This document shows, one piece after another, positions 1 to 64,000 of a stretch of DNA of 64,000 nucleotides (position 1 is its first letter; each line of letters begins with the position of its first letter). A model generated the notes under the pieces. That model saw nothing but the letters and a program-made list of their open reading frames with translations. It had not been told where the DNA came from and made no database searches. The translations under genes were made by a program, and so were the position numbers. The stretch is from Nemertoderma westbladi (taxonomy: Eukaryota; Animalia; Xenacoelomorpha): the NCBI GenBank assembly GCA_032718475.1, contig JAUCBJ010001551.1, positions 83,495 to 147,494 on the forward strand. The letters are read 5' to 3'.

Positions 1-3000
1 ACATTCGTACCTCTCTTCTCTATATTTGTCTCACGTAATTCGAACTGCGCACATTCGTACTTCTCTTCTCTATATTTGTCTCACGTAATTCGAACTGCGC
101 ACATTCGTACCTCTCTTCTCTATATTTGTCTCACGTAATTCGAACTGCGCACATTCGTACTTCTCTTCTCTATATTTGTCTCACGTAATTCGAACTGCGC
201 ACATTCGTACTTCTCTTCTCTATATTTGTCTCACGTAATTCGAACTGCGCACATTCGTACCTCTCTTCTCTATATTTGTCTCACGTAATTCGAACTGCGC
301 ACATTCGTACCTCTCTTCTCTATATTTGTTTCAGGTAATTCGAACTGCGCACATTCGTACTTCTCTTCTCTATATTTGTCTCACGTAATTCGAACTGCGC
401 ACATTCGTACCTCTCTTCTCTATATTTGTCTCACGTAATTCGAACTGCGCACATTCGTACCTCTCTTCTCTATATTTGTCTCACGTAATTCGAACTGCGC
501 ACATTCGTACCTCTCTTCTCTATATTTGTCTCACGTAATTCGGATTGCGCACATTCGTACCTCTCTTCTCTATATTTGTCTCAGGTAATTCGAACTGCGC
601 ACATTCGTACCTCTCTTCTCTATATTTGTCTCACGTAATTCGAACTGTGCACATTCGTACATCTCTTCTCTATATTTGTCTCACGTAATTCGAACTGCGC
701 ACATTCGTACATCTCTTCTCTATATTTGTCTCACGTAATTCGAACTGCGCACATTCGTACTTCTCTTCTCTATATTTGTCTCACGTAATTCGAACTGCGC
801 ACATTCGTACTTCTCTTCTCTATATTTGTCTCACGTAATTCGAACTGCGCACATTCGTACCTCTCTTCTCTATATTTGTCTCACGTAATTCGAACTGCGC
901 ACATTCGCACTTCTCTTCTCTATATTTGTCTCACGTAATTCGAACTGCGCACATTCGTACCTCTCTTCTCTATATTTGTCTCACGTAATTCGAACTGCGC
1001 ACATTCGCACTTCTCTTCTCTATATTTGTCTCACGTAATTCGAACTGCGCACATTCGTACTTCTCTTCTCTATATTTGTCTCACGTAATTCGAACTGCGC
1101 ACATTCGTACCTCTCTTCTCTATATTTGTCTCACGTAATTCGAACTGCGCACATTCGTACCTCTCTTCTCTATATTTGTCTCACGTAATTCGAACTGCGC
1201 ACATTCGTACCTCTCTTCTCTATATTTGTTTCAGGTAATTCGAACTGCGCACATTCGTACTTCTCTTCTCTATATTTGTCTCACGTAATTCGAACTGCGC
1301 ACATTCGTACCTCTCTTCTCTATATTTGTCTCACGTAATTCGAACTGCGCACATTCGTACTTCTCTTCTCTATATTTGTCTCACGTAATTCGAACTGCGC
1401 ACATTCGTACCTCTCTTCTCTATATTTGTCTCACGTAATTCGAACTGCGCACATTCGCACTTCTCTTCTCTATATTTGTCTCACGTAATTCGAACTGCGC
1501 ACATTCGTACTTCTCTTCTCTATATTTGTCTCACGTAATTCGAACTGCGCACATTCGTACCTCTCTTCTCTATATTTGTCTCACGTAATTCGAACTGCGC
1601 ACATTCGTACCTCTCTTCTCTATATTTGTCTCACGTAATTCGAACTGCGCACATTCGTACTTCTCTTCTCTATATTTGTCTCACGTAATTCGAACTGCGC
1701 ACATTCGTACTTCTCTTCTCTATATTTGTCTCACGTAATTCGAACTGCGCACATTCGTACCTCTCTTCTCTATATTTGTCTCACGTAATTCGAACTGCGC
1801 ACATTCGCACCTCTCTTCTCTATATTTGTCTCACGTAATTCGAACTGCGCACATTCGTACCTCTCTTCTCTATATTTGTCTCACGTAATTCGAACTGCGC
1901 ACATTCGTACCTCTCTTCTCTATATTTGTCTCACGTAATTCGAACTGCGCACATTCGCACTTCTCTTCTCTATATTTGTCTCAGGTAATTCGAACTGCGC
2001 ATATTCGTACTTCTCTTCTCTATATTTGTCTCACGTAATTCGAACTGCGCACATTCGCACTTCTCTTCTCTATATTTGTCTCACGTAATTCGAACTGCGC
2101 ACATTCGTACCTCTCTTCTCTATATTTGTCTCACGTAATTTGAACTGCGCACATTCGCACCTCTCTTCTCTATATTTGTCTCACGTAATTCGAACTGCGC
2201 ACATTCGTACTTCTCTTCTCTATATTTGTCTCACGTAATTCGAACTGCGCACATTCGTACCTCTCTTCTCTATATTTGTCTCACGTAATTCGAACTGCGC
2301 ACATTCGTACTTCTCTTCTCTATATTTGTCTCACGTAATTCGAACTGCGCACATTCGTACTTCTCTTCTCTATATTTGTCTCACGTAATTCGAACTGTGC
2401 ACATTCGTACCTCTCTTCTCTATATTTGTCTCACGTAATTCGAACTGCGCACATTCGTACCTCTCTTCTCTATATTTGTCTCACGTAATTCGAACTGCGC
2501 ACATTCGTACTTCTCTTCTCTATATTTGTCTCAGGTAATTCGAACTGCGCACATTCGTACCTCTCTTCTCTATATTTGTCTCACGTAATTCGAACTGCGC
2601 ACATTCGTACTTCTCTTCTCTATATTTGTCTCAGGTAATTCGAACTGCGCACATTCGTACATCTCTTCTCTATATTTGTCTCACGTAATTCGAACTACGC
2701 ACATTCGTACTTCTCTTCTCTATATTTGTCTCACGTAATTCGAACTGCGCACATTCGTACTTCTCTTCTCTATATTTGTCTCACGTAATTCGAACTGCGC
2801 ACATTCGTACTTCTCTTCTCTATATTTGTCTCACGTAATTCGAACTGCGCACATTCGTACCTCTCTTCTCTATATTTGTCTCACGTAATTCGAACTGCGC
2901 ACATTCGTACCTCTCTTCTCTATATTTGTCTCACGTAATTCGAACTGCGCACATTCGTACATCTCTTCTCTATATTTGTCTCACGTAATTCGAACTGCGC

Positions 3001-3379
3001 ACATTCGTACCTCTCTTCTCTATATTTGTCTCACGTAATTCGAACTGCGCACATTCGTACCTCTCTTCTCTATATTTGTCTCACGTAATTCGAACTGCGC
3101 ACATTCGTACCTCTCTTCTCTATATTTGTCTCACGTAATTCGAACTGCGCACATTCGTACCTCTCTTCTCTATATTTGTCTCACGTAATTCGAACTGCGC
3201 ACATTCGTACCTCTCTTCTCTATATTTGTCTCACGTAATTCGAACTGCGCACATTCGTACCTCTCTTCTCTATATTTGTCTCACGTAATTCGAACTGCGC
3301 ACATTCGTACCTCTCTTCTCTATATTTGTCTCACGTAATTCGAACTGCGCACATTCGTACCTCTCTTCTCTATATTTGT
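1..3379. repeat. 50-bp tandem satellite (ACATTCGTACYTCTCTTCTCTATATTTGTCTCACGTAATTCGAACTGCGC), about 67 copies, runs off the left edge
   Basis: Exact 50-nt periodicity with few substitutions and no spacers. Confidence 0.98.
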
Positions 3380-3698
3380 TTATGCATTTAAATCAGATAG
3401 GAAAGCTTAGCCGGGTATTCGTCATATATATGTGACGAATTTCTGATTGTACCCATATTTAATCCTGCTTACGAATTTTATTTATCTATATATATATATT
3501 ATGTTATTTAGTCTACGTTTAAGAGTTATATATTATCACTTATCAGCGATCTAAATAGTTATTGCCAAATAAACCCACACCATCGTGTCAAAGTTATATA
3601 TTATGTACGTATAATTATTTGATTCTTGCTTTCTTATTATCAACTGTAAACTTCTCGTCAAAAATATGACTTTACTATTATAACATTTATATTACATG

Positions 3699-4746
3699 TG
3701 GTCTAGTGGTGTCTTTCCTGGGCTTCCAATTAGGAATCCCTGGTTCGATCCCTAGATGTGGCAGCATTGTTTGGGCATAGTGCTTTAAATCTGCAGCCCT
3801 GGCTTTCGTCCTTCGGTGGTAGATAAATGGACACCAAGGCAACTTGGAAAACTTTACTGTGGAAGATCACCCATGGTGGTGAACAGGCATTCCTTTAGGA
3901 AACAAATTGGAATGGTTTACTGTGGAAGATCGCCCATGGTAGTGAGCAGGCATTCCTTTAGGAAACAGAGTGGAAGGGTTTACTGTGGAAGATCACCCAT
4001 GGTGGTGGACAGGCATTCCTTTAAGAAACAGTGTGGAAGGGTTTACTATGGAAGATCACCCATGGTGGTGAACAGGCATTCCATTGGGAAACAGAGAGGA
4101 AGAGTTTACTGTGGAAGATCACCCATGGCGGTGAACAGGCATTCCTTTAGGAAACAGAGTGGAAGGGTTTACTGTGGAAGATCACCCATGGCGGTGAACA
4201 GGCATTCCTTTGGGAAACAGTGGAAGGGTTTACTGTGGAAGATCTCCCATGGTGGTGAACAGGCATTCCTTTGGGAAACAGTGGAAGGGTTTACTGTGGA
4301 AGATCACCCATGGTGGTGAACAGGCATTCCTTTAGGAAACAGAATGGAAGGGTTTACTGTGGATGATCACCCATGGCGGTGAACAGGCATTCCTTAAGGA
4401 AACTGAGTGTAAGGGTTTACTGTGGATGATCACCCATGGCGGTGAACAGGCATTCCTTTGGGAAACAAAGTGAAAGGGTTTACTGTGGAAGATCTCCCAT
4501 GGTGGTGAACAGGCATTCCTTTGGGAAACAGTGGAAGGGTTTACTGTGGAAGATCACCCATGGTGGTGAACAGGCATTCCTTTAGGAAACAGAATGGAAG
4601 GGTTTACTGTGGATGATCACCCATGGCGGTGAACAGGCATTCCTTAAGGAAACAGAGTGGAAGGGTTTACTGTGGAAGATCACCCATGGCGGTGAACAGG
4701 CATTCCCTCGCTTAACGAGCCTAAAAGATTCTCCCATTCCCATTCA
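3699..4746 (+). mobile_element. tRNA-derived SINE with an internally amplified 61-63 bp segment
   Basis: A-box TGGTCTAGTGG and B-box GGTTCGATCC. Head, body and tail (GCTTAACGAGCCTAAAAGAT..CCCATTC) match the reverse complement of the unamplified copy at 52040-52316. Confidence 0.85.
3850..4706. repeat. 61-63 bp minisatellite, 14 copies, inside the SINE
   Basis: TTTACTGTGGAAGATCACCCATGG...AACAGGCATTCC recurs 14 times. Confidence 0.95.
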
Positions 4747-6080
4747 GATAAGAAAATTAAAGCCGTCCAATTTACTTTCGTATTCCTATTAGTTACAATT
4801 TTAATTTCCATTACACTATTTCCCTGACATTTACGGATTTTCTGACCAAACTATCTGATACATTTTTGTCTTATTTACATTAGTAGAATCATTAGTCAAT
4901 ATTACACATATACAGTACATACACCAATAGCTAAGTAGATACGGGTGTAGTTTAGTTTGCCGAAAGTAATTGGTAGGCCATAAGCGCATAAATTTAATCA
5001 TTTTTCCCCTGAAACTTTCTTTCTGATATCAAATATGAAGCTGTCGGAATTCAGCAACCAATTCAATGATATTAAATTAATGAATGTCCTAAAATTTATC
5101 AAAACATTTATGTAATGTTGTACATTCGGCAATTCACGGTAAATAGAAACCAGATGTTTGGTACGTATGATTATTTTTTATCTAATCGTATAAATATTGA
5201 TCTTGTTTGATTTGGCAACTTAAACTTCAACCTTTACCTTTCTTTTTATTTAATTACAAATCATAATGATACAAATCGTTTGAACTAATTAATACATTGC
5301 ATTCAAGTAACAATAACAACAATTGTAATCCATTAATTATTTAATTATTTTTCAAAGAGTGCCGGTAATGGAATATTACTTTGATATGTTACTATCGACT
5401 TTTACAGATAAATTATTTAAGGTGATTGTATTGTTTTGTACTTTAATTGTTAATTAATCTTAATTTATTTAACTGGCACGTATTGGTACAAATTCCACAG
5501 CATAAGTCAATAAAATGATTAAGTAAATGTTATTCCGAAGTCATTTAATCTGAGGCATACATTAATCGGTAGACCTTTTAAAAAAAACTTGTTAATAACT
5601 ACAGTATGCATAGTAGTCGTAGAGTCAGCACTCCATCGCCAATAATATCGGCGGCTCGCAAAGACATCCCAGATACGGCGGTTCCTGCTAAATTAACCGT
5701 ATCGCAGCTGATATCGCAATGGGAGAGATGGAACGAGGTCTGTCGTATTCAGCACAAATACAGTACCATTCCTAAATCGAATCTAACTAGACCACGATCT
5801 ACTCCAATAATTACTCTTTCCAACACCAACACTGTAGATGTAGAAGCAGCCAATCAAGTTACCAGGTTTGTTGCACGCCTTGTGATTCTTGGTTTTATTC
5901 AGGATATAAAAGTTCATACAGCACAAACACGAGTTAAAGAATTCGTAATAGACGGCCAAGTACAGTAGGTTTGAGCACAGTGGCAGCAGATGATGGTATT
6001 GGCAGGTGGGAGGCCATAAGGGGGTATATTGCTTACATACAAGGTATCCTGGTAGTGTTTCCATGTCTACCTTTTACTTG

Positions 6081-6153
6081 AGCAGCTAGCGGAATGGTTC
6101 GAGCGTCAGACTTCCAACCCGGAGGTCACCTGTTCGATCCCACCTGGACGTCA
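6081..6153 (+). pseudogene. Degenerate tRNA-like sequence / SINE head
   Basis: A-box-like TAGCGGAATGG and B-box GTTCGATCC at tRNA spacing; acceptor and anticodon stems pair poorly. Confidence 0.5.
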
Positions 6154-6670
6154 TTGCCGACTTTGCAAACCTATGCCCTACACTCATCCACTCAAAATAC
6201 CAATAATAAATGTTGTGGTTTACTATTATTATATACTATACCTACTGTAAGAGTATATAATTCCTACAGTCAGTACCAAAACTCTATTTGGGATCTTGTT
6301 TGAACAAATTGTTGGGATAGTTCTTTTTACAGAACACAAATATCTATCCAAATTGTTGTACTCTTTTTGAAAGTGACTAGTATACTATAGTACTTCATCT
6401 AGTAGGTTAGTGGTTGATTTCAAAATAATAACTAGTTTAGTACAATTCCGTAAGTTTTAATAATAAATAACGCCGGCATGGACTAGTAAGATTGAAAACA
6501 GCAACAAGATGTGTCAAAAGATTGTGAACAACATTGTAAGGGTAAGCGGAGTGAATAAGTTTGTAAGCGTTTGAATAAGATTGTAAGTTGTGCGAATACG
6601 GTCTTCAGATATGGTGAATGAAATTGTGAACAAGGTTGAACGCTGCGTGACTAAATCTGTTTAATTGCAG

Positions 6671-6751
6671 GGAACTTAGAAAACTCAGCGAAGCAAGTCT
6701 GAGTCGCGATCCTGAAGAAGTTTTCGATATTCTAGAAAAACTTGGAGAAGG
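6671..6751 (+). CDS. STK3/STK4: Hippo/MST (STK3/4-like) kinase, coding exon 2 (exon 1 not located)
   Basis: ttgcag|G GAA CTT...GAA GG|gtgggt encodes ELRKLSEASLSRDPEEVFDILEKLGEG, like MST1 QLKKLDEDSLTKQPEEVFDVLEKLGEG; 81 nt. Confidence 0.92.
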
Positions 6752-6832
6752 GTGGGTAAATAAACTATAGATTATGATAATTATATGAATAAAGTTCAGC
6801 ATTATCAGTAACAAAGCATAATGTAAAAATAT

Positions 6833-7377
6833 CAACAGTCGGGCCTACCGGTACTACTGTCTTAACAGTCGGGCCTACCGGTACTACTGTCTTAACAGTC
6901 GGGCCTACCGGTACTACTGTCTTAACAGTCGGGCCTACCGGTACTACTGTCTTAACAGTCGGGCCTACCGGTACTACTGTCTTAACAGTCGGGCCTAGGG
7001 GTACTACTGTCTTAACAGTCGGGCCTAGGGGTACTACTGTGTTAACAGTCGGGCCTACCGGTACTACTGTCTTAACAGTCGGGCCTACCGGTACTACTGT
7101 CTTAACAGTCGGGCCTAGGGGTACTACTGTCTTAACAGTCGGGCCTAGGGGTACTACTGTGTTAACAGTCGGGCCTACCGGTACTACTGTCTTAACAGTC
7201 GGGCCTACCGGTACTACTGTCTTAACAGTCGGGCCTACCGGTACTACTGTCTTAACAGTCGGGTCTACCGGTACTACTGTCTTAACAGTCGGGCCTACCG
7301 GTACTACTGTCTTAACAGTCGGGCCTACCGGTACTACTGTCTTAACAGTCGGGCCTACCGGTACTACTGTCTTAACA
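6833..7377. repeat. 30-bp intronic minisatellite (AACAGTCGGGCCTACCGGTACTACTGTCTT), about 18 copies
   Basis: Direct periodicity; lies between Hippo exons 2 and 3. Confidence 0.97.
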
Positions 7378-7499
7378 AGGAATATTCAACATTTATAATT
7401 TTCTACGGAATTATTTATTCCATGCATTTCAAGTGGTCCTGAATCTTTAAATTCATTTACATCGAATAATGAGAGAATTTCCTGTTTGTTTTTTACCAG

Positions 7500-7743
7500 A
7501 GCTTACGGGGCTGTATATAAGGCCATTCATAAAGACACCGGCCATGTGCTCGCCATAAAGATGGTGCCAGTAGATTGCGACCTTCAGGATATAATACGAG
7601 AGATCAGTATCATGCAGCAATGCGACAGTCCGTACATCGTTCGGTATTACGGGTCCTACTTCCAAAAGGTTGATCTCTGGATAGTAATGGAGTTCTGTGG
7701 GGCTGGAAGTATTTCCGATGTTATGAGGCTCAGAAAGAAGGCT
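7500..7743 (+). CDS. STK3/STK4: Hippo/MST kinase exon 3
   Basis: ttaccag|A GCT TAC...AAG GCT|gttagt; AYGAVYKAIHKDTGHVLAIK...DLWIVMEFCGAGSISDVMRLRKKA; 244 nt. Confidence 0.95.
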
Positions 7744-7759
7744 GTTAGTTTCGGTTTAA

Positions 7760-10700
7760 CTACTATTGTTATTTTGTTGCTGGTATGGGTTAATTGTTAT
7801 TGGTTACTGGTATATTGGATAATTGTTATTGGTTACTGGTATATGTTAATTGATATTGGTTACTGGTATTTGTTAATTGTTATTGGTTACTGGTATGGGT
7901 TAATTGTTATTGGTTACTGGTATGGGTTAATTGTTATTGGTTACTGGTATATTGGATAATTGTTATTGGTTACTGGTATGTTGGTTAATTGTTATTGGTT
8001 ACTGGTATATGTAAATTAATTATTATTGGTTACTGGTATAGGTTAATTGTTATTTTGTTGCTGGTATGGGTTAATTGTTATTGGTTACTGGTATATGTTA
8101 ATTGATATTGGTTACTGGTATTTGTTAATTGTTATTGGTTACTGGTATGGGTTAATTGTTATTGGTTACTGGTATGGGTTAATTGTTATTGGTTACTGGT
8201 ATATTGGATAATTGTTATTGGTTACTGGTATATGTTATTCGTTATTGGTTTCTGGTATTATGTTATTCGTTATTGGTTACTGGTATATGTTAATTGTTAT
8301 TGGTTACTGGTATGGGTTAATTGTTATTGGTTACTGGTATATGTTATTTGTTATTGGTTACTGGTATTTGTTAATTGTTATTGGTTGCTGGTATGGGTTA
8401 ATTGTTATTGGTTACTGGTATATGTTAATTGTTATTGGTTACTGGTATGGGTTAATTGCAATTGGTTACTGAGATTAATTGTTATTGGTTGGTATGGTGG
8501 TTAATTGTTATTGGCTGTTAGTATAGGTTAATTGTTATTGGTTACTGGTATGTTGGTTAATTGTTATTGGTTACTGGTATAGGTAAATTAATTATTATTG
8601 GTTACTGGTATAGGTTAATTGTTATTGGTTACTGGTATGGGTTAATTGTAATTGGTTACTGAGATTAATTGTTATTGGTTACTGGTATATGTTAATTGTT
8701 ATTGGTTACTGGTATGGGTTAATTGCAATTGGTTACTGAGATTAATTGTTATTGGTTGGTATGGTGGTTAATTGTTATTGGCTGATAGTATAGGTTAATT
8801 GTTATTGGTTACTGGTATGTTGGTTAATTGTTATTGGTTACTGGTATAGGTAAATTAATTATTATTGGTTACTGGTATAGGTTAATTGTTATTGGTTACT
8901 GGTATGGGTTAATTGTAATTGGTTACTGAGATTAATTGTTATTGGTTACTGGTATATGTTAATTATTATTGGTTACTGGTATAGGTTAATTGTTATTGGT
9001 TACTGAGATTAATTGTTATTGGTTACTGGTATATGTTAATTGTTATTGGTTACTGGTATGGGTTAATTGTAATTGGTTACTGAGATTAATTGTTATTGGT
9101 TACTGGTATATGTTAATTATTATTGGTTACTGGTATAGGTTAATTGTTATTGGTTACTGAGATTAATTGTTATTGGTTACTGGTATACGTTAATTGTTAT
9201 TGGTTACTGGTATGGGTTAATTGTAATTGGTTACTGAGATCAATTGTTATTGGTTACTGGTATGGTGGTTAATTGTTATTGGCTGATGGTATAGGTAAAT
9301 TAATTATTATTGGTTACTGGTATAGGTTAATTGTTATTGGTTACTGAGAATAATTGTTATTGGTTACTGGTATATGTAAATTAATTATTATTGGTTACTG
9401 GTATAGGTTAATTGTTATTGGTTAGTGGTATAGGTTAATTGTTATTGGTTACTGGTATGGATTAATTGTAATTGGTTACTGGTATATGTTAATTGATATT
9501 GGTTACTGGTATAGGTTAATTGTTATTGGTTACTGGTATATGGTAATTGTTATTGGTTACTGGTATATGTTAATTGTTATTGGTTACTGGTATATTGGAT
9601 AATTGTTATTGGTTACTGGTATGGGTTAATTGTAATTGGTTACTGGTATGTTGGTTAATTGTTATTGGCTGATGGTATAGGTAAATTAATTATTAATATT
9701 GGTTACTGGTATAGGTTAATTGTTATTGGTTACTGAGAATAATTGTTATTGGTTATTGGTTACTGGTATATGTTAATTGATATTGGTTACTGGTATAGTT
9801 TAATTGTTATTGGTTACTGGTATATGTTAATTGATATTGGTTACTGGTATATGTTAATTGTTATTGGTTACTGGTATATTTTAATTGTTATTGGTTACTG
9901 TTATATGTTAATTGTTATTGGTTACTGGTATGGGTTAATTGTAATTGGTTACTGAGATCAATTGTTATTGGTTACTGGTATGGTGGTTAATTGTTATTGG
10001 CTGATGGTATAGGTAAATTAATTATTATTGGTTACTGGTATAGGTTAATTGTTATTGGTTACTGAGAATAATTGTTATTGGTTACTGGTATATGTAAATT
10101 AATTATTATTGGTTACTGGTATAGGTTAATTGTTATTGGTTAGTGGTATAGGTTAATTGTTATTGGTTACTGGTATGGGTTAATTGTAATTGGTTACTGA
10201 GATCAATTGTTATTGGTTACTGGTATGGTGGTTAATTGTTATTGGCTGATGGTATAGGTAAATTAATTATTATTGGTTACTGGTATAGGTTAATTGTTAT
10301 TGGTTACTGGTATGGGTTAATTGTAATTGGTTACTGAGATCAATTGTTATTGGTTACTGGTATGGTGGTTAATTGTTATTGGCTGATGGTATAGGTAAAT
10401 TAATTATTATTGGTTACTGGTATAGGTTAATTGTTATTGGTTACTGAGAATAATTGTTATTGGTTACTGGTATATGTAAATTAATTATTATTGGTTACTG
10501 GTATAGGTTAATTGTTATTGGTTAGTGGTATAGGTTAATTGTTATTGGTTACTGGTATGGATTAATTGTAATTGGTTACTGGTATATGTTAATTGATATT
10601 GGTTACTGGTATAGGTTAATTGTTATTGGTTACTGGTATATGGTAATTGTTATTGGTTACTGGTATATGTTAATTGTTATTGGTTACTGGTATGGATTAA

Positions 10701-13700
10701 TTGTAATTGGTTACTGGTATATGTTAATTGATATTGGTTACTGGTATAGGTTAATTGTTATTGGTTACTGGTATATGGTAATTGTTATTGGTTACTGTTA
10801 TATGTTAATTGTTATTGGTTACTGGTATAGGTTAATTGTTATTGGTTACTGGTATGTTGGTTAATTGTTATTGGTTACTGGTATAGGTAAATTAATTATT
10901 ATTGGTTACTGGTATAGGTTAATTGTTATTGGTTAGTGGTATAGGTTAATTGTTATTGGTTACTGGTATGGGTTAATTGTAATTGGTTACTGGTATATGT
11001 TAATTGATATTGGTTAATGGTATAGGTTAATTGTTATTGGTTACTGGTATATGGTAATTGTTATTGGTTACTGGTATATGTTAATTGTTATTGGTTACTG
11101 GTATATTGGATAATTGTTATTGGTTACTGGTATAGGTTAATTGTTATTGGTTACTGGTATATGGTAATTGTTATTGGTTACTGGTATAGGTTAATTGTTA
11201 TTGGTTAATGAGATTAATTGTTATTGGTTATTGGTTACTGGTATATGTTAATTGATATTGGTTACTGGTATAGGTTAATTGTTATTGGTTACTGGTATAG
11301 TTTAATTGTTATTGGTTACTGGTATATGTTATTCGTTATTGGTTTCTGGTATTATGTTATTCGTTATTGGTTACTGGTATATGTTAATTGTTATTGGTTA
11401 CTGGTATATGTTAATTGTTATTGGTTACTGGTATATGTTAATTGTTATTGGTTACTGGTATATGTTATTCGTTATTGGTTTCTGGTATTATGTTATTCGT
11501 TATTGGTTACTGGTATATGTTAATTGTTATTGGTTACTGGTATATGTTAATTGTTATTGGTTACTGGTATATGGTAATAGTTATTGGTTACTGGTTACTG
11601 GTATATGTTAATTGTTATTGGTTACTGGTATTATGTTATTCGTTATTGGTTTCTGGTATTATGTTATTCGTTATTGGTTACTGGTATATGTTAATTGATA
11701 TTGGTTACTGGTTACTGGTATATGTTATTCGTTATTGGTTTCTGGTATTATGTTATTCGTTATTGGTTTCTGGTATTATGTTATTCGTTATTGGTTACTG
11801 GTATATGTTAATTGTTATTGGTTACTGGTATATGTTAATTGTTATTGGTTACTGGTATATGTCAATTATTATTGGTTACTGGTATATGTCAATTATTATT
11901 GGTTACTGGTATATGTTAATTGTTATTGGTTACTGGTATAGTTTAATTGTTATTGGTTACTGGTATATGTTAATTGATATTGGTTACTGGTATAGGTTAA
12001 TTGTTATTGGTTACTGGTATATGTTAATTGTTATTGGTTACTGGTATATTTTAATTGTTATTGGTTACTGGTATATGTTAATTGATATTGGTTTCTGGTA
12101 TATGTTAATTGTTATTGGTTACTGGTATAGTTTAATTGTTATTGGTTACTGGTATATGTTAATTGTTATTGGTTACTGGTATGGGTTAATTGTTATTGGT
12201 TACTGGTATATTTTAATTGTTATTGGTTACTGGTATATGTTAATTGTTATTGGTTACTGGTATGGGTTAATTGTTATTGGTTACTGGTATATTTTAATTG
12301 TTATTGGTTACTGGTATATGTTAATTGATATTGGTTACTGGTATAGGTTAATTGTTATTGGTTACTGGTATATTTTAATTGTTATTGGTTACTGTTATAT
12401 GTTAATTGTTATTGGTTACTGGTATGGGTTAATTGTTATTGGTTACTGGTATATGTTAATTGATATTGGTTACTGGTATGGATTAATTGTAATTGGTTAC
12501 TGGTATAGGTTAATTGTTATTGGTTACTGGTATATTTTAATTGATATTGGTTTCTGGTATATGTTAATTGTTATTGGTTACTGGTATGGGTTAATTGTTA
12601 TTGGTTACTGGTATATGTTATTCGTTATTGGTTTCTGGTATTATGTTATTCGTTATTGGTTACTGGTATATGTTAATTGTTATTGGTTACTGGTATATGT
12701 TAATTGATATTGGTTACTGGTATAGGTTAATTGTTATTGGTTACTGGTATATTTTAATTGTTATTGGTTACTGTTATATGTTAATTGTTATTGGTTACTG
12801 GTATAGGTTAATTGTTATTGGTTACTGGTATATTTTAATTGTTATTGGTTACTGTTATATGTTAATTGTTATTGGTTACTGGTATGGGTTAATTGTTATT
12901 GGTTACTGGTATATGTTAATTGATATTGGTTACTGGTATGGATTAATTGTAATTGGTTACTGGTATAGGTTAATTGTTATTGGTTACTGGTATATTTTAA
13001 TTGATATTGGTTTCTGGTATATGTTAATTGTTATTGGTTACTGGTATGGGTTAATTGTTATTGGTTACTGGTATATGTTATTCGTTATTGGTTTCTGGTA
13101 TTATGTTATTCGTTATTGGTTACTGGTATATGTTAATTGTTATTGGTTACTGGTATATGTTAATTGATATTGGTTACTGGTATAGGTTAATTGTTATTGG
13201 TTACTGGTATATTTTAATTGTTATTGGTTACTGTTATATGTTAATTGTTATTGGTTACTGGTATGGGTTAATTGTTATTGGTTACTGGTATATGTTAATT
13301 GATATTGGTTACTGGTATGGATTAATTGTAATTGGTTACTGGTATAGGTTAATTGTTATTGGTTACTGGTATATTTTAATTGATATTGGTTTCTGGTATA
13401 TGTTAATTGTTATTGGTTACTGGTATGGGTTAATTGTTATTGGTTACTGGTATATGTTATTCGTTATTGGTTTCTGGTATTATGTTATTCGTTATTGGTT
13501 ACTGGTATATGTTAATTGTTATTGGTTACTGGTATATGTTAATTGTTATTGGTTACTGGTATATTTTAATTGTTATTTGTTACTGGTATATTTTAATTGT
13601 TATTGGTTACGGGTATATGTTAATTGATATTGGTTACTGGTATAGTTTAATTGTTATTGGTTACTGGTATATTTTAATTGTTATTTGTTACTGGTATATT

Positions 13701-16700
13701 TTAATTGTTATTGGTTACTGTTATATGTTAATTGATATTGGTTACTGGTATATGTTAATTGTTATTGGTTACTGGTATGGGTTAATTGTTATTGGTTACT
13801 GGTATATGTTAATTGATATTGGTTACTGGTATAGGTTAATTGTTATTGGTTACTGGTATATTTTAATTGATATTGGTTTCTGGTATATGTTAATTGTTAT
13901 TGGTTACTGGTATGGGTTAATTGTTATTGGTTACTGGTATATGTTAATTGATATTGGTTACTGGTATAGGTTAATTGTTATTGGTTACTGGTATATGTTA
14001 TTCGTTATTGGTTTCTGGTATTATGTTATTCGTTATTGGTTACTGGTATATGTTAATTGTTATTGGTTACTGGTATATGTTAATTGTTATTGGTTACTGG
14101 TATATGTTAATTGTTATTGGTTACTGGTATATGTTATTCGTTATTGGTTTCTGGTATTATGTTATTCGTTATTGGTTACTGGTATATGTTAATTGTTATT
14201 GGTTACTGGTATATGTTAATTGTTATTGGTTACTGGTATATGGTAATAGTTATTGGTTACTGGTTACTGGTATATGTTAATTGTTATTGGTTACTGGTAT
14301 ATGTTATTCGTTATTGGTTTCTGGTATTATGTTATTCGTTATTGGTTTCTGGTATTATGTTATTCGTTATTGGTTACTGGTATATGTTAATTGATATTGG
14401 TTACTGGTTACTGGTATATGTTATTCGTTATTGGTTTCTGGTATTATGTTATTCGTTATTGGTTTCTGGTATTATGTTATTCGTTATTGGTTACTGGTAT
14501 ATGTTAATTGTTATTGGTTACTGGTATATGTTAATTGTTATTGGTTACTGGTATATGTCAATTATTATTGGTTACTGGTATATGTCAATTATTATTGGTT
14601 ACTGGTATATGTTAATTGTTATTGGTTACTGGTATAGTTTAATTGTTATTGGTTACTGGTATATGTTAATTGTTATTGGTTACTGGTATATGTCAATTAT
14701 TATTGGTTACTGGTATATGTTAATTGATATTGGTTACTGGTATAGGTTAATTGTTATTGGTTACTGGTATATGTTAATTGTTATTGGTTACTGGTATATT
14801 TTAATTGTTATTGGTTACTGGTATATGTTAATTGATATTGGTTTCTGGTATATGTTAATTGTTATTGGTTACTGGTATATGGTAATTGTTATTGGTTACT
14901 GGTATATGTTAATTGATATTGGTTACTGGTATAGGTTAATTGTTATTGGTTACTGGTATATTTTAATTGTTATTGGTTACTGTTATATGTTAATTGTTAT
15001 TGGTTACTGGTATGGGTTAATTGTTATTGGTTACTGGTATATGTTAATTGATATTGGTTACTGGTATAGGTTAATTGTTATTGGTTACTGGTATATTTTA
15101 ATTGATATTGGTTTCTGGTATATGTTAATTGTTATTGGTTACTGGTATGGGTTAATTGTTATTGGTTACTGGTATATGTTAATTGATATTGGTTACTGGT
15201 ATAGGTTAATTGTTATTGGTTACTGGTATATGTTAATTGATATTGGTTACTGGTATATGTTAATTGTTATTGGTTACTGGTATATTTTAATTGTTATTTG
15301 TTACTGGTATATTTTAATTGTTATTGGTTACTGGTATATGTTAATTGATATTGGTTACTGGTATAGTTTAATTGTTATTGGTTACTGGTATATTTTAATT
15401 GTTATTTGTTACTGGTATATTTTAATTGTTATTGGTTACTGGTATATGTTAATTGATATTGGTTACTGGTATATGTTAATTGTTATTGGTTACTGGTATG
15501 GGTTAATTGTTATTGGTTACTGGTATATGTTAATTGATATTGGTTACTGGTATAGGTTAATTGTTATTGGTTACTGGTATATTTTAATTGATATTGGTTT
15601 CTGGTATATGTTAATTGTTATTGGTTACTGGTATGGGTTAATTGTTATTGGTTACTGGTATATGTTAATTGATATTGGTTACTGGTATAGGTTAATTGTT
15701 ATTGGTTACTGGTATATGTTAATTGATATTGGTTACTGGTATATGTTAATTGTTATTGGTTACTGGTATATTTTAATTGTTATTTGTTACTGGTATATTT
15801 TAATTGTTATTGGTTACTGGTATATGTTAATTGATATTGGTTACTGGTATAGTTTAATTGTTATTGGTTACTGGTATATTTTAATTGTTATTTGTTACTG
15901 GTATATTTTAATTGTTATTGGTTACTGGTATATGTTAATTGATATTGGTTACTGGTATAGGTTAATTGTTATTGGTTACTGGTATATTTTAATTGTTATT
16001 TGTTACTGGTATATTTTAATTGTTATTGGTTACTGGTATATGTTAATTGATATTGGTTACTGGTATAGTTTAATTGTTATTGGTTACTGGTATATGTTAA
16101 TTGTTATTTGTTACTGGTATATTTTAATTGTTATTGGTTACTGGTATATGTTAATTGATATTGGTTACTGGTATAGGTTAATTGTTATTGGTTACTGGTA
16201 TATTTTAATTGTCATTTGTTACTGGTATATTTTAATTGTTATTGGTTACTGGTATATGTTAATTGATATTGGTTACTGGTATAGGTTAATTGTTATTGGT
16301 TACTGGTATATTTTAATTGTTATTTGTTACTGGTATATTTTAATTGTTATTGGTTACTGGTATATGTTAATTGATATTGGTTACTGGTATAGTTTAATTG
16401 TTATTGGTTACTGGTATATTTTAATTGTTATTTGTTGCTGGTATATTTTAATTGTTATTGGTTACTGGTATATGTTAATTGATATTGGTTACTGGTATAG
16501 GTTAATTGTTATTGGTTACTGGTATATTTTAATTGTTATTGGTTACTGGTATATGTTAATTGATGTTGGTTACTGGTATAGTTTAATTGTTATTGGTTAC
16601 TGGTATATGTTAATTGATATTGGTTACTGGTATAGGTTAATTGTTATTGGTTACTGGTATATTTTAATTGTTATTTGTTACTGGTATATTTTAATTGTTA

Positions 16701-17007
16701 TTGGTTACTGGTATATGTTAATTGATATTGGTTACTGGTATAGGTTAATTGTTATTGGTTACTGGTATATTTTAATTGTTATTTGTTACTGGTATATTTT
16801 AATTGTTATTGGTTACTGGTATATGTTAATTGATATTGGTTACTGGTATAGGTTAATTGTTATTGGTTACTGGTATATTTTAATTGTTATTTGTTACTGG
16901 TATATTTTAATTGTTATTGGTTACTGGTATATGTTAATTGATGTTGGTTACTGGTATAGTTTAATTGTTATTGGTTACTGGTATAGGTTATTTGTTATTG
17001 GTCACTG
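7760..17007. repeat. About 9.2-kb, 27-bp intronic satellite (TTAATTGTTATTGGTTACTGGTATATG) with variant units and block duplications
   Basis: Fills almost all of the intron between exons 3 and 4; roughly 340 units. Confidence 0.97.
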
Positions 17008-17072
17008 AGATTAGCGGGTAGCTAGTTTATTGTTGTTTGTTAAGTTAATTGAATCAATTTGTATGATTTTAG

Positions 17073-17237
17073 TTGAGTGAAGAAGAAATCTCATCTGTTT
17101 TGCTGAGTACCCTAAAGGCATTAGAATACCTCCACTTTATGCGGAAGATTCACAGAGACATAAAGGCCGGTAACATCCTCCTTAACGTGCGGGGAGAGGC
17201 GAAACTTGCCGATTTCGGAGTCGCTGGTCATTTAGCA
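17073..17237 (+). CDS. STK3/STK4: Hippo/MST kinase exon 4
   Basis: ttttag|TTG AGT GAA...TTA GCA|gtttag; contains IHRDIKAGNILL and KLADFG; 165 nt. Confidence 0.95.
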
Positions 17238-17458
17238 GTTTAGTAAAACTTAAATTGAATGTTAACGAGCCGATATGTTATTATTGATTTGACGCAATAT
17301 ATAAATGTTATGATATCCATAGCATATCCGTCGTAATCTATTCGTATAATAATCTATTTCAATGGACCCTATTAACTCACTTTTAAGGTGTCAGTTGAGT
17401 TGACCCACTTTTACGAAATATATTTTATGAACCAAAAATACAGGATATTCATCACTAG

Positions 17459-17665
<207 letters not shown>

Positions 17666-17889
17666 TAGGAGGACAATCATATTATTTTATGTGCATCTCT
17701 AGGGCCGGATTTAGGTTGTGGGAGGCCCCAGGCCAAACTTTGTGATAGGGAAACTGATAGTAATTGATCACCACCAAACATCATTTATCTCTAACTTAAA
17801 GTATATTAACCTCGAACGAAGCGAGCGAAATTTTTTTACACGTTATTCAGCATTGGAAATTTGAAATGGAGTGGATTTTCTCTGTTAAG

Positions 17890-18075
17890 GGCTGGGAGCC
17901 CCTCCGGTTCGGAGGAAGGGTCCCTCCGGCTGGGAGCCCCTCCGGTTGGGAGCCCCTCCGGCTGCGAGCCCCTCCGGCTGGGAGCCCCTCCGGCTGGGAG
18001 CCCCTCCGGCTGCGAGCCCCTCCGGCTGGGAGCCCCTCCGGCTGGGAGCCCCTCCGGCTGGGAGCCCCTCCGGTT
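17890..18075. repeat. GC-rich 16-bp tandem repeat (GGGAGCCCCTCCGGCT)
   Basis: About 10 direct copies inside the hAT-like element. Confidence 0.9.
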
Positions 18076-18100
18076 CGGAGGCCCATATTCCGGCCCTCTA

Positions 18101-19376
18101 CATCCACGAAGCTAAGGAAAATCAACTACTTTCGCTAAGAAAAATTTTCCTTAGCTGAGATGGTCTATTCATAGTGGGCTATTTTACTTGTATGGGTCAG
18201 ATTTGGTTTTTTTTTGACCCCCGGCAAATCTAGCCTTTAAAAGTACCCTGAAATTTTGCATGTATATACTACTCGTCGAGGCGCATCTTTTGGGCCGGGT
18301 CTCATATCCAGGAAAAATCTGGTTTCCATGGCAACGGACTTAGAAAAAAGTCTATGTGTTTCAAGTCAATATTTATAACTCTATTTGTAGGAAAACTATA
18401 ATACATATAAACTTGGGGTTTCTCAACTCAACTATAAGGTCCATAGCAGAGCCGATTGAGGTTCAATAGAAAATCCAGTTGCCTTGGCAACCGGGCTAGA
18501 CAGATGTTAAAATTTACAAAATGTTAATTTGAAGCCTAAGGAGAAGGTGTTATGTCTTGGGACCAACCCCTACCCCCACTATGTGACTTATTCTGCGTCC
18601 GAATTTCATTGTTTAATTTTGCAGTTACCATGACAACCGCTGAAAACAGATGTTTTTATACAAAAATAACTCATTTGGACATAGACTTCGCGATAAAATT
18701 TTACGAAACTGGATATGTGTTATCTGGACCATTAGTTGGAACTTTTAGTGAAACTGAAAACATTCCAGAAATATCTTGTTACCATGGTAACTGGAGTTTA
18801 TTAAAGTCTAAATCATTCAAGTCTAAATTCAATACTCTATTTGTAGCAAAATAATGTAATAAATATAAATTTGGGGTTTTGCAACTCATCTGTAAGGTCC
18901 ATATACAATCCATTCGAGGTTAATTACACAATCCAATTACCATAGCAACAAGACTATTAAACACATGTTAAAATTTCTAAAATGATAATTTAAAACACAA
19001 GTTAATAGTATTATGACTTGGGACCAAGACCTACCCCCATTATATGACTTATTCTGCATCCGAATTACATTGTTCTATTTTTCAGTTTCCATGACAACCA
19101 CTGCAAACAGATGCATTTTGATAGAAAATCGGTAATTTGGACATAAACTACAATATTTTCTGAAACTTGGTATGTGTTATCTGAACCACAATCTGGACTG
19201 AATCTTTTTTCAAAGGTAAAACCAACAGTTCCAGAGAATTCTAGTTTCCATGGGAATATAAGTTATTTATTGGCAAATGCTACTAAACTAGGCTAAGCAA
19301 CAAACCAAATTGTGGCCCTTTGTTAAATTTTCCTTAGCTTCGTGGTTGCATTTCCTTTAGGAAATGCCTTTCTAGT
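18101..19376 (+). mobile_element. Non-autonomous Helitron/Helentron-like element
   Basis: Subterminal inverted repeat CCACGAAGCTAAGGAAAAT / ATTTTCCTTAGCTTCGTGG, 3' hairpin GCATTTCC-TTTA-GGAAATGC followed by CTAGT; diverged internal ~480-bp duplication. Confidence 0.65.
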
Positions 19377-19517
19377 ACTATATTTCCCAAAATATAATTT
19401 AATAATGTTTATTAATATAATAGGTAATTAAAATATTTTGTTATAATAATAATAATTAAAAAAATAATTTACTTATTTTTTTATTTTAAATTTATTGTAT
19501 TTTTTATGGGAAGCACC

Positions 19518-20337
19518 CATAGCGTGCTCTATTAAAGGCCTTGCAAACGTGCAGCCTTCAATATTTATGGAGGCTGGATTATAACCGCTAGCGTACTGCT
19601 TTACTGTGTGTGTGCAGGCATGGGGAGAGTTCTATAAATTTTCATTTGCCGCAATTTGGTCAATGGACGTAATTGAAGTCTCCTCGTTAAGGAAGATACT
19701 AGATTTTATGGTAGATAGTGTTTTAGGTAGGTTTGGCTAGTAATTTCAACACTGGTTCCGATATCCTACTTCCTTCTATAAATATTTTATAGTAGCTAGT
19801 TTTTATTTCCATTTGTATAGAAAATGTTCCAGAACATGTTAGCTATTAATTTTTAAAAAAATTATGTTCTAGAATAAATATTTTTGTTTAGAAAAAAATC
19901 TGGATTTGATTTAAAACGCATGGAATTGTTATAAAACGTGTTTAAAATCAATAAAAAATATTGTGAAAAAATTTAATTGAAAAAAAAATTTTGAAATTTT
20001 TTGTTTATTGATTTTAAACACGTTTTCGAACGATTCCATGCGTTTTAAATCGAATCCAGATTTTTTCTAAAAAATGTTCTAGAACAAAAAATATTTGTTC
20101 TAGAACATAATTTTTTAAAAATGAATAGCTAACATAGCTAACCATAAAATTTAGTATCTTGCTTAAAACGAGGAGGCTTCAATTACGTCCATTAACCAAA
20201 TTGCAACAAATGAAAATTTATAAAGCTCTCCCCATGCCTGCACAAACACAGTACAGCAGTACGCTGCCGGTTATAATCCAGCCTCCATAAATTATGAAGG
20301 CTGCACGCTTACAAGGCCTTTAATAGAGTACACTATG
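19518..20337. mobile_element. Foldback MITE (P- or hAT-like), nearly fully palindromic
   Basis: Termini CATAGCGTGCTCTATTAAAGG / CCTTTAATAGAGTACACTATG; perfect 8-bp TSD GAAGCACC (19510-19517, 20338-20345); long inverted arms. Confidence 0.88.
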
Positions 20338-20494
20338 GAAGCACCCTAGATATGGGAGGCCTTAGGCCACGGTCTAGCTGGCCTAAGCCTAAATCCGGCT
20401 ATGTCCATCTCCCGACTGCTGATGTGCACCCCCCCCCCCCCCCCCCCCCTCCACATCCAGGATGTTATTTAACAACGAAGCCCCAGCGCTGCAG

Positions 20495-23400
20495 TTTGTT
20501 TTACTTTATTTGTTACTCAGGCCATCTTTATAATCCCCAGTTTGTATTACTTTATTTGTTACCCAGGCCATCTTTATGATCCCCAGTTTGTATTACTTTA
20601 TTTGTTACCCAGGCCATCTTTATAATCCCCAGTTTGTATTACTTTATTTGTTACCCAGGCCATCTTTATGATCCCCAGTTTGTATTACTTTATTTGTTAC
20701 TCAGGCCATCTTTATGATCCCCAGTTTTTATTACTTTATTTGTTACCCAGGCCATCTTTATGATCCCTAGTTTGTATTACTTTATTTGTTACCCAGGCCA
20801 TCTTTATGATCCCCAGTTTGTATTACTTTATTTGTTACTCAGGCCATCTTTATGATCCCCAGTTTGTATTACTTTATTTTTACCCAGGCCATCTTTATGA
20901 TCCCCAGTTTGTATTACTTTATTTGTTACTCAGGCCATCTTTATGATCCCCAGTTTGTATTACTTTATTTTTACCCAGGCCATCTTTATGATCCCCAGTT
21001 TGTATTACTTTATTTGTTACTCAGGCCATCTTTATGATCCCCAGTTTGTATTACTTTATTTTTACCCAGGCCATCTTTATGATCCCCAGTTTGTATTACT
21101 TTATTTGTTACCCAGGCCATCTTTATGATCCCCAGTTTGTATTACTTTATTTGTTACTCAGGCCATCTTTATGATCCCCAGTTTGTATTACTTTATTTGT
21201 TACTCAGGCCATCTTTATGATCCCCAGTTTGTATTACTTTATTTGTTACCCAGGCCATCTTTATGATCCCCAGTTTGTATTACTTTATTTGTTACCCAGG
21301 CCATCTTTATGATCCCCAGTTTGTATTACTTTATTTGTTACTCAGGCCATCTTTATGATCCCCAGTTTGTATTACTTTATTTGTTACTCAGGCCATCTTT
21401 ATGATCCCCAGTTTGTATTACTTTATTTGTTACCCAGGCCATCTTTATGATCCCCAGTTTGTATTACTTTATTTGTTACTCAGGCCATCTTTATGATCCC
21501 CAGTTTGTATTACTTTATTTGTTACCCAGGCCATTTTTATGATACCCAGTTTGTATTACTTTATTTTTACCCAGGCCATCTTTATGATCCCCAGTTTGTA
21601 TTACTTTATTTGTTACCCAGGCCATCTTTATGATCCCCAGTTTGTATTACTTTATTTGTTACTCAGGCCATCTTTATGATCCCCAGTTTGTATTACTTTA
21701 TTTGTTACCCAGGCCATCTTTATGATCCCCAGTTTGTATTACTTTATTTGTTACCCAGGCCATCTTTATGATCCCCAGTTTGTATTACTTTATTTGTTAC
21801 CCAGGCCATCTTTATGATCCCCAGTTTGTATTACTTTATTTGTTACTCAGGCCATCTTTATGATCCCCAGTTTGTATTACTTTATTTGTTACTCAGGCCA
21901 TCTTTATGATCCCCAGTTTGTATTACTTTATTTGTTACCCAGGCCATCTTTATGATCCCCAGTTTGTATTACTTTATTTGTTACTCAGGCCATCTTTATG
22001 ATCCCCAGTTTGTATTACTTTATTTGTTACTCAGGCCATCTTTATGATCCCCAGTTTGTATTACTTTATTTGTTACTCAGGCCATCTTTATGATCCCCAG
22101 TTTGTATTACTTTATTTGTTACCCAGGCCATCTTTATGATCCCCAGTTTGTATTACTTTATTTGTTACTCAGGCCATCTTTATGATCCCCAGTTTGTATT
22201 ACTTTATTTGTTACCCAGGCCATTTTTATGATCCCCAGTTTGTATTACTTTATTTTTACCCAGGCCATCTTTATGATCCCCAGTTTGTATTACTTTATTT
22301 GTTACCCAGGCCATCTTTATGATCCCCAGTTTGTATTACTTTATTTGTTACCCAGGCCATCTTTATGATCCCCAGTTTGTATTACTTTATTTGTTACCCA
22401 GGCCATCTTTATGATCCCCAGTTTGTATTACTTTATTTGTTACCCAGGCTATCTTTATTATCCCCAGTTTGTATTACTTTATTTGTTACCCAGGCCATCT
22501 TTATGATCCCCAGTTTGTATTACTTTATTTGTTACCCAGGCCATCTTTATGATCCCCAGTTTGTATTACTTTATTTGTTACCCAGGCCATCTTTATGATC
22601 CCCAGTTTGTATTACTTTATTTGTTACCCAGGCCATCTTTATGATCCCCAGTTTGTATTACTTTATTTGTTACCCAGGCCATCTTTATGATCCCCAGTTT
22701 GTATTACTTTATTTATTACTCAGGCCATCTTTATGATCCCCAGTTTGTATTACTTTATTTGTTACCCAGGCCATCTTTATGATCCCCAGTTTGTATTACT
22801 TTATTTGTTACTCAGGCCATCTTTATGATCCCCAGTTTGTATTATATTTTATTGGTTACCCAGGCCATCTTTATGATCCCCAGTTTGTATTACTTTATTT
22901 GTTACCCAGGCAGGCCATCTTTATGATCCCCAGTTTGTATTACTTTATTTGTTACCCAGGCAGGCCGGCCATCTTTATGATCCCCAGTTTGTATTACTTT
23001 ATTTGTTACCCAGGCCATCTTTATGATCCCCAGTTTGTATTACTTTATTTGTTACCCAGGCCATCTTTATGATCCCCAGTTTGTATTACTTTATTTGTTA
23101 CCCAGGCCATCTTTATGATCCCCAGTTTGTATTACTTTATTTGATACCCAGGCCATCTTTATGATCCCCAGTTTGTATTACTTTATTTGTTACCCAGGCC
23201 ATCTTTATGATCCCTAGTTTGTATTACTTTATTTGTTACCCAGGCCATCTTTATGATCCCCAGTTTGTATTACTTTATTTGTTACCCAGGCCATCTTTAT
23301 GATCCCTAGTTTGTATTACTTTATTTGTTACTCAGGCCATCTTTATGATCCCCAGTTTGTATTACTTTATTTGTTACCCAGGCCATCTTTATGATCCCTA

Positions 23401-24598
23401 GTTTGTATTACTTTATTTGTTACTCAGGCCATCTTTATGATCCCCAGTTTGTATTACTTTATTTGTTACCCAGGCCATCTTTATGATCCCCAGTTTGTAT
23501 TACTTTATTTGTTACTCAGGCCATCCGTATGATCCCCAGTTTGTATTACTTTATTTGTTACCCAGGCCATCTTTATGATCCCCAGTTTGTATTACTTTAT
23601 TTGTTACCCAGGCCATCTTTATGATCCCCAGTTTGTATTACTTTATTTGTTACCCAGGCCATCTTTATGATCCCCAGTTTGTATTACTTTATTTGTTACC
23701 CAGGCCATCTTTATGATCCCCAGTTTGTATTACTTTATTTGTTACCCAGGCCATCTTTATCATCCCCAGTTTGTATTACTTTATATGTTACCCAGGCCAT
23801 CTTTATGATCCCCAGTTTGTATTACTTTATTTGTTACCCAGGCCATCTTTATTATCCCCAGTTTGTATTACTTTGTTTGTTACCCAGGCCATCTTTATGA
23901 TCCCCAGTTTGTATTACTTTATTTGTTACCCAGGCCATCTTTATGATCCCCAGTTTGTATTACTTTATTTGTTACCCAGGCCATCTTTATGATCCCCAGT
24001 TTGTATTACTTTATTTGTTACCCAGGCCATCTTTATGATCCCCAGTTTGTATTACTTTATTTGTTACTCAGGCCATCTTTATGATCCCCAGTTTGTATTG
24101 CTTTATTTGTTACTCAGGCCATCCGTATGATCCCCAGTTTGTATTACTTTATTTGTTACCCAGGCCATCTTTATGATCCCCAGTTTGTATTACTTTATTT
24201 GTTACTCAGGCCATCTTTATGATCCCCAGTTTGTATTGCTTTATTTGTTACTCAGGCCATCCGTATGATCCCCAGTTTGTATTACTTCATTTGTTACCCA
24301 GGCCATCTTTATGATCCCCAGTTTGTATTGCTTTATTTGTTACTCAGGCCATCCGTATGATCCCCAGTTTGTATTACTTTATTTGTTACCCAGGCCATCT
24401 TTATGATCCCCAGTTTGTATTACTTTATTTGTTACCCAGGCCATCTTTATGATCCCCAGTTTGTATTACTTTATTTGTTACTCAGGCCTTCTTTATGATC
24501 CCCAGTTTGTATTACTTTATTTATTACCCAGGCCATCTTTATGATCCCCAGTTTGTATTAATTTATTTGTTACTCAGGCCATCTTTATGATCCCCAGT
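20495..24598 (+). repeat. 46-bp tandem array made of the exon-6 splice acceptor plus the first 20 nt of exon 6, about 89 copies
   Basis: Unit tttgtattactttatttgttacycag|GCCATCTTTATGATCCCCAG; the last copy runs into the real exon (AIFMIPSKPPP). Confidence 0.97.
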
Positions 24599-24715
24599 AA
24601 ACCTCCACCTGTGTTAACTGATCGCGACAAATGGTCAAATGAGTTTAACGATTTCTTATCGAAATGTTTGGTAAAAGACCAAGACGATCGAAGTACAGCT
24701 ACAATGCTGTTACAG
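24578..24715 (+). CDS. STK3/STK4: Hippo/MST kinase exon 6
   Basis: actcag|GCC ATC TTT ATG ATC CCC AGT AAA CCT...TTA CAG|gtattt; AIFMIPSKPPPVLTDRDKWSNEFNDFLSKCLVKDQDDRSTATMLLQ; 138 nt. Confidence 0.95.
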
Positions 24716-25597
24716 GTATTTTCTGTTATTCATATCGATATATCGGGTTTTGTACAATAATATTTATATGTCCTGGAATTAAGGGGGGAGGATGGGGGGG
24801 GGGGGGGGGGGGGGGGGGGGTAGCGGACTGGTTAGCTGGTCTATACCCCCTTCCTCGTAATATTTTCAAAAATTTTGTTTTTTGTTTCATCTAGAGCAGA
24901 ATTTCACGAGGATCTCAAATCTGAAAACTATTTAGCGAGATATCCTGTAGTTCTCGTGGTGTCGCTATTTTTCCATACGATGTTCTGTCCGTCAAATTGT
25001 ACGACATACAGACCAACGACAAACAGACTAGATGCCGGCAAACATTATAACTGACATCGGAAATGAAATCAACGACCCCGAAAAAACCCCGTATTGAAAA
25101 GTTTAACTCAGTGGTTTAACTGTATTTAACGCTCTTCCTTCGTGCCGGCAGTGATTAACCAACCAGACCCCAGGCAGCCAGTTTTGTGCGGGAATGTTTA
25201 AAATAATATCAGAATGACATTTTTCAAATTACTATTCCTCCGTTATTTTTAACAGATTTTCTTTACTTTAGGCTCTTGTTCTTCCGAAAGTGTTTCGGTA
25301 GATCTTATGGAATTTTGATAAATATTTTTACATTTTGTTTAATTACCCGATTTTAATTAAAATTAAGTTAAAATCGTTATAATTAATTAATTAAATTTAA
25401 AATGGCTATTTGGAGATTCTATATAACTTTCGTATATTCGATGGCGCAGAGCCAAAAAGCTGGTTCAATAAATTAGGGGAACGATTGGGGGAGTAGTAGA
25501 GGGGGTAGCAATAACTTTCAAATTATTGTCTAGAGGCTATTTGGCCTTCCATGCAGCTGGTTGACATTGATAAAATATCCATATTTATTCTTCACAG

Positions 25598-25702
25598 CAT
25601 CCATTCGTTCGGAATGCCAAATCACCCACCCAGTCATTGACGGCAATGCTAAATGAAGCTCGACTCGTTAAAGAAACATTATCTAACCAATCAGACGAAT
25701 CG
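25598..25702 (+). CDS. STK3/STK4: Hippo/MST kinase exon 7
   Basis: tcacag|CAT CCA TTC GTT...GAA TCG|gtgagt; HPFVRNAKSPTQSLTAMLNEARLVKETLSNQSDES; 105 nt. Confidence 0.9.
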
Positions 25703-26506
25703 GTGAGTATAAAGAAGCATTATCTAACCAATCAGACGAATCGGTGAGTATAAAGAAATATTATCTAACCAATCAGACGAAATCGGTGAGTATAAAGAAA
25801 TATTATCTAACCAATCAGACGAATCGATGAGTTTAAATAAATATTATCTAACCAATCAGACGAATCGGTGAGTATAAAGAAATATTATGTAACCAATCAG
25901 ATGAATCAGTGAGTTTAAATAAATATTATCTAACCAATCAGACGAATCGGTGAGTATAAAGAAATATTATCTAACCAATCAGATGAATCGGTGAGTTTAA
26001 ATAAATATAATCTAACCAATCAGATGAATCGGTGAGTTTAACGAAACATTATCTAACCAATCAGACGAATCGATGAGTTTAAATAAATATTATCTAACCA
26101 ATCAGATGAATCGGTGAGTTTAACGAAACATTATCTAACCAATCAGACGAATCGATGAGTTTAAATAAATATTATCTAACCAATCAGACGAATCGGTGAG
26201 TATAAAGAAATATTATGTAACCAATCAGATGAATCAGTGAGTTTAAATAAATATTATCTAACCAATCAGACGAATCGGTGAGTATAAAGAAATATTATCT
26301 AACCAATCAGATGAATCGGTGAGTTTAAATAAATATAATCTAACCAATCAGATGAATCGGTGAGTTTAACGAAACATTATCTAACCAATCAGACGAATCG
26401 ATGAGTTTAAATAAATATTATCTAACCAATCAGATGAATCGGTGAGTTTAACGAAACATTATCTAACCAATCAGACGAATCGGTGGGTATTAAGAAATAT
26501 TATCTC
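25670..26506 (+). repeat. 41-bp tandem array made of the last 33 nt of exon 7 plus the splice donor, about 20 copies
   Basis: Unit AAAGAAACATTATCTAACCAATCAGACGAATCG|gtgagtat; the first copy is the coding exon end. Confidence 0.95.
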
Positions 26507-26609
26507 ACGTCTGAGGACTCGATATGAGGCTATGACTGTAAAGTCTGTGAATATTTATTTATTCATTGTACATTATACTTTATGTGTAACCGACTCATTT
26601 ATTTCATGA

Positions 26610-26836
26610 ATGTATGGTGTTGATGGTGTATGGTGTATGAGTGTATGGTGTATGAGTGTATGGTGTATGAGTGTATGGTGTATGAGTGTATGGTGTTGAG
26701 TGTATGGTGTATGGTGTATGGTGTATGAGTGTATGGTGTATGAGTGTATGAGTGTATGGTGTGGTGTATGGTGTTGATGGTGTATGAGTGTATGGTGTGG
26801 TGTATGGTGTTGATGGTGTATGAGTGTATGGTGTTG
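26610..26836. repeat. (TGTATGG/TGTATGAG)n simple repeat
   Basis: Mixed 7-8 nt units, intronic. Confidence 0.9.
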
Positions 26837-26874
26837 ATTAATACAAACATATTCTATGTTGTTATTATTTTTAG

Positions 26875-27016
26875 GACGACGAACCTGATGGAACAATGCG
26901 ACCATCTAATCCTGACAATGATGAAGTTGATGGTCCTGAAGACGACGACATTGCTAGCGATCTGGGTACTATGGTTATTAACAGTGACGATGAAGAAGAT
27001 GAGTCTACAATGAAAC
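26875..27016 (+). CDS. STK3/STK4: Hippo/MST kinase exon 8 (acidic linker)
   Basis: ttttag|GAC GAC GAA...ATG AAA C|gtcagt; SDLGTMVINSDDEEDESTMK matches MST1 SQLGTMVINAEDEEEEGTMK; 142 nt. Confidence 0.92.
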
Positions 27017-27199
27017 GTCAGTTTATCTGGTTTACTTTACTTTACTTTAATACTTTATTTTCTGGGCTTTGTACCAAATAATGCAGCACCTGATTTATTT
27101 ACTTCTCTTTAATACTTTATTTTATGTACCAAGTAATTATTCAGCACCTGATTTATTTACTTCCTGGTATATATCTAATATACAACTACTACCAAAATA

Positions 27200-29722
27200 A
27201 ATGAATAAAGGCATAAAGAATAAATGCATAAAACACATTCTGAATGCTTTCTGCCTATCGTGCCAACTGCACGACCACAGAAGCCATGTTGGATCAAGGC
27301 ATCGGAATATCAACTCTCCGGGTATAGGTCTTATACAGACCAGCTGCTACGGGAAATCCCTTTGCCGTTCGAGTCTGTGTCGTGTCAGGATGTTCATTGT
27401 ACTAACGAGGGTCACATCGCGGATTTGACTGAGTATTATACCCGTATACAGTCGTTGCTCCTACGTTGTATTCCTTGTACAAAGAGTATCGACTGATGAT
27501 TCTCATAATGTTCCCGGATGGAATGATGAAGTTGAACATTTGCATCGAATAGCGCGAATCCTTCCTCGACGGGCGGTCAAGTGGAAGTCCTCGGGAAGGT
27601 CTCCCGTCTCGCTTAATGTCAACAACACGGGTACAATTTAAACGCCGACTCCGGTCAATAAAGCGCAACTCCGATAAGATAAAATCTGATCGTATCGCAA
27701 AAGATTTGTACGATAAATACTGTTACTGTTATAAATTTTGGTCCAAGGTACGGCGTTTAAATAAGCAACAGGTACCACTTCCCCCAACCGTGAATGCTGT
27801 ACTAATAATGAATATAATGAGTACTGAATACTACGAAGGTATCTTTAATATGTTCCCTCGAGAAACCGAGTCTGAATCTCCTAAACCGACTTACAAGGAC
27901 GCGTTTAAGGATATCAAATATGGGGCCGATATGATAATCAAAGCTTCCAAGATAACTGATTCAATCACGAAATTGAGTGCAATAAGGCGGTGGGACCGGA
28001 TAACTTAACAGCTGCACATATTAAGTTTGCCAGTAGCCGCATAGTCACGTGTTTATCTTTGTTATTTAGTGCTTGTAATGTACACGGTGTCCTCCCTAAT
28101 AACCTTATACCGGTCATAACCCGGATAATTAAGGACCAATGCGGTGACATAAAGGACAAGTCTAATTATAGGCCCATATCTATGAGTAATATAATTTGTA
28201 AGGTCCTCGAGCACTTATTTTTATCACGAGTCGAGTCTTCCTTGAACACAACTGATAATCAATTTGGTTTCAAGAAAGGCTCTGGTACAGAACTGTGTGT
28301 GTACACTATAAGGAAATTATTAACTACTGTATTACCTACAACACGGTAATAATGTTTACGTTTATTTTCTGGATGCTTCAAAGGCTTTCGATTGTGTACA
28401 AGTACAACATTCATTATTATTTAAGAAAATTAATTAAGACTAATGTGCCGTTTTTTATTATTCGTATTTTGTCATACATGTATTGCAATCAGTACATGTA
28501 TGTTAAATGGGATGTGGGATGGGCAATTGACATGCCTTACGTTGTTTTAACTGTTCCAACAGTGTCAAACAGGGAAGTCATTTGTCACCGATTTTATTCA
28601 ACTATTTCATAATTATTATTATTATTAACATACACGAGCCGAGGCTCGGTACAGCGTACGTACAACAACAAAAGAAAAACACAAAAAAAGAAGAAGCACA
28701 ATAATGGCCATGGACACTAAAACTAAAAGTATTAAATTGAATACAAACAGAAGAAAGTCATATAGTAACGAAAGGAGTAACCAGTTCTAAGCACTTGACA
28801 CGTAGTCATAATATAAACATTTTATTTCATCCTAACTGAATAAATTAAGTCTTGAACTAACAGACTCTGAATTAGGTTGTATTTTGAATGGCTCGGTAAT
28901 AAATCTGATTTATGCCGATGACATTTGCCTAATTTCAATAAATCCGTGTTCCTTACAGTCTATGATTAATATTAATATATGATATGTGTTGACTTTGTTG
29001 CTAATAATATGGCATTCAATGCTATAAAACAGAGTGTATGTTTTTCCAGAGTAAATTGCGTAACCGTGTAATTATGGCACCTACCTTAAACTTGGACGTT
29101 AAAAGTTTATCTTTTGTAAGCACTTTTAAGTACTTGGGCCATAAGATTTCCTCTGACTTCTCTGATGATATTGACTTACAGAATCAAACGCGATTATTTT
29201 ACTGTAGGCCAATTGATTAATTAGGCAGTTCAGTAACTGTTCTATCAATGTTAAGAAAGTGCTATTTACCTCTTACTGCTCAACAATTTATTGCTGTTCA
29301 CTTTGGTCCGACTTATATTTTCTACAATCGAATTTTAATAAATTACACGTAGCGATTAATAAATGCGTTAGATCACTGTTTCATATTAAAGTATATAATA
29401 GGGACACTGATGAAATTACTAAGTACAAGTCAAATGTTGGTTAATTTAAATATTCGTTCCCTTAAGGGAATTTTTAGACTACCCTATCCCTTTTTAGCTT
29501 GCATAATCGTATAAATTTGTCTTCGAGCTCTATCTTAATTTGTGTCCGAAATACTTGTTGTGCGAAATCAACTATGTACCATACTTTTAAACGATGGTGC
29601 CGATAACTATTTTTGAGTATATTTTATTAATGTTTTTATTTTATTTTATTGTAATTTGTGCCATTAATTTTAGATATGACCATGTTTTGGTTGAAATAAA
29701 TAAATAAATAAATAAAAATAAA
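27200..29722 (+). mobile_element. Decayed non-LTR retrotransposon (LINE) reverse transcriptase in a Hippo intron
   Basis: Frameshifted motifs GPDNL, NYRPIS, NQFGFK, FLDASKAFD, VKQG..LSP, YADD, FKYLG; (AAAT)n tail at about 29695-29722. A ~210-bp insert at 28611-28822 is flanked by TATTTCAT direct repeats. Confidence 0.88.
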
Positions 29723-29807
29723 ATTAACAGTGAAATATACACCGATGTTGTGATGACCACCAACTTTATTTTAACATCATTATACATCTTTATAATATTT
29801 CTTGTAG

Positions 29808-29906
29808 GTTATGACACACAAGATGCCGATTCATCTCCTGGTGTGGCTCCTTATATGGAACAATTTGGGGATAATGCCGATACTCTAACTTCTAAAAATA
29901 GTTCAG
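29808..29906 (+). CDS. STK3/STK4: Hippo/MST kinase exon 9
   Basis: ttgtag|GT TAT GAC...TCA G|gtttat; phase 1/1 fits both neighbours; RYDTQDADSSPGVAPYMEQF resembles MST PSFLEYF; 99 nt. Confidence 0.82.
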
Positions 29907-30090
29907 GTTTATTATACACACTAGCTATTTAGACATATATGCCTACTGTCACACTCACTCACATTCAATCACACTCACACTACAGCAGTTATTAATTTTC
30001 CCTTTCAATTAGTCGTTGATCGGTTGAAAAATATGTGTGTATTAATTTTATAGTTATGTACCGTACGTGTCTATCTATCTATCTATCTTT

Positions 30091-31179
30091 ATGGTATATT
30101 ATTACTTTTGGTTTTTATTTAGGTGACAGTGGTACAGTTGTTGTAATGGTATATTATTAGTTTTGGTTTTTATTTAGGTGACAGTGGTACACAGTTGTCA
30201 TGGTATATTATTACTTTTGGTTTTTAAATAGGTGACAGTGGTACAGTTGTTCTAATGGTATATTATTAGTTTTGGTTTTTATTTAGGTGACAGTGGTACA
30301 GTTGTTGTAATGGTATATTATTACTTTTGGTTTTTATTTAGGTGACAGTGGTACAGTTGTTGTAATGGTATATTATTACTTTTGGTTTTTATTTAGGTGA
30401 CAGTGGTACAGTTGTTGTAATGGTATATTATTACTTTTGGCTTTTATTTAGGTGACAGTGGTACAGTTGTTGTAATGGTATATTATTAGTTTTGGTTTTT
30501 ATTTAGGTGACAGTGGTACACAGTTGTCATGGTATATTATTACTTTTGGTTTTTATTTAGGTGACAGTGGTACAGTTGTTGTAATGGTATATTATTACTT
30601 TTGGTTTTTAAATAGGTGACAGTGGTACAGTTGTTGTAATGGTATATTATTACTTTTGGTTTTTATTTAGGTGACAGTGGTACAGTTGTTGTAATGGTAT
30701 ATTATTACTTTTGGTTTTTATTTAGGTGACAGTGGTACAGTTGTTGTAATGGTATATTATTACTTTTGGTTTTTATTTAGGTGACAGTGGTACAGTTGTA
30801 ATGGTATATTATTACTTTTGGTTTTTATTTAGGTGACAGTGGTACAGTTGTTGTAATGGTATATTATTAGTTTTGGTTTTTATTTAGGTGACAGTGGTAC
30901 ATTTGTTGTAATGGTATATTATTACTTTTGGTTTTTATTTAGGTGACAGTGGTACAGTTGTAATGGTATATTATTACTTTTGGTTTTTATTTAGGTGACA
31001 GTGGTACAGTTGTTGTAATGGTATATTATTACTTTTGGTTTTTATTTAGGTGACAGTGGTACAGTTGTTGTAATGGTATATTATTACTTTTGGTTTTTAT
31101 TTAGGTGACAGTGGTACAGTTGTAATGGTATATTATTACTTTTGGTTTTTATTTAGGTGACAGTGGTACAGTTGTTGTA
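30091..31179 (+). repeat. 55-bp (some 52-bp) tandem array made of the exon-10 acceptor plus exon start, about 20 copies
   Basis: Unit ggtatattattacttttggtttttatttag|GTGACAGTGGTACAGTTGTTGTAAT; the last copy continues as the exon. Confidence 0.95.
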
Positions 31180-31284
31180 GTAGAAGGATCCACTGAATAT
31201 TCTGGCAATGCAGCCGTCCACGAATCCAATATGGGAATGGATCCGGAAGATTTTCAAAAAGTTACTGAAAGTGATTTCAACTTC
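31157..31284 (+). CDS. STK3/STK4: Hippo/MST kinase exon 10
   Basis: atttag|GT GAC AGT GGT...AAC TTC|gtaagt; ends ESDFNF like MST DGDYEF; 128 nt, phases consistent. Confidence 0.85.
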
Positions 31285-31399
31285 GTAAGTCTCAAATAAT
31301 TAAAATTAAATTCAAATTATTAAATTTGATAACAAGAATACGTATACTCTGAGACTGAGAACTATATTATACTTAGGAAATATCTTTATTGATTTCTAG

Positions 31400-31564
31400 A
31401 TAAAGAATCTTTCAGTGGAAGCTGTTAAACGACGAATCTTGTCTCTGGATGGCCACATGGAGGCTGAGATTGAGAAACTGCGGCGCAGATATCAGGCTAA
31501 ACGTCAACCTATTTTAGACGCCATCAGCGCGAAATTATATCGGCCCTACGAAATAAAAACTTAG
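31400..31564 (+). CDS. STK3/STK4: Hippo/MST kinase terminal exon, SARAH domain
   Basis: ttctag|ATA AAG AAT...; IKNLSVEAVKRRILSLDGHMEAEIEKLRRRYQAKRQPILDAISAK...TAG. Confidence 0.95.
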   Translation: MKNLSVEAVKRRILSLDGHMEAEIEKLRRRYQAKRQPILDAISAKLYRPYEIKT

Positions 31565-31575
31565 TTGTCGCTTGT

Positions 31576-31666
31576 AACACCAAGCCGCTCGGAACACCAA
31601 GCCGCTCGGAACACCAAGCCGCTCGGAACACCAAGCCGCTCGGAACACCAAGCCGCTCGGAACACA
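31576..31666. repeat. 17-bp tandem repeat (AACACCAAGCCGCTCGG) x5 in the Hippo 3' UTR
   Basis: Direct copies just after the stop codon. Confidence 0.9.
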
Positions 31667-31942
31667 ATCAGTCAAAGCGAGAATTCGTGGAAGATTGTTT
31701 ACCAGGTTCACAGATAACCGGGGATAACCCGTTAGTCGACGGAACACTCTGGCTTTTTATAAGAATAACCTTTTGTGCACATATACACATCAATTACTGT
31801 ATATCTTGTTTTTGTATAAAGTTTATTGTGGAAATTTGCATTTAGTTCTAATTATATTAATTTCGTAACATTCCTTACGAAACGTTCTACAATAATTCCT
31901 TGACGAAATGTCCGTCAAAAATATTCTTGTCGAAAAATCGTG

Positions 31943-31948
31943 AATAAA
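31943..31948 (+). promoter_or_regulatory. Candidate polyadenylation signal for Hippo
   Basis: AATAAA about 380 nt after the stop codon; position only. Confidence 0.35.
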
Positions 31949-34074
31949 ATAGAACTTAAATCGGACCTTTATTTAAAACCTCTTATAACGTTTTTATAAC
32001 TATTGGGATGGAAAAGTGGAGTTCATATTCGTGTTGGGCAGGAAAACCTGGTCTAGAAAAGTTAATATAATATTGCTTGAAGGGATTATTCCTATTGGTT
32101 TGATGTTTCTTTAAATTGCATAATTTCTGAACCATATCAATTTTAATTTCAATTTAGCCAATAATTATGTACACATTAGGAGACGTTAAACACAGCTCGT
32201 TCCTAATATTGCATATGTTACAATTCTTGCCGATTAGTGGAATGGATACTTCGCTATTACTTACCAACATAGACTCGAGTTCGATCCCGGGCGTATCTGT
32301 TTAATTTTTGCAGATTATAGGCCTATTATATTATTTAGTATCACTTAAAAACTTCAATAACTTAGATCAATTAGACTGGCGAACTTAGATATCCTAAACA
32401 AACTTAGATCCGGGTAAACTTAGATCCCGGTGAACTTATCCTGAGCTATGGGAGTTTTCCTGGTCGCTGGTTGTATTTCTGAGGTCAGTTTTCACCATTA
32501 ATGAAATTTAGTTAGTCCCTATGTCCGTTGGTCGGTCTTTCTGACTATCCGACAAATTTGTCAGTCAAATTGAAGAAAAGAGCGCGCCATCAAGATAACA
32601 TTATAGTTATAGGGGTTTTCAGGCATACAAAGAAACGGCGAGGCCAAATTTGAATACTGACATCAGAAATGAAGTCGCGGAACAAGAAATCCGATATACT
32701 GTAGGATTTTTAAGGATTTTTATAGTACATTAGTATGCTTTGTATTGTTTTGGGGACATACAGACAATGACGGACAGGCCGACAATCAAACGGACAGATA
32801 GCCGTATCTCGAGAAGTAAGACAGATCTTTCTCAAAGGTTTTCCAATTTAGAATCTTGATAAAAATCTGCTCTAAAAGAAATATAAAAAAATTGATTGCC
32901 AATCAATCACCCCCCTTTAACAATTCCCCACCCACAACATACAGGACGCTGACACCGCTTTCGGTCAATGGGTACAACGAGTCAAAGGGAACAAAACGAG
33001 TCAAAGATTACAGGTACAAACAAGGCGGATATTTAGTTCGTGGAATTTCTGACATTATTGCCATCTAGGCCCGAAGGGCCGTTAATTTTTTAAAATTGGC
33101 CCTTCGGACCAATATGTGAATGTAAATATATAATATGTGAATTAATTCAATTTTGAATTAATTTGAAGCGATATAAGTTCAAAATTGCGCTGGTATTTAA
33201 TTGTGTGGTCCATTTGTTATTTAATCTCTATTTATTGTTTAATGTGCATTTAATGTCGCACCTGTTTTTTTGCCATATTTGATGCCTGTTGAACCCTTTC
33301 GTGAGTATCTTTCATGTTACACAGATGTTAAGAATACAGTTAAAAACCACAGAAAGCAATGTATTGAACTATTTTACCTTTTTGCAAAAATTTTGCACTT
33401 TTGCACATTTATTTGTAGGCCTACTCTACAAGTGCACTAAAGATCCTAAAGGTGGTTCCTATTTAACACACTTATGTTTATCCTCTACCGATCTACGATG
33501 GTGTAAGATCAAGTGTCAGTTCCTAAAAGTGTCAAAAAGTGCTATTTAATAAATCGCGACATTTGCGATTTTGGACCATATTCATCGACATTTTAAGTCA
33601 CTTTATTGACATAAAAAGTTAAACAAATGTTAAGATTATACTTAGAAATCACTACAAACTACATTTTAATACAGTGTCGCCATTTCATAATGACTCTATA
33701 CTGAAGCTACACAAAGGAGCAGGGTAAGGGGATTATCTAATAATAACACACACAATCTTACAATCAGATTATTATACTGTACCTACTCCTTAAGAAAACC
33801 ACATTTTAGCTCCCTTAATAGCCTGTAACCGCCTGTGCCAATGTGCCTGTGTCAATGCCTCAGTGGGCGGTCTCCAGTACTGCAAGGCCCAACTCATCTC
33901 GGGGTAAGTTAGCAATCTGCAATAATAAAAATGATAGCGTGCCGACATTTAGTCAGAGCAACCAAATAGATGGCCAATAAAGACAGACAGTATGGATTTA
34001 GCTGAGTAGAGTTAAAACCTACAGTACTTATTGACTTACTTAGAATACACTACGTATTTGTATTTGTTTCAGCC

Positions 34075-34280
34075 CGCCACATTGTCGGCGCAACGTAACG
34101 CCGACACTGTCGGCACAACGTAACGCCGACACTGTCGGCACAACGTAACGCCGACACTGTCGGCCCTCGTAACGCCGACACTGTCGGCACAACGTAACGC
34201 TGACACTGTCGGCACAACGTAGCACCGACACTGTCGGGTCGGCACAACGTTATGCCGACAGACACTGTCGGCACAGCGTT
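34075..34280. repeat. 25-bp tandem repeat with palindromic core CCGACACTGTCGG, about 8 copies
   Basis: CAACGTAACGCCGACACTGTCGGCA repeated head to tail. Confidence 0.9.
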
Positions 34281-34692
34281 AACACCCAACCAATATCCCA
34301 GTCAGTACCTACAAAACACCCCAATAAACCCTGAAACTGAGTCATTAAGTAACCCAAGACAGCCAAGTAAAATAACGCTGTATGTTTTCCATATATAAAA
34401 AGTCTGAAAGTGGCTCCTGTAGTGTGATAGAGCCCAAAATGTAAATTAAACGCGAGCGAAGCGACCGAAATTTTTTGTGGCAAATTCTTGTTCTCACTTC
34501 TGCACTCTGCACGAACTTTAAGAGCTTTGAGAGCGCGAGCACGAGCTTTGAGAGCACTCTCGCTCCGCGCCAAGGCAAGGCACTCAAATCGCGCCAGTCG
34601 CACCGCGCCAGTTTACAATATATTCTGCAAATCGCGAGGACTCTTATACTTCGCTTTCGCACCAGATATATTCTATTCGGGTGACAAACACG

Positions 34693-37600
34693 GAACGTAA
34701 TCAGGATCGAATGTAATATAGTTTTTACAAATCGAACGTAACCTCAATTATGTTACATTGGATCCTATAACTATGTTACATTCGATCCACAAATTACTAA
34801 GCTCGAATGTAACATACATTTATTTTGTTGTGTTTTGATTTCAGGAGTTAACCGATGAAATACTTAGTTTATTTACAGGAAGAAACAGTTTGGTGTTGGT
34901 GAGTACAAAACAAAGACCCACGACCCAATTAAGTAACCTGGCATATTCTTGTAACATGTGTTAATTTTCGTTTATTGTTTTGGTTCCCCCAACACGCCTC
35001 TGTAACCTGCTCCTTTCAGCCTTTAAATAAAAGTAACCTGCATACCAGGTTGGAATTCATGCATGAGCGCGCAGGTACGCGTCGTTGTTTTGAGATCACC
35101 GCGCACCTGAAATTGGCTCTTGGCGCACCTCATCATAATCCGTACAAAGTCATGAGTCATGTAGTAGCTCATTTCATGCATTATCTCAAAAAATCGTACA
35201 GCTCATAAGAACAATTTTACATTCCTTTTTTACAAGTTTGAGCGTTTCATTCAAAGCTTATCGTACTGTAGTATTTTGAATATACATAATAAATTGAACA
35301 GTTAAATGCAACATCAAAATCAATAAATCAATCAATCAAAAAATTGTCACCGGTAATATCAGAATATTAAAAAATATTTTTGTAATCCACTACATTTACA
35401 TTTGAAAATACATTATTCTATACTGCTGTACTGTCTGACTGTATAAAATTTGAATAAATATGAAATACTTCATTCAGTCATTATTATTAGGTACCATACC
35501 AGTAATAATGTGTATAATAAATAGTCTTAACACAGTTGGCTTATATAATCGCAATAATTTTTATTGTCCGTTTAAATCCTTTTTTTGTCCTTTTTTTTTT
35601 ATTTTTTATGTCCTCCAAAAGTCTAATGTTAGGTTCCATGCTACCGGTTTCTCTACTGCTGTTCTCTCAGGCTATCAGTACCGGTATTAGTATATATAGC
35701 ACTATTTTGCTGTATTGTATGTACAGATGTAGGTATAAAGAATGTATTTCTGTATTTTAGTACCGGTACCGGCACCGGTACTGCTATAGGCCTACTGTGT
35801 AGCCTACCATTTAAATACGGTAATGGTAGGCCTACCGGTTGTGCTAATAAATTTTAAATAATTGATAGGCCAAACTGGATTGCAGGATTTTTAAAATGTG
35901 GATATACCTTTCACATAATTTAGGCCTATTACTGTATTAGTTTTATCGTCTCTGTAACCTGCTCCTTTCCCTCAATTAGTTGAATGATCGTTTATTGTTT
36001 TGGTTAGAAAATCCCGCCTCTGTAACCTGCCCCTTTCCCTCAATTAGTTAAATGATCGTTTATTGTTTTGGTTAGAAAATCCCGCCTCTGTAACCTGCTC
36101 CTTTCCCTGAATTGGTAAAGTGACCGTTTATTGTTTTGGTTAGAAAGGCCCGCCTCTGTAACCTGCCCCTTTCCCTCAATTAGTTAAATGATAGTTTATT
36201 GTTTTGGTTAGAAAATCCCGCCTCTGTAACCTGCTCCTTTCCCTCAATTAGTTAAGTGATCGTTTATTGTTTTGGTTAGAAAATTTCGCCTCTCTAACCT
36301 GTCCCTTTCCCTCAATTAGTTAAATGATCGTTTATTGTTTTGGTTAGAAAATCCCGCCTCTGTAACCTGCTCCTTTCCCTCAATAAGTTAAGTGATCGTT
36401 TATTGTTTTGGTTAGAAAATTGTTAGCTTATCCAATTCCGCTAACCAAACCCCATAGAGTGAGCCGTTAAGCCGTTAAGCAATATTGGGAGCACGAGGTT
36501 GATTACCCAACCTCGTGTCACCCCAATAAAGTAGGAAGGAGAAACACACAACGAGGGTCAGGGGCCAAACCCCCAACCGAGAGAGAACACAAGGAGTGAA
36601 GGGAAACACTCCAAAGGGTGCCAACAGGGATATTAGCCAATGGGGGGAAGGCATCGGCTAGGTAATGTAATACGGCCAAACCGTGCAATATATATTACCA
36701 GTTGACTGCATCAGTTATCTCAGTTATCAGTTAGTCAGATCAGTTAGGGTGGAGCGGTAACATCTATTACCGTCCACTACCGCCACCACATCATTCAATC
36801 AGTGTTTACCGGTATATCAGTTATCATCAGTTTAACCGTGCTTGCATTACTCATTTTATTATACTTATACTTATGAACTCCAGAACTCTCAACTTAACTG
36901 ACTCTTTTCATACACACGGCGGGGACGCGTAAATAGACAAACCCAACGGATAAATCGGGATCTGTAGATCCCGTCACAAAAATCCCGCCTCTGTAACCTG
37001 CTCCTTTCCCTCAATTAGTTAAGTGATCGTTTATTGTTTTGGTTAGAAAATCCCGTCTCTGTAACCTGCTCCTTTCCCTGATTTGGTAAAGTGACTGTTT
37101 ATTGTTTTGGTTAGAAAACTCGGCCTTAACCTGCTCCTTTCCATCAATTGGTAATTGTTTTTGGCTATAAAATGAGTGTTTTGCTACGTCATGTGGTAAT
37201 CGATTATCGACAACAACCACAAACTATTAAATATAGAGTCTTTTTACCACAGGCGCATATATGGAAATATATCTCATAGTCTATAAATCATGGAATCATG
37301 GAATGTTTTGGCACAGGCATAGTGAAATCAACTGTCTGACAGTCCAGAAATCAGCAGTCTGACAGTTTGAAGAAATACATACATAAAAAGTCATTAAAAG
37401 GACAATAAAAGTCATTAAATGGACAACAAAAGTCATTATGCATAATTCGTAAAAAAAAATGACAAAAAAAGTCAAATAAAAGGACATAAAAAATCACTGC
37501 CTTATATAATCTGATAATTAAGTCATACTTAATAGGCTGATAGGATAGGAGGCCTACATTTGTTACTTTCTGACTTTACCTGGTTACTAACGTAAACATA

Positions 37601-38034
37601 ATAAATAACAATAGTTAAAATAAATTGATTAATTTTCAGCTCCTATCAATACTGCAATACAGCTTCAATTAATTTGTGTGGTGCGCTGCGCATCAGAGCT
37701 GCGCGCTGTGCGCAACGCGCATCTGTCTCTCCCAAACGCGCAAGGCGCATCTGGTTCGCGGTCATTCGCGCAGGTACCGGTACGCGTCCGATTTTTGCAG
37801 CATGAATTCCAACCTGGCGCTGCATATTCTTGTAACATGTGTTAACTTTCGTTTATTGTTTTGGTTCCCCCAGCTCGCCTCTGTAACGCTCCTTTAAATC
37901 TGTAAATGGCAATGTTACATTCGAGCTTAGTAATTTGTAGATCGAATGTAACATAGTTATAGGATCCAATGTAACATAATTGCAGTTACGTTCGATACGT
38001 AATAACTATTTTACCTTCGATCCTGATTACGTTC
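34693..38034. mobile_element. Non-autonomous element with ~120-bp terminal inverted repeats and an internal ~69-bp tandem array
   Basis: GAACGTAATCAGGATCGAA...AGCTCGAATGTAACAT (34693-34814) is inverted at 37912-38034; CGCCTCTGTAACCTGCTCC units at about 35950-37170. No TSD identified. Confidence 0.7.
36421..36978. mobile_element. Solo LTR
   Basis: TGT...ACA termini and 5-bp TSD AAAAT; cleanly interrupts one unit of the 69-bp array. Confidence 0.8.
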
Positions 38035-38389
38035 GCTCATGTATCCGGCCTACACTGGCTGACTGATTAGGTTACGGTACCGGCGTTACCTACTCAACCT
38101 ACTGAGTTCGTCCCTTTCTGGCAGTCTGGTTAATGACAGAATGAATTGCTGTACCGTAGCCTTCTGTCTGTCTGTCTGTCTGTAGGCCTATACCGGTACT
38201 GCTACACTGTCTGACTGTGTTATAATCCTCCATCCAATTCCTTGTATCCTTGTATTGTGTATTCTCTGTATCCCGGTATTAAAAAACAAACAAAAACAAA
38301 TGTTAAATAGCCTAAACGGTACCGGTAACTGAGTTTAGCACACCATCACCAATTTGAACAAACTACCGGGACCCGTAGTTGATTTTGTT

Positions 38390-39490
38390 ATGGAAGCTGC
38401 GGCGCAAACGCAACAGCAACATATTTATAACCGCTCAGGATTCTATGTTACCGAACTCAATAAAACGGTATTCGAGGTTCCTGATCGTTACCAAAACCTC
38501 ATGCCCATCGGTTCCGGTGCCTACGGGACTGTCTGCAGTGCCGTCAACACCGAAACGGGAAAAAACGTCGCCATTAAAAAATTATCGCGCCCCTTCCAAA
38601 CGCTGGTCCACGCAAAAAGAACCTACAGAGAACTGAGACTTCTAAAACACTTCCATCATGACAATGTTATTCAGCTTATGGGCGTGTTCACCCCTGCAAC
38701 CAATCTGGCGGAGTTTCAAGACGTTTACTTCGTGACAGACCTAATGGGAGCCGACCTAGCCAACATTATAAAGTACCAAGAGTTAAGCGATGACCACATT
38801 CAGTTCCTAACCTACCAGATAATGCGTGGACTCAAACACGTCCACAGTGCCGGTATTCTACATCGGGACCTCAAGCCCTCGAACATCGCCGTCAATGAAG
38901 ATTGCGAACTCCGTATCCTGGACTTCGGGTTGGCCCGGATGTCGGACGACTCCATGACGGGCTACGTAGCCACCCGCTGGTACCGTGCTCCGGAGATAAT
39001 GCTAAACTGGATGCACTACAGCGAGACGGTGGATGTCTGGAGCGTCGGCTGCATAATGGCCGAGATGCTGACGCGACGGACGCTGTTCCCGGGGATCGAC
39101 GCGATCGACCAGCTCGAGAAGATCCTCGACCTGGTCGGGACGCCGGACGCGGCCTTCCTCTCGCGGATGTCCTCCGCCGAGGCGCGTCGCTACATCGAGT
39201 CGATGACGTCTCGCCCCGGCCGCCCCTTCACGCAGTTCTTCCAGAGCGCCAACCCAGACGCAGTGGATCTGCTCGCCCGCATGCTGGTTCTGGATCCTCG
39301 GGATAGGATCACAGCGGCCGGCGCCTTGGAGCATCCCTACCTGCAGCAGTACCACGACCCGTCCGACGAGCCGGACAGCGAGCCCTTCGTCGCCTCCTTC
39401 GAGAACCTCCAGACCTCCTCCATAGCCGAGTGGAGCGCGATGGTTTATAGCGAGGTGGTTGATTACGAGGATCGCGATAGGGGCGCATAG
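38390..39490 (+). CDS. MAPK14: p38 MAP kinase (MAPK14-like), intronless, 366 aa from the first ATG
   Basis: [33 protein letters not shown] activation motif ([17 protein letters not shown]) and CD domain YHDPSDEP. The ORF-track start at 38354 is TTG; the first ATG is at 38390. Confidence 0.96.
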
Positions 39491-41268
39491 GGATGGGAGA
39501 GGGCGGGCAGTACGACAGATCGCTAGTTGTCTGTCCGTCTGTCTGTATTCCAGGAGACTTCCCTAGAGACCAACGATTTGAACACCGAATTTAGAACTTA
39601 TCATGATTCTTATACGATTACTCTGCGTTCCTTCAGAGATTTCTGGTGGAATTGCCATTTTTATTACAATTAATTATGTTATCAGAATTCTCGGATTAGC
39701 CAAACTTATCTCAAGTTATTCTTCGCCTGGTTTCTACGTTGTATATAAGTGATGAGGCTTACTAACTGATACACCAAGCTGCACTCACATTGAGCTGCTG
39801 AACCACAAATTATTTCTTGTATATTTTAGTTACTTTATTTATCCGCTTCTAGCTAAGCTATATAACCATGTTATGTAAATGAGTTTCGGCTTTATTAATA
39901 TAGTAACTAATGTATTTAATCGGAATGCTAATATTGAATCGGTTCAGTTGGTTCTTGAAAACAATTAATCATTGCCAGTTTCCATTTATCTTTGCCATTA
40001 TACCGACACTTCTCTGTGGATTACTGCGTATATACTATATACCATTAAATTGTTTTATATCGTGTCAAACAAAGTAGCTATGACACTTACCACACTTATT
40101 TTGTACTCAATGCGCACATAATAAAAAGATCCTCTTTACAAATGTATTTGTAAAGAACAGTTTATATTTGCTTACGTTTCTTATCTTTTAATGTTTTCTT
40201 TTTGAATGCAGTTTTATAGAATATATGGGACACATAAATCAAAACCACAAAGACATATATATATATATTTGGCATGACGCTGTCAAAACTAAATAAAGTT
40301 GAATGAACAGGGATTTTATTGATGATTTGTTATCCTACCGTTTGTGAGGGATATTTAGTGGTTATGATTCCTATTTTGAATGCAATAATTAGGTCTGGTG
40401 CAGTTTTACAGGTTGGGCTATTTCTGGTCAGCTGATGACTTGTCGGGTTTACCGATTTCTCCTACAATATGCAGCATATTGTTCATGGGTACAATTAAAT
40501 TTATCCCGGTATCTTTTAGTTTGTTTTGGTTAGGATTTAGGGGTTTTCTTTTGACATGATCATATCGTTTTGTGTTTGTTTTTTATGGGTCTACTAGTAC
40601 CAGTGTAGTTATTTGTTTTTTTGTTGTTTATTCCCGTTTTTCGTTTTATATTTTTGAACATCGTTCGATTGTTTTTTCCAGTGTGATGAGGCGGTAAAAC
40701 TACAGTTGATAGCACATTTGAATTTATCAATTTAATTTATTGATTTGTCGATGTGTCTGTATACCGTTACCTACATTTCGGTATTTTGTTCATTGGATAG
40801 CCGCATTATTTCTGATAGTTTTATTAACAATACGCTATTATCTGTATCATCTTTAATCGCTCCCCGTTTAGACGACTCTTTACTCTTTGTTAGTTTGGTG
40901 CAGAAGTACAGGCATGTTCTATCTAGTTTGAGCGACTATTATTGTTTATGATCAATAAATTGTTGTAGTTAATAATGTTTGAAGCTGGAAATGTGCTGAA
41001 ACATGTATATATATCGTATGTTAGCCTTAAAATAGCTAGATCTATTTTTTTTTTAGGTTTTGAAGTCCTTTTGACTGTATATTTCAATTTTACGTAAAAT
41101 ATAATTATTATTCATTACATCATCTCATCATTACAATAAATATTATATTACAATGCTATTGATCATTATTATCAACGTTAATTATTTATTAGTTAATAAA
41201 TAATCGAAGTTTATTGTATTGCTTAGTTTTTTAAATAAACAAACCTAACTATAATGGGAGTTTATATA

Positions 41269-41662
41269 CCGGGTGTTCCATAATGATCCCCCCCCCCCCC
41301 TGGCCAGCCAAAACTGCCAGACACGCACCTTAGTGTAATATATCATTCGAAAGATAATTTAATTCTGAGCTTGCATGCAAAAATTTAGGGTCCAATACAA
41401 AAGTATAAAAATTGTATAGGCTATTCTTTAAACCTATCTTACTTCCAATATTTTATTTAATCACAATTAAAAAAAAATATAATTTATCCAGCGTTAGTCA
41501 TCAGTGACTTTGTTTGTATACTTTTGTAATGGACCCTAAATTTTTGCATGCAAGCTCAGAATTAAATTATCTTTCGAATGATATATTACACTAAGGTGCA
41601 TGTCTCGCAGTTTTCGCTGGCCAGGGGGGGGGGGGGGGGGGGAATCATTATGTAACACCCGG
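41269..41662. mobile_element. Tc1/mariner-type MITE
   Basis: TA|CCGGGTGTT...AACACCCGG|TA with about 130-bp inverted arms and TA target duplication. Confidence 0.88.
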
Positions 41663-41867
41663 TACTTTGTTAGAAATACAAATAATTATAGGGTGGGGGT
41701 TAATATTGTTAGAATTAATTGAGAAAATCTGTTTTTATTATGATAGACGGAATAATTAATAATATTAAATCAAAATACACAATAATACTTAATATTAATA
41801 ATATAATTAAAGTCTGGTTAAGCGAGATGGGCATTTATATTAAGTAAATCAAACAACACGAAATATA

Positions 41868-43667
41868 TTACGTCATCATTGTTACTGTAACTTTAGGAAT
41901 ATCAAATTGTTTAGAATCTTGGCTGGTTAACTTCTGACACGATTGCTTTGCTTTTTGTATGGCTGCAACCCAGGCTCCAGCCTGTCTGCTATTAGCGGTC
42001 TGAACTGTAAATACCTCTTCAGGTATCCTATACGTTGTGTTGCTGTACACCAAAAGGAATGTACTCTTATCTTGGAGTTCGTGCAAATGGAGCTGATTCA
42101 ATATCATTAAGGGTTTAAGTAGTTTTATTTTGTCGTCCCGTTTGGTACTTTTAGAAACTAGGAAAATATCGGTAAATAAATAGCCATAGGATTCAACCTT
42201 TCTGGTACCCTCTTTGATTTTAAATGGGCCATCCATTAAAATCTTGCGTTTTTTCCGCGTGTTTGGGATGGGGTTGATTAAATTAAGTGCGGGATATCTT
42301 TTCACAATATCACAAACCTCATCGCTATAATCAATAATGTTTGGGTAAGATTCAATCTGGGAATTCAATTTCCTCAACACGTGTAACTCTTCATTATTAT
42401 TAACCTCTTCATTAACTTTACCGATAAATACATTAACTTCACTAACAATGTTCTCTAGTATCGAATATTCATCTTTGGTCGCCAATTTTCCCTGCATTGT
42501 CTTTAGTAAAAGGGGATACTTAGTAAGTCTTTGCATTGGTTTAACCATCATATCCGATAGCAGTAGTCTATTACATTCGGGCCAGGATTCGCCCCATTCC
42601 ACAAATCGTTTAAATATTTCGTTTTCATTGTAACACATTTTCATGTATTCAATGCTGCTCTGAGCTTGTATACCTTGTTCTATGTAGGGTTGGAAATTAA
42701 TTTCGAATTTCTTAAACAATTCAGCAATGAGAATGGCGTCGACACAATTACCTGTCTCGCGACTAACTTCCACTATTTTCTTCATATTAGTCCAGAGATT
42801 AATGTGACACTTCCTCACATCCCTCATATTACTAAAAAGTACTATAGTATCTACTTCCCGCAGTATATTTTGTGAATGCAAATGTTCTAGTGGAGACAAA
42901 AATAGATTAATTATTACATCTAAATGTCGAATATGCGAGGATTCTGTTGTGAACAATTCCCAAAGAACGGATTGTTGGGTAAACAGTCTCTTACTAAGGT
43001 TGCTGGCATCCTCCACAATATCGGCCCAGTCACCAGCTACGCGCGTATCCATTGGCGCATCAGGCGTATCAAACATTTCATCTGAACTTCGCGAATTCAC
43101 AGCTTTGAAGTTGTTCAGCAGAAGTTCCAAATGTTTAATTTCCTGCTGCTGCGAGTTTGTCGTTGACGATGTTGCTTTGCTTTTTTCCTTTACACCCGAG
43201 GAACCCTTTGAGAAGAGCCGACGTCTCGCTATAGTTGATATAGAGTTGGACCTAATCTTTGATCTTTGTGGTCCTATTGCTAAATCAGCGACTGATACTG
43301 CCCTCCTTCCATGGGAGGAGTAGGTATGTAGCATGTACAGATTATTTGGATTTATCAGAGAATCATAATAAGTAACTTGTGAAATATCGGAGCATGAATT
43401 ATACCTCCGATGGCTGGAGTTCGATTCAACTACAACATCTGCTTTCTTATAAATATTATAAGTGGGTGACCCACTCAATTGGCTTGGCACGCTATCCCAT
43501 TTATCCATCACCCCCCTGCTGGAAGGTTCGGTGCATTGATTATTCGCAATGTTGGTGGATTTTTCATGATTTGGTATCTCGCACCCTATAGCAGAAACCC
43601 TGCAGGTTGGTAAGGAGCTTATCAGCCAAAATACAGAAGCCAATACGTAAATGAACGCGGCATACAT
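41868..43667 (-). CDS. Dbl-family RhoGEF (DH-PH), PLEKHG5/6/7-like; true N-terminus uncertain
   Basis: DH motifs QQSVLWELFTTESSHIRHL and LSDMMVKPMQRLTKYPLLL, followed by a PH domain (YGYLFTDIFLVSK...WVAAIQKA). Confidence 0.9.
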   Translation of the reverse strand: MYAAFIYVLASVFWLISSLPTCRVSAIGCEIPNHEKSTNIANNQCTEPSSRGVMDKWDSVPSQLSGSPTYNIYKKADVVVESNSSHRRYNSCSDISQVTYYDSLINPNNLYMLHTYSSHGRRAVSVADLAIGPQRSKIRSNSISTIARRRLFSKGSSGVKEKSKATSSTTNSQQQEIKHLELLLNNFKAVNSRSSDEMFDTPDAPMDTRVAGDWADIVEDASNLSKRLFTQQSVLWELFTTESSHIRHLDVIINLFLSPLEHLHSQNILREVDTIVLFSNMRDVRKCHINLWTNMKKIVEVSRETGNCVDAILIAELFKKFEINFQPYIEQGIQAQSSIEYMKMCYNENEIFKRFVEWGESWPECNRLLLSDMMVKPMQRLTKYPLLLKTMQGKLATKDEYSILENIVSEVNVFIGKVNEEVNNNEELHVLRKLNSQIESYPNIIDYSDEVCDIVKRYPALNLINPIPNTRKKRKILMDGPFKIKEGTRKVESYGYLFTDIFLVSKSTKRDDKIKLLKPLMILNQLHLHELQDKSTFLLVYSNTTYRIPEEVFTVQTANSRQAGAWVAAIQKAKQSCQKLTSQDSKQFDIPKVTVTMMT

Positions 43668-46600
43668 TTATTAAACATGCTTTGTAATGAAAATGTATGT
43701 ATGTATGTGTATTGTATATGGAACATGGCATATGTGACGAACTTCGTGATTTTGTAATGGACATATTGTAATGGATTAATTAAAATGGTACAGTGTATGC
43801 AATGACGTGTATCTTGTTACCGTATTGACGCAGGTTACGAGGTATTTTTAAGGAATAATGAAGCGGCTTTGGAGGGAAGCCAACAAAGACAATGGCGTCC
43901 CGATATATTAATAATGGTGTATCAGTCGGTACTGAATTTACCACCAAGTAAGGGCATAATCATTCACTCAATATCACATGGGGAACTTCAGTGAAATTTG
44001 TACTAGAAAGCCATCAAGCTGGCTGGAAGGATCCCGGGGGAAGAATCCTATTTACAAGACTATAACAAATAAACCTAGTCGGTCAGCAGTAAGTAAACAA
44101 TTGTCTAAACTATAAGGCGTGGGGCTATCTGACTTTGTGGCTCGTCCCACACAATAAAAAATGAAACTTTGCTATGACAACACACCCGGTTCTTTTAAAT
44201 TTGCGTGATTTGAGTTTTATGCTCGCACCACTATTTGTACGAAATGTTAAAACTTATCTTACAGTATGCCAATGTAGTAATGGTATTAAAATATAATTGA
44301 ATTAATTTACACTATTAATGCTTCAGCTAAAAAATGATGCTAATCCTATGTAATAAAAAAAATAAGAATATTATTTTTAAGAACTCTCTACATATGTCCT
44401 ATACAAAATAATCAGCCCAATGATTCGTGGAATAATAATATAATCCTACTGCAGTGGTATATTTTATTTTGTTTATTGACAACTCAACCCTGTCTATCCC
44501 TGAGAGCTGATAAAGGATGTGTAGACTCAGTCAGCAGCTAGCAGCAGGAGGGGTGTAGTCAAAGTCAAGAAATTCTGCATTGATGGAATTCTATCTCAGG
44601 CAGCCCTGCACTCAACCATTACTACACAGCTAGCTGCTGCAGCAGCTCAGGGCAGAGTTGTTACTTTACCATTGCTTTTAATTTCGCGACAAAATAATTT
44701 CAAAAAACGAAATATATATCGAATACAACACATAGAATCGATCTGATATTTTGTAACGCGATTATGAACCACCAAATCAATTTACTTTTAAAATTTCAAC
44801 AAAATCGCCAGGCAGGAAGTGCCTGACCCTTGATAATTATCAGTCAGCCAGTCAGTGTTATATATCCTGACATTTTTACAGAAGTATCCCGCAGATTTTT
44901 ACAGTAAGTCTCCCGCCTGTCGAGCGGGCTCCTAATTATATAGGTATCTTATGTGGTTGTTATTATGTAAAGGCAGGCAATGGGCCAGGTGGATATTAAC
45001 AGCTGAGCTAGGCGCTGGACCAATCAGAGCCTAGACTTATGGGGCTGCCTGAACACACATTAGGCATAGGTATTTAAACCAGTACAATCCCATTATTCAG
45101 TTAGTTGTGTGGAAAGTTATTGATAGATAGGCTAGGTTAGTGAACTAGTTTTTACCAGTTTGTTCAGTACGATTCAACATGCAGACATGTTAGTAAACTC
45201 TATGACATTATTTTTATCAGCAATTAATACAATTCAGATTATCAACAAACTCAGTTCTTTTTGTTATACAATAATGTCTGATGGACTTACGTAAAACATG
45301 CAAAACTTAACTCATGAATGCGGCCAAGTTACACAACTCTGCTACTGTAACAGTAAAAACAATAGGCTAATGGCGGTAAGATGGAGCAGGAGGAAGAATC
45401 GGTCGGAGAGCGGATGGGACGATTAGAAACTCAAAGGCTGTAGTGCTACCATGTAAGTTAGGTAGGCATACAGTACCGGTATAGACTATAGGATCAACTG
45501 AATATGATGAGTTCAATCTCTGGAAGTGGGGAAGGGGACCAGGCGGCTAGTATCAGGCCTATATAGGGACCCCCCGGAGAACAAAGTGACAGTGATTGGG
45601 CTGGGGTCGGATCGGGACCAACCACTGAGTAGTGGACCAGAGAATGAGGCCACCACTAGAGGCCCGCTGTAGCACCGCAAGGATGATGGGGGTTCGGAAG
45701 TGGGAGCAGGCGGAGCGAGCGAGTCGGGACAGATGCGTGATGGAGCTGCGGCTAGTGTACAGGGAGCTACAAGGCGATGGGGTACGTGAAACCCCGCACC
45801 CATCTGTCATACCAACAAATGGGGACAACTGGATGATCACCCCCAAGGGAAGACACAGGTGTCATTGATCGTCTGGTGAGGAACTACAGGACGTTGAGAA
45901 GACAAGCTAAGGAATCGGGTAACGTTGATATAATAGCTAGGATTACGGAGGTGAATAATTAATTAAGTCACCTAATTAGGTTTGGTAATCGGGAACTTTC
46001 TAGCCAACAGGCATACATAATTGCAAGTGACCTACATGGACTATTATGTACTGGTATCTACCCTAATCAACTAATTGTAGGGCCTTATAAAGTGATCCGT
46101 GTGGGAGTGAGGACAAATAAGCGGGAAAGTAATAGGGCGGGGGAGCAAAACAGCTCGATAAAATCGAGTATGTCTGGGTCTACATCCTCTAAAATATTAA
46201 GAAGGGTGGCAGCCATAGATTTGGAAAGCTGAAAGCGGGAAATATAATTAGAACAAGAAAAATTAGACAGTGAAATTAAAAGAGATAAGAGAGAGCAGAG
46301 AGGGAGAGAGTAGATTGAAATAGAGAATTAGAAAAATTGAGAGTGGAACAAGAAGCGAAAAGGGTGGAAAAGGAAGTGGAAAGGGTGAGAAAGAGAGAAA
46401 ATAAGGAGAGAGAGGTGAGAGAGCGATTAAATAGAACAGTGGTGGAGCAGGAAGAAAGTAGAAAGACGAGGGCAAATATAACTATACAAAATAGAAAATT
46501 GGAAGAACAGCATATATACCAAATAAATTAAACAAATTAGCGACAATGGGGTTTTCAGTGAGTGGAAGGGAAGAAAGTGGTGTGTGCAGCGAGTGGGGTG

Positions 46601-49600
46601 AAAGTGTTATGAGTAATAAAAATAATGACGTTTCCATTGACAGTTTTGTTTCTAGATCAATAAGTGATATACACGGACAAACAAACCATTGGTGTGACAA
46701 TACAGCTGACACCGGACAAACAGAAGAACATTAGGATGTACACAATGGTGTAAATAGCAATATGATTCACATTTTTGAAAATTACAGTATACATAATTAT
46801 AATAATAATACCAGTAACATTAGTAATCTAACAGCAGCGGGAAGCGACCAAGGTAGGGGTCGACGGAACACAGCCGATGATGAACGGCGAGTTGAGCCTA
46901 ATAGGCAAGGTTATGAAGGGAATGCACAAAGCAACATCAACTGCAATCCAACAATGAATGCGACCAGCATGCAACAGCAAACCTTGGGAATGGCTTCGCA
47001 TATAGATGCACTAAAGACCAGGATAGAGTTGCCAGCAGTCAAACCTTTATAAGTTCAATGGTGGTAAACCAAAGGAGTACATCCAGTTCAGAAGAATGTA
47101 CAGTAACGAAATTTTATCAAAGAAATTAACCCAAGCAGAGTGTCTGAAATACCTTATAAACTAATATTAGTTATTCACAGCGGGACTAGCCTACGAAATA
47201 GTGCGATAACACCAAGCCATCGAGGGAGGATTTTTTGCTGCATGGGATGTGTTAGATAGCGAATATGGACAGCCAGCAAAAATAATATGGCAAACACTGA
47301 AAACAATAACAATGACATCAGTAGCGGATAGTCCAACTAACATAAAAAGATTCGCAAATAAAATAAAGAAAGCACTTTTTACACTAAAAACACTTGAAAC
47401 ACCATATAAGTTGAACTCATCCCAGAACGTACTCATGGTAGTTGAAGCACTACCAAAGTGGATTAGGAATAAGTGGAGGGAAGAAGGATTCAAGACACAA
47501 GATTGGTAGTAGTTATCGTATATTAAAATATTGTAGTAGTTCCGTGGACAGAGACGGGATGTATTCATCAGGAGTTCATAGAGGAAGTTCAGGTGAACAG
47601 GGCAGAAACAGGTATAGCTCGGGATATCAAGGAAGGAACTACAGCAGCAACCTTCAATTTAGAATGCAAAGAGAGGATCTGAAGAGAGGTAGACTGAACA
47701 TTCCATAGAGCAACATGTTAAATACATTAAAATGAGATACATGATACATCAAACTGTACAGAATGGAAGGCTATACAGCAAACGAGAGACACATTTATAC
47801 ATCGCGATAAAACTTGTGCCACAATTGTGTGAACAGAGGACATATGGAAGATTCATGTACATTTGGAATACCAAAGATGGAAACTGGATGAAATAATAAC
47901 ATAGGAACTGCGATGGGAGAGGAAAAGGAGCAAAGTACAGTGTTTCTCAGAGTAGTAACTGGGAAGATTCGTGGTGTAGATGATAAATCGGTAACTATGC
48001 CAATGTTGATAGATAGCGGTGCTGCATTTACACTAACTGAAAAATTAATAGCGGACAGAATAGGACTGATAACAAGGACAAGCGAGCGACATGGCTGTTA
48101 CAACTATAACTACTAAAGATGAAGTAGTAAGGATAACTACTAAAGATGAAGTAGTGAGGATGATGGTAGGACAGTGCATGATTGAGTCTATCATGCCAGG
48201 ATATAGATTCTCAGAGAAATGCAATCCTTTAGGATAACACAAATACTTAACATCAATGCAAGGAGGCCCACTATTTCAGAAACAGGCAATTATAAACACC
48301 TTAGTGGCAAGATTTCAGGATACCGTATCTCGATGTACCGAAATTGTTGTTAATATTTGGAATGGACTGCCTAACTGTTCACAATAGAATAAAGGTAGTA
48401 TTTGAGGAGAAAGGGTCTGGTGATCCCATTGCAGTATTAACACCTTTCGGGTGGACACTAAGTGGACAGTTAGCTCGGGAAGAAAGACAAATACATCCAT
48501 GCAATACAGATGTATGTCGGCAATGACTGAGACAATGGAACAAGGATTGGAGAGACATCTACAGGAGTTAATCCAAATGGACACGGAGGGTATAAAAGAT
48601 ACAAAGAGAGGAATATCAGTGGAAGATAAAGAAGCTATGCGGATGGTAAAAGAGAGCATGAAGTGTGAGAATGGTAGATATACGATAGGAATGGCATGGA
48701 AGAAGCTGAAGAACCCCCTACCAAACCACAGGAGAATGGTAGTGACACGATTAAAGAAGTTAAAGCAAACCTCACAAAAATCAAGGAGAAAAGTGAATAT
48801 CTCCATAGAACCAAAAGGAAATATGTAGAGAAGGGGTGGGCAGTGGAACTACCTGCAGATGAACCAGATATGGACCAAACTTATTATCTACTGTTATACA
48901 TCGCAGTAGATGCAAGAAAAGGTAATAAGCTAACAATGGTAGTAAATGCAGTCACGAAGACAGACGAGGTAGCATTGAATGATTACCTTCTGGAAGGACA
49001 GAACATCACTACAGCAGTATATAAGTATTAATAGGTTCGGGAACATATTTTGTATTCATATGCGACATTGAGCGCATGTTTAATCAGGTATTAGTAATGA
49101 AAGAAGCCAGTGAAGTCAGTGGTTTTTGTGGTATAATGGTGATGTAGACCCGGCTGTGATACCAAGCTATAAGATGGTAGTTCACAATATGGGAGCAAAA
49201 TGTTCTTCATATACCACCATTACTGCAATACAGAACACTACCAAAGGAAAAGAACGACATATACAGTCTGAAAGCCATAGAAATGATTCAAAAGGGATTG
49301 TATGTTGATGATGGGATAGGGTCATGAAACACAGTAGTAGCAACCATCAACTTGGCTCGCAAAGTTTGATATATTGAAAGGGCGAGGATTTAACATAATA
49401 AAGTTTAAATCAAACTCAACAGAGTTCGTGGAGGCCATGGGTGATGGCATCGAAGGAGCAGCATCAGAGAAGGCAAAGTTGGTACTGTTGAACAGTAAGG
49501 AAAAGTTAGCAGCTGACAAAAGATATCAGCTGGTACAAAGAGCCTTAGGAATAAAATGGAACAGAGAGACCAACATGCTAGAATATCAATTCACACATGT

Positions 49601-49946
49601 GGGACACGATATAAACACGAAAAGAGGGTAACTTTCATACATTACGATCCTTTAGGACTCGCATCACCATTGTTGGTGATAGGAAAACAAATCCTGAAGA
49701 AAGTATACTGATTAAAGGATGGGTGGGACGAACAAGTGCTGGAAGAGATTGCAAAGGAGTGGAAAATCTGGACTGCGAGTATACAAGAAATGGGAAAGAT
49801 TATGATGCCGAGAGCTTACTTCCCAGGTGGCAGGATGGAATACCTAGAACTGCATATGTTCGGAGATGCATTGCTTGAGGCGTATGGGGCGGCGCTATAT
49901 ATCGTACAACGGGGCAGGGATAGGTACACTCGACTGATCTTTAGTA

Positions 49947-51340
49947 CTACTACTACTACTACTACTAGGATCGGCATGCTGCATTGCAGCTGCATTTTTA
50001 AGAATGCTGTGCCGGCTTGTCAACAAAATTGCACCGCCACAACTCCCTATCACCCATGACATTTGCTAGATCATCCGCATCTTTAAGGCCAGTGTCCATT
50101 AAGATGCGTCTCAAGAAAGTCATGGGCTGTCCACCATGCTTATTCACTCCATGAGGCTGCCAAAGTACAAGATTATGCACTGGCTGGTCCTCACGGCGAA
50201 AGCAATGTCCTGCAAAGCGGAGGCGATTTTGTTCTAGTGTCAAGCTTGGGGGAACCAATGAGACACCTCCAATGTTATATAGTGTCTGGTTGGAGATGTG
50301 TGCATTGTACTTGACACAATGAACCCGGCGTAGCATTCTTGTGAATGTGCCATCCAGAGATTTGGTGTCCTCAGCAGTTAGAGCCCAGCATGGACTCCCG
50401 TAGAGGAGTACTGGAACTACTGCTGCTCTAAATAATCGGATCTTAAGTTTCCGATTAATTCTCGGTGACTTCCAAATCCTGGAAAGCCTATTCAAGGCTG
50501 CCCATGCCTTTCCCTTACGTATTCGAAGGTCCTCACCTGACTTCCGGATCCATGATCCCAGGTAACAGAAGTCGTCCACATGCTCAAGCATACCATCCTT
50601 TGAGCTTATGCTCATCCGATCAGAGACTTGCTGAGGACTTTCAAAGTTAACTGTCAGAATTTTGGTCTTTCTGGAGTTAATAAAAAGACCAACACTAGAA
50701 GCAGCATGTTCTAATGAGCTGAGGAGCCGTTGGGCTCCCTCTAATGATTCTGAGAGTACTCCTAAGTCATCAGCAAAGTCTAGATCAGTTAGGTACTTGG
50801 CAGGATTTCCTCGACTTCTGGAGCCAGTAGGTGGAGTTATCATCACCCCATCATCATTATGATGATCTAAGGACATGCGTAGAACATAGTCAACCACAAT
50901 AATGAACAAGAATGGTGCAAGTGTGTCTCCTTGGAGGACGCCCCATAACACTTCAAATGGTTCTGTGTCACCGTCAACAGTAGACACAAATGTTGTCGAA
51001 CCATCGTATACTGATCTGATTGCTGCAATAATTTCATCAGGAATCCCATATAATGAAAGTATGCTGAACATACGTGAGCGAGAGACTGAATCAAAGGCCT
51101 TGAAGAAGTCAACAAAGATAACAGCCAGATGCCTGTCTTTCTTTTTTGATAATTCTTCAATTATCCTTCTAAGTGCCAAAATGGGCTCCATGGTCCCACG
51201 ACCTTTACGGAACCCATTCTGATTTCCACGGAGCAGTCTCTCAATGGGATCCCTGATGCGATTTAATAGAATCCTATTGTATAGCTTTGCAGCAATCGAG
51301 ATCAATGAGATTCCCCGAAAAGAACCGTAGAGTGCATGTA
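49947..51340 (-). mobile_element. 5'-truncated RTE-like LINE inserted in the BEL element, with an open RT frame (49998-51305)
   Basis: QNGFR, FVDFFKAFDSV, GVLQGDTLAPFLF, FADD, YLG motifs; (TAG)n tail; 11-bp TSD GATCTTTAGTA (49936-49946, 51341-51351). Removing it restores BEL LIFSKAR. Confidence 0.93.
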
Positions 51341-52039
51341 GATCTTTAGTAAGGCCAGGTCGACACCAGGAAATTCACTAGGAGTGCCGAAATTAGAGTT
51401 GATGGTTGCACGCATAAGGATGAGGGTGGCGGCATACATAGCAGATGGTATGTCGACAGTGAAGGAAATCTTTTATTGGACTGATTCAATGGCCGTAATG
51501 GGAAGGTTGACAAACGAGGAAACGAGACTTAGATTGTTTATTGCGAATAGAGTGGACGAGATACAAGAGATATCTAACATTGACAACTGGAAACACTGCC
51601 CAACAGGAGACAATCCAGCAGACCTATAGTCAAGAGGAGTAAACAAATGATTCTTTGAAGACAAAGAGGACTTCTGGCAGCACGGTCTGAAGTTTCTTAA
51701 TAACAAAGATTTGTGGCTGGAAAACATCAAGGAAGACAAAACGAAGGAGAGCATGGAAGTAAAGGAAAGTGCGAGTGAGGTATACATTGAAGATGGTGAC
51801 AACACATTGATGCTAAGTGAGGTGACGACAGGGTGGAAGGTAAAAGATACACACTTTACAACACTGGAGGGACATACAAACCCAACAGATAGGTTGCTGG
51901 AATATAATTCCAGTTGGTACAAGTCCAGATTTATGTGGCGTACTACTGAGCATTCGGGGAGTTCTTGAAAAGTAAAACCAAGGGTGCACAAATAAAACCA
52001 AGAATAGATCTAAACACGGCAGAAACACTAATATTGGTT

Positions 52040-52316
52040 GATGAATGGGGGTATCTTTTAGGCTCGTTAAGCCAAGGAATGCCTGTTTACCACCATGGGT
52101 GATCTTCCACAGTAAACCCTTCCCCTCTGTTTCCCATGTTCCCTTGGTTCCTATTTATCAACCACTGAAGGATGAAAGCCAGGGTTGGGCTAAGCTGCTG
52201 CATTTAAAGCACTGCGCCCAAATAGTGCTGCCCCATCTAGGGATCGAACCAGGGCTCCCTAAATAGAAGCCCAGGAATTTCACCACTAGACCAAGCTGCT
52301 GCTATATTGTTATAAC
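52040..52316 (-). mobile_element. Full-length tRNA-derived SINE
   Basis: Reverse complement has A-box TGGTCTAGTGG and B-box GGTTCGATCC; flanked by AATATTGGTT direct repeats; homologous to 3699-4746. Confidence 0.88.
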
Positions 52317-55300
52317 AATATTGGTTTATGAGCAAGCCAAAAGTTACGGTAAAGAAGTAGAGCGAAATGGGAATAAAATGCCCTATGCAGGAGATAGTAA
52401 AATCAGACCATTATGACTGGAATTAAATGGAGATGGCATACTAGTAATGAACTCAAGATTGATCAATTCTGTGTCATTATTATTACCAATGAAACCAACA
52501 ATAATACCAAACGAATCAATTATAATGGAACAGATCCAGGTCAGTCATACAGCAACTCTTGAAGTATTGGATACCACAAATAAGAAGAAAAATACAACAA
52601 ATTGTCAGCAATTGTATGACATGCAATGAAATCAAATGTATCAACAAATGTTGGCGCTACCAAATGACAGACTCGTAAGTTACGAGCATCCCTTTACATA
52701 TACGGGAGTGGACATGTTTGGACCAATTACCATAAACGTCCAGCACCACACAGAAAAGCGGTACAGTATAACATTAGTTTTTAATAACAGTGGCCAATCG
52801 CAATAGAATTAGCCATGGATGCGAGTACAAATGCATTCATAAATGCACTTGAACGTTTTACAACAAGGAGAGGATGGGTGGTTAGAAAATTGTATTCAGA
52901 TAATGGAACGAACTTTGTGGGAGCTGAGAGGGAGTTAAGAGAGGCAGCCGAAGTATATAACCACAAATACGTGGAATCTTCAGTGAGGAAACATGAGATA
53001 GAGTGGTCGATGAGGACGCCATATGCGCCACACACCCCGGGATTTATAGAGAGACTAGTGGGAAACGTGAAACGAACCATGATGGTGCTATTAGCAAAAG
53101 ACTTAAGAAGATTAACAAAAGATTAACAGAAGACATCCTAAGGACGGCATTAGCAAAATGCGAAGGAATAATAAACAGTGGACCATTGTGTCCAGTAAAT
53201 GATGACCCGGAATCGTTAGAAGCGTTGACACCAGCGCATATACAGTATTATGCGAAAGACCAGCACAAATACTAATAGATGACGAGGACAAGGATTACTA
53301 CCTCTCCAAACAGACGTGGAAAGAAGCCAACGCAATAGCGACGGAGTTCTGGGAAAGGTGGATAAGGGATTATCTACCCACGCTTCATGGTAGGAGAAGT
53401 GAGAGAGGAACATCTCATTATGGTCACAGATGACACTATTGCTATAATCACTGGAGACTAGCAAGAGTGGTAACATGCCACACAGGTAAAGATGGACATA
53501 ATCGGACAGTAGAATTCCAAATCAGAGGAAAAATAGGCTAGAAGAAGAGAAAAACATTATATGAGGCCAATAAGCAACAATGGTTTGGTGGATTATTCGA
53601 CATAAGTTATTTCGTCCAATAAACTTGTTTGACTAGGTGGGTGCAAGTAATTCCTCAAGAATAAAATCATATAAAAAATAACCATAAAAATAAATCAAAT
53701 AGAAAATAATTGTAAAATCCAGTAACTGTTGTACAATATCTACTCTAAAATCCCAACAATCGGGCCTAAATAATAGATACCAAAGTACACAAACTACTAC
53801 TGGTGAGATCAGTGACTGATGTCTTCCCCTAAACTTGGGCGAGTTTCGTTTCGGAAATCAGTGCCCGGGCTAACTCGACAATGAGGGTGACCGGTCCCTA
53901 ACCGGTGAGGCAGAAATACAGTCTACAGAAACAGACCAAACTCGCGAGAAAACAATCCTCGCGTAGTGAATCCTAACTACCGCTAATGGACCTAAACTAC
54001 TGTAGACTTGCCGCGGTGTGATTTATATGGGACGAGCCAGTGGGTTGATAACACTACCGTAAAACAATACTGCCGACAGAAAAAGCAGTCAAAAGGGTAT
54101 AATATCAGTAGAATAACAATCTTAAAACGCGTGTGTGTCTGTGTATGTTACGGTAAAACAAAATGTTTGTTGACATGATCCTTACTAGATTATGGTGACT
54201 TTTAACAAAATATATCGGGCACTAGCTACTGAATAAGCTAGTCGCGCTCTGTAGGCGTAATACTTACAAACTGGCGTCAAAGGCGGGCTCTCTCCTCCTA
54301 TATTCACAACTCGATTGGGCAATTACGGTGTTAGTAACTACGCCCAGGATCAGCACTGATACCAGACTCTGATTGTGAAATAGAGAATAGGGTGTTAATT
54401 TGCTACCGTACTACTAGTTGATCTGGTATATTAATTTGTTCTAAAACTTTGTTGCCGCGGTGGTATGCAGCAAATACCTAGCAGTACGTGGCAAGGGCGT
54501 GGTAGGATGTTAGTAACCGCCCTTTAGCCTAAATGCGTGCTGGTAGCAGAAAGCTGCCCTTTGCCTGAATAAATACGTCAAACCCAGACAGATCAGTTAA
54601 TAGCAAAGCATACAGCGCTAACCGGTACTGAGCCGCTAGTAAGGTAAAGCCATCAAATTATACAGCGTGCTATTTGCACCTAGTGTACTTACGCGTACTA
54701 GCAAACAGCACCAGCTCGCACATGTAAGCGATGCAGATCAACCGTGGGGTTTCTGTCTGGATCCGAGATATTTAACTCCTAAATTTTAGAGCGTCCCAGG
54801 ACGTTTTCACACTTCACCCTGATCTACGGACTTACGGCATTGAACAAAGTCTTACCTCGGGCATGGGCACTCTCAGGCTGACGCATCATGTTCCAGGTGG
54901 GCGCGTGTAAATAGTGTGGGTTCCGTTATGCGTTGCGGACATTCCTTCCCCTTGCATTGCTGTGGCCTAAAGATTTAGGCAGCCATTCCTCAAAGCGTTT
55001 GGCTGTTCAAGATAGATACGCTAAAAGCTACATGTTCTGAGTTTTCAGTATATTTTAACGTAAGATCAGAATACAAAACTTTACAACTAATAGCAAAATG
55101 ATTTAACAAATTAAGTTTTAACAGTAACTAAGTTAGTGAGTTAGTGTGTTAGTAAGTGATAACCGAAGGGCAAACGGCACCTTATATAGTAATTTCGAGG
55201 CATGGAATCACACTAGAACATTCTACTACATTCCATGAGCTGACATTGGCCCAATAAATTATTAAACACCTATGATTGGCCCAACTAATCAGTTCATTTG

Positions 55301-55367
55301 TTGTACGCACGTATTGGCTTATCTAATGTTAACGAAACGGAAATAAAGATGTACAAAAATATAAATT

Positions 55368-55441
55368 TACCAACTGAGATTTGAACCCTCGACCTATCGT
55401 ACGCACGACCTACACGCTAACCTACCAGGCCACTGGACCAA
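55368..55441 (-). pseudogene. Degenerate tRNA-like sequence
   Basis: Reverse complement has TGGCCTGGTAGG and GGTTCAAATC boxes at tRNA spacing; stems imperfect. Confidence 0.4.
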
Positions 55442-56877
55442 GTGGTAAATGGGTGCCAAAATATACTAGATAAGGTAAATATACAGATAATATACAGAAA
55501 TATATACATATATACAGAAATATATACATATATACATATATATATATTAGATAACATGTCCCTGAAGAACCTTCAATATTGCGTCATGTTCGAAAATGCT
55601 ATAACATTAAATTACATTAAAATTACATAAAATTAAATTACATATTACATTAACAACTACAATGGAATTCCAATATTAACTATATTATCTACCCATTTGT
55701 TTTTGTTCCATCGAATTTCACCCAATAGAAAAAAAGATATATTTTGCATGTTATATTTTCAAAAGTATTTATAACATAATATAACCCAAGTGGAGCAGTG
55801 GCTTTTCTGGACCACAAAATATGTATATCCAATTGTTCGCGCTTTCAGACCTTTAGCAGTTTAACCTGCCAATTTTAGGTGTCCTCTTATTTATAAATCG
55901 ACTTTAGCCTATAACAATTATTTAGTGCACATGAAGTAACATTAGCCGAAGCCAGTCTATGCGCGATCATTCACCCACAGTTAAGGGAGACTGGATTCGG
56001 GTGCTTTGAAATTTATTGCGTTGCAGACCTACTGTATTATTCGATTGATCGTTACTATATAATCTCTGACAATATTATTCACTTTCGGGGAAATATTAAC
56101 AGTTCCTTTAGGACGTGGTGCTTTAAGTATATAAACAGAGTTATGACTTATACTAAACACAACTAGATGGCTACTGAGTTTCGTAAATAGCGCATTCTTT
56201 AGGAGATGCTTTATTATCTGTCACACTACTGCACACGACTTCACACTGCTTCACACTGATCTGCCGACCGTCACTGAATTTGATTATATATAAGGAGGAT
56301 AGCAACTGACACATGTAGGGATTATGAAATAGCATTTAATTCACACAAAAACCACTATAATGTAAGTCGCAATTGCTACAGGTAACCGGTCCCTCTTACC
56401 TTCAGTAATCAAGAAGATTGGGGGTTTTATGATTATTTATCGGTATTCTCCAAATATAACAACATATCCATCAATATACCACAATTAATAACAGACAGTA
56501 CGCAGACGTAAATAATGCGGTGAAAAGTCAGTTCAATATGTGTTATTCAGGTATGAGTTGCACAGTGATTCAGTGTAGCCAGTAGGGCCAGATAATAGAT
56601 TTACGTTCTTGTAATCAAAGCCGTCTAATGTTTGGCCAAAGTCTGAAACTTCTACAGAAGCACAGAAGAATCTCCAAGCCGATGTTCCGAGGCTCAGGAA
56701 AGGTAAACAAAAACCGTAATGCATTGCGCGGTTTTCCGTAGGCCTCACTACAAGATAAAATGAAAATCGCTCTGATTGGCTGAGCTGAGCGAGCTGAACA
56801 AAGAGAGGTTCCACGTTTACAGTAAATCAGCTGACAGATTTCGTCATCTGAGTTCCAGTCTTTTAGAGTATTAGGCG

Positions 56878-57022
56878 CATTGCGGCAGAAAATGGCTTGT
56901 TATGTCTGCTAAAGCACCTACACGGTACATTGCGGAGAAAATGGCTTGTTATGTCCGCTAAAACACCTACACGGTATATCGCGGAGAAGATGACTTGTTA
57001 TATCCACAAAAGCTTTTACACC
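56878..57022. repeat. About 50-bp diverged tandem repeat x3
   Basis: GCGGAGAAAATGGCTTGTTATGTCCGCTAAA...ACACGGTA repeated. Confidence 0.75.
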
Positions 57023-57098
57023 GCTCCCAGAAAATGGGATTTAATTCTATAAAATATAAAAAATCACAGTTTCTAAAATATAAAAATACTCTAAACAG

Positions 57099-58653
57099 TT
57101 AGTCCTTCTTACGCGAACGGCATTTACGCAGTTTTTTGACGCTAGCAAGAGTCCTTTTCTCTTTGGGGCGAGCCACTTTACTAGGAGGGCTATAACTCCT
57201 GCCTGGGTGAAGGGTGCAATACAATTGCATCGGAAGGTTTAGGGTTATGGTCGGTGTATCCGCCGGTCGAGGTACCCGGTTGATCGGTATCAACCTCAGT
57301 GGAACGAGGTCGAACAACCTTGAGAGCGCGTTTTAAGACAGCAGCTCTTACTGGTCCCTGACGGGTCGTTTGCACGAGAGCGGTAGGTGGACTGTGTGTA
57401 GTGAGAAATTTCCTCGGTTTGATGGTTCTTTCCGACTCGCGTTCTTGGGCTCTGTCGAAATCGATATGCTTCTCCTTGAGCTGATTTTCCTCCGCTTGTC
57501 GTTGGAAGCTAAGATTCGTCTAAAACTCTTTCAGAGAGTAGGGTCGTCCAAGTTCGATATCTTCTTAGAGATTCTGGATTTCCCGATCGAACTAAGATAA
57601 AGATAATTCGTTTACCGCTTGGACTTGCTGCTGCAATTTACGTTTCTCTAAACAATCGTAGGTTCCTTTTCCGATCTTTTGTCGAATAGTGTCTAACGCG
57701 TTGCGTACAACTCTCTCCTCCACCTCGGTGACAGGTTGTATCGGGGTTAAACCGGGACGATTATACGGGTTGAACGGCGATATTAAATGTCCGCGTCCCA
57801 ATCCAGCTAGGTAGGATGGGCGAATATCTAGGGAGCCCACAACCGGAGTGCCACCGACTAATTGTTCGGGTAACACTAGATCTTTGAACAATGAGTACAG
57901 TTCAGGAGGGTCAGTCATACTATTAGGATCAAGAGTCTGAGGTCTCACCAGGGAATGAGGAGGTCTGACTGAATATTCCGGAACTCCGATCATAGGTTTA
58001 TTTAAGGATCGTTTGAGTCGAGCGAGCGTAGGTGATACGTCGAACAAGTTTCGCTCGAAACTCCCGTAAATATAGCGAGTAAAACTGTGTTTAGCGCAAC
58101 GTCTCCGCGGATGTTTATGTCTTTCCGTGTGTTGGTTGGGACTAGGGCATTCATTGTAATAATACCAAAGACGCACGTCTTGTAGGGGAAACGCGGATGA
58201 TCTTTCTCCAGTTTTACAATGTCTCTCTCAAGAATTCCAAATATACGTTGAAGTCACTGCGTTTATCCGGTTCTTTAACGTCTTCTCTTTCGAGTTGGTT
58301 TCGAATAGAATTTTCGTGTTCGATTCTCAGTTTATCGTTCCGACTCCGCTGGGTATGATATTTAAATAGGATCATTTCCCTTTCGGTGTCTACATCGTCC
58401 ATATCGTGGAAATCGATAGGATGGCCAGTAGTTAAGAAGTCTATATACATACCATTACGATGCGTATAGCGAGCGGTGAATTTTCTATAGTCCAATTCAC
58501 GCGTGAGTTGTTCCTTTGACATTGACGACAACGGCCATCGTCCTCCGTAGTGGGTGGACTAGCGTCGCCACGTATTAAACTATCAACAAACACTTGCAAT
58601 GGTAGGGTATATCGCTCCCTGATACCAAGATCATCTTCTATCAACTCAGTCAT
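57099..58653 (-). pseudogene. Disrupted ORF of about 500 codons, unknown function, downstream of the BEL gag-pol remnant
   Basis: Five adjacent or overlapping minus-strand ORFs join via frameshifts and in-frame TAG/TAA; coding-like composition between AT-rich flanks. Confidence 0.55.
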
Positions 58654-60383
58654 AGCTGCTATATGAGTTTATCGATATTATAATTAATTATAATTTAGGC
58701 TAGCGGTCGTTGCTGCCTCCCCCTCAATGCCCCCGGACAGCGCAAGGTCCTCAGCGCTGATGTACTGTCGCCGCTGTGTCTATCGCCAACATAGTAGCTA
58801 TACAACGACAACAACAACCAGCGCGAGTCACTCCACTGTCCGTCCCAAGGGCTTAGATTTACTTCAGGTTCTTACTGCAGAGGTAGGGCTACTTTCACAA
58901 CTGCGACTCGCTACTGTAAACACACTTTAGTAGTAACATTCACCTATAAACGCACAAATTCCACACAACTGTCACAAATTGTGCACATTCGGGTCATTTG
59001 TCCGTTAGTCAAGTGCCTTCCAGAATGCCACGTTATTATTATGTATCCCTGTATACTAGCATTGTGCTATTTATTCCGTATGCTATTCAATGGGGCAAGC
59101 TTTTTATTGTTCTTTTAACTCGCTTCTAATTCTAGCGTGGTTGTTGCTATGGTGACATTATGGAAAGCTAGCAGTAGAATTAGGGTAATTCTCATGCATA
59201 CAGATCTGGGATGCTATTTAATAGTAATTCTTTAATTGTCAATATTCCCCTTTATACAAGATTTTATGAATTTTATCGGCTATTGACTATATATTGGAGA
59301 TTCTCGCACACTAATATACTTAATAGGGTGAATCTCCGCTCCCATGATCTATTAATTAATGGAATTTTGGGAATGTTATAAATTGTATAAAATGACAATT
59401 TATCAAATTCATGAGAGGATATGAATTTAAAATTTATTCCCGTAAATTTTATTATTTAATATTAAAATAGACACAATTTTATTCCAGAACATGTCTGTGG
59501 ACTAGGATCCTTAATTCTAGGAAATTTGTCTTTTTAAGAGTATCGGTAAGTGCTACGATATCTTAATCGACTAGAATTCTAAAGGATCTGAATTTTAACA
59601 GATTTTGATTTATAGATTTTCTTGGTTTACAAACTCCTTAGAGTTTATTTGTCTGCATTTACTCTATTATAACATTTGTTTTAATAGATTTTTATAAATA
59701 TTTAATATTTAATATTTAAGATGGGCACCGATTTATTCCAGAACATGTCTGGGGACGTTAACCACTGATTCTAGAATTTTGTCTTTCAAGTATATCGGTG
59801 GGTGCCGCGATATCTTAATCGACTAGAATGGCAGATGGTCAAAGGGTTTAACAGATTTATTTTGCGTTTTACGCTACTGTTAAAGGGACATCACGCTACT
59901 ATATGTATTATTTAATATACGGTATGAGAGCAATATTGCAAGAAGCAATGTCAGTGAGAAGAGGCAAGTCGTTTCCAAGGTCTACCCAGAGCTTGGTTTA
60001 GCCGAGACACGAGGATCTGAACTTTGCATTCCTAATACTCTACTTACCAATAATACTTGAGTATAGTAGGAGCTTTATTGTACTTTAATAAGTACGGATA
60101 TTTCATCTTACTGTAGTCACGTATTTATAATATGATACGGACAGTAAGGAAAGAGAAAAAAGAATTATTTCTCGCCGTTGCACTAAATATATAATATAAG
60201 TAATTAAGTAATAAACACGAATATATATTGCACTAATCTACTAAATAATCGCTAAAATAACATTCTGCTAAATAAAATTAAAGAAAACGATTATAATAAA
60301 ATTACATAATAATACATACATAAATATAAAAATAATAAAAACAAATATAAAATAATGTAGTCACACACCCACTCCAGACGCTG

Positions 60384-63300
60384 TTACGTTGGGGAGTCCC
60401 TAGATGTTTGTTGGATTAGGGAGGTGGTCGTGGGAAGAGTATCTTGCCTTCCATAGTTTCCGGACAGTTCTCGGTCTCTTTCCAGTAAACATAAACGACC
60501 AACTGGGCGATTGAGTTGTTGTGTTTCGAATACAATTCCAGGTTTCTTCTTCGTCCTGGAATAGTGACGATGGAAACATCGCTTCAAATACACGACGGCC
60601 TTACAAAGCCGATTCCAGGAGCTATAGTGGTTTATCGCTCTCTGCAGGAGAGGTGAGAGCCCCTGCGAGACGTCTGGTGTTCCAGATTTCCAGTCTCTTT
60701 CTCTGATTTCCACAACAGATTTATTTGTGGCGGGGGAGTTTAGATCCACAGCGTCGTCCCCTGAAATGTGTAGTACAGACAGATCAATCACGGGTTTAAA
60801 TAACTTTGATTTACTCGTCCGGGTTTTAGGTTTGACTTTCTCCGCTCCCTTGGCTTGTCTAATCTCAGCCGTGGTGAGATGAGGAGGCCATTCATCCTCT
60901 TCTTTACTTAGGAAGTCGGGTCCACCTAACCAGTCTGGAGTATCTATCAGTTCTTGAGGAGTTGCTCCTCTGGAAGCGATGTCGGCTGGATTAATCGTCC
61001 CAGGGCAATGTCTCCATTGATCTACATTAGAGTTAATATCGTCATTATCTGAGGAGTATGGTGTTCCCTCAGTTGTGTTCTCTCCCTCACTGATTTCTTC
61101 TTCCCATTCACTCACCTGATGTACTTGGTCGTTAGGTAATCTTTCCATGAGTGTTCTACGGGAAGGTCCAGTGAAGTACCAACCTACTCTCGTTCTTCCC
61201 GCATATGTTTGTAATGGTTGCGGTCGAGCAGGCCGTTTCTCTAATGTCTCAAGCGCCTCATGCGCATTTTGGCCGATCAATATCTGCACCCCTGGGTAGT
61301 CGGTGTTGAATCTAGGGATATTATGCTGCTGGGTAAAATCGTCTTCATCCCAGTTGTAAGGTTCCACTTGGCTGGTAGCAAAGTTCTTTATCGCCACCAT
61401 TTTTACTGACCTTATGCTGTGTTCTCCTAGTTCGTCCTGGGGAGTGGACAACGCGCCTACATAGTAGTCTGTAGCTACTGTGGATTTCCAAACCTGCATA
61501 ATTCCTGAAAGGTTCAACTTAGTTCGGAACTTGGGTTGTCCAGCAAAGATGTCTTCGGCTAGTTCTTTGTCGATGAATGTTCCTGTGCTGCCGGAGTCCA
61601 GGAGGGCGTTTACTATAAAACTCTTACCTTTCCCGTGGACTCTCAGCTGCACCACTGGGAATTCCCGGATTCCGACGTTGGAAGTTGGCGCTTTCCAAGT
61701 TGGTTGTCTGTCCGGAATAGTCGATTGGACTTCATTATCGGTTTCAGTCTCATACGTAAGCGCTCGATACACCGCGGTGTTTGTCATATAACAGGATTCG
61801 TTTTCGTCGGAGAATTCGTCGGTGTAGAATCCTTCCATCTCAGAGCTGTGGTCAGTGTCGTTCACATCACTGAATTGGACATGTAGTTCGGGCTCACTTA
61901 CCTGACTCGTGCGGGTTCTTTCAAATTCTGTGTGCAGCAAGATATGATGTTTCGCGCCGCACTTAGCACACCTAGCATCTGAGTAACAGGTCCGCCGTTG
62001 GTGTCCTCGTCTGAGACAATTATAACACAACCGCTTATCCCACATGACATCACGTCTATCCTTAAGGGATTTCTTCAGGAATTCATCACACCCACTCAAG
62101 CGATGTGGCCCGTCGCACAATACACATTTGGGCTTGATGTTACTTACTTTAACCTGTGCTGTGTGGTGCACACTTGTTCTTTCCTCGGGCTTTCTTCCAT
62201 GAATTCTCTTAGGAGACGTGGGAGGAGTTGTTGTTACCTGTTCTCTCCTGTCACTGGTTCGAGACTTAGATTTACTTACGTCTTTACGTGTTTTGTTGAC
62301 ATAATAAGATCTTTCGGTGTCTTTCCCGCTGTTCTCCTCGTGAGAGGTTGGCTTTCGCCGTCGTCTGTATAACACACTGGTGTTACCTTTCTCCTAGAAA
62401 CGGGTTTTTCACTCACCTTATTTTCCGGTGTCTTCTCTCGGGACTGCTTTAGGAGCTGTAATCTTACCTCTCCATTTAAGAATGACATGAGATCAGCCAT
62501 GGTAGGTTCTCTTTGTTGTTGGTCCATCATATAGAGAACCTTTTTGTCCCAGCGAGTACCTACTCCACCCTTTGGCAAAGTTGATGCTAAGGCTCCTACA
62601 ACCATAGAATTCTGGTATTCATGAGACTTACCTAACCAATCTAATTGTCTACAGATCTCCTGAATCTCATCGGAAAATCTCTATAATCCCGCTGCTAAGG
62701 AACTTTCGGGGCGCTACTAATTTCGCATACAAATACCTAGCTATGTTAGTCCTATTACCATACCTGATGTTTAGTGTATCCCAAACTTGTCTTAATCCAT
62801 CTGGATGTCCAATAAACTTTAACGCCATTAACTTGGGAGGTCCTTCCAAGCACTCGATGAGGAATCTAAGTTTCTCTCCGTTAGATAGTACAGAGTTCTG
62901 TATGTTATCTTTATAATATTCATTAAAAGGTAACCATTTCATCTCATCTCCATTGAACTTGACGATCTCTCCCACCTTTACCGCTTGACGGGCTTCGGTT
63001 CTAGCCATTTGACGCGTAAAACTTTCTTGGGCCATCGTATTATTTAATATCGAGTTATCGGTATATAAATTTCTCGGATTATGATCAGGTCTATATGGAA
63101 TATCATTATCAACAGGTTTATAATTACCCTTAATAGGGTTTACTATAGGAGTTTCTACTTCACTAGCAGTATAGATGCGTGTAGGCTCCACACCTTGCGC
63201 ATGAAATACTTCAGACCTAACAGGTTGACACATTGTTACAGGGGGTGGTGGTATACCCCTTTGTATATTTACTAATTTATCGCGTTCTAACGCGATACTC

Positions 63301-64000
63301 TGCTGCACTTCTTGCAACTCTAACCTACCCTCTCTTACTGTTCCCTTTAACTGCTGAACAGTCCCTTCCAACTCTCGGACCTGTTGGGAGGAACGTACCT
63401 CGATGTTCCTCCAATTGTCCGAGCAGGAGATCCATCCCCCGCCGTCGCTCATCCACCCACTCTACCGCCGAAGCGGGAGCCGCCAACATAGTAGCGGGTA
63501 GACGAGGGACGACGGGCGACAAATCGTTGATGTCTTGCTCGGCGTCCAGGACCGGGAAGATTCAGGGACTATTCTACTGGGCACAGGTAGTTTAGTACTG
63601 TGCAAAGGGAATTTAGAGTTAGGTTCTGGAAGTACAGGGGTCTCTATCACAGAGGGGGTGGCTTCGAGAACAGGCCTAATTATTTCAGGCTCATCTACTA
63701 TAGTAGGGAGTCTTTCTACTCTAATAATTTGGTCTGTGGGTTCTGTACTACCTAAGTCTACACTAGCTAGTTGCCTTCTCACAGCTGGGGGCAAATTAGG
63801 CAATTTCTGACGGTGGGGCGTTCTTCTACGTCTGCTGGAACGAGATCTATTTCCTCCGCCTTCAGGATCTGTTGTATCGCCTTCATCAGATGATGTAAAT
63901 CCCTGTCTCTTGGGAGTAGATCGACTTATCATCTGCATCTGACTAGCTGTTCTCTGTTTATTTAAGTAGTCTTGCTTCTCTTGAAGATTTTCCAACTCTA
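60384..64000 (-). mobile_element. BEL/Pao gag-protease remnant with RT deleted; runs off the right edge
   Basis: Gag KFNGDEMKWLPF...EKLRFLIECLEG...RYG; three Cys/His knuckles (CVLCDGPH, CYNCLRRGH, CAKCGAKHH); ALLDSGS protease; then directly WRHCPGTINPADIASRG. Confidence 0.9.

Follow-up and report, generated by a model that had tools for sequence, protein, structure and literature searches.

The STK3/4 gene

The window considered here, i.e. the whole 64,000-nucleotide stretch of Nemertoderma westbladi DNA that was analysed, carries ten exons of an STK3/4 (Hippo kinase) gene, all with GT-AG ends. The spliced coding sequence is a frame of 477 codons with no internal stops, which bears out the original prediction that the coding sequence of exons 2-11 is intact. 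The exon numbering is nominal because exon 1 was not found; the region 3380-6660 holds 17 weak ATG-to-donor candidates, none of them convincing. The exons, in window positions, are:

6671..6751, + strand: STK3/4 exon 2 (spliced frame, homologue alignment)
7500..7743, + strand: STK3/4 exon 3, kinase (spliced frame, Pfam)
17073..17237, + strand: STK3/4 exon 4, kinase (spliced frame, Pfam)
17492..17659, + strand: STK3/4 exon 5, kinase (spliced frame, Pfam)
24578..24715, + strand: STK3/4 exon 6 (spliced frame, homologue alignment)
25598..25702, + strand: STK3/4 exon 7 (spliced frame, homologue alignment)
26875..27016, + strand: STK3/4 exon 8 (spliced frame, homologue alignment)
29808..29906, + strand: STK3/4 exon 9 (spliced frame, homologue alignment)
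31157..31284, + strand: STK3/4 exon 10 (spliced frame, homologue alignment)
31400..31564, + strand: STK3/4 exon 11, SARAH domain and stop (spliced frame, Pfam, PDB)

The best matches of the N-terminal Ste20-type kinase domain are STK3/hippo, and the spliced product gives a gap-free alignment with STK3/hippo proteins along the kinase domain and across the array-1 junction, with a top identity of 56% (the best among 120 homologues compared). Three exons (3, 4 and 5) match the Pfam family Pkinase, exon 6 searched singly against Pfam gave no match, and the last exon matches Mst1_SARAH (PF11629; E 1.4e-20), the C-terminal SARAH domain also being matched by the STK3/STK4 SARAH entries of the PDB. 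Only distant animal matches were returned by the STK3 exon search (about 73-80% identity) and by the p38 exon search (about 60-69%). The native introns of the STK3/4 gene, with arrays collapsed and free of transposon DNA, measure 101-295 nt.

Tandem arrays in the gene

Tandem arrays total 21.5 kb of the window, about one third, and three of those in the STK3/4 gene span splice junctions:

20492..24598, + strand: array 1, 46-bp unit x89 (89.1 copies, 96% matches; TRF)
25668..26505, + strand: array 2, 41-bp unit x20 (20.4 copies, 89% matches; TRF)
30091..31179, + strand: array 3, 55-bp unit x20 (20.0 copies, 94% matches; TRF)

TRF and the exon model agree with the earlier claim of three sequence-unrelated arrays, each across a real junction of the gene (two acceptors and one donor). 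The array-1 unit consists of 26 nt of the end of intron 5 and 20 nt of the start of exon 6, and 88 of its 89 acceptors are spare, the genuine one being the last copy, at 24578; the junction reads AG/GC and follows an exon ending in CGA. Array 1 contains at least 21 distinct unit types with the variants interspersed, and 17 distinct substitutions over its 46 positions, compared to 6 in array 3. The array-2 unit is about 35 nt of the end of exon 7 plus the donor; its 20 donor positions comprise 16 GT, including the genuine first one at 25703, and 4 AT, i.e. 15 of the 19 spare donors keep GT, four have become AT, and others are weakened. Eight units of array 2 are exactly duplicated within it (328 bp; 25827-26154 = 26155-26482). 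In array 3 the unit is 32 nt of the end of intron 9 and 23 nt of the start of exon 10, 19 of the 20 acceptors are spare, and the genuine one is again the last copy, at 31157; all 20 read AG/GTGAC, and exon 9 ends in CAG. The AG is retained in every spare acceptor of array 1 (88/88) and array 3 (19/19), which with the 15 donors gives 122 intact spare sites (88 + 15 + 19), in accord with the predicted figure of more than 100 decoys. It is likewise the case that the exon-proximal copy alone joins the complete exon, this being the last copy of arrays 1 and 3 and the first donor of array 2.

Four further arrays of the gene, absent from the original prediction, touch no junction by TRF and serve as controls, and outside its arrays intron 5 consists mostly of a transposon-like insert:

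6834..7377, unstranded: control array, 30-bp unit x18, inside intron 2, no junction (TRF)
7765..17007, unstranded: control array, 27-bp unit x340, filling intron 3 (113 nt collapsed), no junction (TRF)
17702..20401, unstranded: transposon-like insert with 12-bp terminal inverted repeats and a nested inverted-repeat element
17922..18084, unstranded: control array, 16-bp unit x10, inside the inverted-repeat element of intron 5, no junction (TRF)
26606..26834, unstranded: control array, 7-bp unit x30, intron 7, no junction (TRF)

Tandem amplification is found at no fewer than 13 places in the window, some of them within dispersed repeats. One example is the 63-bp array at 3853-4706, which corresponds to an internal segment of a dispersed repeat with a single-unit copy at about 52043-52293; amplification is thus not junction-specific. 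Microhomologies of 4-5 bases bound array 1, the 30-bp array and a 17-bp array, and the boundaries of array 3 have no clear microhomology.

Known counterparts

The class is already described, as the "mirages" of lancelets and the human F7, CBS and 6-16 VNTRs, and the STK3/4 case is an unusually large example, with three arrays in one gene and 89 acceptor copies in one of them. As in other boundary-spanning minisatellites, the unit holds intron and exon of a real junction, the unit lengths (46, 41 and 55 bp) lie within 10-160 bp, many copies keep AG or GT, and one terminal copy belongs to a complete exon of an open frame. The accessible portions of the lancelet reports (PMC3087553, PMC3902484) describe mirages of the globins BflGb6 and BflGb9, Adh3, troponin C and PGBD5 that leave splicing undisturbed; their units of 10-160 bp span 5' and 3' exon-intron boundaries, many copies keep AG or GT, boundary copies escape homogenisation, and PGBD5, like STK3/4, has more than one such repeat (60 and 108 bp). 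BflGb6, unlike STK3/4 array 1 with its 89 copies, has 3-6 in the main text (PMC3087553). Normal splicing and length instability were shown in lancelets, whereas the STK3/4 arrays are known from the sequence of one haplotype, in a host that had no close relative in protein searches.

The human boundary-spanning donor VNTRs, of F7 IVS7, 6-16, CBS IVS13, LAMIN B2 and PDGF, share the layout of array 2, in which the genuine donor comes first and is followed by near-identical spares (15 vs 4-25); the most upstream donor alone is used in F7, and the two nearest spare donors are used in 6-16 and CBS (PMC1557585, accessible part). All of these are donor arrays, whereas two of the three STK3/4 arrays are acceptor arrays, and the evidence for the oriented-scanning rule comes from mammalian cells, a different host. 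Arrays 1 and 3 are laid out like a 68-bp intron 7/exon 8 duplication of CBS, in which the exon-attached distal site is spliced in preference to the duplicated intron-end/exon-start, although with two copies rather than 20-89 (PMC2630376, which in its accessible part calls the sites donors though the junction described is intron 7/exon 8). Normal splicing is largely unaffected in the described boundary-spanning cases, as far as the accessible text of these papers extends (PMC3087553, PMC3902484, PMC1557585). No genome-wide survey of junction-spanning arrays was found in the literature searched, which covered few subscription papers, and the accessible part of PMC10078293 does not describe such arrays.

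Consequences of spare site use

Splicing to any spare site would bring in a premature stop: in array 1 this holds for 90/90 other AG/G sites and 88/88 internal AGs, and in arrays 2 and 3 for 19/19 spare sites each. Protein-extending in-frame isoforms were accordingly rejected, none being found among the spare sites. The genuine array-1 acceptor has a YTRAY in branch-point range (-17) that is present at none of the 90 other sites, and 5 of 132 single changes could create one. The genuine array-3 acceptor has no YTRAY and has the same intron side as most spares, one of which has a better motif. In array 3 the distance from the exon-9 donor to the first spare is 216 nt, as in a native intron, and use of the nearest spares would yield exons of ordinary size, 180-235 nt; the silence of these spares is thus not guaranteed. 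Each acceptor copy of arrays 1 and 3 comes with a short pyrimidine tract, so that the choice is one among whole 3' splice sites and need not violate the first-AG rule. Masking of the spare sites by RNA structure was rejected, since none of five folds was significant (z -1.24 to +1.32). Selective maintenance of the spare AGs was also rejected as something that could be shown, the variation being too low: array 1 has 17 distinct substitutions and array 3 has 6, numbers at which untouched AGs are expected by chance.

Origin and tolerance of the arrays

The favoured reading, to which we give a probability of about 0.65, is that these are three mirage-type minisatellites in an intact Hippo frame, which arose by generic local tandem amplification and are spliced out as near-neutral passengers. 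A stretch of 16-68 bp would be duplicated, often between short microhomologies, and would then grow by slippage or unequal exchange; with native introns of only ~100-300 nt many such seeds would cross a junction. Selection would remove arrays lying wholly within exons, and junction-crossing arrays would leave one complete exon. By analogy with F7, CBS and lancelet data, the most upstream donor would win in the donor array, and in the acceptor arrays exon definition would favour the last copy, since it is the sole copy continuous with the remainder of the exon and its downstream donor; in array 1 the better branch point may help it further. On the same analogy the ~120 spare sites are likely ignored in splicing, and any leaky use of the nearest ones would give premature stops and likely nonsense-mediated decay. 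The four of seven gene arrays that lie off junctions, together with the arrays in dispersed repeats, argue for neutral amplification. The unmarked genuine acceptor of array 3 runs against it, as does the use of the two nearest spare donors in 6-16 and CBS in the accessible part of PMC1557585.

The original prediction went further and had a process that prefers splice junctions. A lineage process of this kind, biased to exon-intron junctions or native transcribed introns, would over-produce junction arrays that are not merely tolerated; it might, for example, act through DNA damage that is coupled to transcription or splicing and mended by slippage, but we consider it unlikely. When arrays were placed in collapsed introns of this single window, chosen after the fact and with transposon borders partly set by eye, the observed three of seven at junctions gave P(>=3) = 0.001-0.008 with transposon-derived intron DNA counted as target, a value that weighs against the neutral reading, but 0.04-0.23 (0.9-1.75 expected) with that DNA left out. 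Transposon DNA can demonstrably be seeded by arrays. Bias is further suggested by array seeding, which occurred six times in the ~1.6 kb of native intron and once in the ~5.8 kb of transposon-like intron DNA, although younger transposon inserts would have had less time to be struck, and by the several such loci of lancelets in the accessible text of PMC3087553 and PMC3902484; junctions are nevertheless missed by most of the gene's arrays, and dispersed repeats also give rise to arrays. P turns on whether transposon DNA is counted, and the window was a post hoc choice; these one-window statistics therefore neither show nor exclude a junction bias in amplification. A joint reading, likewise unlikely, is that DNA is amplified preferentially at junctions or within native introns, and that an acceptor array cannot reach ~90 copies until the repeated copy has lost the branch-point consensus, which the genuine last copy keeps.

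As to the splicing rule that was supposed to tolerate the decoys, a working gene requires some rule by which the copy attached to the exon is preferred. Ratchet points of recursive splicing read AG/GT, so that a donor is regenerated after splicing. The array-3 copies are alike in this, and exon 9 could be joined to a spare acceptor, regenerating a CAG/GTGA donor for a second splicing step to a later copy, with the AG/GTGAC of every copy, the CAG end of exon 9 and the native-length distance of 216 nt to the first spare all in favour. Such a route is improbable, however, as the donor would form at the genuine exon 10 too and re-splicing there would skip that exon out of frame, and the intron is short, unlike those of ratchet points; in array 1, with AG/GC after a CGA-ending exon, the route is impossible, and this form of the proposed rule therefore fits array 3 only.

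Assembly artefact, or a non-functional gene copy decayed by its arrays, is less probable still: the exact 328-bp duplication in array 2 and the failure to locate exon 1 speak for it, but the many interspersed unit variants are those of true minisatellites, all ten exons have an open frame and canonical ends, and the kinase and SARAH motifs are conserved.

The weakest proposal, that copy number is a selected rheostat which tunes Hippo output via nonsense-mediated decay, is very improbable and the claim gains no support, since the premature stops that such coupling needs are the default for unit lengths that are not multiples of three, the absence of AG loss (0 of 88 + 19) is the chance expectation given above, four of the 19 spare donors have lost GT and others are weakened, and in the known cases, in the accessible part of PMC1557585, no spares beyond the nearest one or two have an effect, so that distant copies should add little.

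Significance

Nothing suggests a regulatory role of the arrays in Hippo signalling, and they likely have none. Their use is rather as a test bed, since the published mechanistic work, in its accessible part, concerns donor arrays, and arrays 1 and 3 present the harder acceptor case; in array 1 a single-base branch-point difference separates the genuine acceptor, a distinction that can be tested in minigenes. If a genome-wide excess of junction arrays were true, splicing or transcription would be linked to where minisatellites are born. If junction bias and branch-point loss both held, the genome would be a natural allelic series for the choice of one 3' splice site among dozens of near-identical ones, including arrays such as array 3 in which the genuine site has no distinguishing intronic mark.

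The Hippo gene and its junction arrays

The coding part of the STK3/4 (Hippo) kinase gene comprises ten exons from 6671 to 31564, with GT-AG ends throughout and 477 open codons once spliced, which bears out the originally predicted intact coding sequence of exons 2-11. Pkinase matches in Pfam correspond to exons 3-5 and the Mst1_SARAH match to exon 11, while exon 6 searched by itself gave no Pfam match. STK3/hippo are the top named matches, and the spliced product aligns with homologues without gaps over the kinase domain, the array 1 junction included. Exon 1 was sought upstream in the window and not found.

Three tandem arrays, each with a unit straddling an exon-intron junction of this gene, are real and were recovered by Tandem Repeats Finder where the original prediction had placed them.

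Junction arrays of STK3/4 (+ strand; Tandem Repeats Finder)
20492-24598, array 1, 46 bp x 89.1, exon 6 acceptor
25668-26505, array 2, 41 bp x 20.4, exon 7 donor
30091-31179, array 3, 55 bp x 20.0, exon 10 acceptor

The array 1 unit joins 26 nt of intron end to 20 nt of exon 6, and the last of its 89 acceptors (87 by direct match, two within a single 150-nt interval) is the genuine one, i.e. that joined to the complete exon; array 3 joins 32 nt of intron end to 23 nt of exon 10 and has 20 acceptors, the genuine one again last. The array 2 unit is built from the exon 7 end and the adjoining donor; the first of 20 donor positions is genuine, 15 are spare GTs and four have changed to AT, and an 8-unit block is exactly duplicated. 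Intact spare sites total 122 over the three arrays, in keeping with the more than 100 decoys predicted. Complementary poly-C (20428-20449) and poly-G (24783-24820) tracts flank array 1, just 5' of the array and just 3' of exon 6; they are probably transposon-derived, since the inverted-repeat element at 41267-41664 has similar ones.

Amplification in and around the gene

STK3/4 also carries four arrays off any junction (30 bp x 18, 27 bp x 340, 16 bp x 10 and 7 bp x 30), which the original account of three junction arrays, correct as far as it went, omitted. In the window as a whole 21.5 kb is tandem array, and within the gene, which spans 24.9 kb, the figure is 16.2 kb. The 27-bp array (7765-17007), with a strong T/G skew and a 9-codon unit that yields long spurious ORFs, has grown an intron of ~113 nt to 9.3 kb. 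Seeds of amplification are arbitrary, because a 63-bp array upstream of STK3/4 (~14 copies) is the internal part of a dispersed repeat with a single-unit copy at ~52043-52293, and a 68-bp array has pieces in common with another dispersed repeat. The former repeat is SINE-like, its two copies (3699-4706 and 52043-52293) lying in opposite orientation and one having the 63-bp piece amplified; an ARAGORN search of the window for tRNAs found none. Microhomologies of 4-5 bases occur at the borders of array 1, the 30-bp array and a 17-bp array; none was seen at the boundary of array 3. A perfect 17-bp x 5 array (31576-31665), presumably within the 3' UTR, begins 12 nt past the stop codon of STK3/4. 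A 50-bp array of 68 copies (1-3379) continues past the window start, its first copy lying outside, and has CAG/GTAATT after a pyrimidine tract in six copies and CAC/GTAATT in 61; this is a possible further junction array, the fourth, e.g. the missing exon-1 donor with most copies weakened, which would fit phase 2.

The proposal that junctions are preferentially amplified was judged against random placement of the unit lengths in the gene with arrays collapsed and wholly exonic positions barred, transposon-like inserts (borders partly by eye) being either counted or removed. Collapsed and freed of inserts, the nine introns measure 101-295 nt; intron 8 is mostly occupied by a decayed LINE-like stretch (by eye). 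With all collapsed intron DNA as target, 0.24-0.48 junction arrays are expected among seven and P(3 or more) = 0.001-0.008, but with transposon DNA left out 0.92-1.75 are expected among six and P = 0.04-0.23. Either null can be defended and the pattern itself led to the choice of this window, so the test neither demonstrates nor excludes a bias to junctions. One observation speaks for some bias: seeds are denser in native intron (six in ~1.6 kb) than in inserts (one in ~5.8 kb), a difference that insert age could explain. Amplification directed to junctions is, on balance, a doubtful explanation, though the strongest competitor.

Choice of splice site

Use of any alternative site would end the protein early. 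In array 1 this holds for 90/90 other AG/G sites and 88/88 internal AGs, with products of 225-319 aa; in array 2 it holds for 19/19 positions (products of 314 or 359 aa) and in array 3 for 19/19 (392-417 aa). None in arrays 1-3 reaches the SARAH exon in frame. YTRAY is the branch-point consensus. Within array 1 it lies in range solely at the genuine copy (position -17; others 0/90), and among the 132 single changes that the unit allows, 5 would make it; this is a lead only, spotted post hoc, and edge copies diverge anyway. Six of the gene's ten genuine acceptors have YTRAY in range. Array 3 speaks against a general mark: its genuine acceptor lacks YTRAY and is identical on the intron side to most spares, and a better motif stands at one spare. 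RNA folding gave significant structure in none of five stretches.

In the cases described, the most upstream of identical F7 donors is used in mammalian cells and the two nearest spare donors of 6-16 and CBS leak (PMC1557585), and at a 68-bp CBS junction duplication the distal site is chosen (PMC2630376). By the F7 parallel, the most upstream donor of array 2 would be used; in the acceptor arrays the last copy would be chosen, as it alone precedes the remaining exon and donor. Some leak is likely from the layout, since splicing to the nearest spares would give exons of normal size (array 1, 184 and 230 nt; array 3, 180 and 235 nt) and only 216 nt separate the upstream donor from the first spare of array 3. 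The suggested recursive splicing suits one array and fails for another: array 3 acceptors read AG/GT after an exon ending in CAG, which permits re-splicing, but this route is closed to array 1. Recursive removal of array 3 is unlikely, and compatible with near-neutral arrays. Less probable still is an assembly artefact or dead gene copy, and copy number as a rheostat least of all.

Neighbouring genes and mobile elements

Next to the intron-rich Hippo gene, 38390-39490 (+) is an intronless p38 MAP kinase ORF (366 aa; best matches up to ~69% identical), possibly a retrocopy or a product of intron loss, and 41868-43667 (-) holds one apparently intronless 599-aa ORF with RhoGEF and PH domains. Decayed retroelements occupy 45900-64000, fragments of which we take, by eye, to be BEL/Pao-like; a Pfam search of 60387-62045 gave no match. 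A LINE reverse-transcriptase ORF (RVT_1, 49998-51191) is inserted within a decayed retroelement fragment.

Relation to known minisatellites

Boundary-spanning tandem repeats on either side of the exon are described as lancelet "mirages" in globin, Adh3, troponin C and PGBD5, with splicing reported normal and length unstable (PMC3087553, PMC3902484), and donor VNTRs across the exon-intron boundary in five human genes (PMC1557585). Arrays 1-3 have all four sequence-level features of this class (a unit with intron and exon, 10-160 bp long, AG or GT mostly kept, terminal copy in a complete exon) and, judged from sequence, belong to it. They differ from the lancelet and human cases described there in copy number (89 versus 3-25; PMC3087553, PMC3902484, PMC1557585) and in the presence of two acceptor arrays in one gene. 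A minisatellite process very active locally would seed arrays in a gene whose native introns are short, and these would be retained where one complete exon remains and would be preferred. The arrays are probably (roughly 0.65) near-neutral products of such a process, kept since one complete, likely preferred exon remains.

Follow-up and report, generated by a model that had tools for sequence, protein, structure and literature searches.

Tandem repeats that span exon–intron boundaries are known from amphioxus as 'mirages'. They occur in Adh3, troponin C, the globins BflGb6 and BflGb9 and PGBD5, where, according to the available portions of the reports, the AG and GT signals are kept and a normal mRNA is made (PMC3087553, PMC3902484). 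The available text also has the boundary units of mirages excluded from homogenisation (PMC3087553). For the 37-bp VNTR in IVS7 of the human F7 gene, the accessible part of the report describes mutagenesis showing that position, and not strength, picks among identical donors, and that stronger pseudo-sites do not compete (PMC1557585). Human CBS c.844_845ins68 carries a duplicated intron/exon junction, of which the distal copy is strongly preferred while the mRNA is normal, as stated in the available text (PMC2630376).

We analysed a 64,000-nt stretch of the genome of the xenacoelomorph Nemertoderma westbladi (contig JAUCBJ010001551.1, positions 83,495 to 147,494, hereafter the window), in which a gene assigned by sequence similarity to STK3/STK4 carries 89 tandem copies of a 46-bp unit across one of its acceptors. 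This array is a large further example of the mirage repeat type. As in the available descriptions from amphioxus, its unit spans an exon–intron boundary, the splice signals are kept, and the exon-adjacent sites of three arrays are those used in an assembled mRNA contig. It differs in copy number (89 copies, against 3–7 in the globins and PGBD5 in the same descriptions), in the presence of three mirages in one gene, and in a branch-point-like change private to the working copy, a feature that the accessible parts of the amphioxus reports do not describe. The F7 VNTR, in which only the exon-adjacent site of a minisatellite of identical sites is used, is from its available description a direct parallel of a 41-bp donor array in the same STK3/4 gene; however, it concerns donors, has 5–9 copies and was examined with minigenes, whereas the question in STK3/4 concerns acceptors and is known from sequence and a single contig. 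The CBS insertion, as far as its available description goes, shares the preference for the copy beside the intact exon, but has only two copies. In the Creative Commons literature we found no report of a private branch point that marks the working copy of a duplicated acceptor.

On balance, we favour the reading that this is a mirage minisatellite whose host mRNA takes the last of 89 acceptors, likely because that copy is the only one adjoining an intact exon and its donor, and that the private adenosine of this copy, at position 24561 (A24561), is probably a late change, which may serve as a branch point and is likely unneeded for the choice.

Gene context and organisation of the array

A tblastn search with an STK3 protein placed exons between 6672 and 31534 that run from its kinase domain through to its C-terminal segment, with four coding exons ahead of the exon that follows the 46-bp array. 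The latter exon (24578–24715, forward strand; 138 nt, phase 0) corresponds to the end of the kinase domain, has STK3/STK4 as its best PDB matches (E 3e-12) and shows 67% identity to an STK3 protein. Judged by sequence similarity, the host gene is an STK3/STK4 (MST/Hippo) kinase, with a predicted STE20 kinase domain and a C-terminal region similar to that of MST. A single Hippo gene thus holds three splice-site arrays, namely a 46-bp acceptor array, a 41-bp donor array and a 55-bp acceptor array. Its introns contain other repeats as well: about 340 copies of a 27-bp repeat with a strong G/T strand skew (7765–17007) fill a 9.3-kb intron, and two further arrays (6834–7377 and 17922–18084) do not reach the splice sites.

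The remainder of the window holds an intronless p38 MAPK open reading frame (38387–39490, forward strand), at most 69% identical to animal MAPK14/11 among the 120 listed proteins and possibly a retrocopy. A frame of 599 codons without a stop lies at 41868–43667 on the reverse strand, and we take it to resemble a DH-PH RhoGEF. Broken frames on both strands extend across 46700–63800; these are presumably retroelement-like, and the one at 49998–51374 (reverse strand) is presumably reverse-transcriptase-like.

The 46-bp array occupies 20492..24598 of the forward strand. Alignment of its units, with the array cut at the unit start, gives 89 units starting at 20493..24550, and TRF gives 89.1 copies. 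Each unit consists of the last 28 nt of the intron followed by the first 18 nt of the next exon, and the acceptor heptamer is kept in 89/89 units. Either edge of the array carries a CAGT microhomology. The units (20493–24598) can also be read as 19 exon-like bases plus a 27-nt GT..AG stretch, which is unused in the major mRNA. We rejected a reading of each unit as a micro-intron of 27 nt, with which the mRNA would lose its frame, and the contig fits the simple use of the last acceptor.

Splice sites used in the major mRNA

Evidence on the mRNA comes from a single assembled, spliced contig of 1396 nt in run X4 (labelled 'DNA?'), and such a contig is blind to minor or decayed isoforms. In this contig the upstream exon (17492..17659, forward strand) is joined straight to 24578, and the transcript then continues into the exon at 25598. 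The exon 24578–24715 corresponds to positions 579–716 of the record, and the acceptor AG in use (24576..24577, forward strand) is the last of the 89. The expectation that about 89 acceptors precede the exon, and that the one in use is the last, beside the true exon, was therefore borne out for the major mRNA. Further downstream, the exon start at 31157 falls at position 1063 of the record of an X4 contig of the same length and depth, and follows the end of the 29906 exon. The 346 nt that separate exon 24578–24715 from the 31157 exon in the record equal 105+142+99, an exon-length arithmetic that matches use of the first donor and of the last acceptors. Taken from this one contig, the major mRNA is thus spliced at the last acceptor in the 46-bp array, at the first donor in the 41-bp array and at the last acceptor in the 55-bp array.

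At position 31536, within the last coding exon, the X4 contig and the window are not identical, and the mRNA sample may likewise depart from the window at 24561. The window and run X1 have T at 31536 and runs X2, X3 and X4 have C, so this exon is polymorphic among the samples.

Use of the nearest decoys of the 46-bp array would yield exons of 184, 230 and 276 nt, which are still of normal size. In each of the two acceptor arrays, all 6 upstream acceptors tested lead to an early stop, and decay could hide mis-splicing since the products of these acceptors would reach such stops. A24561 also creates an in-frame TAA (24559–24561) for a transcript spliced at the penultimate acceptor, which would stop after 9 codons; that product is frameshifted anyway.

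A private adenosine in the last unit

At column 12 of the 46-bp unit, 87 of the 89 copies have C. Unit 52, an indel variant, has T, and the last unit alone has A, at 24561 on the forward strand. This A lies 16 nt upstream of the acceptor G at 24577, that is, at −17, as a candidate branch adenosine. It completes a TTAAT at 24558, the only occurrence of this motif in the whole array, and no AG is present between it and the acceptor (24562–24575). The original prediction had noted both the privacy of the A and the YTNAY match that it creates, and the alignment of all units confirms the two points, with no further copy of the A upstream.

Private changes are not restricted to the last unit. They are present in 12/89 units, including the first unit and 10/87 inner ones, and the private T of the 5′-edge unit (20500, forward strand) creates a YTNAY of its own (TTTAC, at −18) on a decoy. 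At column 12, which lies near the array edge, this 5′-most unit has C like the rest. All assembled contigs from runs X1 (1), X2 (11) and X3 (1) that cover 24561 read C; none of them reached the unique exon, and they are evidence neither way on A24561, since contigs collapse repeats and drop rare variants. The depths of the collapsed repeat contigs differ between runs, and such depth is no measure of copy number.

The U2-type branch-point motif is YTNAY, and human branch points generally lie at −20..−40 from the acceptor (PMC9636908, available text). TTAAT fits this motif, with no AG before the acceptor, but its A at −17 falls outside the general human range as given in that source; the range of the host organism itself may differ. 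The other YTRAY sites of the STK3/4 gene sit at −25..−38, a range that does not include −17 either. The heptamer TATTAAT (24556..24562, forward strand) is predicted to form 6/6 pairs (4 Watson–Crick and 2 wobble) with the U2 motif, the only heptamer to do so when 88 acceptors of the array were scored; at about −0.3 kcal/mol, compared with −2.6 for the consensus heptamer, the duplex is nonetheless predicted to be weak. That a branch-point match sets the last copy apart stands for the stricter YTRAY, present in 1/89 copies (the last), and for U2 pairing, but not for YTNAY as such, which occurs in 89/89 copies at −12..−45 and in 85/89 at −15..−45. Within −15..−32, YTNAY is found in three copies (acceptors 20520, 20750 and 24577), so that two decoys, too, have a private YTNAY in this range.

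We also asked how easily chance could produce such a change. The 44 nt upstream of the acceptor allow 132 single substitutions, of which 1 leads to full U2 pairing (A24561 itself), 5 lead to YTRAY and 15 to any improvement. At the singleton rate of the inner units (10/87) the nominal p is about 0.001–0.013, and it becomes 0.008–0.11 on the assumption that some private change is present in the terminal unit, both values being post hoc and uncorrected for the many arrays and signals that a reader could choose. Enrichment of YTRAY was not found at the other acceptors of the gene (5/9, against 3.9 expected by shuffling, P=0.34; background 114/328 windows), and YTRAY is not established as the branch consensus of the host. 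RNA structure as a selector found no support in three 137-nt windows, which fold no better than their shuffles (z 0.5–1.5).

Sister arrays in the same gene

The 55-bp acceptor-spanning array (30091..31179, forward strand; 20 acceptors, of which the last, at 31156, is used) serves as an internal control. Its working copy is without a private SNV; counting this copy itself, 13/20 copies are identical over 31 nt and 3/20 over 50 nt. A change equivalent to A24561 (C>A at −18) is possible in this array, yet absent. Its sole YTRAY is a private CTAAT (30252..30256, forward strand; C30252) on the fourth copy, with the A at −32 from the decoy acceptor 30286, a usual branch-point distance, and the contig skips this copy. 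Branch-point-making singletons therefore arise on decoys too; this decoy is an imperfect control, because it carries an additional AG and lies a long way from the donor. Each 55-bp unit, too, admits a reading with a GT..AG stretch, here of 29 nt after about 26 bases, which goes unused in the major mRNA.

In the 41-bp donor-spanning array (25668..26505, forward strand; 20 donor-like sites), exon-length arithmetic indicates use of the first donor, after 25702. The sequence of this donor over −6..+12 is found in 6/20 sites, itself included, that is, in 5 of the 19 downstream donors. As the 55-bp acceptor array and the 41-bp donor array both use their exon-adjacent copy unmarked, a private mark is not required for correct site choice in this gene. 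In the 46-bp and 41-bp arrays each end unit has a private SNV, and in the 55-bp and 30-bp arrays neither end unit does, so the edge effect on private SNVs is uneven across the arrays of the window.

What selects the last acceptor

Exon definition is an established principle of splicing, and it may account for the choice. The decoys have only 18–20 exon bases each and meet no good donor until 24716, from which we infer that exon definition would favour the copy beside the intact exon. The array itself may have originated by a microhomology-bounded duplication, as the CAGT at both of its edges suggests, with slippage or unequal exchange thereafter. Nonsense-mediated decay would remove whatever transcripts the nearest decoys give rise to (exons of 184, 230 and 276 nt, all with early stops). 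The terminal units would escape homogenisation, allowing private changes to persist there, and since the 5′-edge unit has C together with a private change of its own, a late C>A in the last unit appears at least as parsimonious as an ancestral A. In CBS 844ins68 the mechanism is reported to involve G-runs and hnRNP H. For the STK3/4 array, exon-adjacent position likely selects the site, and A24561 is probably at most a helper. In favour of position are the wide distribution of YTNAY, the location of the A at −17, the unmarked sister arrays and the presence of a private SNV in both terminal units of the 46-bp array. What speaks against a view based on position only is that A24561, the single best of 132 changes for U2 pairing, lies exactly on the working copy.

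This last point is the core of the best-surviving alternative, which we consider rather unlikely: position would set the basic preference, and A24561 would be the branch point in use, gained or kept by selection for the wider margin that it gives the last acceptor over the nearest two or three decoys, with duplications that carry the A upstream being purged. The A does give the only YTRAY in 89 copies, without an intervening AG before the acceptor, and the nearest decoys, whose exons of 184–276 nt are within normal size and contain stops, are the competitors over which such a margin would count. Moreover, 37 nt separate column 12 of the last unit from the array edge, so that exchange could overwrite or copy it, yet the A is unique. 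Against such a role stand the weakness of the predicted U2 duplex, the nearness of −17 to the acceptor, the YTRAY count at the other acceptors, which is close to that expected, and the 55-bp array, left unmarked though the equivalent change is available to it. The pressure for a mark could, however, be greater in the 46-bp array, which is 4.5 times longer than this control.

Less probable still is that A24561 arose as an error in the assembly consensus, or as a change that is somatic or confined to one haplotype, and that its branch-point look is a coincidence singled out afterwards. The private SNVs in 10/87 inner units are at the level expected of rare mutation or residual repeat error. A random error would, however, be just as unlikely to improve the motif (1–15 of 132 changes), the array is otherwise clean, and there is no homopolymer at 24561.

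The strongest version of the idea, in which it is A24561 that decides which one of 89 acceptors is licensed, while the decoys are silent through a homogenised branch-point-weak version, draws on the uniqueness and U2 complementarity of the A, but is very improbable, given that the correct site is chosen in two sister arrays that bear no mark, that YTNAY or NTNAY motifs are kept in all 89 copies, that the 5′-edge unit has C, and that mirages in other systems are, in the available text, reported to splice normally. The proposal that one nucleotide tells the spliceosome which acceptor to use is not supported, in view of the exon-adjacent choice in the unmarked 55-bp and 41-bp arrays and of the private CTAAT on a skipped decoy. 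Its companion, the spread of a branch-point-weak version through the decoys, would need an ancestral A, whereas the C of the 5′-most unit makes a late change at least as parsimonious; the decoys, moreover, keep YTNAY. A single-nucleotide licence is not needed to explain the splicing of the STK3/4 array.

Implications

That three arrays in one gene each resolve to the exon-adjacent site points to position as the general rule. A more far-reaching proposal, which we put forward only tentatively and think unlikely to hold, is that splice-site minisatellites of great length come to carry a 'licence' mutation under selection: a branch point would be gained or retained by the working copy, with the decoys being purged of it. 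If this were true, splicing fidelity would act as a position-specific filter on concerted evolution, and the array would be a one-nucleotide natural experiment that sets branch-point strength against 88 near-identical competitors. Should A24561 prove to be both selected and functional, this would show that selection on splicing is able to keep a unit distinct, by one base, within an array undergoing homogenisation, and the STK3/4 gene of N. westbladi would offer a clean test of position versus branch-point strength in 3′ splice-site choice.
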